Source: Gammaproteobacteria bacterium (GTDB taxonomy: Bacteria; Pseudomonadota; Gammaproteobacteria; Pseudomonadales; JAUIET01). From it: DNA of 64,000 nucleotides. The stretch covers positions 179,002 through 243,001 of the forward strand of contig JAUIET010000007.1 in NCBI GenBank assembly GCA_030429735.1, in the 5' to 3' direction. The notes below the pieces were generated by a model. That model did no database searches, was not told where the DNA came from, and saw only the letters and a list, made by a program, of their open reading frames with translations. Position numbers and translations under genes: made by a program. Shown here piece after piece: positions 1-64,000 of the stretch (its first letter is position 1; each line of letters begins with the position of its first letter).

Positions 1-61
1 AGCTCTACACAGTACTTGTTGGCGGCGCTGATGACCCGTCCTCTTGAATATTCATCGGTCG

Positions 62-526
62 TTATTTAGAGGCTCCACTGGTTGCCGATTCGCCGTCACT
101 GTCAAAGCGCCCCCCGTACAGGGTGGGTGAGGACACTTGCTGCGGATGGATGGTAATGATCACACGTTCCGCCTCGGGTGGGTCCATATCGGCAGGTGGT
201 GGCTCGCCATACGCCTTCATAAATTGTTTGTGCACCAGGGACGCATCAGGGTCGTCCTGCACACTGGCCAGACCACGTACTTCGAGGTAGTCCATTACAT
301 TGCTGGTGGATTGCACGCAAAATGACACTCTCGGATCAACCACAATATTCTTGTACTTCATACGGCTTTTCAATGTGGATATTTTCAGATAACCGTCTTC
401 CCAGGTGTAGCTCACCGGGTTGCTGGACAACAGACCGTCCTTGTATCGAATGGTGCTGAGCACGCCGAACATATGAGTTTCCAGCAGCGCGTGCTTATTG
501 TCCGGAATGCCAATTTCATTATCCAA
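62..526 (-). CDS. pyridoxamine 5'-phosphate oxidase (PPOX)-like FMN/F420-binding family protein
   Basis: 154-aa ORF. The pattern 'FGVLSTIRYKDG...PVSYTWEDGYLKISTLKSRMKYKNIVVDPRVSF' is typical of the split-barrel PPOX family. Confidence 0.55.
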   Translation of the reverse strand: MDNEIGIPDNKHALLETHMFGVLSTIRYKDGLLSSNPVSYTWEDGYLKISTLKSRMKYKNIVVDPRVSFCVQSTSNVMDYLEVRGLASVQDDPDASLVHKQFMKAYGEPPPADMDPPEAERVIITIHPQQVSSPTLYGGRFDSDGESATSGASK

Positions 527-556
527 AACGGTTCTCCTTCAGGTTGCTCACGGCAA

Positions 557-1426
557 TCAGAATAATGCCAGATCCATGGCCAAGCCAAGAAACCAGCAAG
601 CGCCCACCCAGTGGTTGTTCAAGAATGCCTGAAAGCACGGCTCCGGCTTCCTTGAGCTGGTGATTAGAAATTGTCTGGTAAACAATAGAGCTGACACCAG
701 CAGAGCCAGATAAAAAGGCCAATGCAACTGTGCCAGCTGCGCAAACAGCAGTAGCAATAACAGCGTTAAGGTTTGCAGAATAGCGATGGCCATGCGGTCG
801 TAATCACCGAGTAAAATCGCCGTTGATTTGATGCCTACCTTCAAGTCATCGTCCCGGTCAACCATTGCATAATAAGTATCATACGCCGTGGTCCACAGCA
901 GGTTGGCGGCGAATAAAACCCACGCCATTGCCGGCAGGTGTTGCGCCTCGGCTGTGAAAGCCATTGGAATGCCGAACGAAAAAGCAACGCCGAGTACCAG
1001 CTGCGGAAGCTGGGTAATGCGTTTCATCAATGGGTAGCAGCAGGCAACAGCCAGTGCGCCAATCGACAGCAAAATGGTGGGCTGGTTGGTTTGCAGCACC
1101 AGCGCAAAGGCCGCCGACACGAGTACCGCAAACAGGCTGAGTGCCTGTTTGGTGCTGGCCTCGCCGGTTGCCAGAGGGCGTGTTGCGGTGCGCTCCACGG
1201 CGCCATCCCAGTGGCGATCAAAGTAGTCATTGATGATGCAGCCCGCCGATCGCATTAAAAAAGTCCCCAGACTAAAAATAAGCAGGTTCTTTACGCTGGG
1301 AATGCCGCCAGCGGCCACCCAGAGCGCTATCATGGTTGGCCATAGCAACAGCCAGGTGCCTATTGGGCGGTCTGCACGCATCAATCGCCAGAACATATTA
1401 AGCTTGCTGGTGCGCGCCGGTTCCAT
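557..1426 (-). CDS. ubiA: 4-hydroxybenzoate polyprenyltransferase UbiA
   Basis: 289-aa polytopic membrane protein with the UbiA motif 'NDYFDRHWDGAVERTATRPLATGE' and a second Asp-rich 'YYAMVDRDDDLKVGIKSTA' motif. Confidence 0.9.
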   Translation of the reverse strand: MEPARTSKLNMFWRLMRADRPIGTWLLLWPTMIALWVAAGGIPSVKNLLIFSLGTFLMRSAGCIINDYFDRHWDGAVERTATRPLATGEASTKQALSLFAVLVSAAFALVLQTNQPTILLSIGALAVACCYPLMKRITQLPQLVLGVAFSFGIPMAFTAEAQHLPAMAWVLFAANLLWTTAYDTYYAMVDRDDDLKVGIKSTAILLGDYDRMAIAILQTLTLLLLLLFAQLAQLHWPFYLALLVSALLFTRQFLITSSRKPEPCFQAFLNNHWVGACWFLGLAMDLALF

Positions 1427-1521
1427 CGCGGAGGGTGAATTGATTGCTGATGCTCCCTTACAGGTCTAAAATGGCGGGTTAACATGCGCAATAGTAACGT
1501 TATGCGCCGCAAAGAGGTAGA

Positions 1522-2895
1522 TTGATGAAAAAGTGGGAATGTATTGTTTGTGGCTGGGTTTACGACGAAGCCAAAGGATGGCCGGAAGATGGCATCGCGC
1601 CAGGCACATCATGGGAGGATGTTCCCGAAGACTGGTTGTGCCCTGATTGCGGTGTGGGCAAGGAAGACTTTGAGATGATCGAAGTCACCGAAACCGCTGA
1701 TGTTCCCCATCATGAAGACGAAGAGCCCGCCGATATCGCCCGTCCGGTGGTTATTATTGGCACCGGGCTTGCTGGATATAATCTGGCGAGAGAGTTCCGC
1801 AAGCACGACCAGGATACCCAGCTGATATTGATTACCGCCGATGATGGTCGCTCGTATTCCAAGCCCATGCTGTCTACTGGTTTCACAAAAGAGACTACCG
1901 CAGACGACCTGGCCATGGCTGATGCCGGCAAGATGGCCCGTCAACTCAAGGCCAGCGTGTGGACGTTTGCGCACGTTACGCACATTGACACCGCCAATCA
2001 GCAGATCAGCGTCGGTGAATCCACCACCGTAAACTACAGCAAGCTGGTGCTGGCCTGGGGAGCCGATGTTATTAGGCCACCTCTGGAAGGCGATGGCCTG
2101 GATATGGTTTATTCAGTGAACGATCTGCTGGATTACGACGACTTTAGAACCGCGATCAAGAAAAATGACGCCAAGAAACTACTGATTATTGGCAGCGGAC
2201 TGATTGGCAGCGAGTTCACCAACGATCTGGTCAACGGTGGATTTGAGATTGAGGCTGTTGACCCGCTGGGCTATAGCCTACCCACTTTGCTGCCCGAAGT
2301 GGCTGGGAAAGAGGTGCAGAAAGCGCTGGAGAGCATGGGAGCAACATTCCACTTTGGTCGGCTGGTTCTGGCGATCAATAAGCACCCTGATGGTGGCATA
2401 GTCGGCATTCTTGATGATGGTTCGGAAATCCGCGCCGATCTTGCGGTGTCTGCCGTAGGCGTGCGGCCACGCATTGAGCTTGCCAGTGCTGCCGGTATTG
2501 AGTGCAACCGCGGTATTGTTGCCAACAAATTGTTAGAGACCAGCGCGGCGAATGTCTATACGCTGGGCGATTGCGCCGAGGTGGAAGGGCATGTGTTGTT
2601 CTATGTGGCACCGCTAATGGCCTCCGCTCGTGCCTTGGGTAAAACCCTGGCTGGCGAGCCAACAGAAGTGGCTTATCCTGCCATGCCAGTGACGATCAAA
2701 ACACCGGCGTGTCCGGTGGTTGTATCGCCACCGGAGCGCGGTGCGCAAGGTGAGTGGACAATCGACGCAGACGGCGAAGATGTGGTCGCGCAATTTAAAG
2801 ACCCGGCAGGAAACCTGCTGGGTTTTGCATTGACCGGACCAAAAGGCACGAAGGAAAAATTGCGCCTGCAAAAGTTGCTACCTGCAATTTTTTAA
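1522..2895 (+). CDS. rubredoxin fused to rubredoxin-NAD(+) reductase (FAD-dependent pyridine nucleotide-disulfide oxidoreductase)
   Basis: N-terminal rubredoxin knuckles 'CIVCGWVY...' and '[13 protein letters not shown]'. These are followed by FAD '[14 protein letters not shown]' and NAD '[13 protein letters not shown]' Rossmann motifs. TTG at 1522 or ATG at 1525, with RBS 'agaggtag' upstream. Confidence 0.85.
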
Positions 2896-2957
2896 ACGCT
2901 TGAATCAAGCCTGGCAAACCACGCATTTGTCAGGCTGTTTAACACAGAGGCCAGGGC

Positions 2958-4253
2958 ATGAGTCTGACAGCACGAATTCTGATCGCCATGCTGGCGGGTC
3001 TGGTGGTCGGCATTGGCCTGCACTTCGCAATGGCCGGCATGGGTCCGGAAAGCGCGTCCGCCCAATTCATCGCTACCTATATCACTGGCGGGCTATTCGA
3101 CGTGATTGGCAAAGTCTTTATCGCCTCCTTGAAGGTGCTGGTAGTGCCGATGGTGTTCGTGTCGCTGGTGTGTGGCAGCAGTGGGCTTGGAGCGGAAAAC
3201 TCGCGGATGGGAGCCATCGCCGGTAAATCGCTTGGCTTATATATGTTCACAACTGCGGTGGCTATCACCCTGGCACTGACGGCAGCCTTGCTGATTCAAC
3301 CCGGTGACGGGATTGAGCTGCAAACTGACAGCAACTATGTTGCGAAAGAGGCACCGTCACTCAAGCAAGTGTTGATCAATATATTCCCGAGCAATCCGGT
3401 GCAAGCCATGGCCGATGGCAATATGCTGCAGATAATTGTGTTCGCCCTGTTGTTTGGAATCGCTGTCAGCAAAGCGGGCGAGCATGGAATACGCATTCGC
3501 TCATTCTTCGACGACCTGAATGAAGTGATTATGAGTATGGTTGATATTCTGATGGCATTGGCACCCTACGGTGTGTTCTGTCTGTTGGCCGCTTTGTTTG
3601 CCGATATTGGCATTGATATTCTTGGCACTTTGGCCTGGTACTTTATGACGGTTGCGGGCGTGTTGATTCTGCACGCCGCCCTGGTGTATGGCAGTCTGGT
3701 CACTGTATTGGCGCGCTTAAATCCCTTTACCTTCTTTTTGAAGATGCGCCCGGTGCAACTGTTTGCGTTCAGCACCGCTTCCAGTAACGCGACAATGCCA
3801 ATCACACTGAGTGTCGCGGAGCATAGGCTGGGAGCGGACAATTCGGTTGCATCGTTTACTATCCCGCTTGGCGCAACCATTAATATGGATGGGACGGCGA
3901 TCATGCAAGGTGTGGCCACCGCGTTTATCGCTCAAGCCTACGGTATTGATATTGGCATGAGCGGTTACCTGGCGGTGATCGCCACGGCAACACTGGCTTC
4001 TATTGGCACCGCCGGCGTCCCCGGTGTTGGCCTTATTATGCTGGCAATGGTATTGCAGCAGGTTAACCTGCCAGTTGAAGGCATAGCGCTGATTATCGGC
4101 GTGGACCGTTTGCTGGATATGCTGCGTACTGCGGTTAATGTTACCGGTGATGCAGCGGTGACTTGTGTGGTTGCGCAATCTGAGAATGCGCTGGACAATG
4201 TGGTATTCAATACACCAACTGATGAATTATTGGCCGCTGAGAAAGCCAGTTAG
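2958..4253 (+). CDS. dicarboxylate/amino acid:cation symporter (DAACS family)
   Basis: 431-aa polytopic protein with 'FSTASSNATMPIT', 'IPLGATINMDGTA' and 'VDRLLDMLRTAVNVTGD' signatures of GltP/SstT-type transporters. Confidence 0.85.
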   Translation: MSLTARILIAMLAGLVVGIGLHFAMAGMGPESASAQFIATYITGGLFDVIGKVFIASLKVLVVPMVFVSLVCGSSGLGAENSRMGAIAGKSLGLYMFTTAVAITLALTAALLIQPGDGIELQTDSNYVAKEAPSLKQVLINIFPSNPVQAMADGNMLQIIVFALLFGIAVSKAGEHGIRIRSFFDDLNEVIMSMVDILMALAPYGVFCLLAALFADIGIDILGTLAWYFMTVAGVLILHAALVYGSLVTVLARLNPFTFFLKMRPVQLFAFSTASSNATMPITLSVAEHRLGADNSVASFTIPLGATINMDGTAIMQGVATAFIAQAYGIDIGMSGYLAVIATATLASIGTAGVPGVGLIMLAMVLQQVNLPVEGIALIIGVDRLLDMLRTAVNVTGDAAVTCVVAQSENALDNVVFNTPTDELLAAEKAS

Positions 4254-4263
4254 TTTGCCAATA

Positions 4264-5055
4264 ATGTGTCGCTTTCTGGTTCTCTTTGTATTGCTGTTGT
4301 CCGCAGCTACGCAAGCTGCGACGATTCAAGACATAGAACTTATGTTGTCCAGGTCAGGTATTGAGGCTGCTGTTGGGCAGTTGGAGCTGGCTTACGATAT
4401 CAATCTCAAGCGGCAATCAGGGACCTACCAGCTCAGTAAGCAACAACGTGTGCGGCTCAACGAGGCGTTGTCCGTTTATCGCAGCGAAGCACTCATTGCA
4501 GAGTTGACTACCGCACTTATGGCAGAATTTCAGCAGCAAGCAATACAACCCATAAAAACCGCTCTGGACCATGAGCTGGTAGAAAAATTCAGGCGCTTTG
4601 AGCGTATTGGCAATTCGGCGGGCCAACGAAAAAAACTTGAGGATTATCTGGCAGCCAACACGATAGAACCGAAAAGGCGAGAGTTGCTTCGGGCCTGCCA
4701 TATTGCCGACAGAGGGCCCGCAGTCGCTGCCGTGATTCAGTCATTCGCCGAGGTGGATTCAGCGGTTGCGTTGGATCGAATCAGTGGCGAGCAATTCACA
4801 GCTAACGATTATGAAGGTATTAAGCTGTGGCGCGGTGAACTCGAAAAACTGTACGCGAAGCAGTATGTCAGTGGTGCAGATCCGTACCTCGCGTACACTT
4901 ATCGATTCGTCCGAGATGAACAGTTGCAACAATACGCCGACATTTGGCAAGATCGCAACGTGCAGTGGTTTATGGATACGGTGTTGATGCATCTCAGGGT
5001 GCTTTTACAGTCGAAAAGGCAGCGTATGATTGACGTTCTGCACAGAAAAGAATAA
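4264..5055 (+). CDS. hypothetical secreted protein
   Basis: In-frame ATG at 4264 gives a signal peptide 'MCRFLVLFVLLLSAATQAAT'. The longer track ORF from 4165 overlaps the transporter 3' end. No recognisable family. Confidence 0.5.
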   Translation: MCRFLVLFVLLLSAATQAATIQDIELMLSRSGIEAAVGQLELAYDINLKRQSGTYQLSKQQRVRLNEALSVYRSEALIAELTTALMAEFQQQAIQPIKTALDHELVEKFRRFERIGNSAGQRKKLEDYLAANTIEPKRRELLRACHIADRGPAVAAVIQSFAEVDSAVALDRISGEQFTANDYEGIKLWRGELEKLYAKQYVSGADPYLAYTYRFVRDEQLQQYADIWQDRNVQWFMDTVLMHLRVLLQSKRQRMIDVLHRKE

Positions 5056-5081
5056 CAAAAGCTCAGCTGACGGAGCAGCTT

Positions 5082-7340
5082 ATGAAAAACGCAATACAAA
5101 GCAAATACCGCCAGGTGAAAACCGGGCCTGATACTCTGGGTTGGCCGGCATGGATCAAGTCCCTATGCCTACTCGGATTTTTCTTGCTGCTGTTAGCGCT
5201 GCTCCCAACAAGCCTGGTGTTGTTGGCTGGCAAGATCTATCAACACGCCGATCGTGATAAAGACCGCGGAGCAATCGCGGTGTCTGACGCGGCATTGGGC
5301 GATGATCATGGTGTTCCGAGGTATATTGAGCAAGGCTGGGGGCGTGCTGACAGTCTGTGGTTTTACAACGTTACCCAGGGTTCCAACGTCATCCCGTATG
5401 ACTTTTTCCTCGAGCTGGAACAGGTGAATTCTACCGACCAGGCGATGGCCCTGTTTCGCGACAACAAAAACATGGATCGCTTCCGCTATTTGGTGCAGAA
5501 ACCAAGTCTGTTCAATCCGAATGGATTACCGGTTGGTTTTGTCAAAGACACCTACCAGAACAAAGATTACCTCGGGTTTAACTGCTCAACCTGCCACACC
5601 GGACAGATAAATTTTGAGGGCATGTCAGTCCGTATTGACGGTGGGCCGGCAATGGCTGACCTGGATGGTTTTCTGGAAAGCTTGCACGCGGCATTGCAAA
5701 GCACACTGCAAGACCCAGCCAAAAAGCAGCGCTTTATTGCTGCCGTACTTGCGCGAAACGACGTCTGGCGGGCTATCCGCGGTGGCCGCAGTTATACCAG
5801 TGCAGAGCAAGTTGAGCAGGATTTGCGTATTTGGACAGAGCGTACGCGCCAGTACAACCAGATTAATGAGTCTGCGCACGAATACGGCTACGCGCGGCTG
5901 GACGCCTTTGGTCGAATATACAATCGAGTGTTACAACATGTTATCAATAAGCGCCAGGCCAGTGGGCTGTTAGCGCTTGCCATTGACGATACAGGGCAAC
6001 GCTTACTCACTGATGAACAAATTGATGCAGTTCTGGACGATCACAATGAAACGATATTCGGCCGAGCGGGTTTCGAGAAGATGGTTGCCAACCTCAAACG
6101 CAGGGGGCAGGGCTTTCCCGGGCTGGGTGACGCACAGGTAGAAAACGCGCTGCAACATTTCTTTAACGAAGCCAACGCCCCGGTGAGTTACCCGTACCTG
6201 TGGGATGTTGCGCAAACAGACTACGTGCAGTGGAATGGCTTGCAGGCAAATGCGGGTGTGGGGGCGCTTGGTCGAAATACCGGGCAAGTGATCGGGGTGT
6301 TTGCAAGCCTTGACTGGACGGAGGAGAAATCATGGCTCAGAGGCTGGAGCTTGTCTGCACTGATCAGCGGCCAAAAAGTGAAGCGGCACCGTATTGATTT
6401 TCAATCGTCAGTAGACGGGGTAAACCTGTCACGCATGGAAGGCACTTTGAAGAGTTTGAAGTCGCCTTTATGGCGCGAGGCATTCCCAGAAGATGTTGTT
6501 GCCATTAATGCACAGTTTGGAATTGATGAGGAAAAAGTATCGCGCGGTATAGTGCACTACCTGAAGTACTGCGTGTCTTGCCATGAACTGATTGATCGCG
6601 ATGCGTGGGATCGAAAAATCACATCGAAGATGTTGCGCCTGGATAAACTCGGCACCGATAAAACCATGGCAATGAACGCCACCCAATATATGGGGCGATC
6701 GGGAAACATTGGCCAAACCTACCAGGGCACCGAAGTAGGCCAGGTGGTGATAGCGAACACGGCACCCGTGCGGCAAATCCTGACGGCGGTCACTGCCGGA
6801 GTGATTGGTACGCCTGATCGAGACAAGGGCGTAGTTCGCAGAGTGGCGGATCAAGCGTACATGCTGGGCGCGTCGTTTTTTAATAATGATCTGGAGGCCA
6901 GCGTAAAAACCGGCGAATACGAACCGGATACAACGGCCGATACGTACGCATCATTGCGCGCCTACAAAGCACGCCCCTTGAACGGTGTCTGGGCAACTGC
7001 TCCTTATTTGCACAATGGCTCGGTTCCCACTTTGTACGACTTGCTGCTGCCGCAGCATCTGGATGGTGAGCGCTCAGGCGGTGAAGTATGTGATGGAAAA
7101 ACCCGGCCAACACGTTTTTGGGTGGGCAGTCGCGAGTTTGACCCGGTCAGAGTGGGTTTCAAACAATCCGACTACCCTGCGAATACAGGTTTTCTGTTTG
7201 ATACTCGCTTGCCCGGCAACAGCAACAGTGGGCACGAGTATGCCGCAGGCTTCACGCCAGGCATGCGTACCGATCAACCGCTGTCGATGATGTGTGAGAC
7301 TGAGCGTCTTGAGCTGCTGGAATTTTTGAAAACGCTGTAG
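5082..7340 (+). CDS. membrane-anchored di-heme c-type cytochrome, CCP/MauG/RoxA-like superfamily
   Basis: 752 aa with an N-terminal TM helix. Two CXXCH motifs (CSTCH at 5583-5597, CVSCH at 6570-6584). 'APYLHNGSVPTLYDLLLP' resembles the distal motif of di-heme peroxidase-like enzymes. Confidence 0.55.
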   Translation: MKNAIQSKYRQVKTGPDTLGWPAWIKSLCLLGFFLLLLALLPTSLVLLAGKIYQHADRDKDRGAIAVSDAALGDDHGVPRYIEQGWGRADSLWFYNVTQGSNVIPYDFFLELEQVNSTDQAMALFRDNKNMDRFRYLVQKPSLFNPNGLPVGFVKDTYQNKDYLGFNCSTCHTGQINFEGMSVRIDGGPAMADLDGFLESLHAALQSTLQDPAKKQRFIAAVLARNDVWRAIRGGRSYTSAEQVEQDLRIWTERTRQYNQINESAHEYGYARLDAFGRIYNRVLQHVINKRQASGLLALAIDDTGQRLLTDEQIDAVLDDHNETIFGRAGFEKMVANLKRRGQGFPGLGDAQVENALQHFFNEANAPVSYPYLWDVAQTDYVQWNGLQANAGVGALGRNTGQVIGVFASLDWTEEKSWLRGWSLSALISGQKVKRHRIDFQSSVDGVNLSRMEGTLKSLKSPLWREAFPEDVVAINAQFGIDEEKVSRGIVHYLKYCVSCHELIDRDAWDRKITSKMLRLDKLGTDKTMAMNATQYMGRSGNIGQTYQGTEVGQVVIANTAPVRQILTAVTAGVIGTPDRDKGVVRRVADQAYMLGASFFNNDLEASVKTGEYEPDTTADTYASLRAYKARPLNGVWATAPYLHNGSVPTLYDLLLPQHLDGERSGGEVCDGKTRPTRFWVGSREFDPVRVGFKQSDYPANTGFLFDTRLPGNSNSGHEYAAGFTPGMRTDQPLSMMCETERLELLEFLKTL

Positions 7341-7362
7341 CGCAGGCCCACTTTATGGGTGC

Positions 7363-8364
7363 TTAACGACCTCGCAACATCGCCCAATATTCCTTAAATC
7401 GCGTTTCAGGCGCGTTGCGATGTGTGCGGTACTGTGCAAACTGAGACGGCCCGGCATTCCGGTCCAGTTCTATTCCCCACAAAGGCTCAATCTGATTGGG
7501 CAGCATTGAGTAGCGTATATCGATGACTTCGTTTGGGTTGTCAGGGTGCAACGCGACGTAGTCATCAGAAAACCAGCTGAAGCGCTGCACGTCCATGTAT
7601 TGCTGGGAGTTCTCGGTGAGCCAAGGCAAATCTCTGGCAAGGTTCAGCTTTGCAATAGAGTCACCGTTTATCCACTGGCGTTCAACGCCAACCCGAATTG
7701 CATCCACGTAGAAACGGTCGCCGGTGCTGTAAATAGACTTAAACAATAACAGGTTTGCAAAGCCGGGCTTTACCTCCAGTCGTACCGGTTGGTGGCCACG
7801 GCTTGTTGCGAGCATTGCTGCGGTATCCATTGCCCGCTCGTGCTGCAGCCAGCCAAGGCTTAAATAGCTGATGGTCCAGCACAAGGCAATGCGCGCAGGC
7901 CACGGGCTTTGCTTTCGCAGCGACAAGACCAGTAGCAGCAGAACGGGTACAGTAACCAGAGGGTCAATGATGGAAATAGTATCGAAAGCATAGCGCTTGT
8001 CGGAGAACGGCCACAATAAAAGAGTACCGTATGATGTGCAGCTGTCCAGCAGGCCATGAGTGGCGTAGCCAAGCGTGCAATACAAAACCAGATGGGGGAA
8101 TGACCATTGCCGCCTTCGACCGAGCAGCCAAAAAACAAATGTCGCGACAATCAGGCCGCCAACGGGAATAAAGATAAAAGAGTGTGAGAACTGCCGATGA
8201 TATTCAAGGAACAGCAAGGTGTCTGTGCTGGAGCGAATCAGCACATCAAGATCAGCGGCCATGCCAGCTAGCCAGCCCGCGAACAAGGCAATGCCCATCC
8301 GCCCTGATTGTGCACCGCTTTGGGCGGCGGCAGCGCCTAACGCGCCCTGGCTGATTGGGTCCAT
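7363..8364 (-). CDS. membrane-bound metal-dependent hydrolase, YdjM/DUF457 family
   Basis: Start chosen at internal ATG (8362-8364), giving the family-typical 'MDPISQGALGAAAA'. Multiple TM segments with His-rich 'HRQFSHSF' and 'GYATHGLLD'. Confidence 0.6.
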   Translation of the reverse strand: MDPISQGALGAAAAQSGAQSGRMGIALFAGWLAGMAADLDVLIRSSTDTLLFLEYHRQFSHSFIFIPVGGLIVATFVFWLLGRRRQWSFPHLVLYCTLGYATHGLLDSCTSYGTLLLWPFSDKRYAFDTISIIDPLVTVPVLLLLVLSLRKQSPWPARIALCWTISYLSLGWLQHERAMDTAAMLATSRGHQPVRLEVKPGFANLLLFKSIYSTGDRFYVDAIRVGVERQWINGDSIAKLNLARDLPWLTENSQQYMDVQRFSWFSDDYVALHPDNPNEVIDIRYSMLPNQIEPLWGIELDRNAGPSQFAQYRTHRNAPETRFKEYWAMLRGR

Positions 8365-8437
8365 TGTTCTTTGAGCGTCCGAATAAGGTCGTTGCCTATG
8401 GTACATTCCACAAGCAGCAACCTGTAACAGAAATAGT

Positions 8438-9433
8438 ATGCACTCCACACGCTCGACAATCTATCTACTCATAACGCTCGGCCTGACTGGCGTATCGGCC
8501 CCTCTATTGCTTGCTGATGACTCACCGTTTGCAACTGCGAACCGAACTGTTTTCGTTCGCTCGCTGGGTTTACCCAATGTCGAGGATGCAAGACCCTTGT
8601 CGGCGCAGCAAAACACGATTGCATTTACGCTGGAACAAACCAGCCAATTTGTCGTTGACGACCATGGTATTGAACAGGCGTTTCTTGATGGGGAATCCAG
8701 CACCGCAAGCGTAAAGCTGCGACGTTCGCTTGGCGGCAATTGGATACTGGGTGCCGACATTCCATTTGTATCTCACAGTGGCGGGTTCATGGACAGCTTT
8801 GTCGAAGGTTGGCACAGAACGTTTGATCTTCCAAATGCTCGGCGCGAAGAGTTTGCTCGCGACCAGCTATTGTTTTCGGTCAATACGCCGGTGGCCAGTG
8901 CACGTCTGGACCGCAGTGTTTCAGGGCTGGGTGACATTGCCCTTCTTGCCCAGTACCAGATATTCAGCAAGCAGCATTCAAATCTGAACGTTCAGCTTCG
9001 CGTGGAAGCGCCCAGTGGAGACGCTGCTGAATTTATTGGGTCAGAGTCCTGGGATCTGGCGGTGGGTTTGAATGCCTACCGCGGGGAACTGGCCGGTGAC
9101 TGGCGCGTGTCATTGCACGGCAGTATCGGCTTGGTTCGGCCGGGAAATTCTGAGTTACTTCCTGCGTTGCAGAACGACAGTGTAGTGTATGGGTCTGCTG
9201 CGCTGGCGCTGCCATTGTTTTATGAATGGCTCACGCTGAAAGCTCAGCTGGAAGCACATACCGCTTTTTATGATACGGACATCAAACCCCTGGGTTCAAC
9301 TTCGGTGCAGCTAACATTTGGTGCCGGAATTCAATTGGATAAACGCTGGAGTTTGAATCTTGGTCTGAGTGAAGACATAGCTGTGCGCACCGCGCCAGAC
9401 TTTACGGTGGTCATGTCGCTGGAGTATCGTTGA
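8438..9433 (+). CDS. putative outer-membrane beta-barrel protein (DUF3187-like)
   Basis: Signal peptide 'TIYLLITLGLTGVSAPLLLA', alternating beta-strand pattern, and a C-terminal aromatic '...VVMSLEYR'. Confidence 0.5.
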   Translation: MHSTRSTIYLLITLGLTGVSAPLLLADDSPFATANRTVFVRSLGLPNVEDARPLSAQQNTIAFTLEQTSQFVVDDHGIEQAFLDGESSTASVKLRRSLGGNWILGADIPFVSHSGGFMDSFVEGWHRTFDLPNARREEFARDQLLFSVNTPVASARLDRSVSGLGDIALLAQYQIFSKQHSNLNVQLRVEAPSGDAAEFIGSESWDLAVGLNAYRGELAGDWRVSLHGSIGLVRPGNSELLPALQNDSVVYGSAALALPLFYEWLTLKAQLEAHTAFYDTDIKPLGSTSVQLTFGAGIQLDKRWSLNLGLSEDIAVRTAPDFTVVMSLEYR

Positions 9434-9464
9434 TTGCTATTTGCGGGCTGGTAACGGGCTCGTG

Positions 9465-11573
9465 TCAGGCATTACCATAGTAAACTGACTCGCCAATCCA
9501 GCGGTCAATGAGTGGCTTCACGTTGTTGGGGTAGGTACGCATGTACGCGTTGCCCGTTTGATGCACCAGTTCCAGCAGCTCTACGTCCCTCTCAAGATTA
9601 GCAATGCGAAACTGCAGCATGCCGGTCTGTCGAGTGCCCAATACTTCTCCCGGGCCGCGGATTTCCAAATCCTGCTCGGCAATATAAAAGCCATCGCTGC
9701 TGTTTCGAAGCGTATCCAGTCGGCGTTTACCGTTGGCGGATAATGGTTTCTGATAAAGCAATAAGCAGTGGCTTGCCGTACTCCCACGGCCGACTCTACC
9801 TCGCAATTGATGTATTTGCGACAGCCCCAAACGTTCGGCATTTTCAATAATCATCAGGCTTGCATTGGGCACGTCAACACCTACCTCGATGACAGTGGTA
9901 GCGACCAGAAGTTGAGTGGCGCCAGCCTTAAAGCGGTTCATAACCTCGGCTTTTTCGGCAGCCTTCATACGCCCATGAACCAGGCCTATCTGAACATCGG
10001 GCAGGGTGGTGCGCAGTTCCTCAGCGGTGCTTTCCGCAGCTTGTGATTGTATGGCTTCCGACTCTTCCACCAAGGTGCAAACCCAATAGGCCTGGCGGCC
10101 TTGTTGGCAGGCTTTGTGTACACGCTCCACGACCCGCGCGCGGGCGCTGTTATCCAACACACTGGTCTGCACCGGTGTGCGTCCAGGCGGCAGTTCATCA
10201 ATCACGCTCACGTCCAGGTCGGCATAGGCGGCCATGGCCAGAGTTCGCGGAATCGGCGTGGCGGTCATAATAATCTGGTGTGGACAAACGCCAGAATCCA
10301 GGGCTTTCTGACGTAAGCTCAATCGCTGATCAACACCGAAGCGATGCTGTTCATCAATGATAATCAGCCCGAGCCGGTCATAGCTGACAGCGTCTTGAAT
10401 TACAGCGTGCGTGCCGACGATAAAACCCACCTCTCCAGAGGCGATAAGCGCCAAAGCGTCACGTTTCTGTTTGGCAGTTTGCTGACCCGACAGCATGCAC
10501 AGACGGATACCCAGTGGTGCGAACCAGTCACTGAAAGCGCGAAAGTGTTGCTCAGTTAGAATTTCAGTTGGCGCCATTAATACGGCCTGATAGCCGCTGC
10601 CTATCGCTTGCAGCGCGGCCAGTGCGGCTACAACTGTTTTACCGCAACCGACATCGCCTTGCACCAGCCTGAGCATCGGCTCTTGATGGGCCAGTTGCGC
10701 TCGCAATTGCTCATACACACGAGACTGCGCTGAGGTTAGGGTAAAGCCAAGACCGGTTAAAAACCGTTGCATCAGTTTGTCGTTGCCGGCAAGCCTGGGC
10801 GCCATCAGCTGCTGCAGTCGTTGCCTGACTTGAAGCAGGCTCAGGTGGTGAGCCAGCAGTTCCTCAAACGCCAGACGTTGCTGGCAGATTGGCAGCAGCG
10901 CCTGCTCAGATTTTTGTGGTGCATGCAGTATTCGCAGAGTTTTGCCCAGCGGAAATTGCGCGAACATGGCCAGCGTGCTTTCAGGGTTTGGCAGGTTTGC
11001 AATGAACTCGGTGGGTATCAGTTCCTCGATAGAGTGTGTATCAAGCTGAGGTAAAACCTGATCGAGTAATTTTCTGAAACTGGCCTGGTGCAGCCCCTCG
11101 GTACTTGGGTACACAGGCGTCAGCGCTTGCGGTAGCGGTGGATCTACTGCGTCCTCGTCGAGAATGACGTACTCCGGGTGAAAACACTCCAGGCTGTGTC
11201 GGCCAAAACGAATCTCGCCAAAACAACGCAGGCGCTTGCCGGGCAGCAGGCCCCGGGTTTGTGCTGCAGAGAAATGAAACAACCGAAGACTAATGGTCGA
11301 ATAATCCTGTTGTAACTTAATGGTGAAGCTGCGCCGTCTGCCCGGCACAATACCGGCGGCCTTGATGGTTCCCTCGAACAAATAATGACAGTTGGGTTGC
11401 AGTTGCCCTATTGGGGTAAGCTGTGTTCTGTCTTCATACCGAAGCGGTAAGTGAAACAGCAGTTGCTGAACAGACTCAATACCGATACGGGCCAGCCGAT
11501 CACGCGTTTTTGGGCCAACACCCTTGAGTGCGGCAAGCGAATTATTGCTGAGAATTTCTTGCGCCAACTGCAT
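9465..11573 (-). CDS. recG: ATP-dependent DNA helicase RecG
   Basis: 'LKGVGPKTRDRLARIGIESVQQLLFHLPLRYEDRT' wedge N-terminus. Walker A 'GDVGCGKT', 'DEQHRFG' and 'QLRGRVGRG' are present. Start trimmed to M31 of the track ORF by homology to the E. coli RecG N-terminus. Confidence 0.92.
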   Translation of the reverse strand: MQLAQEILSNNSLAALKGVGPKTRDRLARIGIESVQQLLFHLPLRYEDRTQLTPIGQLQPNCHYLFEGTIKAAGIVPGRRRSFTIKLQQDYSTISLRLFHFSAAQTRGLLPGKRLRCFGEIRFGRHSLECFHPEYVILDEDAVDPPLPQALTPVYPSTEGLHQASFRKLLDQVLPQLDTHSIEELIPTEFIANLPNPESTLAMFAQFPLGKTLRILHAPQKSEQALLPICQQRLAFEELLAHHLSLLQVRQRLQQLMAPRLAGNDKLMQRFLTGLGFTLTSAQSRVYEQLRAQLAHQEPMLRLVQGDVGCGKTVVAALAALQAIGSGYQAVLMAPTEILTEQHFRAFSDWFAPLGIRLCMLSGQQTAKQKRDALALIASGEVGFIVGTHAVIQDAVSYDRLGLIIIDEQHRFGVDQRLSLRQKALDSGVCPHQIIMTATPIPRTLAMAAYADLDVSVIDELPPGRTPVQTSVLDNSARARVVERVHKACQQGRQAYWVCTLVEESEAIQSQAAESTAEELRTTLPDVQIGLVHGRMKAAEKAEVMNRFKAGATQLLVATTVIEVGVDVPNASLMIIENAERLGLSQIHQLRGRVGRGSTASHCLLLYQKPLSANGKRRLDTLRNSSDGFYIAEQDLEIRGPGEVLGTRQTGMLQFRIANLERDVELLELVHQTGNAYMRTYPNNVKPLIDRWIGESVYYGNA

Positions 11574-11662
11574 AGTGCCTTGTGTCACATTGTTCAGAGT
11601 TGCCCTGACGTAATGAGCACTGGCAGGCAGCGTTCTGTTCAAGGCAGTGCAAGCATAGCGCA

Positions 11663-12553
11663 TTGACGTACAATAGCGGTGTGAAAAAACCGTCGTTACT
11701 TATTATCGGATCTGGCGCCATTGGTTATGCCATCGCCAAACAAAATACTGCCGAACCACGCTGGCGCCTGCACGGTGCACGGCGCAGCGCTGACAAGTTG
11801 CCGGAGGGTATGGCCGCTTACAGTGTTGACTACACCGACCCCTGCTCTGTCAGCCGGCTGCTTGCAGAGTGTACGGCGGATTACCTGTTGTTGACGTTTA
11901 CGCCCCGAGAATACAGCGCTGAAGGGTATCAGCAGAGCTATGTGGCCGGCACGCGCAATGTGCTGGCAGCCATTCAGCGTCCCCCAAAGCGGATTGTGTT
12001 TGTCTCCAGTACCAGTGTGTACGACCAGCGTAACGATGAATGGGTTGATGAAACGACCGAAGCGTACCCTAACGGTTTTAGCGGCCGAGCAATGCGGGAG
12101 TGCGAAAAGTTGTTGGCCGGCAGTGCAGTGCCAACTACGAGTTTTCGTTGCGGCGGCATCTATGGAACCGAAAGCACGCGACTGATAGAGGCCGTACGTG
12201 AAGGTCGGTTCAGCGCAAGCAATCACTACACCAATAGAATTCATCGGCATGACTGTGCAGCGGCCATTATGCATTTGCTGACATTGGATGCGCATGGACA
12301 GGCAGTGCAAGACTGCTACCTGGGCGTGGATAGCGAGCCAGCACGAAAACACGATGTGGAACGGTGGTTGGCTGCTCGACTGGGTATCGATTATCCCGCC
12401 AACATACAGTCAGTCAGTGATGCTGATACGGTAGAGCGCAGGGTCGGTAGCAAGCGCTGCAACAACCAGCGCTTGCTGAGTAGCGGGTTTCGGTTTCGCT
12501 ATCCCAGCTTTCGTGAGGGTTACGGTGCCATCATCGACCGTTTACAGCGCTAA
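11663..12553 (+). CDS. SDR-family NAD(P)-dependent epimerase/oxidoreductase
   Basis: 'LLIIGSGAIGYAIA' Rossmann motif. The likely true start is GTG at 11681 (MKKPSLLIIG...). Confidence 0.6.
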   Translation: MTYNSGVKKPSLLIIGSGAIGYAIAKQNTAEPRWRLHGARRSADKLPEGMAAYSVDYTDPCSVSRLLAECTADYLLLTFTPREYSAEGYQQSYVAGTRNVLAAIQRPPKRIVFVSSTSVYDQRNDEWVDETTEAYPNGFSGRAMRECEKLLAGSAVPTTSFRCGGIYGTESTRLIEAVREGRFSASNHYTNRIHRHDCAAAIMHLLTLDAHGQAVQDCYLGVDSEPARKHDVERWLAARLGIDYPANIQSVSDADTVERRVGSKRCNNQRLLSSGFRFRYPSFREGYGAIIDRLQR

Positions 12554-12925
12554 AATCGCTTCCACTTCAAGATCGCAATCTTTGGGCAGTGCCGCTACGC
12601 CAACGCAGGCGCGCGCTGGATAGGGCTTATTGAAGTACTCTTTCATCACCTCATTAACCGCGGCGAAATTGCCGAGGTCTGGCAAAGAGATATTCACTTT
12701 CACAGCGTTATCCAAAGTACCGCCTGCCGCAACTGCAACGGCACGCATATTCTGGAAAACCCGATGCGCTTGCGCCGTGATGTCACCTTCCACCAATTCC
12801 ATGGTGTTAGGGTCCAGTGGAATCTGGCCCGATATATAGACGGTTGAGCCAACTTTAATGGCTTGCGAATACGGCCCAATTGCCGCTGGCGATTGATCAG
12901 TGTGAATAACTTCTTTTTTGCTCAT
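12542..12925 (-). CDS. ridA: RidA/YjgF-family reactive intermediate (enamine/imine) deaminase
   Basis: 127 aa with 'AIGPYSQAIKVGSTVYISGQIPLDP...' and 'PARACVGVAALPKDCDLEVEAI'. It lies downstream of spoT, as in Pseudomonas. Confidence 0.9.
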   Translation of the reverse strand: MSKKEVIHTDQSPAAIGPYSQAIKVGSTVYISGQIPLDPNTMELVEGDITAQAHRVFQNMRAVAVAAGGTLDNAVKVNISLPDLGNFAAVNEVMKEYFNKPYPARACVGVAALPKDCDLEVEAILAL

Positions 12926-12954
12926 TCGGTGTTTACCTGGGCTTAGGGTTTCGT

Positions 12955-15081
12955 TCAGGATTTCATTCGCGATACGGAAGCTACCGATTTCATGGCGCGA
13001 ATACGTTTCATTATCCGGGCAAGGTGAACCCGGTCGTGAACGCCAATTTCCAATCGCACCACAGCCGTTTTGGCGTCGCGGTCCTCAGTATTGATTTTTT
13101 CGATCGGTGCGTCGAGACTGCTGACTTTGTTGGCCAGTTCAGCAATGACGCCACGCTGTTGCGTGAGTTCAACACGTAGCTCGACCTGGAAGTCCCCCTT
13201 TGCTTTATCGTGCCAGGTCAGCTCGATACAACGCTCCGGGTTGTCGCGAAACTCAGCGATGTTTCGACAATTCGCCACGTGCACAACAATACCTCGCCCG
13301 GCACTGATGTGCCCGGCAATCGGATCGCCGGGAATGGCATGGCAGCACTTGGCAAAACTCACCATCATGCCCTCGGCACCGTTGATTACGAATGAGTCCT
13401 GGCTGCGGTTGCTTGTCTTGGTGCTGGCTTTGCTGACAATTTTGTCGGGTACCAGACGCCGCGCCGTTAAATACGCAACGCGATTGCCAAGGCCAATATC
13501 TTCCAGTATCAAATCGAAGTTGTCGTAGCCGGTTTCCTCCAGTAACACCTGAATACGTTTCTTGTCCATCTTCTTAAAGCTGGTGTTGAGGTTTTCCAGG
13601 GCTTTATCCAGCAGCCTTCTACCCAGTTCAATGGCCTCGGTGTGACGCTGATTTTTAAGAAAATGACGAATATTGCTGCGGGCCTTACCGCTCACCACAA
13701 AGTTTAACCAGGAAGGGTTGGGTTGCGATCCAGGTGCCGTGATGATTTCAACTGTCTGCCCGCTTTGTAACTGTTCACTCAAAGGCGCGAAGCGTCGGTT
13801 AATACGGCAGGCAACGCAGCTATTGCCGACATCGGTATGCACTTCATAGGCGAAATCAACCGCTGTCGAGCCGCTTGGCAGGGCGCGAATCTGCCCCTTG
13901 GGTGTAAACACATACACTTCTTCCGGGAACAGGTCGGTTTTAACGTGCTCAATGAACTCCTGAGAATTGCCGGCGCTTTCCTGCAGTTCCAACAAGCTTT
14001 GAACCCATTGCCGGGCACGCTTGTGCGAATTGACGTCGCTGCCGTCGTCACCACTTTTATACAACCAATGCGCGGCAATGCCTTTATTCGCCAACTCTTC
14101 CATGCCTTCGGTTCGAATCTGAATTTCAATGGGAACGCCATGCATACCAAACAACACGGTATGCAAACTTTGGTAGCCGTTGGCTTTAGGAATGGCAATA
14201 TAGTCTTTGAAATGACCGGCAACTGGCTTGTAAAGATTGTGCACCGCACCGAGCACGCGATAGCAGGTATCGACATCCTCCACAACGATACGAAATGCAT
14301 AGACGTCCATGATTTCTGAAAAAGATTTACGCTTGGTGCGCATCTTTTCGTAAATGCTGAACAGGTGTTTTTCCCGCCCCAGCACTCTGGCGCTCAGATT
14401 TTCATTGCTAAGGCGTGTTTCGAGCGCGGTTTTGATCTGCTGCAACACTTCCTTGCGATTACCACGCGCGGCGCGAACCGCTGCCTCAATTCGCCGCGCC
14501 CGCATCGGGTACATGGCGGTAAATCCAAGGTCTTCCAGTTCAACCCGTGTGGTGTTCATGCCAAGGCGATTGGCTATCGGGGCGTATATCTCCAGGGTTT
14601 CAATGGCTATGCGGCGACGTTTATCGACACTCAGAACGCCCAGGGTGCGCATGTTATGCAGCCGGTCAGCCAGTTTGATCAGGATCACACGAATGTCGCG
14701 TGACATGGCCAGTGCCATTTTCTGAAAATTCTCGGCAGCGGCTTCCGCACGCGAACTGAAGCCAATTTTTGCCAGTTTTGATAAGCCATCCACCAGCTCG
14801 GCAACCGTCTCGCCAAACTGCTCGGCAATCGCGTCCTTGTCGATGCCGGTATCCTCGATCACATCATGCAACATCGCCGCCATCAGGCTTTGGTCGTCCA
14901 TGTGCATGTCGGCAAGAATGCAGGCTACAGCCAGCGGGTGAGTCACATACGGCTCACCGCTGCGTCTGGTTTGGCCATCGTGAGCTTGCTCGGCAAAGTA
15001 GTAGGCGCGTTTTACCTGCTGAATTTGATCGTCAGACAAGTACTCACGCAGTGAGTTTGCCAAGGTGTCAATTGTTTGCAA
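12955..15081 (-). CDS. spoT: bifunctional (p)ppGpp synthetase/pyrophosphohydrolase SpoT
   Basis: 708 aa. HD domain 'HPLAVACILADMHMDDQSLMAAMLHDVIEDT', then RelA/SpoT synthetase, TGS and ACT regions. TTG start, as in E. coli spoT. rpoZ is immediately upstream. Confidence 0.93.
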   Translation of the reverse strand: MQTIDTLANSLREYLSDDQIQQVKRAYYFAEQAHDGQTRRSGEPYVTHPLAVACILADMHMDDQSLMAAMLHDVIEDTGIDKDAIAEQFGETVAELVDGLSKLAKIGFSSRAEAAAENFQKMALAMSRDIRVILIKLADRLHNMRTLGVLSVDKRRRIAIETLEIYAPIANRLGMNTTRVELEDLGFTAMYPMRARRIEAAVRAARGNRKEVLQQIKTALETRLSNENLSARVLGREKHLFSIYEKMRTKRKSFSEIMDVYAFRIVVEDVDTCYRVLGAVHNLYKPVAGHFKDYIAIPKANGYQSLHTVLFGMHGVPIEIQIRTEGMEELANKGIAAHWLYKSGDDGSDVNSHKRARQWVQSLLELQESAGNSQEFIEHVKTDLFPEEVYVFTPKGQIRALPSGSTAVDFAYEVHTDVGNSCVACRINRRFAPLSEQLQSGQTVEIITAPGSQPNPSWLNFVVSGKARSNIRHFLKNQRHTEAIELGRRLLDKALENLNTSFKKMDKKRIQVLLEETGYDNFDLILEDIGLGNRVAYLTARRLVPDKIVSKASTKTSNRSQDSFVINGAEGMMVSFAKCCHAIPGDPIAGHISAGRGIVVHVANCRNIAEFRDNPERCIELTWHDKAKGDFQVELRVELTQQRGVIAELANKVSSLDAPIEKINTEDRDAKTAVVRLEIGVHDRVHLARIMKRIRAMKSVASVSRMKS

Positions 15082-15170
15082 CGGACGCTAATCCGTCAGT
15101 GCACGGTGGCGGCACATGAGAAAAACTGGCCGCATCACTCCGGGTACCCCAGCAGTTCCGCCAGTTTGCG

Positions 15171-15656
15171 CTATTCGCTGCCGGGCGCGTCTGGCTCAGC
15201 ATTGCTGGCCGCTTGTAGGGCGCGTATCAGTGCGTCTGTGTCCAGGTCATCTGCAGGCGCTTGTTCTGCAGCCGGTTCGCTGGCGGCCGCGCTTGGTGCT
15301 GGTGCGACGCTGCCGGTAACAGCTTGTACGTCGCTTTGATAAGACTCAGAACGGCGGAACGCGCCAAGGCCCTGGTGCTGTACCATCCCACCGCTCTCGG
15401 TTTCACCCGACACCGCAAGATCCATTTCATGCTCGAAGTTTTCTTCAGCCTCTTCTGTTTCGCGCAAAATATCGGCGTTGATCAGATTTTCCTTGATCTC
15501 ACGCAGCGCAATAACCGTTGGTTTGTCGGCGTCTTCTTTTACTAATGGCTCTTTGCCACCCGTTGCAATTTGCCTTGCTCTTTTGCTTGCGATCATTACC
15601 AGATCAAAGCGATTGCCTACATTTTCAAGACAATCTTCAACTGTAACGCGTGCCAT
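15171..15656 (-). CDS. rpoZ: DNA-directed RNA polymerase omega subunit with extended acidic/Ala-rich C-terminal tail
   Basis: '[30 protein letters not shown]' is canonical omega. The ORF continues to 161 aa. Confidence 0.9.
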
Positions 15657-15846
15657 TTTGAGTACCTTACCTGTGTGGCCGTCTTAATGATCAATTCCGC
15701 CATTGGTGGCAGTAGAACATTGAAGCGGCGTTGTAGCCATGAATGTAACCGTGAGGCAAATAGCCTCGATCGAACCCGACATTGTAGCGCAGAAGCGTCG
15801 TACAAACAATTACTTGCGCATTTGCGTGCCCAATGGTGGATATCTA

Positions 15847-16485
15847 TCAGCCGAGTAACTCAGACAGCAAGCCCGCGTGCTGTTTTTGCTGCCGGGCGAG
15901 TCGCAGACGCTGGCTGCGCACAATGTGCTCAAGTTCCGCCAGGGCTGTTTCGAATACCTCATTAACCACCAGATAATCGGCCGAGCCATAGTGACTAATT
16001 TCATCCACGGCGGCTTGCATACGGCCGGCTATCACGGCTTCATCGTCCTGGCCGCGCCCCGTTAAACGCTCCTGCAGTGCTTGTAGCGACGGTGGCAAAA
16101 TGAAAATCGAGAGAGTGGCGGGCAGTTGCTGCTTGATTTGTGCCGCACCCTGCCAATCGATTTCCAGAATAACGTCATCACCGCTGGCCAGCTTGGCTTC
16201 CACTTCGGCTTTTGATGTGCCATAGCGATTGCTGAACACGGTGGCATGCTCAAGAAAATCGCCCGCTTTGCGCATGGCTTCGAAACGTTGTGCATCAACA
16301 AAGTGATAGTTCACGCCATCATGCTCGCCGGCGCGCCGTGCCCGGGTTGTGTGCGAGACAGATACGCCAATGTTTGGCACTGCGCCGATCAAGGCCTGCA
16401 CCAGGCTCGTTTTGCCAGCACCCGACGGTGCTGAAACCGTAAACAGTTGTCCGCTGGCTTTGTTCTGTTGTTCAGTGCTGTTCAA
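15847..16485 (-). CDS. gmk: guanylate kinase
   Basis: 'VSAPSGAGKTSLVQAL' P-loop, 'VSHTTRARRAGEHDGVNYHFV', and the gmk-rpoZ-spoT gene order. Confidence 0.93.
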   Translation of the reverse strand: MNSTEQQNKASGQLFTVSAPSGAGKTSLVQALIGAVPNIGVSVSHTTRARRAGEHDGVNYHFVDAQRFEAMRKAGDFLEHATVFSNRYGTSKAEVEAKLASGDDVILEIDWQGAAQIKQQLPATLSIFILPPSLQALQERLTGRGQDDEAVIAGRMQAAVDEISHYGSADYLVVNEVFETALAELEHIVRSQRLRLARQQKQHAGLLSELLG

Positions 16486-16627
16486 AAGGCTGTCATACTG
16501 TCGGTTGTGCGCTTACCGGTGGGTCGCACGGCTGCATAAGCTGCTGTGTGTTTCATGTCGCGCATATTAGATGCGTATTGTACTCATCTCTACCCCCACA
16601 ACGACAACCCGAAAAACAGGAATATTC

Positions 16628-17347
16628 ATGCAACGACCCAGTGGCCGCCGCGCAGATCAGCTGCGCAGTTTGAAATTTACTCGCAACTACACCAGCCATG
16701 CCGCAGGTTCGGTACTGGTTGAAGTTGGCAATACCCGAGTGTTGTGCACGGCCAGCGTTGAGAAAGGCGTGCCCAGGTGGTTGCGCGGTGGTGGCAGCGG
16801 TTGGCTTACCGCAGAATACGGCATGCTGCCCAGTGCCACCAATGAGCGGGTGGCCCGAGAGGCCGCGCGTGGAAAACAAACTGGCAGAACCGTAGAAATA
16901 CAGCGTTTGATTGGGCGCTCTTTGCGCGCGGCCCTGGACATGAACAAGTTAGGCGAGAACACGATTACGATTGATTGCGACGTGCTGCAGGCTGACGGCG
17001 GTACACGTTGTGCCTCAATTTCAGGCGCGGCTGTCGCGTTAAATGATGCGGTAGCGCATTTGATGGATATAAAACGGGTGAAGGAAAACCCGATTATCGG
17101 TTTGATATCCGCCGTGTCCGTGGGGGTTTATGATGGTGAGCCAGTGCTTGATTTGGATTATGCCGAAGACTCGACAGCAGAGACGGACATGAACGTGGTT
17201 ATGCGAGACGCGAATGGCTTTATCGAAGTTCAGGGTACGGCTGAGGGAGAACCGTACTCACCCGAACAACTGCAGTCCATGTTGGCGCTTGCCCAGCAAG
17301 GCCTCACGCAAATAATGCAAGTGCAGAAAATGGCGATGTCGCAATAA
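16628..17347 (+). CDS. rph: ribonuclease PH
   Basis: '[42 protein letters not shown]...' and '[12 protein letters not shown]'. Start set at ATG 16628 (M20 of the track ORF). Confidence 0.93.
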
Positions 17348-17402
17348 GGGCGATATCGCAATAAGAAAGGCGCGCATTGATTAACGTTGCGCAGCGCTTG
17401 AC

Positions 17403-18161
17403 TCAGAAGTCGATTTCGTAATCGATAATCACAGGTGCGTGGTTTGAGAATACCTCGCCACGGTAAACGGCGGCGCGTTCTACGGTGCCGCGCAGCCCTT
17501 CGGAGACCACCTGAGTATCAACCCGCCAACCGTTAAGGTCGCGTTCGCCCTCTGGCCACCAGGTGTATTCGTCGTCATCGGTGTCGGCCAGGCGAAATGC
17601 ATCTGCGTAGCCCAGCTCGTCATACAGTTGCCCGAGTAGGTCGCGCTCTTCTTCAAGAAAGCCGCTGACTTCACGCGGATTCTGCATATCAGTGTTTTCG
17701 AACGCGATATTCCAGTTGCCGGTGATAATGTATTCCCGGCGTTTATTTCGCACTTTCGAAAAATGCGCCAGAAATTGATCATAAAAGCGCATTTTTCTTT
17801 CTTGCGCTTCTGCATCGCCATCAGCCGCCGATGGCGCCAGGAAGGAAGCCACGCTGTAGCGCTCAAAGTCAGCTTGTACATACAAGCCATCAACATCGAA
17901 TTCATTGAAGCCAAGACCTGTCATGATGGCTTTGGGTAATTCGCGGCAGTAGACAGCAACACCGTTAGTGCTTGATTCCACTGCATCAAAAAAATAAGCG
18001 TTATAATCGGGCGGGAAGCAGGCGTCATTCTTGATGTCGTATTCTGAAACGCGCAGGTCTTGCACGCAGATAAAGTCGGCGTCCTGTTTGGTTGCCCACT
18101 CAAAAAATCCTTTTTGCGCGGCTTCCTCCAAACCTTCCGCACAGAAGTTAATGACTCTCAT
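17403..18161 (-). CDS. crc: catabolite repression control protein Crc-like (exonuclease III/EEP fold)
   Basis: 252-aa EEP-fold protein. By recall it is collinear with Pseudomonas Crc ('GLGF', 'YVQADFERYSVASFLAPS', 'KRREYI', 'LGYADAF', 'TWWP', 'GWRVDTQV', 'SNHAPVIIDYE'). It sits between rph and pyrE, exactly as crc does in Pseudomonas. Confidence 0.65.
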   Translation of the reverse strand: MRVINFCAEGLEEAAQKGFFEWATKQDADFICVQDLRVSEYDIKNDACFPPDYNAYFFDAVESSTNGVAVYCRELPKAIMTGLGFNEFDVDGLYVQADFERYSVASFLAPSAADGDAEAQERKMRFYDQFLAHFSKVRNKRREYIITGNWNIAFENTDMQNPREVSGFLEEERDLLGQLYDELGYADAFRLADTDDDEYTWWPEGERDLNGWRVDTQVVSEGLRGTVERAAVYRGEVFSNHAPVIIDYEIDF

Positions 18162-18200
18162 GATCGCCCCTGGAACTTGAAGCGTGTATCATAATTGCAA

Positions 18201-18845
18201 ATGAATGACTATCAAACAGATTTTATTCAGTTAGCGCTGGAAAACGATGTGCTGCGCTTCGGTGAGTTCACGCTGAAGTCCGGCCGAAGCAGCCCATATT
18301 TTTTTAACGCCGGCTTAATTCGCTCTGGAACCGCACTGCGACGCACCGGAAACGCGTACATGCAGGCGGTAGAAGAAGCCGGCTTTGAGTTCGATATGTT
18401 GTTCGGGCCAGCGTACAAGGGAATACCACTGGCAAGTGCCGCCGCCATTGCCTGGAGTGAATGCTTCGACCGTGATATTCCGGTGGCTTACAATCGAAAA
18501 GAAGCTAAAACACACGGTGAAGGTGGCACGATTGTAGGGGGTCCTTTGGCCGGCAGAGTGTTGATCGTGGATGACGTGATTACCGCGGGTACTGCGGTGC
18601 GTGAGGTCATAGACATGATCAACGCGGCAGGAGCCACCCCAGCGGGCATTGTGGTCGGCCTTGATCGCCAGGAGCGTGGCAAAGCCAAGCAATCGGCTAT
18701 TCAAGAGTTACAGGCAGAGTATGGCATTGCGGTAACAAGTATCATTAATTTGGCGAATCTGATCACATTTCTGGAAGCGGCAGGCGCCAGCAGCAGCGCT
18801 CAGCTTGAGCAAATGCGGGCGTATCGTGAGCAATTCGGTATTTAG
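18201..18845 (+). CDS. pyrE: orotate phosphoribosyltransferase
   Basis: 'YQTDFIQLALENDVLRFGEFTLKSGRSSPYFFNAG' and the PRPP loop 'VLIVDDVITAGTA'. ATG at 18201 is preferred over TTG at 18195. Confidence 0.93.
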   Translation: MNDYQTDFIQLALENDVLRFGEFTLKSGRSSPYFFNAGLIRSGTALRRTGNAYMQAVEEAGFEFDMLFGPAYKGIPLASAAAIAWSECFDRDIPVAYNRKEAKTHGEGGTIVGGPLAGRVLIVDDVITAGTAVREVIDMINAAGATPAGIVVGLDRQERGKAKQSAIQELQAEYGIAVTSIINLANLITFLEAAGASSSAQLEQMRAYREQFGI

Positions 18846-18958
18846 CCGCACTTTTGCCTCGATAGCACATCAATATCGCTTTGTTCAGTGCTTGTTCAAG
18901 GTTTTTTGGCTAAAATCAGTAATACAGTCATCTTCAACGCCGAGCTACGCGGAGCGAA

Positions 18959-19630
18959 ATGCATAAAAACAACAGGCCATTAAGCGTCAAGATGAACGTG
19001 CTGATGGGCGCGCTGCTTGTGTTATTCAGTGCCTACAGTTACGCGGCCATCGAGTACTTCCGTTACAAAACAACGTCCGGTGCGTTGGTTATTGATAGCC
19101 GGCTGCCCCCCGAATTTGTTAAATACGGTTATGAAGTGATCAACGCCAATGGCGATGTTTTGCGTACCGTACCCCCTCAAGCCACGCCAGAGCAGATTGC
19201 CGCCAAGCGAGAAGCCCTTACCAAGCAGCAGCTCAAGGCGGAACAGCTGAAGAAAGACGAGATGCTGATGCGGCGCTACAGCAGCGTGGCCGATATTGAA
19301 GCGTCACAAAATCGGGTGGTTGACGAAATTAATGTGCGCCTGTCAATACTGCGCGGCAATCTGCGCTCACTGAAAGGCCAGATTGAGCGCCAACAAGAAG
19401 TGGCGGCCAATGCGGAGCGTGCTGGCAGAGAGGTTCCCCAGGCATTGCTCGACAACATAGGCACCATGGAAGTGGAGATAGACGATACCCGCAAAAAGAT
19501 CATTGCAAGGAAAAAAGAGATTACCGCAGTGAAACGCAACTATGCGGCCGATATGGAGCGATTTGAGTACCTGCAAGACCTGCGCTATGGTCGACGCCGC
19601 TCGTCGCAGGCCAGCTCCTCTAACTACTGA
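18959..19630 (+). CDS. hypothetical secreted coiled-coil protein (possibly DUF4124-like)
   Basis: Signal peptide 'MNVLMGALLVLFSAYSYA', with an alternative start at 18992. The central region is a long charged heptad-like stretch. Confidence 0.45.
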   Translation: MHKNNRPLSVKMNVLMGALLVLFSAYSYAAIEYFRYKTTSGALVIDSRLPPEFVKYGYEVINANGDVLRTVPPQATPEQIAAKREALTKQQLKAEQLKKDEMLMRRYSSVADIEASQNRVVDEINVRLSILRGNLRSLKGQIERQQEVAANAERAGREVPQALLDNIGTMEVEIDDTRKKIIARKKEITAVKRNYAADMERFEYLQDLRYGRRRSSQASSSNY

Positions 19631-19644
19631 TCAGTTGGGCTCAA

Positions 19645-20265
19645 TCAGGCTGGTTGAGCCAGACGCTGCTCGGGTGCAAATACCTGTGTATGGATAAGTG
19701 CCCATTGCTTGGGCCAATGTTCCATTGGACTGCGTTTGAAGTCGCTGCGCACAAATTGAGCAATTCGGCCCTCGGCGGTGGCCAAAATCATATTCGCGGT
19801 GATGGACACCGGCGCAATGGGGCGCAAACCTTCTCTTAACTCCCCTTCGCGCAAAATTTGCTTTAATTGGGTTTCCATCCGTTCGTAAAACTGACTGACT
19901 CTGTGGCGCAGCGTGCGCGTTTCGCCGGCAAGCACATCGCCGGTGAGTAGTCGCACAATTCCGGGGTTACGTTCCGCAAATTGCAATAGCAACGTAATCG
20001 TTGCCTCACAACGCCGGGCAGCTGCTGCCTCTTCGGCCAAAACCCGATGCACACGGCTAAAGATGGTTTCCTCAATAAAGGCAATCAGGCCTTCGAACAT
20101 TTTTGCCTTGCTGGGAAAATGTCGGTAGAGCGCGGCTTCGGATATGCCTACCCGGCGAGCAATGCCGGCTGTGGTGATACGCTCGCCTGGTGTTTCTTCA
20201 AGCATCAGCGCCAGAGCCTGCAGGATCTGCTGACGTCTGGGTTCTCTCCGTGCGCTGTTTAACAT
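19645..20265 (-). CDS. slmA: nucleoid occlusion factor SlmA (TetR family)
   Basis: 'ERITTAGIARRVGISEAALYRHFPSKAKMFEGLIAFIEETIFSRV' closely matches the SlmA HTH region. It lies in the pyrE/coaBC neighbourhood. Confidence 0.8.
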   Translation of the reverse strand: MLNSARREPRRQQILQALALMLEETPGERITTAGIARRVGISEAALYRHFPSKAKMFEGLIAFIEETIFSRVHRVLAEEAAAARRCEATITLLLQFAERNPGIVRLLTGDVLAGETRTLRHRVSQFYERMETQLKQILREGELREGLRPIAPVSITANMILATAEGRIAQFVRSDFKRSPMEHWPKQWALIHTQVFAPEQRLAQPA

Positions 20266-20466
20266 GGCCGTGCCCTGCGGTGTTGAAGCGCCAATGCTAT
20301 CGACTTAGCAATGCGCACACAATGCACAGCTACATTATGCACAAATTAAACGGCGTGGCTGCGGCGATCACACCACACTAAGCGTGCGACACGGGCGGGT
20401 TACCAGCTCAGACAAAGGGCAGCCCGGAAAGGCAGACAAAAGGCAGCTCAGACAGGCAGGCTGCAA

Positions 20467-21372
<906 letters not shown>

Positions 21373-21418
21373 TCAAACCTGGATTAGCTGCGCATGATAG
21401 TCGGATTTAGGACGTTTG

Positions 21419-24007
21419 TCAGAATGCTGATGCCACGGCTGGATTTACCAAACCAATTTGCTCTCGAAATACAGTTTGAATGCGTTGCAGCGCTTCATCG
21501 TTATCGGCCTCAAAGCGAAGAGTAATTGCTGGCACGGTGTTTGACGGTCTGATCAAGCCCCAGCCATCAGGGTAGTCCACCCGAATACCATCCAGGGTAG
21601 TGATCTTGCCGCTGCCAAACTGCGCGTTGTCGGTGAGAGCCGCAACAATGTCAAACTTCTGCTGCTCACCAGTGTCTACAATAATCTCGGGCGTACTCTT
21701 GCTGGCCGGATATTCTTCAACCAGCTCCTCGAGCTTGAGCCCCGAAGTACTGACTATTTCTATTAAGCGTGCTGCGCTGTAGATGCCGTCATCGAAACCG
21801 TACCAGCGTTCCTTAAAGCAAATGTGGCCGGTAAACTCGCCACCGAGTAATGCGCCGGTTTGTAGCATTTTTTCCTTGATGCAGGAATGCCCGGACTTCC
21901 ACATAATTGGCCGACCACCATAACTGCTGATAACGCTGCTTAAGTGCCGCGTGCACTTAACGTCATACACAATATCGGCACCCGGATTACGCGATACGAT
22001 GTCTTGTGCGAACAGCATCAATAAAATATCCGGCGCAACCGCATTGCCGTTTGAGTCCACAACACAGATGCGATCAGCGTCGCCATCAAAGGCGATACCA
22101 AAGTCAGCCTCATGCTGCCTGACCATCACGGCAAGGTCATTCAGGTTCGCGGCAATCGTTGGGTCCGGGGCGTGATTCGGGAAATTACCATCAACATCGC
22201 AATGCAGAGCAATCACTTCACAGCCTAATTCCTCCAGCACCCGGGGGCCGATGATGCCACCAATACCATTGGCCGCATCAACAACAACTTTGAGCGTTTG
22301 CGCGACAGCAATATCGCTTGCGATGGTATCAATATAGGCATCCGCCACATTGGCTTCCTGGAAACTGCCCTGACCCTCGCGGAAACGACCTTGCTGAACC
22401 CGTTGTTTGATGTGCTGTATGTGTTCGCCGGCCAGCGGTCGGCCTTCCAGCACCAACTTAAGCCCATTACATTCTGCGCCATTGTGGCTGCCAGTAATCA
22501 TCACACCAGCGCCTGTGCCAAGGTGGTGAGTGGCAAAATACAGCAACGGGGTTGGTTGCTCGCCAATATCAATTATGTTCTGACCACTGGCCAGTAAGCC
22601 TTCGCACAGTGCTTTTTTGATTCGTGGGCTGGAAAGGCGGCCGTCGCAAGCCACCACAATCTCACTCTGTGAGCGGTCCAGTGCTTCGCTGCCAATGGCC
22701 ATGCCTATGGCGGTTACTACTTCGTCGGTCAGGCATTCATCAGCGTTGCCACGAATATCGTACTCACGGAATATATGGTCAGGTACGCTAACGCTGGACG
22801 CGGCCGCGGCTTTCTGTGCGCTGGCTGGCTCTGTAACCTCCGGAGCGTTCGTATTCGCATCAGGGTTTGACTTGTTAGCTGCTTTTGCCGTTTTTTTCGG
22901 CTCGCGGGTTTGCTCCTCAGGTGCGGCTGAGGTTCTGAAATTTGAAATCAGATTGGCGAGCTGATTCAGCTGAGTACTCGGCAAAACAGGGGGCATACGT
23001 TTATTGCCCGAAATAAGACTTTGCGTATAACTGATCACATTGTCTAAATCTGCTTCGATGTGTCTGCCAAGTTTTCGAAGCGACAGAAAATGCCATATTG
23101 GAACGCCCAGAGCGGGAATACTTAACAGCGCAAGCAAACCCCATAAAGGAATACTCAGTTCGTTTGCCATGGTGCTCGATGGACTGAAACGTAACCACCA
23201 ATTGCTGTTGCCAATCTGCTGATCATGTGCATCTAAACTGCTGTCGCCCGCGCCATTGCTGGCCAATAGCACTTGTTCGTTGCCTCCGAACACTTGTATG
23301 AGTTCCGTACGCCCGCGGTCTTCAACCTGGCTATCCACTGCGTTTTGCAAGAAAGACATTGGCATGCGCAACAAAATGGCGCCACTAACTTCCATTTCGT
23401 CGGCTTCATACACCGGCGCCACCAGCGTGAATCTGGATTCACCCTGAAACTTATACGCTTCCGGAAATGTTTTGCCGCCATCCTCGGCACGGTTCACCAT
23501 GCTCGACTCAATATTATTACGCAATTTCAAACCGTGCTTGCGCAAACCGGTGATGCCCTTGGAATCAAGCGGAATCAGCATGGCATTGTCAGCTTCCGGG
23601 AAAGCCGCACTGAGCTGCTCGCTCATTTGCTGCATAGCGTCGGTATCTTTTTCACTGACCGTCTTGCGTACCAGGGGCGCGGCGGCCATTAGTTCAAGAC
23701 GGTTTTGTAACTGCTCAATACTCTGTTTGACAATAACCGCCTGAATATTTGCGTACAATTCGGTTTGCCGCTTCAGGTCAGTGGCCTGTCGCTGTGGAAT
23801 CAGAACAATCAGAATAAGACCAATGACCGCCGCGATTATCAAAAAAGAAACAGTGGGTGGTAGCCAATGCTGATCAGGCGAGCGAGACGACGGGTTGGAC
23901 GTGGGTTTGTTTTTTTCAGGCTTGTTCTTACCGGCCTTGGCGCCACTGTCGGGTGCTTCGGCTAACACGCGTTCATCAGCTGTGTCTGCTTTTTTGACTT
24001 TAGCCAT
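21419..24007 (-). CDS. algC: phosphomannomutase/phosphoglucomutase AlgC with a roughly 400-aa N-terminal two-TM extension
   Basis: The C-terminal ~455 aa (21419-22795) is collinear with AlgC ('FREYDIRG', active-site 'TGSHNGAECNGLK', 'DGDADR'). The N-terminal part has a Lys/Pro-rich tail, a TM helix 'VSFLIIAAVIGLILIVLI', a ~215-aa extracytoplasmic region, a second TM 'LWGLLALLSIPALGVPIW', and a low-complexity linker. Confidence 0.85.
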   Translation of the reverse strand: MAKVKKADTADERVLAEAPDSGAKAGKNKPEKNKPTSNPSSRSPDQHWLPPTVSFLIIAAVIGLILIVLIPQRQATDLKRQTELYANIQAVIVKQSIEQLQNRLELMAAAPLVRKTVSEKDTDAMQQMSEQLSAAFPEADNAMLIPLDSKGITGLRKHGLKLRNNIESSMVNRAEDGGKTFPEAYKFQGESRFTLVAPVYEADEMEVSGAILLRMPMSFLQNAVDSQVEDRGRTELIQVFGGNEQVLLASNGAGDSSLDAHDQQIGNSNWWLRFSPSSTMANELSIPLWGLLALLSIPALGVPIWHFLSLRKLGRHIEADLDNVISYTQSLISGNKRMPPVLPSTQLNQLANLISNFRTSAAPEEQTREPKKTAKAANKSNPDANTNAPEVTEPASAQKAAAASSVSVPDHIFREYDIRGNADECLTDEVVTAIGMAIGSEALDRSQSEIVVACDGRLSSPRIKKALCEGLLASGQNIIDIGEQPTPLLYFATHHLGTGAGVMITGSHNGAECNGLKLVLEGRPLAGEHIQHIKQRVQQGRFREGQGSFQEANVADAYIDTIASDIAVAQTLKVVVDAANGIGGIIGPRVLEELGCEVIALHCDVDGNFPNHAPDPTIAANLNDLAVMVRQHEADFGIAFDGDADRICVVDSNGNAVAPDILLMLFAQDIVSRNPGADIVYDVKCTRHLSSVISSYGGRPIMWKSGHSCIKEKMLQTGALLGGEFTGHICFKERWYGFDDGIYSAARLIEIVSTSGLKLEELVEEYPASKSTPEIIVDTGEQQKFDIVAALTDNAQFGSGKITTLDGIRVDYPDGWGLIRPSNTVPAITLRFEADNDEALQRIQTVFREQIGLVNPAVASAF

Positions 24008-24075
24008 TGTGATCTAGCCCCACTTCCATCTTTTTCGTCCGGCATTGGCTTGCCCGTACTCGCCAACCCATCGCC

Positions 24076-25275
24076 TTAGTTGCTTTTATATCGCTGACCG
24101 ATTTCATCAACCAACGCGGCGGCCAGGCTAAGTTTGCTCATCTGCGGCAAATCCAGCGCCTGTTCTTTACTTATCAAAGTCACCTTATTCTGGTCGCTTT
24201 GAAAGCCAATTTCCGAATTTGATACGTCATTAGCAACTATAAGATCGAGTTTTTTTCGTTCCAGCTTGCTTCGTGCATAGCTGATCACATCATTAGTTTC
24301 AGCAGCAAACCCTACACAAAACGGCCGAGCCGGGAGTGCGCTGACAGTCGCCAGAATATCTTCTGTGCGAGTCAGTGTGAGTTCCATCTCAGACGAATTT
24401 TTTTTGATCTTGTTGTTGGCAACATTCAACGGTGTGTAGTCGGCAACCGCGGCAGTGGCGATAAAAATATCGCACCCGGCCATTTGTTCAAGTGTAGCAG
24501 CCAGCATATCTTTCGCACTTTTTACATCTATACGTTGAACGTTTTCTGGGCAGTTCAGGCTGACCGGCCCCGCTATCAGCGTGACATCGGCACCTGCTTC
24601 GCTGGCAGCACGCGCCAGTGCAAAGCCCATTTTGCCCGAACTGTGATTGCTCAAAAAACGCACAGGGTCAATAGCTTCCTGAGTTGGCCCGGCAGTGATC
24701 ACCACATTGAGTCCGGCCAGGGCGCCACGGCTGAAGTGCGCGGAAACCTGGGTGAGCAGTTGATCAATATCCAGCAAGCGCCCAGCGCCTATGTCGCCGC
24801 AGGCTTGTAAACCGCTGTCAGGACCGAGAATTGTGATTCCGTCTTTGCGTAAGGCATCGATGTTAGTTTGCGTGCTGGTTTGTGCCCACATGCCCTGATT
24901 CATGGCTGGTGCAATAAACTTCGGCGCAGCACAGGCCAGGTACACAGTGCTCAATAAATCGTCTGCCTGGCCATGCGCGATGCGGGCAATAAAATCCGCA
25001 CTGGCAGGTGCCACCAGCAAGGCGTCGGCCCAACGGGCAAGCTCGATATGACCCATGGCGGCTTCGGCTTCGGGGTTAAGCAGGTCCAGATGAACCGGTT
25101 CGCCCGACAAGGCCTGCATCGTCAGTGGTGTGATAAATTCAGTGGCTGCCGGCGTCATTACCACTCGAACCTTGGCATTTTGGTCCTGCAAGCGCCGCAC
25201 CAACTCGGCCGCTTTATACGCTGCGATACCGCCAGTGACGCCAAGTAAGACATTTCTGTTGCTTAATTCGTACAT
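24076..25275 (-). CDS. coaBC: bifunctional phosphopantothenoylcysteine decarboxylase/phosphopantothenate-cysteine ligase
   Basis: 'VLLGVTGGIAAYKAAELVRRL' flavoprotein N-domain and 'RFLSNHSSGKMG' CoaB motif. Confidence 0.93.
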   Translation of the reverse strand: MYELSNRNVLLGVTGGIAAYKAAELVRRLQDQNAKVRVVMTPAATEFITPLTMQALSGEPVHLDLLNPEAEAAMGHIELARWADALLVAPASADFIARIAHGQADDLLSTVYLACAAPKFIAPAMNQGMWAQTSTQTNIDALRKDGITILGPDSGLQACGDIGAGRLLDIDQLLTQVSAHFSRGALAGLNVVITAGPTQEAIDPVRFLSNHSSGKMGFALARAASEAGADVTLIAGPVSLNCPENVQRIDVKSAKDMLAATLEQMAGCDIFIATAAVADYTPLNVANNKIKKNSSEMELTLTRTEDILATVSALPARPFCVGFAAETNDVISYARSKLERKKLDLIVANDVSNSEIGFQSDQNKVTLISKEQALDLPQMSKLSLAAALVDEIGQRYKSN

Positions 25276-25363
25276 TGCCTAATGATAGTTGCTCTGGTTG
25301 CCGTGGTACGATACAGCAAGCCTAAATAAAGGTATATCTCACGCTTAAAGACAAGGAGGTCTG

Positions 25364-26038
25364 ATGAGCATTCTCGATTGGCACGTGGCCGAACGCCCGC
25401 GTGAAAAGTTGTTAACCCATGGTTGCAGCACGCTCAGTGACGCAGAGTTACTGGCGATTTTTGTGCGCACAGGCACCCGAGGTAAATCGGCGGTGGACGT
25501 TGCGCGCAACATCCTGCAGGCCAGCGGTGGCCTGCGCAGCCTATTTGATTGCGACGCTAAGCAACTGACCGGCATTCCTGGCCTGGGTCCGGCCAAGGCA
25601 GCGCAACTGTTGGCCATTATGGAAATGGCACGCCGTTATCTCAGTACCGAGTTACAGCAGCGCCCGGTGCTGGGCTCGCCAAAAGCCACCCGTGACTTCC
25701 TCCAGCTCAAACTGGCCGGCCGCCATAGCGAAGTGTTTTGCGGTTTGTTTCTCGATGCACAGAACAGAATGCTGGCCTTTGACGAATTGTTTCAAGGCAC
25801 TATTGATGGCGCGGCCGTTTACCCGCGAGAAGTTGTTCGCAAGGTCCTGCAATACAACGCAGCCTCTGTTATTTTCGCGCACAATCACCCCAGTGGCGTG
25901 GCTGAACCCAGCCAGGCTGACCATCGTATTACCGAGCGTTTGCAACAGGCCCTGGCATTGATTGATGTAAGGGTGCTTGATCACCTTGTTGTAGGCAGTG
26001 GCCGGTCGGTGTCGTTTGCGGAAAACGGCTGGCTTTAG
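25364..26038 (+). CDS. radC: RadC/YicR-family JAB-domain protein
   Basis: 'ERPREKLLTHGCSTLSDAELLAIFVRTGTRGKSAVDVA' and the JAMM motif 'FAHNHPSGVAEPSQAD'. Divergent from coaBC. Confidence 0.9.
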   Translation: MSILDWHVAERPREKLLTHGCSTLSDAELLAIFVRTGTRGKSAVDVARNILQASGGLRSLFDCDAKQLTGIPGLGPAKAAQLLAIMEMARRYLSTELQQRPVLGSPKATRDFLQLKLAGRHSEVFCGLFLDAQNRMLAFDELFQGTIDGAAVYPREVVRKVLQYNAASVIFAHNHPSGVAEPSQADHRITERLQQALALIDVRVLDHLVVGSGRSVSFAENGWL

Positions 26039-26049
26039 CGGCGCTGGCT

Positions 26050-26082
26050 GGCTTAGCCTTGGGGTTCTCCAAGGCCTAAGCC
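26050..26082 (+). terminator. stem-loop downstream of radC (possible terminator)
   Basis: Near-perfect inverted repeat GGCTTAGCCTTGG / CCAAGGCCTAAGCC, 12 nt after the radC stop. There is no clear T-tract. Confidence 0.35.
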
Positions 26083-26328
26083 ACAGTATTATCGTTATCA
26101 TCTGTGCTTGCCCCGACAGGCGGCATATCCATTCATCGCATATTTTTTGAACAACCAGTAAATTTCTTTAGAATCGCCCTTATCTAACGAAAAAGCATTG
26201 CGATATAACACTTAAAGTTATTTTTGCGGTGCTTCGGTTCACGCTGTTTGCCGTGTGAATAAGTGGAACCAGCAAGTGTTGTGCTTTGTCGGCCCTCACA
26301 AGAATAAGCAATAAGGATAGCGACCAGC

Positions 26329-26409
26329 ATGACCTCTCCCCGAACCGTTTCCCGGTTGATATTCGCCTTGGCAATACCGGCATTTTTCGTTTCCCCGCTA
26401 ACAGTTGCG
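26329..26409 (+). other. predicted Sec signal peptide of the RHS protein
   Basis: 'MTSPRTVSRLIFALAIPAFFVSPLTVA|ETE': positive n-region, hydrophobic core, and an AxA-like (TVA) cleavage site. Confidence 0.6.
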
Positions 26410-29400
26410 GAGACTGAAAATGCAAGAAACAGCCAACATGAGGCTCTGAACTTTCGTACTTCTACCGCCTCAAAATCCAGCAGTGGCGGGTATTCCAGAT
26501 ACGACCGAAAGAAACGCGGTGGGCACGGCAATGGACATCACGGTGGCGGGCACCATGGCGGAGGTCATCACGGTGGTGGGCATGGGGGTAAGGCACCAAA
26601 CTGCGATGCTGCGTTCGCTTCTCCCGGAAAACTATGGCCACCCAATAATCGTTACTCAAAAGTTCGCATAGATGGTGTGGGTGGCCGCGGCACGTACGTA
26701 GCTGTGCAATGCATTACCCAGGACGAGCCGCTAAAAGCGAATAGAAAGGGACGCAAACAATACACCGCCAAGGGCATTGGTGGGTCCTCTGCCTACGTTC
26801 GCAAACAGCGGCTGGGTAGTGAAAACGGGCGGGTTTATCACATTGACTACAAGGCATGGAACCGGCATGGCCAATGTACGGGCACAGTCACAGTGGGAGT
26901 GCCAAAGAACCGCTGGAGCAAAGCGATAGACGACGGGCGCCTGGTATCTGCGGCAAAGAACAACCGCAAATGCTCGATAAGCCCAGTAAACCAGCCGCCA
27001 AGCATTAGCTCAACGCCATTGCTGAATGCCACAGCGGGGGTTGAATACAGTTATCAGGCAACGGCCACTGATCCCGACGGCGATCAGTTGACTTATTCGG
27101 TTTCACAATTGCCCGCAGGCGCAAATATTAACTCGCAAACGGGCCTGCTCAGCTGGACACCGGGTTCAGGGCAGCTCGGCGATCATAACATTGCGCTTGA
27201 AGTGAGTGATGGTCAAGGCGGAAGCGATTCTCAGAGTTTCACGCTGACCGTGGAACGGAGTAACAGTGCGCCTTTGGCGACTCCCCAGCAGCTGACGGTA
27301 AACGAAGATGGGAGCCTGGCAATCACGCTGACGGGTAGCGACTCCGACGGAGATACCTTGAGTTTCAGTGTGGGCAGTAATCCAAGTGCCGGCGTGCTAA
27401 GCGGCGAAGCACCTGCCCTGGTGTACACGCCAGCTCTGAACTTCAATGGCAGTGACAGTTTTACATTCAGCGTAAGCGATGGCGAGCTAAGCTCGGTGCC
27501 GGCATTGGTGTCTATTCAGGTTAACTCCGTTAATGACGCACCCACGGCGAATGCTCAAGCCTTGACGCTTAATGAAGACAGTACGTTGGATATTACGCTC
27601 AGCGGCAGCGACCCAGACGGCGACAGTCTCAGCTACACGCTGTTAACTCCACCAGGCCTGGGAACGATTAGTGGCACAGCGCCGAACATCCGCTATACAG
27701 CAAACGACAACATCAACGGCGATGACAACTTTACCTTTGTGGTCAGTGACGGCACCGTTGACTCGACTGAAGCGACTATCTCGCTGAGCATTCTTGCGGT
27801 AAATGACTCACCAGTGGCTAAGGATATTCAACTGGAAACCTCGGCCGGCACACCGGTTGATGTAACACTGGACTCTACTGACCCGGACCAAGACACACTA
27901 AGTTACGCTGTGGTGACTGACCCGCAAAATGGCGTGCTGAGCGGCGCCGGGCAGGCGCTGAGCTATACACCCAATGCGGGCTTTTCCGGCACAGACTCGT
28001 TCACGTACAGAAGCAATGATGGCGAGCTGAATTCCAACACCGCCACTGTGCAAATAAGCGTTGTTAGCAATAATGCGGCACCGGTAATCGGCAGCACTCC
28101 GGTAACCCAGGCAACACAAGACAGTCTGTACACCTATCAGGTGAATGCAAGTGATGATGACGGCGACCCAATAAGCTTCGCGCTGCAAACAGCACCGAGT
28201 GGCATGAGCGTTGATGCTACCAGCGGCGAGATTAGCTGGTTGCCCACAAGCTCAGACGCTACCAATGTGCTGGCAAGCAATGCACAGTGTAAAATTCCAG
28301 GGTCCGAGCAGGAAGTATTTCCAGAAGCGATGGACGCCGTGATGGTAGTTGACGGCTCACTGTCTAACTATATGGCCTGGCCATGGATGTCTTCCGCGTT
28401 GGCAGGCCTGGACGCCGATTTGCAGTTGTTGGGAATTGGTGCAAACGCGTCTTCAAATCGCTATGGGCTGATGTACTTCGGCAGCACCACCAGCGCCACA
28501 GAATTCGAGTCCGGTCTGTTTGGCGCCGTTGATGAGCTGTATGAGGCAACGTTCGATGCCGTACCACCCGGTGTTGGCGGGCGCGAGAATGGCCTGCTGG
28601 CGCTGCAGCGCACTATAGATAGTTACCCCTTCAGAGAAGATCTTCCCAAGAATTTGATCTGGATACCGGACGAGCCGCAGCAAAACAATCTGGAAAATGG
28701 TGAAACGCTCGCAGAGTTCAGGCAACGCTTGATTAATGGCAAGTTCAATGTGCATGTTGTCACTAGCTTTGACTTTGAATGCGACAATGATTCCCGATTG
28801 ATTCTCGGCCTCACCGCAGAAGGCCAGGCCTTTGTTGAAGACGGCCGTGGCGGGTTTGAGACTTGCGAGTTTGATACCAGTAAGCTTGATGACGTTTCTG
28901 ACACAGATGCCGCGTTTTTTCTGGAACCCTTTGTAAGAACCGCTCTGGCAAGCGGTGGCGGCGCCTGGAGTCTGCGTAAACTCACCCAGCCGCCCACGGC
29001 CGACGGCCCGGACATTCTGCGCGAGGCGCTAACAACTCAATTATTTGGTGCCACTGTTTCTGTTGTGGCGGAAAATCAGCAGAGTGACCTTACCGTTGCC
29101 GGTATTAGTGTTGTGCAAAGCGCGCCAGAAGAACACACAGCGCAAGTGAGTATTATCAACCGGGGGCTTGTGGCGAGCGAAACCAGTAGCGCAGTGAATA
29201 TCAGCAGTGCTGCCAACCCGGAAACTGTATTAGGCAGTGCAATAGTACCCGTCATTCAGCCAGGTGAAACGGTTCAGTTAGCAGTGCTAGTGTCTACCGC
29301 TAGCCCACCGGCAGTGATTCGGGCGGCTATTACCCCGGTGTTGAACGAATGCGATACTGCGAACAACGGCGCCAACACACCGTTCGTAACCATTGTGGCC

Positions 29401-32400
29401 AGTGACCCCAATGGCGGCGAAGACACTCAATCATTTTCAATCTCTGTAAACAACGTCAATGATGCTCCGCAAATCACATCTAACCCTGACAATACAGCAC
29501 AGGTAGGCAGAACGTTTAGCTACACTCCGCAGGTACAAGACGCAGACATTGGCGACGCACACAGCTATCGCGTGACGGGCAGTGGCATCGCGAGCATTGA
29601 CTCAATAAGCGGCGTTTTCACCGTTCAGCCGAAACAATCGGATGTTGGTACGCATAACTTTGCAATAACAGTGACTGATCTTGCTGGCGAGTCTGACACG
29701 CAATCCTTTGCGCTGACCATTGTGGGCAACTACATCACACCGTTTTTTGACGATCACCCGCGCAGCAACCGGGCAATCATCGATCAGCTGTTTCAATCAA
29801 CGCCGTCGGTAACGGCTGACCCAACCGCAGTATTGAGCTTTTCCTTATTGGAATCGCCAAGCGGCATGAGTATTGATGAATTGACCGGCACCGTTAGTTG
29901 GACACCTTCGCCAGACGATTTTGATCGCATACACCTGGTTACCATCGTGTTATCAGATCAATTCAACAATCGCGATGCTCTGTCTTTTATGGTGTTTGGC
30001 GACACAGTTAACACGCCACCCAGCATTGTGGATGAACCTGACACGCTGGCAACATTGGGAGATGCTTTCCAAACAGAGCTTGAAATAGCAGACGACAACG
30101 TGCGTGAAGATTATACGGTCTCGCTGAATACAACGACCAATGTCACGATTGACAACGCTCAACTCAATGGCCTGGACACCACCAGTATTCTTCTGAACTG
30201 GGGCAGATTCAATGTGGACGGAAGTTTTCCGCAACACATGCGGCAAACCGACCATCTTTGCCAGCATCCGGCCTCTACTCTGCCGAATGCAGCTGTGCAG
30301 TTCCGGCCACTGTGGGACGAGCAACGATTATTCATTGGCGACTTTGTACTGGCAGCACCGCTTGCTGACTCTAATGGCGACGGTCAGATCAATACTCTGG
30401 ACCGCAACTCTGTACTGATTTCATACCCTTCTGGAGACACCCGAATACTGGAAGCGCTTGATGGTATAAGCGGGCAGTCGCTATGGGTTCATGGCTTTGA
30501 ACGCAGCAGTGGCATACCCCCTTCGCGCCGGCACGCGCCCGCCATAGCGGATATTAATGGTGACGGTGTTCCCGATATCATTCAATTGGCGGAAGACAAT
30601 ACCACCTTGTTTGCAATGAGTACCGACGACGGTAGAGAGCTTTGGCGAACGAGTGAACCGGTTAGTACAGGTTTTAACACCTACGGCTACGGGCAAGTAA
30701 CGCTGACCGATATAGAGGGTGACGGCCAGCCGGAAATACTCGTTGCTTATGCGGTGTTTGATGCAAACGGCAACTTGCTGATGCGGCTGCCGGAACCGAC
30801 AGATGGCGCTGGCAGCAGTGTAGGTAGCCCGATATACCCGGTTGATCTCGATATGGATGGAGAACGAGAGCTGGTACAGGCGGGTGTTGTTCGCTCAATC
30901 AACAATAGTGAAATCTGGCGGGTTACTTTCCCCGACGGTCATAGCTCACGCCTTGCTTTCTCGGCATTTGCTAATTTCGACTCAGACCCCGAACCCGAAA
31001 TGATACTTGTTGAGCGCAGTGCGGCCGACCAGGCGGCGAGCGTCAGTCTGGTAGACAACGGCGGTGCACTGCTGTGGGGGCCGGTTGCCATCAGTGTGGT
31101 TGGCCAGCCGGTGGTGGCCGACTTTGATAGCGATGGTCAGCTGGAGATATTCGTAGCAGGCGATGAAACGCTGTTTGACCACCTGGGCAATGTTCAATGG
31201 AGTTTGAACTCACAAGGGAATTCAGACGGTGAAACCGCATTGGCCGCCGATATTCAGAACAATGGCCGCGTGGAGCTTATTCTTCATCGCGACGGTCGCA
31301 CCAGTATCATTGATGGGCTAACAGGCGCAGTTATTGTAGACGCGCTAATCGGTGCTGCAGAGTCGAGCCATATCCCTGTATTGGTGGATATCACTGGCGA
31401 TGGCAGCCCTGAGCTGATTAGTACCGACAGTCGTTCAGTGCAAGTAGCCACATACATTGGCAGCGTTGTAAACCCATCACTGCCCAATCTGGTCAATCAG
31501 CGTTGGTGGCAGGCCAACACGCTCACCAGCGATTTGCAGGTAAACCCGGTCGTTAGTACGCCTTGGGTAGACAATAATGCCGACCAATCATTGACCGTAG
31601 CCACGCGCCTGTTTGACCAGGGAATTTCCGACATACGTGTAGGCGCACCGCAAGGAAGCCGTAGTCAGATCAGCGTTGAGCTATACAACCGCGGTACGGC
31701 GGCCACAAACACCACCGTGGACGTGACTATTTACGCTGGCAATCCAGATGCCGGTGGTACGGAGCTGGCGACACAGGCTATCGGCTCGTTGGACATTAGC
31801 GAAACACGTATTCTCACTTTCCCGGTAACCGTACCCGAAGACTTTGTGGGTGAAATAGTGGCGCGCGCCGTTCCTCGTACGGCAATTACAGAATGCCAAA
31901 CCAACAACAACTCAACGTCTGCGCACCTTTTGGACGTTGTGGTTGAAGATTATGCCGGCGCCGCGTTCGTTAAGGACTTTTTACTGGGCGTACAATACGA
32001 GATTGATACTTTCAGCCTAAGCTCGCCAACACCCACTACGGCCACGGAAGGCGAAGAATTCAGTCTTCAGATTGAATTCAATCGTAGTGTAACCAGCAAA
32101 GACGACAACAACACCGCATTCTATTCGTTTACCGCCGCACCCGATGGTGCCTCGATAGACCCGCTGACTGGATTGCTCACCTGGACACCTGATTACGGCC
32201 AGGCTGGCACCCACTCCATTGCAGTCATTGCTTATCATCTGGACGGCGCGTCTCAGCGTTTCCTGAGTGTTACTGTACAGCCTTCAGCCAATACACCACC
32301 AGAGATCACCAGCACGCCAGTTACCGGCAGCCGACCGCTGGAACCCTTTGTATATGACGTGCAAGCCACCGACGCAGACGGTGATACGCTCAGCTATAGC

Positions 32401-35400
32401 CTGCCCACCGCACCAAGCGGCATGACCATCAATTCGTCCACCGGACTGATTCAATGGACACCCGATGCTGAAGGCGTGTTCAGTGTAGTGGTCAGTGTTG
32501 ATGACGGCATTTTCTCAACGACGCAAGCTTTTACGCTAACGATAGTTCTTGCCAATGAAGGCCCCGAAATTACCAGTACCCCCTCCACCAGCGTAGACGC
32601 CGGAGTCACATATCAATATCAGGTAGAAGCGACGGACCCCGAAGGTGAAGACATCAGCTATTCGTTGACCACGGCACCGCTGGGTATGAGTATCAACGAC
32701 ACTACCGGCTTGATCAGCTGGGCCACCGATCTTGCTGACGCGGGTGTGCACCCGATTGAAGTGCGTGCTACCGACGCCAGCGAGCAATTTAGCACGCAAA
32801 GCTACCAGCTGACGGTGGTTGACGCCACGCCTAATCAGCCACCGCAAATCACATCTTCCGCACCGGTCATTGCAGTGACTGGCCAGGAGTACCAGTACAG
32901 TGTGATGGCAAGCGACCCAGACGGTGACTCATTAACGTATCAATTGACCGCAGCACCTGCTGGCATGACCGTGTCACCCACGGGGCTTATCAGCTGGCAG
33001 GCCGATGTTACACAGCTGGGCTTGAACAACGCGTCGCTACGCGTTGAAGATGGGCGCGGCGGCTTCGCCACGCAAAACTTCGTTGTTGAAGTGCTCGAAG
33101 GCGGCTTGCTGGCCTTGAACCTGGGCATTACACCGGCCATTGCCGTGCAGGGTAACCCGGTCACTATTACCACCACACCGATTAATGCAGTGGCGCCGTT
33201 CACCGTAGAGCTACTGGTAAACGGCAACGCAGTAACGCTGGACAGTAATTTTCAGGCCCAGGTCGTTGAAAACTCATTGGGCGAGCACAGCGTGCAGGCA
33301 ACGCTAACAGACCCAACCGGAACAGCGATGCAAACCGGCAGTTTCACCGTACGCGAGCAAAACAACAGCGCGCCGCCGGTGGTTTCAGTGCTGCAGCCGA
33401 TGTTGGGCGATGAAGTCACCGCCGCCACCGATGTGATCATTTCCGTCACCGACGACGGCGACTTGAGCAATTGGCGTTTGGTTACCTTCGAGCGCGGTTC
33501 CGCACCCAGTGAATTTTTGGTGCTGGCGGAAGGCACTGATACCGGTGAGAACATGACCGCCGCCAGCTTCGACCCCAGCCTGCTGTTCAACGGTCAACAT
33601 GTGATTGTGCTGCAGGCCTTTGACACTGCCGGCAACGAATCGCAAGACAATGTGGTTGTTAGTGTGGATGGTGACCTGAAGGTGGGCAATTTCTCATTTA
33701 CCATTGAAGACGTAAATGTGCCATTGGCGGGCATTCCCATCGCGGTGTCTCGCACTTATGACACACGGCAAAAACACCGTAGCATGGATTTCGGTCACGG
33801 CTGGAGTGTGGATTATCAAAACGTACGCGTGCACGAGTCGCGAACCCCCGGTGCATTCTGGCAGTTGAACCAATACATGACTGGCCCGTTGGGTACCTTG
33901 CTGCGTTATTGCGTAGAACCCCAGGGCGCTCCTCTGGTGACAGTCACACTGCCAAATGGCGATGTGGAACGCTTCGAAATTGCGGCCGACCCCGTGTGTA
34001 ACGACATTGTGCCCATTCTCGACGTAACGCTTGAATTCACGCCGCTTGGCGACACACAGAGCACACTCGAAGCGCTAAATGACAATACCGCGCGGCTGGT
34101 GAATGGCGCCTTGGTAGAAGACGGTTCGTTCTCACAGCCCGTGAACCCCAGCCGATACCTGCTGACCACACGCGCTGGCTACCAATACTATCTGCACCAG
34201 GCGTTTGGTGTTGAGCAAATCATAGACCCGAATGGGCATACGATTACCTACAGCGACAGTGGCATTGTGCATTCCAGTGGCAAAGCAGTGAGCTTTACTC
34301 GCGATAGCGACGGGCGTATCACGGCAGTTACTGACCCTTCGGGTAACAGCATCAGCTACAGCTACGACAGCAACAACGACTTGCAATCAGTAAGGGAACG
34401 CGACAGCGCCGAAAGCACCTACGTGTATAACACCGAGCATGGTCTGGTGGACATGTTTGACCCACTGGGCCGGCGCCTGGTGCGCAACATCTATGATGAC
34501 GACGGTCGCCTGATTGCCCAGGAAGATGAAAACGGTGTGCGCACTGATTTCAGTCATGATCTAAGCGGGCGTCAATCCATCATCACCGACCGCAACGGCA
34601 ACACCACAATCTTTGATTACGACGAACGCGGGAATGTCACCTCGCAGACCGATGCGCTGAGTAACACACGCACCTACACCTTTGATGCGCGCGACAATCA
34701 ACTGAGCGAGACTGACCCGCTGGGCAATGAGTCTACGGCCACCTACAACAGCAATAACGACCAACTGACGCAGGTGGATGCCCTGGGCAATGAGCTGCAA
34801 TTCAGCTACAACGCGCGCGGGCAGGAAACTCAGATTACCGACGCCCGAGGCAACGTGTATCAAAACACCTATGACTCGGTAGGTAATTTGCTCTCTGTCA
34901 CCGACCCGTTAAGCAATGTGGCCGGGAACAACATCAATGCTCAAGGCCTGGTAGCCAGCACTACTGATGCCGTGGGCAACACCACCAGCTACACCTACGA
35001 CAGCGAAGGCAACAAGCTCACCGAGCTAGACGCGCAAGGCAATACGCGCTCGTACACTTACGATGCCAACAATAACGTGCTTACCGAAACGGTGAACCGT
35101 TCCGTATTCGGCGTACCCGTGGGGGAAACGACCACATTCACTTATGATTCGCGTAACCGAGTGATCAGCACCATTGACCCGCTCGGTAACCTTACTCGCA
35201 GCGAATACAATCTCGCAGACCAGGAAACCGCGCAAATTGATGCCTTGGGCCGGCGAACTGAAATGGATTACGACGTGTACGGTAATCTGCTGGAAGTGCG
35301 TTACCCAGACGGTACCAGCACGCAACATGTCTATGACGCGGAAAACAACCGAACCAGCACCACAGACCGCCTGGGCCGCACCACCAGCTTTGGTTTTGAC

Positions 35401-37935
35401 GCACTGAACCGCCTGGTTAGCACAGCGTTCCCAGACGGCAGCACCACCCGCAGCGAATACGACGCAGCCGGTCGCCTCATCACCGAGATTGACGGCAACG
35501 GCAATCGCACCAATTATCGCTACGACGAAGCAGGCCGCCGAGTGGAAGTGGAAGACGCACTCGGCAATGTGCATACCCTCATTTATGACGGCGACGGAAA
35601 CGTAACGGGTGAAATCGACGCCAATGGCGTGTTCATGTTCTATACCTTGAACGGTCTCGACCAGCGAGTGAGCACGGTGTACCAAACCGGCGACCAGGTG
35701 TTTGAGAACTTCGACGCCCTGGGCCGCAGAACCGAGCATATAGACGAGGCCGGCATTCAAACCCAGTTCGGCTACGACGAACTGGGCCGCCTAAGCCGTG
35801 TTACGGACGCGCTCGGTAACACCTCCGAATACGAGTACGACGAACTTGGCAATAAACTGGTAGAAACCACCGCCGACTTCAATCGAACCAGCTGGGAATA
35901 CGACGCCCTGGGCCGCGCCACGCGCCGAACCCTGCCGGGCGGTCAAGTTGAAACCATGGTTTACGACGCCGTGGGCAACCTCACCAGTCATACCGACTTC
36001 AACGGTGACACCACCACGCACCAATACGATGTGAACAACCGCCTGATTCAAAGTGATTTTGCTGACGGCAGTCAGGAAACGTTCGCTTACGATGCCGAAG
36101 GCAATCGAACCGCCGCCACCTACACCGTAGGCGGTACAGCGAGAAGCTGGAGTTATGGCTACGACGGACTCAACCGCCTCACTAGCGAAACACAGCCCGA
36201 CGGCACAAACCTAACGTACACCTACGACGGGGCCGGCAATAAAACTTCGCTCACGGTCACGCAAGGCGCGAGCGCGCAAATCACCCGCTACGGCTATGAC
36301 GCGCTTAATCGCCTGGCCACGGTAACCGACCCGAATGGCAACGTGAGCAGCTACAGCTATGATGCCGTAGGCAATCGCACACTCATGGCGTATCACAACG
36401 GTAATCGCACGAACTATGTATACGACGGCCGTAACCGCCTGACGCGCCTGTCCACGACCGACAGCAGCAGCGAGGTTCTGCAACAATTCGACTACACCCT
36501 GCACCCAACCGGTCGGCGAACGCAGATTGATGAAGCCAACGGCAGAAGCACAAGCTATGGCTACGACGTGCTGTACCGGCTCACCAGTGAATCGATAAGC
36601 GATGCGGTAAATGGCGATTACACGGCAAGCTACAGCTACGACGCTGTAGGCAACCGTACTCAGTCTGTGATTGATGGCGTGACGACAGCGTACAGTTACG
36701 ACGAGAACAACCGCCTGACGCAACAAGGCGGGACTGTTTACAGCTACGACAGCCAGGGTAATACGCTCAGCGAAACGCTGGACGGAAATACCGTTAGCTA
36801 TAGCTACAACAGCCAGCATGAACTGATCGAACGCACCGATGCCAGCGGCTCAACGCTGTTTGAATACAACGCCGACGGCATTCGCACCGCGAAATCCGAA
36901 GGTGGAACAACAACGGCATTCACCATCGACAGCAATCGCGATTATGCACAAGTTATCCGTCAGAGTGACGGTGCAAGCAGCAGAGAGTATGTGTATGGCG
37001 ACGATCTAATCAGTCAAACGCTGGATGGTGTGGAGAGTGTGTATCACTATGATGGTTTGGGCAGTACCCGAAGCTTAAGTGATGCGGCAGGGAATCTGAC
37101 TGATAGCTATAACTATGAGGCTTTTGGGACTTTGTTGAATCAGACGGGGAGTACGGATAATAGCTATTTGTTTACGGGGGAACAGTTTGATGGAACGTTG
37201 GGGCAGTACTATCTCAGAGCGCGGTACTACGACCAAGGGGTAGGGCGGTTTACGCAGATGGATACGTGGATGGGTATTGGCATTGAACCAATAACGCTGA
37301 ATAAAAATCTCTACGCAGAATCAGATCCAGTCAATAACGTCGATCCGCTTGGCTTGTTTACCCTCCATGATTTTACGGCTGCCCAGAATACGCAAGCCGT
37401 AAACGCTACATTGAATCTAGCAGGGGCAGCGGTAATTTTTAGCAGTTCATTGGATTCGATGTCCTCCGGAGCATCCCAGAATTCGACTGCTTCCGGTATT
37501 AGGTGCCTATCAGCCGTCGTAGAATCTACGATGGGGATGCGAGCACCAAAAAATGCAAACGAAGAAAGAGAGTGCGGAGATCTAAATCAGATGCGAGCAC
37601 AATGGCAACAAGGAACATCTCCGATTGATGTTAGTGTTGTGTTGACAAATTTCCCAAACAGAGGAGTTTCCGTTCGGCAGGTCCAAGCTGGATTAAATCA
37701 GATATACTTAAGGCGAAGCGAACCAAATTGGTGGCCGTCGGCTTCATCGGGTTTAGACAGATGGATGTATGACAGTATCATCAGTCTAAGCAAAACGCTT
37801 AATGGTTTCCCACCTCATGGAGTGCCAGAGTTCACCACCGGGACGATTCTGACCAAACAGACAACTTACCGAAGTAAAAATTTCCGCATTGATATTGAAA
37901 ATATCCGAGGTAACAACCTTAAAAGATTGCACTAG
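26329..37935 (+). CDS. giant secreted RHS/YD-repeat polymorphic toxin with adhesin-like N-terminal region
   Basis: Uninterrupted 3868-aa ORF. In order it contains:
- a Sec signal peptide
- a His/Gly tract
- cadherin-like/He_PIG-type repeats ('ATDPDGDQLTYS...GLLSWTP')
- three ~95-aa 'NDAP...' repeats
- a DxSxS (VVDGSLS) vWA-like segment
- CARDB-like segments
- about 8 FG-GAP/VCBS blades ('DINGDGVPDI', 'DIEGDGQPEI', 'DFDSDGQLEI', 'DITGDGSPEL')
- dozens of YD repeats ('YxYDxxGNxxxxxD')
- the RHS core end 'RARYYDQGVGRFTQMD...DPVNNVDPLGL'. Confidence 0.9.
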   Translation: MTSPRTVSRLIFALAIPAFFVSPLTVAETENARNSQHEALNFRTSTASKSSSGGYSRYDRKKRGGHGNGHHGGGHHGGGHHGGGHGGKAPNCDAAFASPGKLWPPNNRYSKVRIDGVGGRGTYVAVQCITQDEPLKANRKGRKQYTAKGIGGSSAYVRKQRLGSENGRVYHIDYKAWNRHGQCTGTVTVGVPKNRWSKAIDDGRLVSAAKNNRKCSISPVNQPPSISSTPLLNATAGVEYSYQATATDPDGDQLTYSVSQLPAGANINSQTGLLSWTPGSGQLGDHNIALEVSDGQGGSDSQSFTLTVERSNSAPLATPQQLTVNEDGSLAITLTGSDSDGDTLSFSVGSNPSAGVLSGEAPALVYTPALNFNGSDSFTFSVSDGELSSVPALVSIQVNSVNDAPTANAQALTLNEDSTLDITLSGSDPDGDSLSYTLLTPPGLGTISGTAPNIRYTANDNINGDDNFTFVVSDGTVDSTEATISLSILAVNDSPVAKDIQLETSAGTPVDVTLDSTDPDQDTLSYAVVTDPQNGVLSGAGQALSYTPNAGFSGTDSFTYRSNDGELNSNTATVQISVVSNNAAPVIGSTPVTQATQDSLYTYQVNASDDDGDPISFALQTAPSGMSVDATSGEISWLPTSSDATNVLASNAQCKIPGSEQEVFPEAMDAVMVVDGSLSNYMAWPWMSSALAGLDADLQLLGIGANASSNRYGLMYFGSTTSATEFESGLFGAVDELYEATFDAVPPGVGGRENGLLALQRTIDSYPFREDLPKNLIWIPDEPQQNNLENGETLAEFRQRLINGKFNVHVVTSFDFECDNDSRLILGLTAEGQAFVEDGRGGFETCEFDTSKLDDVSDTDAAFFLEPFVRTALASGGGAWSLRKLTQPPTADGPDILREALTTQLFGATVSVVAENQQSDLTVAGISVVQSAPEEHTAQVSIINRGLVASETSSAVNISSAANPETVLGSAIVPVIQPGETVQLAVLVSTASPPAVIRAAITPVLNECDTANNGANTPFVTIVASDPNGGEDTQSFSISVNNVNDAPQITSNPDNTAQVGRTFSYTPQVQDADIGDAHSYRVTGSGIASIDSISGVFTVQPKQSDVGTHNFAITVTDLAGESDTQSFALTIVGNYITPFFDDHPRSNRAIIDQLFQSTPSVTADPTAVLSFSLLESPSGMSIDELTGTVSWTPSPDDFDRIHLVTIVLSDQFNNRDALSFMVFGDTVNTPPSIVDEPDTLATLGDAFQTELEIADDNVREDYTVSLNTTTNVTIDNAQLNGLDTTSILLNWGRFNVDGSFPQHMRQTDHLCQHPASTLPNAAVQFRPLWDEQRLFIGDFVLAAPLADSNGDGQINTLDRNSVLISYPSGDTRILEALDGISGQSLWVHGFERSSGIPPSRRHAPAIADINGDGVPDIIQLAEDNTTLFAMSTDDGRELWRTSEPVSTGFNTYGYGQVTLTDIEGDGQPEILVAYAVFDANGNLLMRLPEPTDGAGSSVGSPIYPVDLDMDGERELVQAGVVRSINNSEIWRVTFPDGHSSRLAFSAFANFDSDPEPEMILVERSAADQAASVSLVDNGGALLWGPVAISVVGQPVVADFDSDGQLEIFVAGDETLFDHLGNVQWSLNSQGNSDGETALAADIQNNGRVELILHRDGRTSIIDGLTGAVIVDALIGAAESSHIPVLVDITGDGSPELISTDSRSVQVATYIGSVVNPSLPNLVNQRWWQANTLTSDLQVNPVVSTPWVDNNADQSLTVATRLFDQGISDIRVGAPQGSRSQISVELYNRGTAATNTTVDVTIYAGNPDAGGTELATQAIGSLDISETRILTFPVTVPEDFVGEIVARAVPRTAITECQTNNNSTSAHLLDVVVEDYAGAAFVKDFLLGVQYEIDTFSLSSPTPTTATEGEEFSLQIEFNRSVTSKDDNNTAFYSFTAAPDGASIDPLTGLLTWTPDYGQAGTHSIAVIAYHLDGASQRFLSVTVQPSANTPPEITSTPVTGSRPLEPFVYDVQATDADGDTLSYSLPTAPSGMTINSSTGLIQWTPDAEGVFSVVVSVDDGIFSTTQAFTLTIVLANEGPEITSTPSTSVDAGVTYQYQVEATDPEGEDISYSLTTAPLGMSINDTTGLISWATDLADAGVHPIEVRATDASEQFSTQSYQLTVVDATPNQPPQITSSAPVIAVTGQEYQYSVMASDPDGDSLTYQLTAAPAGMTVSPTGLISWQADVTQLGLNNASLRVEDGRGGFATQNFVVEVLEGGLLALNLGITPAIAVQGNPVTITTTPINAVAPFTVELLVNGNAVTLDSNFQAQVVENSLGEHSVQATLTDPTGTAMQTGSFTVREQNNSAPPVVSVLQPMLGDEVTAATDVIISVTDDGDLSNWRLVTFERGSAPSEFLVLAEGTDTGENMTAASFDPSLLFNGQHVIVLQAFDTAGNESQDNVVVSVDGDLKVGNFSFTIEDVNVPLAGIPIAVSRTYDTRQKHRSMDFGHGWSVDYQNVRVHESRTPGAFWQLNQYMTGPLGTLLRYCVEPQGAPLVTVTLPNGDVERFEIAADPVCNDIVPILDVTLEFTPLGDTQSTLEALNDNTARLVNGALVEDGSFSQPVNPSRYLLTTRAGYQYYLHQAFGVEQIIDPNGHTITYSDSGIVHSSGKAVSFTRDSDGRITAVTDPSGNSISYSYDSNNDLQSVRERDSAESTYVYNTEHGLVDMFDPLGRRLVRNIYDDDGRLIAQEDENGVRTDFSHDLSGRQSIITDRNGNTTIFDYDERGNVTSQTDALSNTRTYTFDARDNQLSETDPLGNESTATYNSNNDQLTQVDALGNELQFSYNARGQETQITDARGNVYQNTYDSVGNLLSVTDPLSNVAGNNINAQGLVASTTDAVGNTTSYTYDSEGNKLTELDAQGNTRSYTYDANNNVLTETVNRSVFGVPVGETTTFTYDSRNRVISTIDPLGNLTRSEYNLADQETAQIDALGRRTEMDYDVYGNLLEVRYPDGTSTQHVYDAENNRTSTTDRLGRTTSFGFDALNRLVSTAFPDGSTTRSEYDAAGRLITEIDGNGNRTNYRYDEAGRRVEVEDALGNVHTLIYDGDGNVTGEIDANGVFMFYTLNGLDQRVSTVYQTGDQVFENFDALGRRTEHIDEAGIQTQFGYDELGRLSRVTDALGNTSEYEYDELGNKLVETTADFNRTSWEYDALGRATRRTLPGGQVETMVYDAVGNLTSHTDFNGDTTTHQYDVNNRLIQSDFADGSQETFAYDAEGNRTAATYTVGGTARSWSYGYDGLNRLTSETQPDGTNLTYTYDGAGNKTSLTVTQGASAQITRYGYDALNRLATVTDPNGNVSSYSYDAVGNRTLMAYHNGNRTNYVYDGRNRLTRLSTTDSSSEVLQQFDYTLHPTGRRTQIDEANGRSTSYGYDVLYRLTSESISDAVNGDYTASYSYDAVGNRTQSVIDGVTTAYSYDENNRLTQQGGTVYSYDSQGNTLSETLDGNTVSYSYNSQHELIERTDASGSTLFEYNADGIRTAKSEGGTTTAFTIDSNRDYAQVIRQSDGASSREYVYGDDLISQTLDGVESVYHYDGLGSTRSLSDAAGNLTDSYNYEAFGTLLNQTGSTDNSYLFTGEQFDGTLGQYYLRARYYDQGVGRFTQMDTWMGIGIEPITLNKNLYAESDPVNNVDPLGLFTLHDFTAAQNTQAVNATLNLAGAAVIFSSSLDSMSSGASQNSTASGIRCLSAVVESTMGMRAPKNANEERECGDLNQMRAQWQQGTSPIDVSVVLTNFPNRGVSVRQVQAGLNQIYLRRSEPNWWPSASSGLDRWMYDSIISLSKTLNGFPPHGVPEFTTGTILTKQTTYRSKNFRIDIENIRGNNLKRLH
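33682..37356 (+). other. RHS/YD-repeat shell region ending in the DPxGL cleavage motif
   Basis: Runs from 'VGNFSFTIEDVNVPLAGIPIAVSRTYDTR' (plug-like start) through continuous YD repeats to 'DPLGL' (37342-37356). Confidence 0.8.
37357..37932 (+). other. C-terminal polymorphic toxin domain of unknown family
   Basis: 192 aa after DPLGL ('FTLHDFTAAQNT...RIDIENIRGNNLKRLH'). Visibly more AT-rich than the RHS core. I recognise no nuclease, deaminase or ART motif. Confidence 0.6.
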
Positions 37936-38399
37936 TGAATAGAGACGAGTTAGTACGAACAGTAACATATGGGTTGAAAGATGGATCGTCGGCCATTGAT
38001 TCGCTTCGCCTTGGTGTTTCGATCATAGAAAAAATTAGGGGTAAAGCACCTGACCACACCTGGCCGCCCTCAGTTCTCGATGCTGATTTCTCAGAAGATG
38101 ACGCTAAGATGCTGATCGATTCTGTTAAAAACTTCCTAGATACAGTGGATAAAGGCGATGTGGCAGTTGGAACGGCGATATGGTTCCTTCAAAAAACATA
38201 TGATTCTAGCTTGCTGCCAATGCTTAATAGCTTGCTAGCCGTACTTGTCGAGGAGAACCAAGGTGCTGTATTTCAGTGTCTTTATGCAATTCAATCACTA
38301 GGCGGCGTGCTGCCAAATGAAGTGGTGTCTTCTCTGGATATTGAGGGGAATATGGTGACGGCCCGGGAATACATATCAAAAGGGTCGACAATAAGCTAA
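37935..38399 (+). CDS. putative cognate immunity protein of the RHS toxin
   Basis: The GTG start overlaps the toxin TAG stop by 1 nt (TAGTG at 37933-37937). 154 aa, no signal peptide, helical-looking, and the same AT-shifted composition. This is the canonical position for an immunity gene. Confidence 0.6.
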   Translation: MNRDELVRTVTYGLKDGSSAIDSLRLGVSIIEKIRGKAPDHTWPPSVLDADFSEDDAKMLIDSVKNFLDTVDKGDVAVGTAIWFLQKTYDSSLLPMLNSLLAVLVEENQGAVFQCLYAIQSLGGVLPNEVVSSLDIEGNMVTAREYISKGSTIS

Positions 38400-38419
38400 C
38401 TATGTAGCTAGCTGCACAT

Positions 38420-38751
38420 AAAATCGCATGGACAGGTAAAATCGCATGGACAGGCACTTCGAATAATATTTTTCGGAAGTATGGGGACCAGAAGTATGGG
38501 GCCAGAGTAAAAACTCTGGAGCTGTTCAAGGGGCGCAGATAAAATAGCAGGAACATCAGGAGGTTGATTCAAGGAACAAGAGCCAACTGGACAGGCACAA
38601 ACCAATTGATAAGCGGAGGCAACCAAATCGCAGGGACAGGCAATTCGAATAATATTTTTCATATTTTTCGCAATTGACTGGACAGGCACAAACCAATTCT
38701 GGGCCGCAGAACCGAGTGAGCAATTGACTGGACAGGCACAAACCAATTGAC
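38420..38751 (+). repeat. array of GGACAGG(C/T)-core repeats upstream of the RAYT-like gene
   Basis: Seven core copies in + orientation:
- 'AAAATCGCATGGACAGG' x2 (38420, 38438)
- 'AAATCGCA(T/G)GGACAGGCA(C/A)TTCGAATAATATTTTTC' x2 (38439-38475, 38625-38661)
- 'CAATTGACTGGACAGGCACAAACCAATT' x2 perfect (38671-38698, 38721-38748), plus a variant at 38583-38608. Confidence 0.85.
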
Positions 38752-38807
38752 TCCATGATTTAGCGCTTGTACGATAAAACCACTACTTAATCGTTAAAGG
38801 ACTAACG

Positions 38808-39755
38808 ATGCCTAGACCACGCAAGGAATTGGTATCCATTGCGGATACACCTTATTACCACATCGTTTCACGCTGCGTCCGTCGCACCTTCTTGTGCGGT
38901 TTTGATGAAGAAACTCAAGTCAGTTATGAGCACCGCCGCGAGTGGATCGAAACGCGAATACGCTTACTTACATCCGTGTTCGCGGTCGATGTATGTGCTT
39001 ACGCGGTGATGAGCAATCACTACCACATCGTTCTGAAGCTGGAACCTAAGCAAGCGGACGAATGGACTGACGATGACGTTCTTGAGCGCTGGCAAGTACT
39101 GTATAGAGGGACGCTGCTGGTTCAACGCTATGCACGCGGTGAGCCTCTGAATTGTATTGAATATCAGCAAGTTACAGACACATTAGCGATCTACCGTGAT
39201 CGCCTCAAAGACCTAAGTTGGTTTATGAAAAGCCTCAATGAACCCATCGCACGGCAGGCCAACAAGGAGGACGGCTGCACTGGGCATTTCTGGGAAGCAC
39301 GTTTTAAGTCGCAAGCGCTGCGCAGTAATGCAGCTTTGCTGTCATGCATGGCATACGTGGATCTGAACCCAGTCAGAGCAAGTATGGCACAATCACCTGA
39401 AGAATCAGAATACACAAGTATTAAGGAGCGTGTTGCACCTACTGATGATAAAGAACTACGTAACAGATCCGAAGACTTTACCGTCCCGGTCAAACCCCTT
39501 GCCAAATTTGCAGGATCACTACGGAAGGATGAAGAAGCGGTCATACCGTGCAGATTTGAAGAATACCTTGAGTTGATTGACTGGACCGGTCGAAGAATTC
39601 GCGGTGACAAACGCGGTGCAATCCCCGTGCACCTTGCGCCAATATTGAACCGATTGGGCATGAGAAGAGATCAATGGTTGCGAAATAGTACGCAATTTGA
39701 ATTGATTGGGAATATGGACACAGCGCCAAAGCAACCCCGACTAGCGAGTGGCTAG
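38808..39755 (+). CDS. Y1 HUH tyrosine transposase, RAYT / IS200-like (COG1943-type) with C-terminal extension
   Basis: 'PYYHIVSRCVRRTFLCG', the HUH motif 'SNHYHIVL' (HYH at 39018-39026), and the catalytic-Tyr motif 'AYVDLNPVRA' (Tyr at 39354-39356). Confidence 0.8.
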   Translation: MPRPRKELVSIADTPYYHIVSRCVRRTFLCGFDEETQVSYEHRREWIETRIRLLTSVFAVDVCAYAVMSNHYHIVLKLEPKQADEWTDDDVLERWQVLYRGTLLVQRYARGEPLNCIEYQQVTDTLAIYRDRLKDLSWFMKSLNEPIARQANKEDGCTGHFWEARFKSQALRSNAALLSCMAYVDLNPVRASMAQSPEESEYTSIKERVAPTDDKELRNRSEDFTVPVKPLAKFAGSLRKDEEAVIPCRFEEYLELIDWTGRRIRGDKRGAIPVHLAPILNRLGMRRDQWLRNSTQFELIGNMDTAPKQPRLASG

Positions 39756-39940
39756 GGTCAAGACATCGAGGCGATTCGATACACGAGCTTTCTAACCGCT
39801 TGCGATTGTTGGTGCTTCGATTGCCGATTTATGATCAAAATCGACAAGAATTCTCCTCCGTCAATGTTCTCAACTGGTAAAAGAGGACCGCTTGTTGTTT
39901 GAGCTGCTGGATTACTAAGCGTTCCGTTTTAATTTGTGCA

Positions 39941-39999
39941 TGTCCACACCCATCGCCTGTCCACACCCATCGCCCACACCCATCGCCCACACCCATCGG
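39941..39999 (-). repeat. tandem repeat (TGTC)CACACCCATCGCC x4 containing the inverted GTGGACAGGC core
   Basis: TGTCCACACCCATCGCC at 39941-39957 and 39958-39974. CACACCCATCGCC at 39975-39987. CACACCCATCGG at 39988-39999. Confidence 0.85.
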
Positions 40000-40084
40000 A
40001 ATTAGCAGATTATTTACAAACGCCAATACCTATTTCGCTGATGGTTGCTTAGACTGGGCGTCTTCGTAATGTTGCAGAGCGTGT

Positions 40085-42289
40085 GTGGTGGCTATCAAGA
40101 TCGTCAAATGGTGCGTTTACGTGCTTGTAATTTTATTCCTATTGATAGCGGCCTCGCTGGCGTTTGTGTTGATGGCCCCAAGTCGTGCCGTCGCACTGGT
40201 GGAGTTTGCAACAGGCTATAAAGTGACAGCGCTTGACATTAACACCAGCACATCGGCTCTGAGTGCCGATGGCTTATGGGTGCGCGCACCGGATGGTCGT
40301 GATTTGCTGCGAGCCGATGAGTTTCACTCAGGTATTGACGCCCTGGGTGCCTGGCGTGGCACGGCACCTTTCTGGGATATCCGAATTCGTAATGCCGACG
40401 TGTACCTGACAGCTTCCTCCGAGCAGCCAGGCCCGGCGACACAGCCCGCTGCGGCCCTGGACTTTGCACGTATTTTGGGCGCGCGATCGGTTGACATTGA
40501 CTCATTGACTGTCCACGCCGGTGAAAGTCAGACACAATATTCATTGGCGCTTCAGCGCGTTGATGATAATACGCTGACGATGCAGGCAACAGTGGGTGAT
40601 GAGCTAGCTGTGAATGGCACGCTTAAATATCAGTTAGATGCGCGCACGCAGCTTACATTCCAGCTACCCGAGCTGGACCTGCGAGCACTTTTGACCGCGA
40701 GCTCGTCACCATCGTCTGGCGAAGATGCGGTAGGCGCGAGTGAAGCGGTCATGGACTGGTCCTGGTTAGGTATGCTTCGAAACACTGACCTAAGTGTGGG
40801 ATTGGCCAAGCTCTTACTGCCAGCACAGACCCTCAATGACGCAAACGCGACGCTCACGTTTGCAGAAAACGGTGTGGGTCTGGAGCTAAAGCTGGGGTCG
40901 TTAAGGTCTACATCCGACGCAGACATAAGCATTCAAGACCTGGTTATGCAGGCCGACCTGACCACCCTGGCGCGTAACACCCAGCAGCAAGATCTAAAAG
41001 GTAGAGTCACGCTGAAGAGCGAGGGGGTGGAATTCAGTGCTGAGGGCGAATTCAATGTAAACGGCGCGAATGGTAACGCACTGGCATTGGCGCTCAGTCT
41101 CGCGCCTCAGTCAAGTCTTGCCGTCGTGCTGCCTTCGGCTGTGGCGCCTTATTTACCTGCTCGTTTGCAAACCGATCTGCTCATTGACGCGGGGAATTAT
41201 CAAATTGGCGACCTGCAAGCAACATTTGCTGAGTCTGATCTGGCGGGGTCGCTTTCCTTCGCTTTGCTAAACGATGCACCGGTTTTACAGGCCAGACTGC
41301 GAAGTAAAACGCTGGTGCTGCTGAATGCAAACGAAGACGATTCTGCAGAACCGCAAGGCGCTGAAGACGAGGATGCATCAACCGGTAACAAAGACAAGAT
41401 CTTCAACGAAGAGCCATTAGACTGGTCGTGGCTGGAATATGGCAGCGTAGATGTAGAGCTTGAGGCTGAGGTCCTACGGTTGTATGAAGCTCGCTTTAGC
41501 GATTTCACACTGATGCTCAAGGGCGAGCAAGGTAACTTGACCGTCAAGCCCTTGAGTGCGACGTTTGGCGGTGGTGGATTTTCCGGGTCGGCCAGTATCG
41601 AGAAAATTGAATCCGGTGCAGCCAGTAAAGTAACGTTTGAAATGAGCGGCGTCGACCTGGAGGCTTTTGGCGTGGTACCGCAGCAGCAGCAGCTGGCGGG
41701 CGGTAAGACCTCGCTTGAGCTGGATTTGAATACCAAGGGCAATACATCGGCAGAAATGGCTAGTGCCTTGCACGGTACCATGCATCTATTAGTGCACGAC
41801 GCGGTTGTTCAGAACGACAGTTTTGAATTAATTGGCTCCGATATTTTGTTGGAAACATTGAATAAGCTGAACCCTTTTGCAAAAACGGACCCCACCACCA
41901 AACTACACTGCGCACTTGTCCATTTCGACATAAGCGATGGCCAGATGAAGACAGATAAAGCGCTGGTGGTCGAAACCGAAAAGATGGAAATCATAGGTGA
42001 TGGCAGCATTAATCTGGCCGATGAAACGCTGGATATACTGGTTACACCGAATGCTAAACAAACGGTGGGGCTGAACGTGGGCAGCGTGGTCAAGTTTATG
42101 AAGCTTGGTGGTACGCTCGCCAATCCAAGCCCGGCGGTTGACGCTGGTGGCCTGCTCAAGAGTGGTGCAAGCATTGGTGCGGCTATGTCCACGGGGGGTG
42201 TGTCTTTGCTCGCTGAGAACCTGGTAAAGAAGGTGTCTGAACAAAACGCCTGTCGCAAATCACTCTTAGCGGCGGGAGCTGGCAAGTAA
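40085..42289 (+). CDS. AsmA-family protein
   Basis: 734 aa. Single N-terminal TM anchor 'VYVLVILFLLIAASLAFVLMA' and a long beta-rich body. The C-terminal region ('KTDKALVVETEKMEIIGDGSINLADETLD...') is typical of AsmA-like C-terminal domains. GTG start. Confidence 0.6.
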   Translation: MVAIKIVKWCVYVLVILFLLIAASLAFVLMAPSRAVALVEFATGYKVTALDINTSTSALSADGLWVRAPDGRDLLRADEFHSGIDALGAWRGTAPFWDIRIRNADVYLTASSEQPGPATQPAAALDFARILGARSVDIDSLTVHAGESQTQYSLALQRVDDNTLTMQATVGDELAVNGTLKYQLDARTQLTFQLPELDLRALLTASSSPSSGEDAVGASEAVMDWSWLGMLRNTDLSVGLAKLLLPAQTLNDANATLTFAENGVGLELKLGSLRSTSDADISIQDLVMQADLTTLARNTQQQDLKGRVTLKSEGVEFSAEGEFNVNGANGNALALALSLAPQSSLAVVLPSAVAPYLPARLQTDLLIDAGNYQIGDLQATFAESDLAGSLSFALLNDAPVLQARLRSKTLVLLNANEDDSAEPQGAEDEDASTGNKDKIFNEEPLDWSWLEYGSVDVELEAEVLRLYEARFSDFTLMLKGEQGNLTVKPLSATFGGGGFSGSASIEKIESGAASKVTFEMSGVDLEAFGVVPQQQQLAGGKTSLELDLNTKGNTSAEMASALHGTMHLLVHDAVVQNDSFELIGSDILLETLNKLNPFAKTDPTTKLHCALVHFDISDGQMKTDKALVVETEKMEIIGDGSINLADETLDILVTPNAKQTVGLNVGSVVKFMKLGGTLANPSPAVDAGGLLKSGASIGAAMSTGGVSLLAENLVKKVSEQNACRKSLLAAGAGK

Positions 42290-42324
42290 TGAACAATGCA
42301 TACGTCACTGAGGGTTAAAGCCCT

Positions 42325-44073
42325 GTGCTAAGCAATGCCCTGATATATCTCGCAGCGGCTGTGCTGGCGGTTCCGGTATTTCGCAAACTGGGGTTGGGAG
42401 CGGTGCTTGGCTATGTTGCTGCAGGTGTTGCTATTGGGCCATGGGGTGTTCGCTTAATCACCGACGTTGACGATATTCTGCATTTCTCTGAACTTGGCGT
42501 AGTGCTGTTATTGTTCATTATTGGTCTTGAGTTGAGACCTTCACGTCTCTGGGCGCTGCGCAAATCTATCTTTGGTTTTGGTGGGGCTCAAATGGGGCTC
42601 ACGAGCATTGCGTTGGCTGTGTTGTTGGTGCTCGCCGGATACGAGCTCACAATTGCGGCACTGCTTGCGTCAGTTCTGGCATTGTCGTCCACCGCATTTG
42701 CGCTGCAGTTGCTGGCTGAGCGGCACGAGTTAAATACGCGAATGGGGCGCACGGCTTTTGGCAACCTGTTGTTTCAGGATTTGGCCGTAATACCCATACT
42801 CGCTCTTATTCCATTGCTTTCCTCTAACGGCAGCGATGCACCGTTTTCCGCAAGTGAATGGCTGCCGCCAATTGCCATACTGCTTGTACTGCTGGCGTTT
42901 GGCCGCATGCTACTGAGTTTAGCCATGCGGCTGGTCGCCTACAGCAAGGTGCGCGAAGTGGTGACTGCCATGGCGCTGTTTATCGTGCTCGGTATGGCCA
43001 CTTTGCTCGAATACGCTGGCCTATCAATGGCGCTGGGCGCTTTCATTGCGGGTGTATTACTCGCCGATTCGGAGTTCAGGCATCAGCTGGAAGCGGATAT
43101 AGAACCGTTTAAAGGCTTGCTGCTGGGCTTGTTTTTTATCGCGGTGGGTATGTCGCTGAATATTGGGTTGATGGGCGACAAGCCGGCTGACATAGCGGTT
43201 GCCGTGCTGGCGTTGGTGCTCGTCAAGGCAAGCGTGTTGTTTTTGCTAGGAAAATGGCAAGGTCTAAGCACGGCGGACGCTCGTCAACTGGGGATTGTTC
43301 TATCTCAGGGTGGTGAGTTTGCATTCGTTATTTTTGGGATAGCAGTTGCAGAGCAAGTGTTACCTGCGGGTGTGGCTGAACATTTTATTGTCGTGGTGAC
43401 CTTGTCGATGATGACGACACCGCTGCTGTTATGGCTGGTTGGTCGTTTGCACCAAGGTGATGTTCAGGAACAGGAGTTTGATGACATGCCGGCCAGCACA
43501 CCTCCGGTTTTGATTGCCGGCTTTGGTCGCTTCGGGCAAATTATTGCCAGGGTTTTGCGCGCTAAAGGTATACATTTTACGGCGTTGGAAATTGACCAGA
43601 CGCAAGTAGACTTTGTCCGCGCATATGGCAATGAGATTTATTACGGTGATGCTTCGCGGCTGGAATTATTGCACGCGGCCGGTGCAGCGGAAGCAGAAAT
43701 TTTCGTGCTGGCGGTGGATGATCCGGAAGCGTCGCTCCGTATCGCGCAGGTAGTGAGGCACAGTTTTCCCAATCTTAAGGTGTATGCCCGGGCTCGCAAT
43801 CGCAAGCACGCCTACCAGCTGATGGACGAGCAGGTTCATCTAGTGCGCCGAGAAACGTTCTTATCCGCGGTGGATATGACCAGGGAAGTGCTGCTGGGTA
43901 CTGGAATGACCGACGCCGAGGCGCGCAGTTTAGTCGAACGGTTTCGACAGCACGATCTGGATCGTTTGCACGCGCACGCGCATTTGCATGACGATGAAGA
44001 AAAGATGCGTGATCTTGCGAAAACAGCCGCCCAGGAGCTGGAAGAAATGTTTGCCGGTGACATTAACTCTTAA
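42325..44073 (+). CDS. monovalent cation:proton antiporter-2 (CPA2) family K+ efflux protein, KefB/KefC-like with RCK/TrkA-N domain
   Basis: The N-terminal 'LIYLAAAVLAVPVFRKLGLGAVLGYVAAGVAIGPWG' is typical of KefB/C. About 12 TM segments are followed by 'VLIAGFGRFGQIIARVL' (Rossmann/RCK). GTG start. Confidence 0.8.
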   Translation: MLSNALIYLAAAVLAVPVFRKLGLGAVLGYVAAGVAIGPWGVRLITDVDDILHFSELGVVLLLFIIGLELRPSRLWALRKSIFGFGGAQMGLTSIALAVLLVLAGYELTIAALLASVLALSSTAFALQLLAERHELNTRMGRTAFGNLLFQDLAVIPILALIPLLSSNGSDAPFSASEWLPPIAILLVLLAFGRMLLSLAMRLVAYSKVREVVTAMALFIVLGMATLLEYAGLSMALGAFIAGVLLADSEFRHQLEADIEPFKGLLLGLFFIAVGMSLNIGLMGDKPADIAVAVLALVLVKASVLFLLGKWQGLSTADARQLGIVLSQGGEFAFVIFGIAVAEQVLPAGVAEHFIVVVTLSMMTTPLLLWLVGRLHQGDVQEQEFDDMPASTPPVLIAGFGRFGQIIARVLRAKGIHFTALEIDQTQVDFVRAYGNEIYYGDASRLELLHAAGAAEAEIFVLAVDDPEASLRIAQVVRHSFPNLKVYARARNRKHAYQLMDEQVHLVRRETFLSAVDMTREVLLGTGMTDAEARSLVERFRQHDLDRLHAHAHLHDDEEKMRDLAKTAAQELEEMFAGDINS

Positions 44074-44079
44074 GGAACA

Positions 44080-45180
44080 CTAGAAACAGGCCCTAACCGC
44101 ATCAATTTCGTCGCGGGTGTTATAAATGTGCGGCGACAGTCGTATGCCGGTACTGCGCGAATCAAAACGAACGTTTGCATCTCGCAGGCGCTGCAGGATT
44201 GCCTCATGCTGTTCACCGAAATGCAACACGACTGTGCCACCGCGCTGCTCGTCATTCAAGGGAGATCGTACCTGCTGCTCGTCCAGGCCTTCAATGAGCT
44301 GCCGGCAGAGCATCACATTGTGCCGCCGGACAGTATCAATACCGATGCCAAGCAACAGCTGAATGCTATTGGCGGCCAGCACATATGGCGTGACTGATGG
44401 TGTGCCGCCCCAGAATCTGAGCACACCGCTTGCGAAACGGAAACTGCGAATGTCGAATTCGAACGGGTTCTCGTGAGAAAACCAGCCAACATCAATAGGG
44501 CTGCAATCCGCGACTCGCTGAGGGTGTGCCCACAGGAAACCTGCGCCTGGCCCGCCACACAACCATTTAACGCAAGAGCCCAATACAAAATCAGCGTTCC
44601 ATGCGCTCACATCAATAGGTACTGCGCCCACTGATTGCGCGATGTCTACTATCGAATAGCTATTGTTAGCTTGGGCCAGACTGACAATGTCTGAGACCGG
44701 TGTCAGGTCGCTGGTATTTGAGTGCACGTGGGTGATCAGCACCGCACCCACGTCCGGGGTGATTGCGACACGCCAGGTTTCCATTGCCTTGGGGTCATGC
44801 TGAGCAGGAATAGTGCGGCATTGCCAGCCCAGCTCTGTGGCACGCTGCAGCACAAAGCCCATGGATGGAAATGCCTGTTCATGAATTAACACAACGGGCT
44901 TGTCGGCTCGTTTAGGCAAGGCATGAATGAGCTTGCCGAGCGCGCTGGACAAATTGCTCTGCGGGCATATGTGCTCGGCATCGGTATTGAGCAACTGTGC
45001 CACGCTACTGCGAAAATTCGCTACTTGCTGCAGCCAATGCGGCCATACCTCGGCGTCACCGTGCTCCCAGGGTTCAAGGAAACCGGCAGTGAGTGTGTCA
45101 CGCGACGAGCACGGTGGCCTGCCTACTGAATGATTCAGTAAATAGATGCCGTTATGTGGCACGAAGTCTATTGCGTGCAT
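44080..45180 (-). CDS. kynureninase-like PLP-dependent enzyme (aminotransferase class V fold)
   Basis: By recall it is collinear with kynureninase: 'IYLLNHSVG' (cf. YLDGNSLG), and 'VDIAQSVGAVPIDVSAWNADFVLGSCVKWLCGGPGAGFLW' (cf. WDLAHSAGAVPVDL...GCTYKYLNGGPG, including the PLP Lys). At 366 aa it is shorter than canonical KynU. Confidence 0.55.
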   Translation of the reverse strand: MHAIDFVPHNGIYLLNHSVGRPPCSSRDTLTAGFLEPWEHGDAEVWPHWLQQVANFRSSVAQLLNTDAEHICPQSNLSSALGKLIHALPKRADKPVVLIHEQAFPSMGFVLQRATELGWQCRTIPAQHDPKAMETWRVAITPDVGAVLITHVHSNTSDLTPVSDIVSLAQANNSYSIVDIAQSVGAVPIDVSAWNADFVLGSCVKWLCGGPGAGFLWAHPQRVADCSPIDVGWFSHENPFEFDIRSFRFASGVLRFWGGTPSVTPYVLAANSIQLLLGIGIDTVRRHNVMLCRQLIEGLDEQQVRSPLNDEQRGGTVVLHFGEQHEAILQRLRDANVRFDSRSTGIRLSPHIYNTRDEIDAVRACF

Positions 45181-45182
45181 GG

Positions 45183-46364
45183 TTAACCCAGCGCGGCGCG
45201 CAGTTGTTGCATGTCATGATACCGGGAGGGAATATCATCCCGGTCAATCGCGCAGCGCATATCACACAGTTTTCGTAGAGAGCGCAGCAAAACAGGCAGC
45301 GGCGGCCCGCTGGCGGTGACCCCAGACTGGTTTTCTAACTCATTATCAAACGCAGGGTCTTCAATAAATTTCTTCACCAATTGCTCATGGTGCTGCAGCG
45401 CGGTTTGGCCGTGGGTGTCGCAAACCTGCAGGAAAAGGCCGAGATTGCGCTGCAAATGAGGTGAGTCGCTGGCAGTATTGGGTTGAGACAGTTCAGCGAG
45501 AAAGCTGTCCATCAGGCTTTGTCGGCGCATGCAGTCGCGCAGCAGTAATTGATCTTGCGGCACCATAAATAGAAACTTGTCGACCAGCAGCTGCGAATAA
45601 TACGCGTCATCCGCGCGGCAGAGGCCAAGCAGAAGGTCAATTACATTGATACCTGCAAAGTCGCCGGCGTTCGCACCGCGGTATTCGTGCAGGCCAACCC
45701 GATGCGGTTTGTAATAGGTGCGCACAGAGTAAAAGAAGCGTCTAACGTTCAGCTTTTCAAACAATTCCGCATTGGATTTCAGCACATCGTGCAGTGCGGC
45801 GTCAGCCGCTATCAGCAGATCGGCGCTGACTGGATGAGAGACTCCCAGCGGAAGAATGCGTAGCAGTGCCTCGGAGGCGCGAATATACGCCAGTGCCGCA
45901 CGCGTATTGTATTCAATGAACAATGCCTCGTCGGGCAAGGAGGTAAACGTCTTATAGGCACCATTGATTGCCCGATTGTGCGTTTCCAGGTGCGCCGATG
46001 CGAAACGGGGAATCACACCCACCGACGCGCCCAATTGCATCGCCAACGCGGACGCTTCAACCAATGGTGAGCGTGTTTCCCGTGAAGGCTCGGTAATCAG
46101 GTGGCGTCTGCAGGCGGCCATGTACAGGCCAACATTGCCCAGCAGATCAAATCCCGCCTCAAAGCCCTCGTCGGTATTGCCTTCCTTGAGTAGCGGTACA
46201 ATAAGCTCACGGCCGTTGTTCAGCAGGGTTTGTTTGAGCTCGTCACCAATTCCGTCAATGTTGTCGGGGTTTTCCTGCTCGAAATAGAGGTTCTCAAGCG
46301 CTGTATTCAGGCTCACAAACTCGCCTCGAATCCATTGGTCAAAATTACGGGTGTTTTCGGTCAT
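45183..46364 (-). CDS. IDO/PrnB-like (DUF1864-type) putative heme-dependent indole dioxygenase family protein
   Basis: 'RRFFYSVRTYYKPHRVGLHEYRGANAGDFAGINVIDLLLGL' resembles, by recall, the IDO 'F..LR.Y..G...Y.G...GGSAGQSS....D.LLGI' segment and the equivalent PrnB segment. Its stop lies 2 nt upstream of the kynureninase-like start. Confidence 0.45.
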   Translation of the reverse strand: MTENTRNFDQWIRGEFVSLNTALENLYFEQENPDNIDGIGDELKQTLLNNGRELIVPLLKEGNTDEGFEAGFDLLGNVGLYMAACRRHLITEPSRETRSPLVEASALAMQLGASVGVIPRFASAHLETHNRAINGAYKTFTSLPDEALFIEYNTRAALAYIRASEALLRILPLGVSHPVSADLLIAADAALHDVLKSNAELFEKLNVRRFFYSVRTYYKPHRVGLHEYRGANAGDFAGINVIDLLLGLCRADDAYYSQLLVDKFLFMVPQDQLLLRDCMRRQSLMDSFLAELSQPNTASDSPHLQRNLGLFLQVCDTHGQTALQHHEQLVKKFIEDPAFDNELENQSGVTASGPPLPVLLRSLRKLCDMRCAIDRDDIPSRYHDMQQLRAALG

Positions 46365-46463
46365 GGCAATCTAATGTTTCATGGCTTGGCGACAAATACA
46401 AACGCTATTGTATTACCTGCGGTGTTCTGGTTTAATGTCGCGCTCGATTTTTAGGGGTGAATT

Positions 46464-46700
46464 ATGTCCAGAGTATGCCAGGTGACCGGCAAAAAGCCGC
46501 AAACAGGCAATAACGTATCGCATGCGAAAAACCGCACGCGTCGCCGTTTTCTGCCAAATCTTCACACCCATCGTTTCTGGGTTGAGTCAGAGAAGCGCTT
46601 CGTTAAGCTGCGTGTTTCTACTAAAGGCATGCGTATCATCGATAAGCACGGGATCGAGAAAGTGCTTGCCGATATTCGCACCCGCGGCGAAGCCGTTTAA
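46464..46700 (+). CDS. rpmB: 50S ribosomal protein L28
   Basis: '[33 protein letters not shown]' is canonical L28. Confidence 0.95.
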
Positions 46701-46722
46701 CCTCCAATACGGTAAATAGACC

Positions 46723-46878
46723 ATGAGAGAAAAAATCAGACTGATTTCGTCCGCTGGCACTGGCCATTTTTACACCACGGACAAAAACAAGCGCACTATG
46801 CCCGAAAAGATGGAGATCAAGAAATACGATCCGGTTGTTCGAAAGCACGTGATCTATAAAGAAGGCAAAATCAAGTAG
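46723..46878 (+). CDS. rpmG: 50S ribosomal protein L33
   Basis: Absent from the ORF track because it is under 60 aa. Hand translation gives '[51 protein letters not shown]' (51 aa), 22 nt after rpmB. Confidence 0.9.
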
Positions 46879-46911
46879 CAGCTATACGCCAATAGGCGCA
46901 CATACTTGACT

Positions 46912-46935
46912 AAAACCCGGCTTTTGCCGGGTTTT
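46912..46935 (+). terminator. rho-independent terminator after rpmG
   Basis: AAAACCCGGC-TTTT-GCCGGGTTTT: a perfect GC-rich stem followed by a T-run. Confidence 0.75.
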
Positions 46936-46958
46936 GTGTAACTGGAGCATGCAAAACA

Positions 46959-47771
46959 GTGCCTGAACTGCCCGAAGTGGAAACCACCCGTCGAGGTTTG
47001 TCACCTCATGTGGTGGGCGCGCGCGTTGACACCGCGACCGTTCGTGATCGGCGCATGCGCTGGCCCGTCGAGCCTGGCCTGGAGCAGCGCCTGCGCGGTC
47101 AGACAGTCCGCCAGCTGGATCGGCGAGCCAAGTATCTGCTGTTTGATTTCGACAAAGGCCAGTTAATGATTCACCTGGGAATGTCCGGCAGTTTGCGGCT
47201 GGTGGAATCACACGCAGAGATCGGCAAGCACGACCATTTTGACCTGAGCCTGGATAACGGCCTGATCATGCGCTTTCGCGACCCGCGTCGCTTTGGCTCA
47301 ATTCACTGGCTGCCAATTCATGGCGAGCACAGCTTGCTGGCCAAGCTGGGGCCGGAACCGCTGTCAGATGAACTAAGCGCCGGGTACCTGTTTGAACGAT
47401 CCCGCGGCCGGTCAGTGGCGATTAAGAACTTTATTATGGACAATCATGTGGTGGTGGGTGTGGGGAATATCTATGCCACTGAGGCTTTGTTTCGGGCGGG
47501 GATTTCCCCGAAAAAAGCTGCTGGAAAAGTGGGCCTGGCGCGTTATCAGCGCCTGGAGCAAGCTATTCGCGCTGTGCTAAGCGAGGCGATACAGCAGGGC
47601 GGCACGACGCTCAGGGATTTTGTTGGTGGTACCGGTGATGCGGGCTATTTCAGCCTGTCGCTGCAGGCCTATGGTCGAGAAGGTGAACCGTGTGAGCGCT
47701 GCGGAACTGACATGAAGGGGCTGAGACTGGGGCAACGGGCTACGGTGTATTGCCCGAAATGTCAGCGCTGA
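46959..47771 (+). CDS. mutM: formamidopyrimidine-DNA glycosylase
   Basis: '(M)PELPEVETTRRGL' N-terminus and C-terminal zinc finger 'CERCGTDMKGLRLGQRATVYCPKCQ'. GTG start. Confidence 0.93.
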   Translation: MPELPEVETTRRGLSPHVVGARVDTATVRDRRMRWPVEPGLEQRLRGQTVRQLDRRAKYLLFDFDKGQLMIHLGMSGSLRLVESHAEIGKHDHFDLSLDNGLIMRFRDPRRFGSIHWLPIHGEHSLLAKLGPEPLSDELSAGYLFERSRGRSVAIKNFIMDNHVVVGVGNIYATEALFRAGISPKKAAGKVGLARYQRLEQAIRAVLSEAIQQGGTTLRDFVGGTGDAGYFSLSLQAYGREGEPCERCGTDMKGLRLGQRATVYCPKCQR

Positions 47772-47798
47772 GAGGGTGCGCGGCTTGAATCCTGGCAA

Positions 47799-48359
<561 letters not shown>

Positions 48360-48371
48360 CTATTGGTGCGA

Positions 48372-48684
48372 GGGCTGGAGCGAAGGACTGGAGTGGACAG
48401 GCACACACGGCGGCGGACTGGAGTGGGACTGGAGTGGACAGGCACACAAGCGACTAGGACTGGAGCGACTGGAGTAGTCGGACTGGAGTGGACAGGCACA
48501 CACAGGGACTGGAGTGGACAGGCACACACGGCAGTCAAAGACTGGAGTGGAAGACTGGAGTGGACAGGCACACACAGCAGTTAATTGGACAGGCACAGGA
48601 CTGGAGTGGACAGGCAGAGTAGTTAGGCAGAGTAGTTAATTCAGTTTGGAGCGACTGGAGTAGTTAATTGGACAGGCACACAAG
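48372..48684 (+). repeat. array of at least 8 direct GACTGGAGTGGACAGGCACACA repeats (GGACAGGC core) in the rsmD-coaD spacer
   Basis: Full copies start at 48386, 48427, 48481, 48507 and 48553. Truncated or variant copies are at 48585, 48599 and 48668. They are interspersed with partial GACTGGAG(TGG) and GAGTAGTTA sub-units, all in one orientation. Confidence 0.9.
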
Positions 48685-49248
48685 CTGGTAGCAGTTGTTG
48701 CCGGCATTGAGTGTTTTGTTAACACTGAGCGCCGGAGGTAGTAAGGGCTTACTACCCGCTTCACATTCAATATACATACACCCATCTGCAGCGAGCATAT
48801 TATTGTTCAACACAGCGTCAATACTTGGCTGCAGCAACCCGGAATGGTACGGAGGGTCGATAAATACAATGTCAAAAGGCGATGCCGACTGGCCTGACCG
48901 CTCAATCCAACTCAAAAACGCCTGCTGGTGCACACTGGCAGCAGTGGCTTCAAGAGTGAGCAAATGGTGCCGGAGCTGCTGGCAAACTTGGGTGGATAGG
49001 TCCACAAAAGTGGCCTCAGCCGCGCCACGTGACAGGCACTCCAGGCCTAGCGCGCCACTGCCACAATACGCGTCCAGCACCCGCGCGCCAGCTAATTGGG
49101 GGTGCAACCAGTTGAAAACGGTTTCACGAACCCTGTCTGGCGTGGGCCGCAATCCCTCGATTGGTGGAAATTCCAGTTTACGCCGCCGCCAACGACCACC
49201 GATAATGCGCACAGTATTGTTTGCCTTGTTGTCTGCTTTACGACTCAT
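48664..49248 (-). CDS. rsmD: 16S rRNA (guanine966-N2)-methyltransferase RsmD
   Basis: 'VRIIGGRWRRRKLEFPPIEGLRPTPDRVRETVFNWL', 'LDAYCGSGALGLECLSRGA' and the 'DPPY' motif. The last 6 codons and the stop lie inside a repeat unit. Confidence 0.88.
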   Translation of the reverse strand: MSRKADNKANNTVRIIGGRWRRRKLEFPPIEGLRPTPDRVRETVFNWLHPQLAGARVLDAYCGSGALGLECLSRGAAEATFVDLSTQVCQQLRHHLLTLEATAASVHQQAFLSWIERSGQSASPFDIVFIDPPYHSGLLQPSIDAVLNNNMLAADGCMYIECEAGSKPLLPPALSVNKTLNAGNNCYQLVCLSN

Positions 49249-49329
49249 GCGGCCTGCCTGGTAGGGTGCTGCTATGGTGGGCCTGCAGTGTAAACAGTCG
49301 CTTCCTCGAATTCAAAATCGGCAGTCTCA

Positions 49330-50394
49330 ATGGGATGGTTTAGTAAAAAATCTAAAGATGGCGAAGAGTCAGACGCATTAATCAGTGCAGATTCCGAGCC
49401 AGAAAGTCGGCAGCTTGAGCCCGTCGATCAGACGAACGAGCCCGAAGGTGATGCGGGCAAACCGGGCTTGTTTGCGCGCCTGTCCAAAGGCTTGCGTAAA
49501 ACCGGCTCTACGTTCACCGATGGCGTGGGTGAGCTGTTGCTCGGTAAGAAAGAGATTGATGACGATCTGCTTGAAGAGCTGGAAACTCTGTTGATCACCG
49601 CCGACCTTGGCATGGAAGCGACCGCCGAGATAGTTGAGAACCTGACACGAAGTGTGCGCCGCAAGGAAGTGGATGATCCTGATGCCTTGCTGAAAGCCTT
49701 GCAGCAGGAACTCCGTGGCCTGTTAAGTTCGCAAGAGGCCCCGCTTGAGATAGACGCCAGCAAATCACCCTTCGTCATTCTAATGGTTGGTGTCAATGGC
49801 GTTGGCAAAACCACCACCATAGGCAAGTTGGCCAAACGCTTCCAAAGTGAAGGCAAATCGGTAATGTTGGCCGCCGGAGACACGTTCCGTGCGGCGGCTG
49901 TTGAACAGCTGCAGGTCTGGGGCGAACGCAATGATGTACCGGTGGTCGCGCAGCATACCGGCGCAGACAGCGCATCTGTGTTGTTTGACGCCTTGGAAGC
50001 CGCCAAAGCGAGAAACGTCGATGTATTGCTGGCCGACACAGCCGGTCGGCTGCATAACAAAAGCCAGCTGATGGATGAACTCAAGAAAGTGGTGCGGGTA
50101 CTAAAGAAGATTGACCCTGAAGCACCGCACGAAGTCATGTTGGTGCTGGACGCGGGCACTGGCCAGAATGCGCTCAGTCAGGCCAAATACTTCCAGGAAG
50201 ATGTGGGCGTCACGGGCTTAACCCTGACAAAACTTGATGGAACAGCCAAGGGCGGCATCATCTTTGCCATAGGCAAGCAGCTCGACTTGCCCATTCGCTA
50301 CATTGGTGTAGGCGAACAGGCCGATGATCTGCGCGTGTTTCATGCTGATGAGTTCGTATCCGCATTGTTTGCGGGTCATTCCCTGGATATCTGA
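49330..50394 (+). CDS. ftsY: signal recognition particle receptor FtsY
   Basis: Acidic A-domain followed by the NG domain: 'ILMVGVNGVGKTTTIGKLA', 'DTAGRLHNK', 'LTKLDGTAKGG'. Confidence 0.93.
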   Translation: MGWFSKKSKDGEESDALISADSEPESRQLEPVDQTNEPEGDAGKPGLFARLSKGLRKTGSTFTDGVGELLLGKKEIDDDLLEELETLLITADLGMEATAEIVENLTRSVRRKEVDDPDALLKALQQELRGLLSSQEAPLEIDASKSPFVILMVGVNGVGKTTTIGKLAKRFQSEGKSVMLAAGDTFRAAAVEQLQVWGERNDVPVVAQHTGADSASVLFDALEAAKARNVDVLLADTAGRLHNKSQLMDELKKVVRVLKKIDPEAPHEVMLVLDAGTGQNALSQAKYFQEDVGVTGLTLTKLDGTAKGGIIFAIGKQLDLPIRYIGVGEQADDLRVFHADEFVSALFAGHSLDI

Positions 50395-50403
50395 CCTGCT
50401 CTG

Positions 50404-51129
50404 ATGATTGTATTTGATCGCGTCAGCAAACAATATCCGAACGGGCATCAGGCTCTGGCAGACGTCAGCGTGGAAATTGACCGGGGCGAAATGGTGTTTC
50501 TCACCGGTCGATCAGGTGCAGGAAAAAGTACCTTATTGAAGCTGATCATGCTGATGGAGCGGGCAAGCTCTGGTGAAGTGCTGGTTGCCGGGCAAAATCT
50601 GAATACTTTTTCGCGCTCGGGTATTCCCTATCTGCGCCGCCAGATTGGCGTGGTGTTTCAGAACCACCAGCTGCTTCTGGACCGATCGGTGTTTGACAAT
50701 GTAGCCTTACCTTTGGAGATTGCCGGTTTTGAGCGGCGTGATATAGAACGCCGTGTTCGTGCCGCGTTGGCCAAGGTAGGCCTTGAAGCCACCATGAAGC
50801 ACTCGCCACAGAACCTGTCGGGTGGGGAGCAGCAGCGGGTGGGCATTGCCAGAGCAGTGGTTAACCGGCCAAAAATACTGTTGGCGGATGAACCCACTGG
50901 AAACCTGGACCCGGCGCTGTCGGCTGATGTGATGGATATATTTCAGCAATTCAGCCAGGTGGGTGTGACGACGCTGATTGCGTCACATGACCTGGCGCTG
51001 ATTGCCCGACTGCAGCATCGAACCGTGACCCTGCAACACGGGCGCCTGTTTGAAAACACCGAAGTGAGTCGGGCTGGCGAAGCGCCTATCAGTAATACGC
51101 TGGAAGTGCAGGGTAACGGTCTTGGCTGA
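50404..51129 (+). CDS. ftsE: cell division ATP-binding protein FtsE
   Basis: Walker A 'GRSGAGKSTLLKLI', signature 'LSGGEQQRVGIARA', Walker B 'ILLADEPTGNLD'. Confidence 0.93.
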   Translation: MIVFDRVSKQYPNGHQALADVSVEIDRGEMVFLTGRSGAGKSTLLKLIMLMERASSGEVLVAGQNLNTFSRSGIPYLRRQIGVVFQNHQLLLDRSVFDNVALPLEIAGFERRDIERRVRAALAKVGLEATMKHSPQNLSGGEQQRVGIARAVVNRPKILLADEPTGNLDPALSADVMDIFQQFSQVGVTTLIASHDLALIARLQHRTVTLQHGRLFENTEVSRAGEAPISNTLEVQGNGLG

Positions 51130-52093
51130 CGCGTCGCGCCGCGGCGCCAGTCAAGCCAGTGTCGGGTTTCGTGAGCAGCTGCGATCGTACTATTCCCATC
51201 ACTGGCTGACGTTTACTGAGAGCTGGCGTCGCCTGTGGGCAACACCCATGAGTACCTTGCTAACCTGGTTGCTGGTAGGCGTGGCTCTGTCTTTACCCAG
51301 TGGTCTCTACCTGTTGTTGAGTAATGCGGAAAGCCTTCGGCAAGACTGGCAGGGCACGGCGCAAATATCGCTGTATCTGGATTCTTCAGCATCGATCGAA
51401 GCCGGCGAAACCCTGGCGCTCGAACTGTCTCAGCGTACTGCGGTTCAGTCGGCGCACTACCTGTCGAGCGAGCAAGCCTTACAGGAGTTTGAGCAACTCT
51501 CCGGCATGGTCGGTATTATCAGCGGGTTCGATGAGAATCCAATACCGGCGTCTATTGCCGTCATCCTCGTGCAATCCGATCAGCTGCCCGCACTCAGTCA
51601 GCAGCTCGTGCAGGAGCTTGCAGAACTTGAACTGGTAGACGAAGCACAACTTGATCAACAGTGGCTGGAGCGCCTGTACCAGTTGATGCAGCTGCTTGAG
51701 CGGCTGGCCTGGGCGCTGGCTATTTTACTGTCGGTGGCCATTGTCCTGATTATTGGCAATACCATACGGCTCAGTATAGAAAATCGGCGTGCCGAAATCC
51801 TGATTGTGAAGCTTACCGGTGGCACCAATGCTTATGTGCAGCGACCGTTTATCTACTATGGCTTTTTGTTCGGTCTGGGTGGCGGTCTGAGTTGCATGTT
51901 GATACTGGCGGCAGTGTACATCTGGATACAACCGCCTCTACAGGCATTGAGTGTGGCGTATGGGGGGGATTTTGGTTTACAAGGCCCCGGCTTATTGGAT
52001 GCAATACTGCTGATACTGGTGTCCTCTGCGCTGGGCGTGGCGGGCGCCTGGGTGGCCGTATACCGCCATTTACGCGGCATCGAGCCAGAGTAG
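51122..52093 (+). CDS. ftsX: cell division permease-like protein FtsX
   Basis: Overlaps the ftsE stop. 4-TM topology with a periplasmic loop, and 'IRLSIENRRAEILIVKLTGGTNAYVQRPF', which is typical of FtsX. Confidence 0.9.
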   Translation: MADASRRGASQASVGFREQLRSYYSHHWLTFTESWRRLWATPMSTLLTWLLVGVALSLPSGLYLLLSNAESLRQDWQGTAQISLYLDSSASIEAGETLALELSQRTAVQSAHYLSSEQALQEFEQLSGMVGIISGFDENPIPASIAVILVQSDQLPALSQQLVQELAELELVDEAQLDQQWLERLYQLMQLLERLAWALAILLSVAIVLIIGNTIRLSIENRRAEILIVKLTGGTNAYVQRPFIYYGFLFGLGGGLSCMLILAAVYIWIQPPLQALSVAYGGDFGLQGPGLLDAILLILVSSALGVAGAWVAVYRHLRGIEPE

Positions 52094-52196
52094 TGTGTAA
52101 AAAATAAGCGGCTTGCCTGCTTTCGATGCTGCTGCTCTTGAAATTGCTGAATGTGCCCCAAAGTATTGATATAACCGTTAAATATTAAGAGCTTAG

Positions 52197-52223
52197 GGAA
52201 CTTTGTGGAAATTAGCACTCTAA
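52197..52223 (+). promoter_or_regulatory. sigma-E (RpoE/AlgU)-type promoter of rpoH (P3-like)
   Basis: GGAACTT-N15-TCTAA. It is nearly collinear with E. coli rpoH P3 as I recall it (GAACTTGTGGATAAAATCACGGTCTGA), and lies about 40 nt upstream of the rpoH start. Confidence 0.55.
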
Positions 52224-52262
52224 TGACAAGAGTGCTAGAATAGGACACATAGGAATACAACG

Positions 52263-53135
52263 ATGGGACAACTGATGGAAACCTCGCAAAACAGCATGAT
52301 ACCTGCGCCAATGTTGGTGCCCGGTGCCAATCTGAATGCGTATATTCAATCGATTGGTTCAATTCCTGTATTGAGCCGTGAGCGTGAGCAGGAACTGGCG
52401 GAATCCTACTTTTATAAGGAAGATCTGCAAGCGGCGCGTGAGCTGGTTATCTCGCACCTGCGCTTCGTAGTGCATATCGCAAAAAGCTACAGCGGTTACG
52501 GCTTGTCACAGGCTGACCTGATTCAGGAAGGTAACGTTGGCTTGATGAAGGCCGTTAAGCGCTTTAATCCCGAAAAAGGCGTGCGCCTGGTGTCTTTTGC
52601 CGTTCACTGGATCAAGGCTGAAATTCACGAGTATGTGATTCGCAATTGGCGCATAGTAAAGATTGCTACCACCAAGGCCCAGCGAAAGTTGTTTTTCAAC
52701 TTGCGTAGCAGCAAGGAAAAGTTGGCGTGGCTTAGTCAGGATGAAGCTAAAGCGATTGCCACAGATCTTGGCGTTGAGCTCAAAGATGTGCAACAAATGG
52801 AAGGCAGGCTGGCCGCCACTGACATGACGTTTGATGCACCAGCTGATGCCGATGATGAAAATGCGTATGCACCCGTTCATTATCTGGAAGACCACAGCGC
52901 AGACCCGGCACAACGCCTGGAAGACGAAGACTGGGAAGCCAGTACACAGCAAAAGCTCTACGCAGCGATTAGCGAACTTGACGAGCGCAGCAGCGATATT
53001 TTACGCAAGCGCTGGCTGGCTGATAGCAAAGCCACATTGCATGAGCTTGCCGAAGAGTATGGTGTGTCCGCTGAGCGTATTCGTCAGCTTGAGCAGAATG
53101 CGATGAAGAAGGTAAAAACCGCTCTGGTTGCATAA
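52263..53135 (+). CDS. rpoH: RNA polymerase sigma-32 factor RpoH
   Basis: '[87 protein letters not shown]' includes the RpoH box. An alternative start is at 52275. Confidence 0.95.
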
Positions 53136-53154
53136 TTCCTGCGAGTAAAACCCT

Positions 53155-53538
53155 ATGGCAAAATTTGCACTAATGGCCGGCAGCTTGTCCGGCCTTTTTG
53201 CTGTGGTGTTTGGCGCATTTGGCGCGCATGCTTTAAAAGCGCGCCTGTCGCCCGAATCGCTGGCGGCATTTCAAACCGGTGTGCAATATCAAATGTTGCA
53301 TGCGCTTGCCCTGGTGCTTACCGGTATACTGATTCTCCAGTTGCGTGATAGTGCCTCACTGGAATGGGCGGCACGTCTGTTCTTTACCGGCATTGTTTTA
53401 TTCTCAGGGTCTATCTACCTGTTAACACTGACCGACATGCGCTGGCCGGGCCCAATCACACCAGTAGGCGGGCTGTGTTTCATAGCCGCTTGGGCCATGC
53501 TGGCCACTGCCGTGTATCGTGTTAATGGCATAAGCTAA
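53155..53538 (+). CDS. DUF423 (YgdD-like) small membrane protein
   Basis: 127 aa, 4 TM segments, 'GAFGAHAL' motif. Confidence 0.75.
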   Translation: MAKFALMAGSLSGLFAVVFGAFGAHALKARLSPESLAAFQTGVQYQMLHALALVLTGILILQLRDSASLEWAARLFFTGIVLFSGSIYLLTLTDMRWPGPITPVGGLCFIAAWAMLATAVYRVNGIS

Positions 53539-53567
53539 CTTTTTATTTATAGCAAAGCACACCCGCC

Positions 53568-54287
53568 GTGACCTCAGCTCAGGACAAAGACGAGTCGCAA
53601 AAACACCGCGCCATCCGCAGTTTTGTGCTGCGTACTGGCCGCATGACGGCGGCCCAGTCTGCGGCGCTTGACGCAAACTGGGCGCACTACGGGCTAGAGC
53701 TGGAACAAGGGCTGATTACCCATGAGGCACTGTTTGGCCGGCACGCTGAGCTGGTTGTGGAAATCGGTTTCGGCATGGGAGACTCCCTGTTGGAAATGGC
53801 AATGGCCGATCCCCAGCGCGACTTCATCGGCATTGAAGTTCACACCCCCGGCGTAGGTCGTCTGTTAGCCGGCGCTAAAGAATATAAGCTCAAAAATCTG
53901 CGTGTTTATCGGGCAGATGCCATCGCTGTTTTACAGCAATGCATTCCTGATCAAAGCATTGATCGCCTGCAGCTGTACTTTCCCGACCCTTGGCCGAAGA
54001 AGCGCCATCACAAACGTCGTATTGTTCAGCAATCCTTTTTGGATTTGCTGTGGCAGAAACTCAAGCCCGGTGCGAGTCTGCATATTGCGACCGATTGGCA
54101 GCCGTACGCAGAGTATTGTTTGGAACTGCTGGAACAGCAGTCCGGCTGGCAAAATACGGCAGGCAAAGGGGAATACACGGCCCGACCTGAATTCAGACCG
54201 GAGACCAAATTTGAGCGGCGCGGCGCCCAGCTTGGTCATGACGTCTGGGATTTAATCTTTGTTACCCGCAGGCAGCGGCGCGAGTAG
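53568..54287 (+). CDS. trmB: tRNA (guanine46-N7)-methyltransferase
   Basis: 'VVEIGFGMGDSLLEMA', 'IGIEVHTPGV', 'LYFPDPWPKKRHHKRR'. GTG start. Confidence 0.92.
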   Translation: MTSAQDKDESQKHRAIRSFVLRTGRMTAAQSAALDANWAHYGLELEQGLITHEALFGRHAELVVEIGFGMGDSLLEMAMADPQRDFIGIEVHTPGVGRLLAGAKEYKLKNLRVYRADAIAVLQQCIPDQSIDRLQLYFPDPWPKKRHHKRRIVQQSFLDLLWQKLKPGASLHIATDWQPYAEYCLELLEQQSGWQNTAGKGEYTARPEFRPETKFERRGAQLGHDVWDLIFVTRRQRRE

Positions 54288-54311
54288 CACTAGTGTCCCT
54301 TAACACAACGC

Positions 54312-55472
54312 TTACCCTGGCTCGTTTGGCTCTTGAAGAAACCGTGCTGTCACATCATTTAGAAAACGCCGGCCGAGAGCTGTGGGCGCAATATTCTGCA
54401 GATTTGAGTCCAGCAAGCCCTCAGAGATTAAGCGCTCAATATCGTCTGCAATGCGTGAATAAGGAAGGCCTGTGCGTGCTTCAAACAACGGTCGATCAAA
54501 ACCATCGAGCAAGCGCAGTGCGTTGAGCATGAATTCAAACACCACGTCGTTTTCTGTTAGCACGCGGCTACCTGCTTGCTTATCGGGGGCGCTCATATAG
54601 GTATTGGGTTGACGCTGCTTCCAGTAACGCTCCACAGTGAGTACGTCAGAATCGTAGTGTGATCGCTTGCCGTGAGCACCGGCACCAAGCGCTGCGTAAT
54701 CGCCAAACTTCCAGTAGTTAAGATTATGCTGGCAGCGTTGGTCAACGGCTGCGTAAGCCGATACCTCGTATTGCGTCAGACCCGCTGTTGCAAGCAGGGC
54801 ATGGCCGGAATCCTGTATGTCGGCAAGTACATCCTCGTTGGGCAACTCTGGTTTAGTACTGTAGAACACAGTGTTAGGCTCCACCGTGAGTTGATACCAG
54901 GAAAGATGGGAAGGGTTGAACGCCAACGCCGTCTGTAAATCGTCGACGGCTTCAGATAAGGATTGCTCCGGCAAGCCATGCATGAGGTCCAGGTTCCAGT
55001 GCTGATAACCAGCGTCAATAATGGACCGGATCGCGCGCTGCGCGTCACCTGCCGTATGTATTCTGCCCAACGCGCGCAGGTGACGATCATCAAAGCTTTG
55101 CACGCCCAGTGAAATCCGATTGATACCTGCCGCCCGAAAATCCGAGAATTTCTCGTGTTCAACCGTACCGGGGTTGGCCTCCAATGTGACTTCGATATCT
55201 GACGCAACGCGGAAGTTGCCATGCACTAAAGCAAGAATGTGTTGAATGCCGGCAGCGCTGAATAGGCTAGGTGTGCCGCCGCCAAAGAAAATGCTGCTGA
55301 TCTCGCGCCCGGCAAATCGGCGCGCTTCCCTGTCTATATCCTGTTGCAGCGCAAGCAGATAGTGTTGTTCCTGAACTTCGTAATCAAACTCATGCGAATT
55401 GAAATCGCAGTACGGACACTTCCTAATACACCAGGGGATATGAATGTACAGACCAACAGGAGCCGCATTCAC
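54312..55472 (-). CDS. hemW: radical SAM heme chaperone HemW (YggW)
   Basis: 'LYIHIPWCIRKCPYCDFNS' CxxxCxxC motif, and the rdgB-hemW gene order. Confidence 0.9.
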   Translation of the reverse strand: MNAAPVGLYIHIPWCIRKCPYCDFNSHEFDYEVQEQHYLLALQQDIDREARRFAGREISSIFFGGGTPSLFSAAGIQHILALVHGNFRVASDIEVTLEANPGTVEHEKFSDFRAAGINRISLGVQSFDDRHLRALGRIHTAGDAQRAIRSIIDAGYQHWNLDLMHGLPEQSLSEAVDDLQTALAFNPSHLSWYQLTVEPNTVFYSTKPELPNEDVLADIQDSGHALLATAGLTQYEVSAYAAVDQRCQHNLNYWKFGDYAALGAGAHGKRSHYDSDVLTVERYWKQRQPNTYMSAPDKQAGSRVLTENDVVFEFMLNALRLLDGFDRPLFEARTGLPYSRIADDIERLISEGLLDSNLQNIAPTALGRRFLNDVTARFLQEPNEPG

Positions 55473-56077
55473 TGTTGGGTAAGTTGATCTATCAACATTT
55501 GCAGCGCCTGCCCGCGGTGGCTTATCTTATTTTTGCGATCACGCGTCAGTTCGGCAGAGCTGCATTGTTCTTGTTCAACATAAAACAAAGGGTCATAACC
55601 GAAGCCCTGATCGCCGCGCGGCGTGTCAAGTATACGGCCCCACCAGGTGCCCTGACAGATCAGCGGTGTTGGGTCCAGATCATGCCGCATTAACACCAAT
55701 ACGCATTGGAAGCAGGCACGACGTTCATCGCCTTTTAGGTCGCGCATGTTGCGCAGTAGCAAGGCATTGTTGCTTTCGTCGTTCGCATCAACGCCGGCAT
55801 AACGGGCAGAATAAATTCCGGGGGCGCCGTTCAGTGCTGGTACTTCAAGGCCAGAATCATCCGCAAGTGCCGGCAGACCGGACTGTTTTGCCGCGTGTCT
55901 TGCCTTGATGATGGCGTTTTCCACAAAACTCAAACCATCTTCTACAGCCTCATCAATCTCAAATTCGGACTGGGGTATGCAGTGCACATCGATTCTGGAA
56001 AAAATTCGTTCGAACTCGCGTAACTTTCCGGGGTTGGCGCTGGCGATCAAAATATCGCTGCCTGCTTGTAACATCAT
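55469..56077 (-). CDS. rdgB: dITP/XTP pyrophosphatase (non-canonical purine NTPase)
   Basis: 'ILIASANPGKLREFE', 'ADDSGLEVPALNGAPGIYSARYAG', 'GFGYDPLF', 'KNKISHRGQAL'. Confidence 0.92.
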   Translation of the reverse strand: MMLQAGSDILIASANPGKLREFERIFSRIDVHCIPQSEFEIDEAVEDGLSFVENAIIKARHAAKQSGLPALADDSGLEVPALNGAPGIYSARYAGVDANDESNNALLLRNMRDLKGDERRACFQCVLVLMRHDLDPTPLICQGTWWGRILDTPRGDQGFGYDPLFYVEQEQCSSAELTRDRKNKISHRGQALQMLIDQLTQQ

Positions 56078-56523
56078 TTGTCGACGTACATTTTCTTGAT
56101 AAATTCAAACTCGAACACGGGCTGGGAGGGCACCTGCACTGTTACTTTGAAGCGCGATAATTCTTCGTTGAGTACCGGAAAATCACTGACATAGTAAATA
56201 GCTCCGGGCTCCTTGATTTCATTAAATTCGAGCTCAAATGGACGCATCAGATCGTGTCGTATCGCGGCCACCTTGGCCGCTTGCGCAGCCGTTTCGTTGC
56301 CGGGATCTTCCGGTGTCAGACGGCGCACTGCAATATTCAGCAGCATACGGTTGCTAGCGCGCACAATATTGTAGGCGCGCGCCGCGTCTTGCGGAATGAA
56401 GCTGGTTGGAATGACGCTGTAATGCACTTCATACTCGCCAAATACTTTCTTCTGTTCCGCTTGGGCAAGCAGTGCAAACGCCGTAAGGCAAAGCGCGAGC
56501 AGAATCTTTCGACAAATCCTCAT
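56074..56523 (-). CDS. DUF4426-domain periplasmic protein
   Basis: Signal peptide, then 'FGEYEVHYSVIPTSFIPQDAARAYNIVRASNRMLLNIAV'. Its position between metW and rdgB is conserved, as in Pseudomonas. Confidence 0.7.
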   Translation of the reverse strand: MRICRKILLALCLTAFALLAQAEQKKVFGEYEVHYSVIPTSFIPQDAARAYNIVRASNRMLLNIAVRRLTPEDPGNETAAQAAKVAAIRHDLMRPFELEFNEIKEPGAIYYVSDFPVLNEELSRFKVTVQVPSQPVFEFEFIKKMYVDK

Positions 56524-57110
56524 AGGCTTATTCGGTAAATTGCATGGCTGGCGAACAGGTTAGGCATACCCCGCACCAGTGGTTCGAAACTGTTGTGCTC
56601 GCTACTATATTCTTTATCCAGAATGCGTATTGATAACGTAGCGCACAGGTCTTCAAAGTCCTTTACCGTGCAGAAATGAATGTTTGGTGTGTCGTACCAG
56701 CTATAGGGCATAAACTCTGATACGGGCATACGCCCGCGAAAGTTCAAATGCCAACGACATCGCCAGTGCGCAAAATTTGGAAACGTGACTATTCCTTCGC
56801 GCCCAACCCTGAGCATTTCAATCAGCGCACGATCAGGGTAGCGAATAGCCTGTAAGGTTTGGGTCATCACAACTGTATCAAAGCTGTTGTCGCCGAACAC
56901 GTCCAGGCCTTCATCGATGTTTTTTTCCAACACATTAATACCTTTGGCGATTGCGTTGCTGATCAGTGCAGTATCAATCTCAACACCACAACCGTGAACA
57001 GCTCGACTCTGTTCAAGAAAGGCCAGCAGAGAGCCGTCGCCGCAACCAAGATCAAGCACGCGCGAGCCGGGTGTTATCCACTGCTCGATTGCCGAGTGTT
57101 CGTACTTCAT
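56520..57110 (-). CDS. metW: methionine biosynthesis protein MetW
   Basis: SAM-MTase-like '[15 protein letters not shown]'. It is immediately downstream of metX and overlaps it. Confidence 0.88.
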
Positions 57111-58270
57111 GATCCCGCACCGGTTTGTGTCGCCTGAAAAACCCGCACCATGTAGCTGTTGAGTACGTCAATGTAACGCGGGATTGGCATCAGAAAAGCA
57201 TCGTGCCCTTCCTTAGCTTCAATTTCGGCGTAGCTGACGTTTTTTCGTGCTCCAAGCAGTGCTTCGACAATCTCACGAGACCGTTCCGGTGCGAATCGCC
57301 AATCGGTGGTGAAGGATATAACCAGGAAGTCACACAATGCATGTTGAAAAGCCGCGATCGGATCATCATTGTATTCGCGTGCGAGATCAAAGTAATCCAG
57401 TGCGCGCCCCATCAACAAATACGTATTGGCGTCGAAATTGTCCGAGAACACTTCGCCTTGATGACGCAAGTAGCTTTCTACCTGAAACTCTATTTCTTCG
57501 TCACTGCCGCGCATAAAAGTCCCCGAACGCAGCTCGCGGCCGAATTTTTTGCCCATGCTTTCGTCAGAAAGATAAGTAATGTGCCCAATCATTCGCGCCA
57601 GTGCCAAGCCATCTTTCGGGCGTGACCCGGTCTTAAGATAATCACCATTGGCAAAGCCGGGATCTGAGCTGATAGCCTGACGGGCCGTTTCATTGAACGC
57701 GATGTTCTGTGCAGTCAGTTTCATGGCTGAGGCAATAACAATCGCGTGCTTGAGTTTGTCGGGGTATTCCAATGACCAGCGCATGGCTTGCATGCCGCCA
57801 AGGCTACCGCCAATCACGGCAGCCCAGCAGTCAATGCCCAGGTGTTGGGCCAGCAGCAATTGCGAATTAACCCAGTCTCTGGCCCGAAGTGGCGGAAAAT
57901 CCCTGCCCCACACCTCACCCGTTTCCGGGTTAATGCTGGCCGGTCCGGTACTGCCATGGCAGCCGCCAATATTATTGCAGCTCACCACAAAGAACTTATT
58001 CGTATCAAATGGTTTGCCAGGGCCAATACAGCTATCCCACCAACCGGGTTTGCGGTCGTCAACGCTGTGATAACCGGCCGCGTGGTGGTGTCCGCTCAAG
58101 GCGTGACAAATGAGCAGCGCATTAGAAGCGTCGCGGTTCAGTTCGCCATAGGTTTCGTACACCAGATCAAAGCCGGACAAGCTTCGACCGCATGCCAGTT
58201 CAAACGGCTCTTGGAAGTGAACCGTTTGCGGCGTTACAAGCCCTACGGAATCAGCAGGAAATTCAGACAC
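57107..58270 (-). CDS. metX: homoserine O-acyltransferase MetX
   Basis: '[16 protein letters not shown]', nucleophile elbow '[11 protein letters not shown]', and 'HDAFLM' at the C-terminus. Confidence 0.92.
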
Positions 58271-58278
58271 AGGATTTC

Positions 58279-58866
58279 CTAGAAGCCGAGTACCAATGAC
58301 CGCGGCACGCCAATCGCGGCAGCGCCATTGGCGAGCAGAATTTCACCCACGCCAAGGGCCAGAAAAAACAAAATCGGCGATAAGTCCAGACCGCCCATGG
58401 CCGGCAGTAATTTACGAAATGGTGCCAGCACCGGTTCGGTAAATTGACGAACCAGCAACAGCGCCGGATGATCGTTGTACGGAGCGATGAACGACGCGAC
58501 TATTCCTACTAAAACCATCACCCAGTAAATATCCAGGATCAACGCAATCAAGCCCAGGCCGGCCCATGCAATCATGTTTGCTACTGGCGGGAAACCAAAG
58601 CCATTCATAGTAAACAGCAAGATAATGGCAGCTATCTGAACCAGTATCGCGAGTAGGATACCGGCCATATCAAGGCCGCCAAAGCCTGGAATAATCCGTC
58701 GCAGCGGCAATAACAGTGGGTTCGTGATTTTGACTATGGCTTGTGAAATCGGATTATAGAAATCAGCGCGCGCTACCTGCAGTAACACCCTGAGCATTAC
58801 CACCAGCAAAAACAGCATCATTACACTGCGAACCAGAAATGTGCCAATATCAGACGCTACTTCCAT
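58279..58866 (-). CDS. yggT: YggT-family membrane protein
   Basis: 195 aa with a duplicated YGGT repeat ('[24 protein letters not shown]', '[24 protein letters not shown]'). Downstream of proC. Confidence 0.85.
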
Positions 58867-58893
58867 TTACTTAACCTCTTAAACCAGTGGGCT

Positions 58894-59718
58894 TTAGCCA
58901 AACTCTTTGGCCATGTCTTCTGCGCGTTGCCGCGCAGCGTGCAGAGCAGTTGCGAACAACTCATGCAGACCGCCCGCCTCGAACTGTTCCAGTGCAGCTA
59001 ACGTCGTTCCGCCAGGTGAGCTGACCCGGCGCCTGAGCTCGCCGACATCAACATCACTGGTGCTGGCCATTTGCGCCGCACCCAGTGCCGTCTGGTGCAC
59101 AAAACGTTCTGCCATATCCGCATCCAGCCCCATATCAGTAGCAATGGACTGCATGGCTTCCATGATCGCAAAGAAATACGCCGGCCCACTCCCGGATATC
59201 GCGGTCACTGCATCAAGTAGCGATTCCTCCTCCACCCAGGCTGTGATGCCTATCGCCGCTGCAATGGATTCAGCATCCTTACGTTGCATCGCACTGACGT
59301 GCGAGTTGGCGAACAGAGCGGTTGATCCACACTGTACCAGTGCCGGTGTGTTAGGCATACTGCGAACAATCGGCTGCGGGCCGTCCAGCCAGGATTCCAT
59401 GCTTGAAACACTGATGCCGGCCACAATAGATAACAATAGCGGAGAACGTTCGCTGATGCTGTCGCGTATTTCGCCAATGGCTGTTTTCAGAACTTGTGGC
59501 TTCACCGCCAATACCACTACATCGGCACCGCTGACCGCTGATCTATTGTCAGTGGCGCTTTCAATGCTGTGCTGCGTGCGCAGATTATCCAGGCTTGGCT
59601 GATAGGGGTCGGCTGCCACAATCTGGCTTGGACTCATGCCCTTGGCGCACAGGCCGCCAATTATGGCATTGGCCATATTACCGGCGCCTATGAATGCAAT
59701 ACGAGGTTTGTTTGCCAC
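58894..59718 (-). CDS. proC: pyrroline-5-carboxylate reductase
   Basis: 'IAFIGAGNMANAIIGGL' and 'VSSPGGTTLAALEQFE'. Confidence 0.93.
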   Translation of the reverse strand: MANKPRIAFIGAGNMANAIIGGLCAKGMSPSQIVAADPYQPSLDNLRTQHSIESATDNRSAVSGADVVVLAVKPQVLKTAIGEIRDSISERSPLLLSIVAGISVSSMESWLDGPQPIVRSMPNTPALVQCGSTALFANSHVSAMQRKDAESIAAAIGITAWVEEESLLDAVTAISGSGPAYFFAIMEAMQSIATDMGLDADMAERFVHQTALGAAQMASTSDVDVGELRRRVSSPGGTTLAALEQFEAGGLHELFATALHAARQRAEDMAKEFG

Positions 59719-59738
59719 AATAAAACCCGTTTCCTGTT

Positions 59739-60452
59739 TTATGAGTTCGGGCGCGGCCCAAACAGGGCCTCGCCAACGCGCAGCATTGTAGCACCGGCTT
59801 GAATTGCAATCTCCAGGTCTCGTGACATCCCCATCGACAAAGTATCGAACGAAGCGACGCCATTCAGGCTATTGAACAAGGTCTGCATTTTCAGCATGGA
59901 AGCAAGCTGTTGCTGCGGCGTAGCGCTGGCGCTGGGAATGGCCATCAGGCCACGCAGCGACAAGCCCGCAAGCCCTTTGGTCTGTTCAAATGCGTCAGGT
60001 ACCTGCTCTGCGGCAAAGCCACTTTTGCTTTCTTCATTATCGATATTAACCTGCAGGCAGATGTTCAGGGCGGGCATGCCAACCGGTCGCTGTTCAGACA
60101 AGCGTGTGGCAAGTTGAATACGGTCTACGCTGTGCACCCAGTCAAAGTGCTCTGCCAGTGCCCTGGTTTTATTCTTCTGGATGTGACCTATAAAATGCCA
60201 GTGTATGGCCAGGTCACGGGTTTGAGCTTGCTTTTCCAGCGCTTCCTGCAGGTAATTTTCGGCAAAATGCCGTTGGCCCAACGCATAGAGGGCCTTGATC
60301 TTATCCACCGAGTGGCGCTTGCTAACCGCAATCAATTGCACATTATTTGGGCTAATTGATGCTGAATTGCACGCATTTTCTATGCGCGTTCGAAGTTTTT
60401 TGAAATTGTCTTCCAGCGTAAGCATAGGCAGGCGGATAATCGAAGAGTCCAC
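59739..60452 (-). CDS. yggS: YggS-family pyridoxal phosphate homeostasis protein
   Basis: 'LIAVSKRHSVDKI' (PLP Lys), 'WHFIGHIQKNK', 'LSMGMSRDLEIAIQAGATMLRVG'. ATG at 60425 is an alternative start. Confidence 0.9.
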   Translation of the reverse strand: MDSSIIRLPMLTLEDNFKKLRTRIENACNSASISPNNVQLIAVSKRHSVDKIKALYALGQRHFAENYLQEALEKQAQTRDLAIHWHFIGHIQKNKTRALAEHFDWVHSVDRIQLATRLSEQRPVGMPALNICLQVNIDNEESKSGFAAEQVPDAFEQTKGLAGLSLRGLMAIPSASATPQQQLASMLKMQTLFNSLNGVASFDTLSMGMSRDLEIAIQAGATMLRVGEALFGPRPNS

Positions 60453-60624
60453 GACAGAGGTGATTGGATGGGCTGATCACGTAGGCAAAAGTTACGCTAT
60501 GCGGCCACAGCAGAGGCTGAAATTATAGCCTAAGCTTTTAGTCGAACCACAACGTTTCCGATGGCGAACAAGCATACCGTTTTTTGGGGTATGCCGACGC
60601 TCAATACAAAGTGATAGGACTCAT

Positions 60625-61659
60625 ATGGATATTACTGAACTGTTGGCTTTCAGCGCAAAGCAGGGGGCATCTGACTTGCACTTGTCGGCGGGTTTGCCAC
60701 CAATGATTCGTGTCGATGGCGATGTTCGTCGAATCAATCTTCCGGCTATGGATCACTCTGAAGTTCATGCACTGATTTATGAAATCATGAACGACAAGCA
60801 ACGTAAGGATTTTGAAGAATTTCTCGAAACCGACTTTTCGTTTGAGGTTCCAGGCGTTGCACGTTTCCGTGTGAACGCATTTAACCAGAATCGCGGCGCT
60901 GGTGCGGTATTCAGAACCATTCCATCCAAGGTATTAACCATGGAAGAGCTGGGTATGGGCCAGGTGTTCCGTGATATCTCGCTGGTGCCACGTGGCCTGT
61001 GCCTGGTCACCGGTCCCACGGGTTCGGGTAAATCCACAACGCTGGCGGCGATGATGGATTTTATTAATGAAAACAAATACGAGCACATTCTTACCATTGA
61101 AGACCCTATCGAATTTGTGCACGAAAGCAAAAAATGCCTGGTTAACCAGCGCGAAGTGCATCGTGATACCCACGGGTTTAGCGAAGCACTGCGGTCCGCA
61201 TTGCGTGAAGACCCCGACATCATTCTTGTCGGCGAATTGCGCGACCTGGAGACTATTCGTCTGGCACTGACAGCGGCTGAAACAGGCCACCTGGTGTTTG
61301 GCACCTTGCATACCACGTCAGCGGCAAAAACCATTGACCGTGTGGTTGACGTATTCCCCGCATCTGAGAAAGCTATGGTGCGTTCCATGTTGTCAGAATC
61401 ATTGCAGGCTGTTGTTTCACAAACCTTGCTGAAGAAAAGCGGTGGCGGGCGAATTGCCGCGCATGAAATTATGATTGGTACATCAGCCATCCGAAACCTG
61501 ATTCGCGAAGACAAAGTGGCCCAAATGTACTCGGCCATTCAAACCGGTGGCTCGGTCGGTATGCAAACCATGGATCAGTGCTTGATGGATATGGTCGACA
61601 AACGATTGATCAGTCGTGATGCGGCTAGAGAAAAAGCCAAGACACCAGAGAATTTTTAG
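60625..61659 (+). CDS. pilT: type IV pilus twitching motility ATPase PilT
   Basis: 'ASDLHLSAGLPPMIRVDG', Walker A 'GPTGSGKSTTLAAM', 'AHEIMIGTSAIRNLIRE' (AIRNLIRE motif). Confidence 0.93.
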   Translation: MDITELLAFSAKQGASDLHLSAGLPPMIRVDGDVRRINLPAMDHSEVHALIYEIMNDKQRKDFEEFLETDFSFEVPGVARFRVNAFNQNRGAGAVFRTIPSKVLTMEELGMGQVFRDISLVPRGLCLVTGPTGSGKSTTLAAMMDFINENKYEHILTIEDPIEFVHESKKCLVNQREVHRDTHGFSEALRSALREDPDIILVGELRDLETIRLALTAAETGHLVFGTLHTTSAAKTIDRVVDVFPASEKAMVRSMLSESLQAVVSQTLLKKSGGGRIAAHEIMIGTSAIRNLIREDKVAQMYSAIQTGGSVGMQTMDQCLMDMVDKRLISRDAAREKAKTPENF

Positions 61660-61706
61660 TAACACCGTATCGGGCGACGGCTCATACATAAGCAGAGGGC
61701 ACCCTA

Positions 61707-62894
61707 GTGCAAATTGATAAACTCCTGACACTGATGGTTGAGAAAGGCGCTTCAGACCTTTTTATAACAGCCGGTGTACCACCGAGCATGAAGATCAATG
61801 GCCGGGTTATGCCAGTGACAACCACACCGCTGAGCCCTGAAAAAACGCGCGAAACCGTGTTGGGTGTGATGAACGAGCGACAACGGCGTGACTTTGCCGA
61901 GGAGCGCGAATGTAACTTCGCCATCAGTGCGCGAGGTACAGGTCGTTTTCGAGTCAGTGCATTTTATCAGCGCAATCTGGTGGGTATGGTTCTACGGCGC
62001 ATCGAAACCAACATCCCAACCATTGAAGATTTGCGGTTGCCAGACGTGATTAAAGACCTGGCAATGACCAAGCGCGGCTTGATCATTTTTGTAGGTGCAA
62101 CAGGTACTGGTAAATCAACATCGCTGGCGGCGATGATCGGTCATCGCAATCGTAATTCCACCGGTCACATCATTAGTGTTGAAGATCCGATTGAATACAT
62201 ACACCAGCACGCGTCCTGTATTGTCACTCAACGTGAAGTTGGTATTGATTGTGAATCCTTTGAGGTGGCATTGAAAAACATGCTGCGACAGGCGCCGGAT
62301 GTAATCATGATTGGCGAGGTGCGCACGCTGGAGACTATGGAGCAGGCGATTACGTTTGCCGAGACAGGCCACCTGTGCCTGTGCACACTGCACGCCAACA
62401 ATGCGAACCAGGCGTTGGATAGAATTTTGCATTTTTTCCCGCCCGAGCGTCACAATCAGCTTTGGATGGACCTGTCATTAAACCTGAAGGGCATGGTAGC
62501 GCAGCAGCTTATCGCAACCGCTGATGGCAATGGTCGCCGTGCTGTGGTTGAGGTGCTGCTAAACACGCCACTCGCGCAGGATATGATCCGAAAAGGCGAA
62601 GTGCACCAGCTGAAAGAGCTGATGAAGAAATCCAATGAACATGGCATGCAAACCTTTGACCAGGCCTTGTACGAATTGTATACGGCAGGTGAAATCACCT
62701 ACGAAGATGCACTGGCCCACGCCGATTCGGCCAACGATTTGCGGTTGATGATCAAGCTCGGCGACGACAAATCCGGTGCCCGAGGGGCAAGCGCCGGCAT
62801 CGAAGCCGACCTGGGCGTTGCCAGCAATTCTCCGTCGCGTGGTCTGAGCATGCAAGAGCAGCCCACAGGTGGTCCGCAGATACGTCGGCGATAG
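61707..62894 (+). CDS. pilU: type IV pilus ATPase PilU
   Basis: PilT paralogue directly downstream: 'GASDLFITAGVPPSMKING', 'GATGTGKSTSLAAM'. It has a longer C-terminal tail. GTG start. Confidence 0.88.
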   Translation: MQIDKLLTLMVEKGASDLFITAGVPPSMKINGRVMPVTTTPLSPEKTRETVLGVMNERQRRDFAEERECNFAISARGTGRFRVSAFYQRNLVGMVLRRIETNIPTIEDLRLPDVIKDLAMTKRGLIIFVGATGTGKSTSLAAMIGHRNRNSTGHIISVEDPIEYIHQHASCIVTQREVGIDCESFEVALKNMLRQAPDVIMIGEVRTLETMEQAITFAETGHLCLCTLHANNANQALDRILHFFPPERHNQLWMDLSLNLKGMVAQQLIATADGNGRRAVVEVLLNTPLAQDMIRKGEVHQLKELMKKSNEHGMQTFDQALYELYTAGEITYEDALAHADSANDLRLMIKLGDDKSGARGASAGIEADLGVASNSPSRGLSMQEQPTGGPQIRRR

Positions 62895-62896
62895 GC

Positions 62897-63340
62897 TTAG
62901 CTGTTCGCGGATATCCAGCGATCCAGAATCACTTTGGCCGCCAGGCTGTCGGCTGGCGTTTGCACATAATTGGCGCGGCCTCCGTGGTTTGACATAAGCT
63001 CCTTGGCTTCATGGCTGCTCAGTCGTTCGTCTTGAAGAGCAATAACAAACCCGTATCGCGCTGAGAAACGGCCTTCCAATTGGCGCGCGAAACGCTTTAC
63101 GCGACTGTCCAGTTCACCCGGCGAGCCGTCCATATTCAGCGGCAGGCCTACAACACATACGTCAGGCTGCCACTCTTTGATCACCGACTCCAGTGCCTGC
63201 CAATCGGGCGTGTCGCCGCGAGACCGCAACACGCACAAAGGTGTGGCAAAACTCATAGGTGCGCTTACCACGGCGATACCAATCTGGCGCAGACCAAAGT
63301 CAAAGCCCAGTATGGTTTTTTGCGCGCCCAAGCTGTTCAC
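62897..63340 (-). CDS. ruvX: Holliday junction resolvase-like pre-16S rRNA nuclease RuvX (YqgF)
   Basis: 'ILGFDFGLRQIGIAV', 'VVGLPLNMDGSPGE', 'QDERLSSHEA'. Confidence 0.9.
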   Translation of the reverse strand: MNSLGAQKTILGFDFGLRQIGIAVVSAPMSFATPLCVLRSRGDTPDWQALESVIKEWQPDVCVVGLPLNMDGSPGELDSRVKRFARQLEGRFSARYGFVIALQDERLSSHEAKELMSNHGGRANYVQTPADSLAAKVILDRWISANS

Positions 63341-63897
63341 GCGTGACCGGCATCAACCCCAAGCATGCTTAAATCGAAGCCCAAATTTCTGGCGGCCAGT
63401 TCAGTGCGTTTCTCCAGAGGCGTATCGAACATGATACCGGCATCAGCTTCCAGTGTTAGCCAGGCATTTCGCGCTAACTCATCCTCAAGTTGACCCGGTG
63501 CCCAGCCCGCATAACCCAGCACAATCAGCGCCTCATCAGGACCCTGATCGGCGGCTAAAGAGCGCAATATATCAAGCGATGTACTTATACAGACGTCGCC
63601 AACCTGCAGGGTTTCATCCCAGTTATTATCGCGGTGCAGAACAAAGCCCTGATGTGGAGAGACCGGCCCGCCGGCCAGCACAGCATCGGTTGCTTTGCGG
63701 CCATTAGCAGGCAACTCAAGCTGCACGAATACTTCCTCTACCGTCATACCAATCGGCTTGTTCACCACCAGCCCGGCAGCGCCCTGCTCCGAATGTTCAA
63801 ACACAAAGGTCAGGCTGCTGGTAAATATGGAGTCTTGCAGGGCGGGCATGGCGAGCAGGAAATGATTCGCCAAGCTGTGAAATTCTGGAATGCTCAT
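63337..63897 (-). CDS. yqgE: YqgE/AlgH-family protein
   Basis: 'HFLLAMPALQDSIFTSSLTFVFEHSEQGAAGLVVNKP' and 'GYAGWAPGQLEDEL'. Overlaps the ruvX start. Confidence 0.88.
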   Translation of the reverse strand: MSIPEFHSLANHFLLAMPALQDSIFTSSLTFVFEHSEQGAAGLVVNKPIGMTVEEVFVQLELPANGRKATDAVLAGGPVSPHQGFVLHRDNNWDETLQVGDVCISTSLDILRSLAADQGPDEALIVLGYAGWAPGQLEDELARNAWLTLEADAGIMFDTPLEKRTELAARNLGFDLSMLGVDAGHA

Positions 63898-64000
63898 ACC
63901 CCATTATTCGTGGTCCTTGGCGATGTATCAAGGTATAGATGATCATCTGTTCCAACTTCTACTACTACCACAACACTCAGGCCATTATAATCCCCGCCTT

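Follow-up and report, generated by a model that had tools for sequence, protein, structure and literature searches.

A Sec-signal adhesin-RHS protein with a predicted toxin tip on a 14-kb genomic island of a marine gammaproteobacterium

Described RHS proteins with and without a signal peptide

Polymorphic toxins are most often exported by the general secretory pathway ('T2SS'), and RHS repeats as well as adhesion domains at the N-terminus are found in many of the toxins that take this route (Zhang et al. 2012, PMC3482391). This signal-peptide ('T2SS-class') group, which was defined through comparative genomics alone (PMC3482391), shares with the protein analysed here a signal peptide, N-terminal adhesion domains, a central RHS region, a variable tip, a downstream immunity gene (a candidate in our case) and the lack of a dedicated secretion domain. 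The stalk of the present protein (tandem-95/He_PIG, vWA-like and FG-GAP modules, ~2,400 aa) is, however, far larger than the SH3 or laminin-G type anchors stressed in the description of that class, and its tip lies outside all toxin families now in Pfam. Bcn-A of Xanthomonas perforans is an RHS bacteriocin present in the supernatant, whose activity is lost in a mutant of the T2SS secretin gene xpsD (PMC7259588), an effect on activity that could be indirect. By description, Bcn-A resembles the present locus as a Gram-negative RHS toxin with a downstream immunity gene, and is itself extracellular and XpsD-dependent in its activity. Also by description, it is set apart by its length of 1,398 aa, without a giant adhesin stalk, and by its requirement for the accessory ORFs ORF2 and ORF4, no counterpart of which was seen here.

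The bacterial teneurin-like proteins (TLPs), reported in 2026, combine a Sec signal with N-terminal adhesin regions and have immunity genes (PMC13018210). TLPs (PDB 9pt5/9ifo) have in common with our protein the Sec signal, variable N-terminal adhesion modules, a YD shell round a polymorphic C-terminal domain, the PxxxxDPxG autoproteolysis motif and the immunity gene (a candidate here), and the YD shell here aligns to that of 9pt5 (E 1.4e-33). Their superfold follows the order FN-plug, NHL propeller and YD-shell, which is not the order found here, as the NHL propeller is lacking: no match to it was obtained between plug and shell, where there are just ~140-200 aa. The present protein instead has an FG-GAP propeller, which ~750 aa separate from the cage further downstream. 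The TEN_YD-shell model reaches 17 bits against a cut-off of 50, and the TTR domain of TLPs was not detected in the RHS protein. A TIP domain is located upstream of the plug in 96% of TLPs (PMC13018210). In addition, most TLPs of Gram-negative bacteria are predicted to be lipoproteins (SPII; PMC13018210), in contrast to the SPI signal here.

WapA of Bacillus subtilis and of Streptococcus suis (PMC12704120) is likewise an RHS/YD protein with a Sec signal, a polymorphic C-terminal tip and an immunity gene; it is surface-associated and mediates contact-dependent competition. WapA is a protein of Gram-positive bacteria, which lack an outer membrane; cell-wall-binding repeats anchor it, and it has a much shorter N-terminal region. 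A sequence-only reading of the present locus had likened it to WapA and teneurins, and this likeness holds in its logic, namely Sec signal, adhesin stalk, RHS cage and predicted toxin tip. The Rhs effectors of the T6SS, such as P. protegens RhsA, Photorhabdus Rhs1 (7q97), Tse5 (8cp6) and Tse15 (8uy4), have the same shell, plug, C-terminal aspartyl autoprotease, encapsulated toxin and downstream immunity gene, but they are without signal peptide or adhesin stalk, carry a PAAR, prePAAR transmembrane or clade domain, and depend on VgrG and chaperone partners.

By its domain architecture, the protein described here is predicted to be one more of the RHS toxins that carry a signal peptide (non-T6SS), a group already known. 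The same reading had regarded a Sec signal on a Gram-negative RHS protein as an anomaly, a premise that proves overstated because of the class of Zhang et al., Bcn-A, the TLPs of 2026 and a widespread marine gammaproteobacterial family to which the protein itself belongs. A literature search on this specific family of giant signal-peptide adhesin-RHS proteins found nothing relevant. It is an acknowledged open question how Sec-exported RHS/teneurin-like toxins exit Gram-negative producers and how the tip reaches the target cytoplasm. The locus was studied in a window of 64,000 nt, the whole stretch of DNA that was analysed, from a Cellvibrionales-like marine gammaproteobacterium, whose housekeeping proteins group with those of Cellvibrionales-type MAGs. 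It probably encodes a Sec-exported, T6SS-independent RHS polymorphic toxin, together with its immunity gene, on a horizontally acquired 14-kb island.

Architecture of the protein

The gene (26329..37935, + strand, ATG start) encodes a putative adhesin-RHS polymorphic toxin of 3868 aa and ~410 kDa, and an exact look-up of this protein matched no record. Domains, all on the + strand, were called with Pfam and NCBIfam on the whole protein (E<=0.01) and on eight sub-segments (E<=1). The protein begins with a Sec type-I signal peptide (aa 1-27; 26329..26409), with R5 and R9 in the n-region, an h-region at aa 10-24 (LIFALAIPAFFVSPL) that represents the sole strongly hydrophobic 19-mer of the protein, and a likely cleavage site between TVA and ET near aa 27/28. 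A lipobox was looked for in the signal peptide and is absent, with no Cys at the TVA-ET junction. These features confirm the classical Sec signal that had been proposed, and a signal peptide also starts nearly all full-length homologues. It is followed by a Gly/His-rich tract (aa 63-88, GGHGNGHHGGGHHGGGHHGGGHGG; 26515..26592), with a weak GRP match, and by a Cys-containing N-terminal domain (aa 89-222, 'LWPPNN...QDEPL...GRVYHIDY'; 26593..26994) that has homologues in the domains following the signal peptides of L036, L023 and L029 and no match in Pfam or PDB.

The adhesin stalk ahead of the RHS cage, of ~2,440 aa, is composed of Ig modules, a divergent vWA-like domain and an FG-GAP propeller. 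Its first modules (aa 223-640; 26995..28248) are He_PIG and tandem-95/cadherin-like Ig domains. Over the whole protein, He_PIG matches 7 stretches (Pfam, E 2.5e-68), and Big_9, Cadherin_5 and Cadherin_4, the equivalents of the NCBIfam 'tandem-95 repeat', match 4 stretches (E 3e-54), with VNDAP/VNDSP boundaries at aa 401, 491 and 1043; both the He_PIG/cadherin-like repeats and the NDAP repeats of the sequence-only reading are thus recovered by domain models. The divergent vWA-like domain (aa ~655-900; 28291..29028) harbors a DGSLS motif at aa 675-679 (nt 28351-28365), where a vWA-like DxSxS segment had been pointed out. Pfam does not call vWA on the RHS protein sequence itself, and the assignment is transitive, not direct: aa ~665-885 are homologous to segments of L018 (31% identity, E 9e-19) and L002 (27%, E 1e-23), and it is these segments that score over the Pfam VWA/VWA_2 cut-offs.

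Among the CARDB-like modules that had been suggested, the one at aa 1775-1864 (31651..31920) passes narrowly, with 23.6 bits against a cut-off of 22.7, and the one at aa 919-991 (29083..29301; E 0.029) is weak and stays below the cut-off. Between them lie He_PIG/Big_9 Ig modules with an unassigned linker (aa 1044-1340; 29458..30348; Pfam segment scan) and an FG-GAP beta-propeller of 7-8 blades (aa 1344-1700; 30358..31428). FG-GAP_3 matches 6 stretches of this segment when scanned alone, with FG-GAP matches in addition, and eight DxDxDG-type calcium-loop motifs are found between aa 1344 and 1698, in agreement with the propeller of about eight blades that had been placed at 30361-31430. Four He_PIG/Ig_SIBA-E-like Ig modules (aa 1897-2260; 32017..33108; Pfam) follow.

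The cage opens with the DUF6531 plug and the start of the shell (aa 2441-2640; 33649..34248; 27.7 bits, cut-off 24.1), where conservation within the family climbs to 52% identity. The RHS/YD-repeat shell (aa 2641-3595; 34249..37113) contains 21 stretches of RHS_repeat PF05593 (414 bits, E 1.6e-127) and 14 of TIGR01643, and in a PDB sequence search it matches solved Rhs and TLP shells over ~900 aa (8h8a, E 2.6e-49; 9pt5, see above). The RHS-associated core end (37114..37356) corresponds to Rhs_assc_core TIGR03696 (aa 3596-3676; 61.1 bits, cut-off 32.5) and holds the aspartyl-autoprotease motifs: PVNNVDPLGL (PxxxxDPxGL), which ends at aa 3676 with DPLGL at aa 3672, and an upstream Asp motif, MDTWMG, at aa 3644. 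The features of RHS polymorphic toxins, that is, a repeat array long enough for a shell, the core end and the autoprotease motif, are therefore all present, and the domain annotation agrees with the order of signal, adhesin, cage and predicted toxin tip that had been read from the sequence.

Toxin tip, immunity candidate, family and island

The polymorphic C-terminal region behind the motif (aa 3677-3868, 192 aa; 37357..37932) opens with a linker of low charge and moderate hydrophobicity; 12 of the 13 family members have such a stretch after the cleavage site. The predicted toxin core (aa ~3752-3866; 37582-37926) was delimited by family alignment and an AlphaFold model. A word-indexed homology search with the tip returned nothing, and its family was recovered solely by an exhaustive HMMER scan, which gave 58 relatives at E<=1e-3. 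In all of these the matching region forms the very C-terminal end, and in many it comes after an RHS core end. Within this family, Q, Q, S, R, D and N residues are invariant or nearly so. The AlphaFold model (pLDDT 85, ~95 in the core) predicts a compact ββααββ domain, in which the conserved polar residues would alternate on strand 1 (R-x-Q-x-Q) and strand 4 (R-x-D-x-E-N). The tip has no match in Pfam, including its present toxin families, nor by PDB sequence profile; with Foldseek, the best E-value against PDB was 0.19, and BFVD returned uncharacterised phage proteins and nothing else. The conserved R/Q/D/E pattern brought two activities into consideration, those of a BECR-type RNase and of an ADP-ribosyltransferase, and neither found support. 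The weaker matches of a profile search with one alignment (A1) were mostly plain RHS ends, because RHS core-end columns contaminate that alignment, and were set aside. Judged from its sequence, the tip is a previously undescribed family of putative RHS-linked toxins.

A 154-aa ORF (37935..38399, + strand, GTG start), which overlaps the RHS stop codon by 1 nt, is the candidate cognate immunity gene. Its product has no signal peptide and no database relatives except itself, and its single-sequence AlphaFold model is unreliable (pLDDT 50). Three tip homologues are followed by a same-strand ORF of 162-179 aa, also without signal peptide, and one of the three is 30% identical to the 154-aa ORF over 94 aa, a weak match. 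The 154-aa protein may thus be regarded as a candidate cytoplasmic partner of the predicted toxin tip, and the locus offers an undescribed candidate toxin/immunity pair, with a confidently modelled tip for which no functional analogue was found. GC is ~0.45 instead of ~0.55 between nt ~36950 and the end of the candidate immunity gene, and this low-GC cassette of tip and immunity gene suggests ongoing toxin/immunity exchange. Orphan RHS tip cassettes are present at several homologous loci, and none lies downstream in the window.

Relatives at 35-40% identity occur in Marinobacter, Hahella, Halieaceae, Cellvibrionaceae and others, and comparison with them places the RHS protein in a family widespread in marine Gammaproteobacteria. 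The hosts are marine taxa, often particle- or host-associated, and the cultivable genera among them (Marinobacter, Hahella) make this large, coherent family accessible to genetic study of delivery. Against 12 family members, mean identity to the window is 18-37% for the stalk, 52% for the plug, 51% for the shell, 68% for the core end and 17% for the tip after DPxG, with the fall from 68% to 17% placed at the autoprotease motif. Sister tips carry PT-HINT, DNase_NucA_NucB and EndoU. A conserved core with unrelated tips is the pattern of polymorphic toxins, and here too the variable C-terminus adjoins a candidate immunity ORF.

Both genes sit on an island of ~14 kb (26033..40010), an insertion flanked by radC and asmA and delimited by blastn against empty-site relatives. 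In L050 (GCA_045105115.1), which is syntenic at ~77% nt identity, positions 8-10669 correspond to window 15322-26032 and those from 10703 onward to window 40011 onward (blastn), ~34 bp standing in place of 13,978 bp here. L051 and L053 are likewise without the island, which brings the empty-site relatives to three and offers a natural comparison with island carriers. Besides the RHS gene and the candidate immunity gene, the island contains REP-like direct repeats with a TGGACAGGCAC core (38419..38748; repeat analysis), a RAYT-like (REP-associated tyrosine transposase-like) gene of 315 aa (38808..39755, + strand; Pfam/NCBIfam) and, at its right edge, short tandem repeats (CCACACCCATCGCC; 39938..40000; repeat analysis). 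RAYT-like homologues adjoin RHS fragments in L043 and L045. We infer that the island was acquired horizontally; the island, the tip family and the candidate immunity partner go beyond what the sequence-only reading had noticed.

Export route, proposed mechanism and other explanations

All other window ORFs of at least 150 aa, shadow ORFs of longer genes excepted, were annotated, and they are housekeeping genes; no T6SS, T1SS, TPS, Tc or gsp genes occur in the 64-kb window, as had been stated for a secretion partner. The 'T2SSE' matches in the window are to pilT/pilU only, and were rejected as T2SS evidence, these being type IV pilus retraction ATPases in their usual proC-yggS-pilT-pilU context. 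GspN of the Acinetobacter T2SS is AsmA-like (PMC12802150). The AsmA-like gene downstream of the island was considered as a secretion partner and rejected, because L050, which lacks the RHS gene, has it in the same position, L051 and L053 do not have it, and it adjoins no homologue. Neighbour clustering within 7 kb of the RHS gene at 14 homologous loci gave no recurrent gene family, and in a Pfam search of 150 flanking ORFs no family appeared more than 3 times and none seen at least twice was secretion-related. Within the RHS protein, RTX repeats, a TPS domain, a beta-barrel, a T9SS C-terminal domain and a lipobox were not found (Pfam, cleavage region), so no anchoring device of the lipobox, beta-barrel or C-terminal sorting-signal type is recognisable, and the C-terminus is occupied by the predicted toxin tip. 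A signal peptide, as in T2SS substrates, is present; to our knowledge, such substrates carry no sequence signature, and a protein of ~410 kDa with an RHS cage is far above any T2SS substrate known to us in size. T2SS-displayed adhesins such as InvL are on record. By analogy, the T2SS seems the most likely route across the outer membrane.

The model proposed here is that the signal peptide routes the unfolded precursor via SecYEG to the periplasm. The RHS shell would fold round the C-terminal tip, and the aspartyl-protease site would cut after DPLGL, as expected because of the TcC, Rhs and TLP structures, leaving the tip loose in the cage. The outer membrane would be crossed by a general pathway whose genes lie outside the locus, the likeliest candidate being the T2SS by analogy with Bcn-A, and by the same kind of analogy the protein would be either retained at the surface or released. 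The ~2,400-aa stalk would project the cage and bind the target-cell surface, its vWA-like domain and FG-GAP propeller possibly forming an integrin-like pairing. The tip is proposed to enter the target cell and to act in its cytoplasm, because the candidate immunity protein has no signal peptide, the sister tips include a NucA/NucB DNase and an EndoU RNase, and the low-charge, moderately hydrophobic stretch after the cleavage site recurs in 12 of 13 members; the 154-aa cytoplasmic protein would shield the producer and its kin. More speculatively, and with rather less confidence, the family may represent T6SS-independent, contact-dependent toxin delivery by Gram-negative bacteria, a counterpart of WapA and teneurins in which an integrin-like vWA and FG-GAP head on an Ig stalk docks, and the self-cleaved tip, an enzyme of new fold, crosses two membranes without an injection machine.

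It could be argued that the protein is mainly a structural adhesin or biofilm protein, acting in teneurin-like cell-cell adhesion with a cage and tip that are kept but are not a weapon. Adhesin modules make up two thirds of the protein, delivery machinery is lacking, and the TLP paper leaves a signalling or adhesion role open (PMC13018210). This is unlikely, however, as the autoprotease motifs are intact and fall where the family is best conserved (68% identity), the tip family keeps invariant polar residues and always occupies C-termini, relatives carry exchanged tips together with small ORFs downstream, and the low-GC cassette indicates continuing exchange.

A Tc-like (BC-type) or other anti-eukaryotic toxin, directed against grazers, algae or invertebrate hosts with its integrin/cadherin modules as host-cell binders, appears quite improbable. 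The FG-GAP, vWA-like, cadherin-like and Ig_SIBA-E-like modules do recall eukaryotic adhesion domains, the RHS cage is common to TcB-TcC, and the hosts are often associated with particles or other organisms. Nevertheless, neither SpvB, TcdB_toxin_midN/midC or TcB-like domains nor a TcA partner were found in the protein or the window, the propeller is located away from its TcB position, and the island holds no Tc release (lysis-type) genes. The tightly coupled immunity-type ORF and the bacterial-type nuclease sister tips are, moreover, inter-bacterial hallmarks.

It is very improbable that the protein is T6SS cargo after all, a PAAR-less Rhs carried on VgrG with the help of an adaptor whose gene lies in another part of the genome. 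In favour of this reading, the majority of the Gram-negative Rhs toxins characterised so far are T6SS effectors, and it is T6SS Rhs shells that give the best sequence matches in PDB. The family, however, conserves a cleavable Sec signal peptide, which is incompatible with a protein being loaded in the cytoplasm onto a T6SS spike. The 2,440-aa Ig/vWA/propeller stalk and Cys-containing, extracellular-type domains point the same way. A cryptic PAAR/DUF4150 or TcB-like module was sought, and PAAR, DUF4150, VgrG, SpvB/TcdB, TPS, autotransporter-barrel and RTX gave no match on the whole protein (E<=0.01) or the eight segments (E<=1); a VgrG fusion and prePAAR, Rhs clade or EagR-type features were equally absent (Pfam/NCBIfam). 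No vgrG, hcp, eagR or other T6SS linkage exists in the 64-kb window, nor does any T6SS gene recur within 7 kb at the 14 loci. A giant signal-peptide 'RHS repeat protein' should therefore not be presumed to be a T6SS effector in annotation.

Finally, a pseudogene or an assembly chimera formed at internal repeats, which the great length and modularity of the gene might suggest, has a negligible probability: the 3868-aa frame is unbroken over 11.6 kb, the longest nucleotide repeat inside the gene is 49 nt at 60-77% identity, the independent Logan assembly ERR3428547 is identical across 3,822 nt of the gene 3' end and the downstream gene and likewise calls a 3,868-aa product, and 12 homologues can be aligned with the protein collinearly over its whole length.

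Architecture and integrity of the RHS gene

The RHS gene (26329-37935, + strand) is intact and encodes a 3,868-aa protein that, as the sequence-only reading had claimed, begins with a type-I Sec signal peptide. This harbors R5 and R9 in its n-region, a hydrophobic core at aa 10-24 and the cleavage region TVA↓ET; it is the only strongly hydrophobic 19-mer of the protein, and there is no lipobox at the N-terminus. A Gly/His-rich tract (GGHGNGHHGGGHHGGGHHGGGHGG) lies directly behind it (window 26515-26592, aa 63-88) and could bind metal or act as a spacer; the homologous locus L023 carries a long poly-Asp insertion in its place, in the equivalent N-terminal domain.

Almost all the modules listed from the sequence alone are recovered with Pfam and NCBIfam. 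The stalk comprises seven He_PIG stretches, four stretches of Big_9, Cadherin_5 and Cadherin_4 ('tandem-95 repeat') with VNDAP/VNDSP boundaries, and an FG-GAP propeller with eight DxDxDG-type loops at aa 1344-1700, as proposed. The CARDB-like modules are retained in part, since one gives a marginal Pfam match and the second falls below threshold. The vWA-like segment was placed exactly (DGSLS, aa 675-679), but Pfam makes no vWA call in this sequence; homologous segments of two family members exceed the VWA/VWA_2 cut-offs, so that the putative assignment rests on transitive homology. The DUF6531 plug, 21 RHS repeats and the RHS-associated core domain follow, with intact autoprotease motifs and a PVNNVDPLGL end at aa 3676. 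Sub-segments scanned to E ≤ 1 give no signal for PAAR, DUF4150, VgrG, SpvB/TcdB, TPS, barrel or RTX, in agreement with the earlier claim that PAAR and VgrG are absent, and reveal no cryptic PAAR/DUF4150 or TcB-like module.

The gene as assembled is genuine. A chimera at the repeats is contradicted by three findings: the internal nucleotide repeats are short (≤49 nt) and diverged (60-77% identical), an independent Logan assembly agrees at every base over 3,822 nt and likewise predicts a 3,868-aa product, and twelve homologues align collinearly with the full-length protein.

A polymorphic toxin family and its candidate immunity gene

A family scan using one genome per species yielded 46 loci, whose hosts are many Marinobacter, Hahella, Halieaceae, Cellvibrionaceae, Kangiellaceae, Gilvimarinus, Pseudoteredinibacter, Methylococcales and Alcanivoracaceae, together with a few Chitinophagaceae and Polyangiaceae MAGs. 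The complete proteins of the family measure 2,500-4,600 aa and nearly all start with a signal peptide. RHS, He_PIG, Big_9 and Cadherin_5 are present in all 13 aligned members; FG-GAP, vWA and the N-terminal adhesive domains (IgGFc_binding, pAdhesive_15, or the Cys domain of the window protein) vary. The homologues from one Chitinophagaceae MAG (L002) and one Kangiellaceae MAG (L003), assigned to different phyla, share nearly identical signal peptides (MTRYFSLCLFF...), which suggests that the gene moved recently or that one of the two MAGs is wrongly binned.

Mean identity to the window protein is 18-37% in the stalk, 52% in the plug, 51% in the shell and 68% at the core end, and the tip polymorphism sought across relatives is evident in its fall to 17% after DPxG. 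In sister proteins the tip has a PT-HINT, NucA/NucB DNase or EndoU RNase domain, and GC content is ~0.55 up to nt ~36950 and ~0.45 from there through the ORF downstream of the RHS gene. Together these features are the classic mark of RHS polymorphic toxins whose tip/immunity cassettes are exchangeable. In L005, L024, L025, L034, L045 and other homologous loci, the main RHS gene is followed by small ORFs and pieces of RHS C-termini that look like orphan cassettes; the window contains none.

A word-indexed search finds no relatives of the 192-aa tip, but 58 emerge at E ≤ 1e-3 when 1.84 billion representatives are scanned exhaustively with HMMER. They share a core of ~115 aa, always at the extreme C-terminus and often directly after the RHS core end, with the motif NxMRVQLQ...GVTxRQV...WFP...AIIxxS...PPxG...YRxDxENLRGxNLR, in which Q, Q, G, V, P, S, G, R, D, G, N and L are near-invariant. 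None of 43 members matches Pfam, and the sole match of a PDB profile search is the RHS core end of 9pt5. An AlphaFold model built with the family alignment (pLDDT 85, about 95 in the core) has ββααββ topology; Foldseek retrieves nothing from the PDB (best E 0.19) and only weak matches to uncharacterised jumbo-phage proteins from BFVD. The tip is regarded as a putative, undescribed RHS-associated toxin family. Conserved polar residues alternate in strand 1 (R-x-Q-x-Q) and strand 4 (R-x-D-x-E), a pattern that by itself would suit a putative catalytic or nucleic-acid-binding surface. The first ~45 residues past the cleavage site are low-charge and moderately hydrophobic in 12 of 13 family members and, speculatively, could aid membrane passage of the released tip.

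The 154-aa ORF (37935-38399, +) has a GTG start codon that shares one base with the RHS stop codon, lacks a signal peptide, and matches only itself in the databases; its single-sequence structure model is unreliable. Behind each of three toxin homologues lies an ORF of 162-179 aa on the same strand, again with no signal peptide, and one of these ORFs is 30% identical to the 154-aa ORF over 94 aa. This positional evidence weakly suggests a cognate cytoplasmic immunity protein, and therefore a cytoplasmic target. The best sigma-70-like match of the region (37754-37781; 10/12, TAGACA, 16 nt spacer, TATCAT) sits within the sequence that encodes the toxin, ~155 nt ahead of the start codon of the immunity gene; this predicted promoter could allow toxin-independent immunity expression, promoter-like sites in the region being no more numerous than expected by chance.

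Export route and comparison with known systems

The protein is very probably a Sec-exported RHS polymorphic toxin with cognate immunity. The proposed model is that, after Sec export, the cage would fold around the tip and self-cleave in the periplasm, and that the outer membrane would be crossed via a general system encoded elsewhere; the stalk would then bind the target and the tip enter its cytoplasm. Clustering of 749 flanking ORFs reveals as shared items only RHS fragments and small ORFs, at few loci, and Pfam annotation of 150 flanking ORFs from 14 loci identifies no conserved neighbour (no family in more than 3 loci) and no secretion-related family among those seen at least twice. The missing adjacent secretion partner is therefore a trait of the whole family and not of the window alone.

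Precedent makes the T2SS the best candidate for the exit route, tentatively and with slightly less than an even chance of being correct. Xanthomonas perforans makes an RHS bacteriocin, Bcn-A, whose activity is found in supernatants and is lost in an xpsD mutant (PMC7259588), and adhesins placed on the cell surface by the T2SS are known. The size of the RHS protein (~410 kDa) and its lack of an anchor count against this route. Judged by its own domains and by the genes of the window, the protein falls outside both the T6SS Rhs and the Tc groups.

There is nothing anomalous about signal-peptide RHS toxins: Zhang et al. name the general secretory pathway as the commonest export route of polymorphic toxins, and list many of these with RHS repeats and with adhesion domains at the N-terminus (PMC3482391). 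The observation made in the sequence-only reading stands, and its interpretation is supported in part. Bacterial teneurin-like proteins (Nat Commun 2026, PMC13018210) follow the same logic and pose the same unanswered delivery question. The window shell aligns to teneurin-like PDB 9pt5 (E 1.4e-33), but the protein scores below the TEN_YD-shell cut-off and, having no NHL propeller between plug and shell, falls outside the teneurin-like definition. WapA is its Gram-positive analogue. The open-access full-text literature yielded no paper on the marine adhesin-RHS family; what is new here is the toxin/immunity family and the clear island structure, not the type of system. The locus offers a tractable entry to an acknowledged open question, namely how Gram-negative Sec-exported RHS toxins leave the producer and enter the target.

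The 14-kb island and its surroundings

In GCA_045105115.1 (locus L050), a syntenic relative of ~77% nucleotide identity, asmA directly follows radC, and ~34 bp occupy the place of window 26033-40010; the RHS gene is likewise missing from two other relatives. On this comparative evidence, the RHS gene, the 154-aa ORF, REP-like repeats and a RAYT-like gene constitute a ~14-kb inserted island. It is reasonably probable that the locus as a whole represents a Sec-exported, T6SS-independent RHS polymorphic toxin with its immunity gene on a horizontally acquired island. The RAYT-like gene (38808-39755, 315 aa), between the immunity gene and asmA, matches NCBIfam REP_Tyr_transpos below cut-off (E 6e-12) and Pfam Y1_Tnp at the 23-bit cut-off. 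Short repeats with a TGGACAGGCAC core lie upstream of it (38419-38748) and tandem copies of CCACACCCATCGCC downstream (39938-40000). Its homologues adjoin RHS C-terminal fragments in L043 and L045, and it may have helped to move or rearrange the island.

Annotation of all remaining ORFs of at least 150 aa, excluding shadows of longer genes, reveals a housekeeping stretch apart from the island: ubiA, recG, spoT, rpoZ, gmk, rph, pyrE, slmA, argB, a long PGM gene, coaBC and radC upstream, and asmA, a kefB-like gene, two inserted genes, mutM, coaD, rsmD, ftsYEX, rpoH ... proC, yggS, pilT and pilU downstream. As previously noted, no secretion partner is found among these ORFs, be it T6SS, T1SS, two-partner, Tc or gsp genes; 'T2SSE' matches were rejected as T2SS genes, being pilT/pilU. 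The housekeeping proteins cluster at ≥90% identity with MAGs labelled Pseudomonadales/Pseudomonadota, and the PilT cluster includes Oceanicoccus, Agarilytica, Pseudomaricurvus and Congregibacter; by this clustering, the host is a Cellvibrionales-like marine gammaproteobacterium, Gram-negative.

GspN, a T2SS component of Acinetobacter, is AsmA-like (PMC12802150). The AsmA-family gene just past the island (40085-42289, +) was rejected as an RHS partner, because it is found at that position in L050, which has no RHS gene, and is missing from L051 and L053, two others without the RHS gene. A second insertion relative to L050 (44066-46403, between kefB and rpmB) contains two minus-strand genes: one (44080-45180) is class-V aminotransferase/kynureninase-like, and the other (45183-46364; PF08933, E 4e-177) resembles PrnB, the monodechloroaminopyrrolnitrin synthase family. 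The phosphoglucomutase/phosphomannomutase gene (21419-24007, -) encodes 862 aa with a ~400-aa N-terminal extension that weakly matches dCache_1 and is kept in L050, L051 and L053 (858-860 aa).

Follow-up and report, generated by a model that had tools for sequence, protein, structure and literature searches.

REPs are GT[AG]G-tagged imperfect palindromes whose BIME and REPIN clusters alternate in orientation, and elements of the IS200/IS605 family carry same-strand subterminal hairpins, have no terminal inverted repeat (TIR) and encode a TnpA of ~150 aa with a Y-x3-Q motif, often together with tnpB. In the catalogue of Quentin, Siguier, Chandler and Fichant (2018; PMC6006769), TnpAY1 subclass 2.3 is marked by NHYH, WE and YVDLNP motifs, a median length of ~325 aa, an HUH-to-Tyr distance of ~110 aa that stems from a conserved ~55-aa insertion, a C-terminal domain of its own and ~3.9 copies per genome, and such proteins are placed in class 2, not in subclass 1.1. 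Neither the automatic nor the manual search of that survey found repeats or REPs for subclass 2.3, one of the two large TnpAY1 groups for which it identified no DNA partner. For the sister subclass 2.1, Di Nocera, De Gregorio and Rocco (2013; PMC3733652) described the TIRtron/TIRYT layout, which features terminal inverted repeats with a GGGGWSAS-type motif and TIR copies that are single, dimeric or grouped; the 26 published TIRtron examples belong to subclasses 2.1, 2.2 and 2.5, and none to 2.3 (PMC6006769). Literature searches on TIRYT and TnpAY1 returned no work beyond these two papers, and those with the core sequence described below returned unrelated primers only.

The window (the whole 64-kb stretch of DNA analysed here) holds one transposase gene copy, an intact Y1 HUH transposase gene of the TnpAY1 subclass 2.3 type at 38808..39755 (+ strand; 315 aa). 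Its product is RAYT-like, a Y1 HUH protein in which both catalytic signatures are present, and translation bore out the first-pass annotation in this respect (HYH at 39018-39026 and Y-x3-NPVRA at 39354). The NHYH motif comprises N70-H71-Y72-H73 (codons 39015-39026; context SNHYHIV), the catalytic Tyr183 (codon 39354-39356) lies within YVDLNPVRA and the WE motif within HFWEARF. Across 97 aligned homologues NHYH and Y183 are invariant, and all family-invariant residues are kept by the protein. The Pfam Y1_Tnp match covers residues 16-82 and the NCBIfam REP_Tyr_transpos match residues 135-202, thus the catalytic core is split by an insertion, which is of 55 aa and leaves 110 residues between H73 and Y183.

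An AF2 model built from the 97-sequence alignment reached a pLDDT of 85.5 (a shallow alignment of 26 sequences gave 54 and was discarded), and its top fold match was the E. coli TnpA-REP/RayT structure (4er8_A; E 7.7e-05, probability 1.00), followed by the IS200, ISDra2 and IS608 TnpAs. For the catalytic core, E. coli RayT (PDB 4ER8) is therefore the closest structure, yet the protein in the window is about twice as long. Searches of PDB sequences with the protein and with a profile yielded nothing useful, and for the conserved C-terminal 110 aa no Pfam family and, in the full-length fold search, no separate match were found. In its C-terminal tail the 315-aa protein departs from its relatives, whose tail is basic. 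The closest homologues in the collections searched are 62-63% identical, and a search of plasmid records gave 18 matches, mostly on chromids and at ≤50% identity, hence no evidence for plasmid-borne spread. Motifs, length, spacing, C-terminal domain, Gammaproteobacterial hosts and several diverged copies per genome are all shared with subclass 2.3 (PMC6006769), which the protein fits as judged from motifs and architecture. The proposal of a distinct new RAYT/repeat class is thus not upheld.

What the published subclass 2.3 does not include is a repeat (PMC6006769), whereas inverted end cores and arrays accompany the gene in the window and most of its relatives. The sequence (T/G)GGACAGGCAC is the most over-represented 10-12-mer of the window, and TGGACAGGCACA is the top-frequency 12-mer (10 copies). 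GGACAGGY occurs 18 times, versus 3.55 ± 1.77 in shuffled sequences (maximum 8; none of 100 shuffles reaching 18), and an exact 21-mer is found three times, versus zero expected. Three intergenic stretches (38400-38807, 39756-40084 and 48287-48663), ~1.1 kb in total or 1.7% of the window, contain 15 of the 18 matches. GC skew across the window is weak (+0.024 overall).

The locus likely constitutes a discrete, TIR-bounded unit of ~1.2 kb (~38729-39946, termini ± several bases) that encodes the subclass 2.3 Y1 transposase. The left TIR, TGGACAGGCACAAACCAATTGA, is at 38729..38750 (+), with its core (38729-38739) 78 nt 5′ of the ATG, and the core of the right TIR, reading TGGACATGCAC, is at 39936..39946 (−), with its outer end 191 nt past the stop. 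When the left end (38729-38750) was compared with the reverse complement of the right end (39925-39946), 13 of the first 14 (core) positions matched; the right core differs from the left core by one base, and its G-to-T variant is the same as that at the right ends in Neptuniibacter marinus. The core of 10-11 nt, (T/G)GGACA(G/T)GCAC, is thus found on the + (coding) strand just outside the promoter and inverted ~190 nt past the stop, so that oppositely oriented copies of one core bracket the gene, as had been noted at first pass. A non-coding inner segment (39756..39935, +) separates the stop codon from the right end; its length class is conserved (~145-240 nt in relatives), its sequence is not, and Rfam gave no match there or anywhere else in the window. 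Folded as single-stranded DNA, the ends and arrays do no better than shuffled sequences (z from −0.6 to +1.9), in agreement with the earlier remark that most copies, unlike classical REPs, are not obvious palindromes. Stems flanking the window's cores are ≤3 bp, except for one weak CAATTG pair, and no GT[AG]G-plus-hairpin unit was found at its ends or arrays.

Extra copies of the end modules sit outward of each end, in the orientation of that end. On the left, the distal array (38420..38475, +) is of a type that we call unit A, AAATCGCA-TGGACAGGT and AAATCGCA-TGGACAGGCAC-TTCGAATAATATTTTTC, with cores at 38429-38439 (the GGACAGGT variant) and 38447-38457. It is followed on the + strand by a core copy of the unit B type, TGGACAGGCAC then AAACCAATT (38588..38598), by a second unit A copy (38625..38660) that is 94% identical to 38439-38474 and has the core GGGACAGGCAA at 38633-38643, and by the unit B copy GCAATTGAC-TGGACAGGCAC-AAACCAATT (38670..38698; core 38679-38689), which duplicates the true left end on its outer side. 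The upstream array of the first-pass annotation therefore stands, with six + strand copies (38430, the GGACAGGT variant, then 38448, 38589, 38634, 38680 and 38730) in place of the seven counted there.

On the right, a second, outer core copy reading TGGACAGGCGA is found at 39953..39963 (−), within a short tandem repeat seeded at the right end (39938..40000, +). The complement reported there does occur, once as GCCTGTCCAC (39955-39964) and once as the variant GCATGTCCAC (39938-39947), and the array is tandem as described, but its unit is not the complement itself: the repeat at 39938-40000 is built of 17/13-nt units, (GCMTGTC)CACACCCATC, with two 17-nt units, GC(A/C)TGTCCACACCCATC, followed by two 13-nt units that lack TGTC. 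A larger, second array, absent from the earlier annotation, is located between rsmD-like and coaD-like genes (48380..48680, +), where eight cores start in the same orientation at 48394, 48435, 48489, 48515, 48561, 48586, 48607 and 48669. The usual unit of this array (48394-48679) is GGACTGGAG-TGGACAGGCAC-ACA, its final core supplies the last codons and stop of the rsmD-like ORF, and no transposase gene adjoins it.

The gene is probably expressed at a low level, as its sequence signals suggest. A promoter-like site, TTGACT-17 nt-TACGAT (38747..38775, +; 9 of 12 matches), starts 8 nt inside the left core, and TTGAC is found ≤26 nt to the inner side of the proximal core at 26 of 62 loci, against 2 of 62 to its outer side. 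In addition, the hairpin ATCGTTA-AAGGAC-TAACGAT (38790..38809, +; −6.0 kcal mol−1) holds the Shine-Dalgarno sequence in its loop, and its 3′ arm covers the AT of the start codon; this promoter next to the left core and this hairpin, which spans the ribosome-binding site as well as the start codon, would together keep expression low. An equivalent hairpin with other stem sequences is present at 28 of 85 loci (4.7 ± 1.9 in shuffles), and the hairpin is a probable translational control element.

The layout recurs across the family. Over 79 homologous loci, exact GGACAGGC within 600 nt upstream of the gene was found 29 times on the + and 2 times on the − strand, and within 600 nt downstream 54 times on the − strand and never on the +. 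Of 83 loci, ~61 have a proximal RGACA-NN-CA on the left and ~69 have one on the right, the left copy lying ~75-100 nt before the ATG (median −86) and the inverted copy ~145-240 nt past the stop. Which NN variant a locus carries goes with its protein clade, at the left and right ends alike: it is GG or TG in 45 of 50 ends of the window's clade, and mainly CC, TC or GC in the other clades. Array units in relatives carry end-derived flanks (those of locus L016, for example, equal its own right end), left-end and right-end duplications are seen in L081, L082 and L009, and gene-less core clusters are also found near the relatives' genes.

Neptuniibacter marinus harbours at least three copies of the whole unit, at 1.26, 2.08 and 2.37 Mb. 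In a MAFFT alignment inspected by eye, these copies are near-identical from GGGGACAGGCAC... to ...GTGCATGTCCCTGTTTATT, with unrelated flanks, and homology among them stops a few bases outside the cores. Three such bounded copies indicate that the unit is a discrete TIR-bounded element, and at least three near-identical copies with defined ends indicate that it behaves like an insertion sequence in this organism.

Metagenomes commonly contain arrays of the same 10-mer (at least 120 loci), and these are mostly gene-less: among the matches listed, a Y1-like ORF was found at 15 of 120, while the few kb retrieved around each of the other 105 show no Y1 gene. Contigs from 29% to 78% GC carry the 10-mer unchanged, and exact GGACAGGCAC cores are found beside 2.1-like genes, too, at metagenome loci. 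Among the matches listed, 256 adjacent core pairs are direct (at least 120 of them present by ascertainment) and 14 are inverted, and MITE-like inverted doublets, at 14 versus 256 neighbour pairs, were set aside as rare. The DNA bracketed by inverted arrays at loci L146 and L203 encodes a PIN/RHH pair and a cysE-like acetyltransferase together with GST-like ORFs, and the translations inspected ruled out hidden transposase genes there. In a subset of the metagenomic arrays the invariant core occupies hairpin loops on stems that vary from locus to locus. This is how nick sites are displayed at the origins used by HUH Rep proteins of rolling-circle plasmids and ssDNA viruses, and the likeness is confined to this subset; core-in-loop hairpins are absent from the window's copies and not significant at gene-linked subclass 2.3 ends. 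No Y1 transposase is known to replicate DNA, a further difference from the HUH Rep proteins. Replication slippage or recombination could also maintain or enlarge gene-less arrays, with no part played by the enzyme.

Taken with the published systems, the arrangement that had been read as the defining layout of REP/RAYT units is instead that of the TIRtron of the sister TIRYT proteins (PMC3733652): a RAYT-like gene lies between TIRs at roughly constant distances, with no REP hairpins, and end copies are found elsewhere too (48394-48679, near relatives and in metagenomes). The published consensus GGGGWSAS is matched at 8 of 8 positions by GGGGACAG of N. marinus and at 6-7 of 8 by TGGACAG/GGGACAG of the window. 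This resemblance, together with GGACAGGCAC beside 2.1-like genes, links subclass 2.3 to the TIRtron idea. The unit differs from TIRYTs, however, in encoding a subclass 2.3 protein without the DnaA_C/HTH tail of 2.1 and in its longer gene-to-right-end spacing.

We consider it probable that the GGACAGGCAC repeats are the conserved inverted end sequences of the transposase, the element being of a kind that is described but little studied. The reading offered at first pass, a true REPtron in which a domesticated, single-copy and immobile RAYT maintains dispersed, non-palindromic REP-like repeats, is improbable, although several observations are shared with it: inverted repeats stand on either side of the gene, further copies of the core are scattered and clustered outside genes as far as the gene-less intergenic array, the metagenome arrays are mostly gene-less among the matches listed, 64 kb contain a single gene copy and TnpA-REP is the best fold match. 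REPs, however, have the GT[AG]G tag and hairpin, whereas the window's core is non-palindromic, folds no better than shuffles and lies in almost purely direct arrays. The published search found no REP for subclass 2.3, and ~3.9 copies per genome is IS-like rather than domesticated (PMC6006769), as are the three or more near-identical, end-defined copies of homologous units in N. marinus. Many identical copies with defined ends had been named beforehand as the sign of an ordinary IS200/IS605 element; this sign is seen in part in that relative, with its three or more near-identical copies. An IS200/IS605 identity is still scarcely credible. The Pfam Y1_Tnp match, the Y1 HUH fold shared with IS608 and ISDra2 TnpA, the multiple copies in N. 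marinus, an RBS-sequestering hairpin reminiscent of IS200 and, probably, recognition sequences that lie subterminally, some bases from the cleavage site, are common ground. Against this, the tyrosine motif is Y-x3-NP (YVDLNP) and not Y-x3-Q, the protein, of 315 aa instead of ~150 aa, includes a 55-aa insertion and a C-terminal domain, tnpB is missing and the proteins are placed in class 2, not subclass 1.1 (PMC6006769). The ends are inverted and without significant hairpins, whereas the IS608 Y1 enzyme works on one strand with same-strand hairpins.

It is very unlikely that the cores are not transposon ends at all, being instead the operators or iterons of a regulator, be it this protein or a host factor, or else simply tandem repeats prone to slippage. 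That the proximal left core abuts the −35 box, that the arrays are iteron-like direct repeats of irregular spacing and that the right end carries a 13-17-nt tandem repeat would each suit such sites, yet these would not account for an inverted copy at a conserved distance past the stop at ~69 of 83 loci, for inter-copy homology in N. marinus that ends at the cores, for a core variant that covaries with the protein clade at both ends or for an identical 10-mer over so wide a range of GC. The likelihood of a chance or low-complexity artefact is negligible: nothing except the shortness of the core speaks for it, while the 18 matches that no shuffle reached, the threefold exact 21-mer and the core at the same positions in dozens of unrelated genomes speak against it.

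With the repeats read as the ends of the transposase, a mechanism can be proposed. The protein would recognize the core as its cognate subterminal end sequence, and the HUH-bound metal and Tyr183 would serve to cut and reseal a single DNA strand some 8-10 nt beyond the core. The arrays may be by-products of this chemistry, for example through single end modules being inserted or copied beside an existing core, possibly with expansion by slippage, and they would then play for TnpAY1 subclass 2.3 the part that REP/BIME clusters play for RAYTs. A wider proposal is possible, though doubtful: that GGACAGGCAC is a deeply conserved recognition/nick sequence of the whole TIRYT clade (subclasses 2.1 and 2.3) and that the arrays are a widespread, essentially undescribed class of interspersed repeats made by one-ended, strand-specific Y1 copy-in. 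If true, one-ended copy-in would be a mode of proliferation distinct from REPIN doublets and from the ‘peel and paste' of IS608.

For annotation, two repeat-rich intergenic regions of the window are explained, and the rsmD-like ORF warns that array copies can rewrite the 3′ ends of genes. The link of subclass 2.3 to a repeat is a modest addition to the published survey (PMC6006769). The conserved, clade-specific end cores provide a concrete candidate substrate for subclass 2.3 proteins in vitro, and one-directional arrays together with a widespread invariant 10-mer offer a tractable case of how HUH Y1 enzymes seed short repeats.

In the 64-kb window, GGACAGGY was matched 18 times, against 3.55 ± 1.77 times in dinucleotide-preserving shuffles (maximum 8); 15 of the 18 matches were found in ~1.1 kb of intergenic DNA, and the commonest 12-mer of the window is TGGACAGGCACA (10 copies). 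Upstream of the transposase gene, the matches lie on the + strand as the first-pass annotation had placed them, but six were found (at 38430, 38448, 38589, 38634, 38680 and 38730) rather than seven, with units of two types: AAATCGCA-core-TTCGAATAATATTTTTC (two copies) and GCAATTGAC-core-AAACCAATT (three copies). Downstream, on the − strand, the core occurs once as an exact reverse complement (39955-39962) and once with one change (GTGCATGTCC, 39936-39945); the tandem array described there is indeed a tandem repeat, but its unit is of 17/13 nt and its last two copies are without the core. The right-end tandem unit, CCACACCCATCGC (39938-40000), includes CACACCCAT, which is one base off the end core of the distant clade of this protein family, (G)GACACCCAT, and is here in direct orientation; the resemblance may be fortuitous or may be left over from a second type of element.

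As single-stranded DNA, none of the window's units folded better than shuffled sequence (z from −0.6 to +1.9), thus the repeats are not palindromes of the REP type, in agreement with the earlier remark that most copies are not obviously palindromic. The sole significant local structure of the repeat region is an imperfect palindrome between two left-array units, GGCAATTCGAATAATAT...ATATTTTTCGCAATTGAC (38636-38682), through which the segment 38575-38700 folds better than shuffles (z −2.9).

Flanks of homologous loci were then compared, with one genome per species and the best 80 of at least 585 confirmed relatives (48-61% identity). In 79 loci, exact GGACAGGC was counted 29 times on the gene strand and twice on the other strand within 600 nt upstream of the gene; within 600 nt downstream, it was counted 54 times on the opposite strand and never on the gene strand. 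In many loci the proximal left core (that is, the copy closest to the gene) lies at −75 to −80 (−78 in the window) and the inverted right copy is located 140-210 nt past the stop codon (191 nt in the window). In an unbiased search, the best inverted repeat linking one flank to the other proved to be the same core in the window's relatives and a related one, (G)GACACCCA(C/T), in more distant loci. Proximal RGACA-NN-CA was present in the left flank of ~61 and the right flank of 69 of 83 loci, for a chance expectation of ~2-3% of such flanks (our own estimate, with equal base frequencies assumed). The NN variant tracks the protein tree, being GG or TG at 45 of 50 ends in the window's clade and mostly CC, TC or GC in other clades. 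Judged from this comparison, the window repeats are the inverted ends of a transposase unit.

The unit's gene (38808-39755, + strand) encodes 315 aa. Both catalytic motifs are where they had been placed at first reading: HYH is H71-Y-H73 (codons 39018-39026), and Y183 lies within YVDLNPVRA (codon start 39354). Residues 16-82 match Pfam Y1_Tnp with a score exactly at threshold, and residues 135-202 match NCBIfam REP_Tyr_transpos below threshold; as the two matches are separate, the catalytic core is interrupted by an insertion. The C-terminal ~110 residues are conserved and helical, with no match in a Pfam search. At least 8000 significant homologues were found, the closest among the matches listed (62-63% identity) being from Ectothiorhodospira, Marinobacter and Neptuniibacter, and some genomes carry several paralogues. 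An AlphaFold model from a 97-sequence alignment, enlarged by a second homologue search from a distant member (26 sequences had given a poor model), reached pLDDT 85.5 and pTM 0.84. Its top PDB fold match is 4er8_A, E. coli TnpA-REP with a bound REP hairpin (E 7.7e-05, probability 1.00), followed by the IS200, ISDra2 and IS608 transposases.

In its motifs (NHYH, WE and YVDLNP), its length and the 110 residues between HUH and Tyr, the protein matches TnpAY1 subclass 2.3 (PMC6006769), a subclass with a median of 325 aa, hosts in Chromatiales and Alteromonadales and a mean of ~3.9 copies per genome at ~75% identity (PMC6006769). Published TIRYTs, the proteins of elements flanked by terminal inverted repeats (TIRs), are subclasses 2.1, 2.2 and 2.5, and for subclasses 2.1 and 2.3 neither automatic nor manual search gave associated repeats (Quentin et al., PMC6006769). 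The TIRs of the corresponding TIRtron elements have a common GGGGWSAS motif and also occur as grouped copies (Di Nocera et al., PMC3733652). By comparison with these two studies, the locus carries a protein of an already known subclass (2.3) in a known layout, the TIRtron, rather than the distinct RAYT/repeat class that had been proposed. The REPtron-like unit initially envisaged was rejected as a REPtron because the defining palindrome and the GT[AG]G tag are absent; an ordinary IS200/IS605 identity was likewise rejected.

One Neptuniibacter marinus chromosome (3.76 Mb) encodes three homologous proteins, at 1.26, 2.08 and 2.37 Mb. By inspection of a MAFFT alignment, the three loci are near-identical from GGGGACAGGCACCCTTAAATTGACA (left) to AAAAGTGCATGTCCCTG(T/C)TTATT (right), and the surrounding DNA is unrelated; read from these copies, mobility of the unit as one block is current or recent. 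Their right end carries the GGACATGCAC variant, which is also the window's. As homology between the copies reaches ~6-9 nt past the cores, and in array units of other genomes end-specific sequence extends ~8-10 nt outward from the core, the core is probably subterminal within the element. Among the copies, the 57-nt left end is tandemly duplicated, the right end triplicated and the 3′ half-element duplicated (the last a tandem partial duplication in locus L081). Two of the three (L081 and L083) have group II intron reverse-transcriptase genes (RVT_1/GIIM) within 1-2 kb.

Candidate expression signals were also located. A promoter-like TTGACT-17-TACGAT begins 8 nt inward of the left core; of 62 loci, 26 have TTGAC within 26 nt on the inner side of the proximal core and 2 have it on the outer side. 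The Shine-Dalgarno sequence lies in the loop of a 7-bp hairpin (38790-38809) whose 3′ arm pairs into the start codon. Since equivalent start-codon hairpins with different stems are kept in 28 of 85 loci (4.7 ± 1.9 in shuffles), the transposase appears to be under conserved translational control, in an arrangement resembling that of IS200.

A second array, larger than the gene-flanking ones and overlooked in the first-pass annotation, comprises eight same-orientation GGACAGGCAC cores (48394-48679, + strand; region 48380-48680) with no transposase gene alongside. It lies between a coaD-like ORF (about 47799-48286, − strand) and an rsmD-like ORF (48664-49248, − strand). The last core of the array (48669-48679) encodes the final residues of the latter (...VCLSN), with the stop codon next, thus the array appears to have rewritten the 3′ end of this gene. 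GC skew of the window was too weak for orienting the arrays relative to replication. The unit itself is immediately 3′ of a 3868-aa ORF (region 26329-38399) with RHS repeats near its C terminus (Pfam scan of the last 499 aa only) and a 154-aa ORF without Pfam match, which begins (37935) on the final base of the stop codon of the ORF before it; the pair looks like a polymorphic toxin and its immunity gene. An AsmA-family gene (40085-42289) lies beyond the unit.

In several relatives, copies of the element's own end are arrayed outward from it, in every case in the orientation of that end (nine copies in L016, eight in L023, five in L025 and three each in L007 and L015), and in many homologous loci core clusters without a gene are found a few kb off. 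Metagenomes were scanned for pairs of direct cores spaced by 8-38 nt, which gave at least 120 loci; in the first 120, which were examined, contig GC ranged from 29 to 78% and only 15 had a Y1-like ORF within the retrieved stretch. Adjacent cores were direct in 256 cases, at least 120 of them due to ascertainment, and inverted in 14. In a subset (L099, L111, L117, L122, L131, L162, L164 and others) the invariant core sits in a hairpin loop on perfect 6-11-bp stems of differing sequence, resembling HUH Rep origin nick sites; of 503 array units, 9.1% have stems of ≥6 bp, versus 0.7% in controls. No such hairpins were found at the window's copies, nor were they significant at gene-linked subclass 2.3 ends. 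Two loci have other genes between inverted arrays: the 1304-nt contig L146 (six + and eight − cores) has a VapBC-like pair, a PIN-domain protein and a small weakly RHH-like ORF, with no transposase between its arrays, and L203 has cysE-like and GST-like genes.

In three of the metagenome loci with a Y1-like ORF (L117, L129 and L101), the same core in the same geometry surrounds genes for shorter proteins (motifs NHVH/YIHQNP) without the subclass 2.3 insertion, Y1_Tnp matching in a single piece in L117 and L129. This common core links the subclass 2.3 ends to the TIRYT/TIRtron elements (PMC3733652). The enzyme would use the inverted ends, and the arrays may be built by the transposase. A literature search returned no later work on TIRYT/TnpAY1 or on the core sequence. 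Beyond the published work found, which does not report this link, subclass 2.3 is here tied to conserved inverted cores and arrays.
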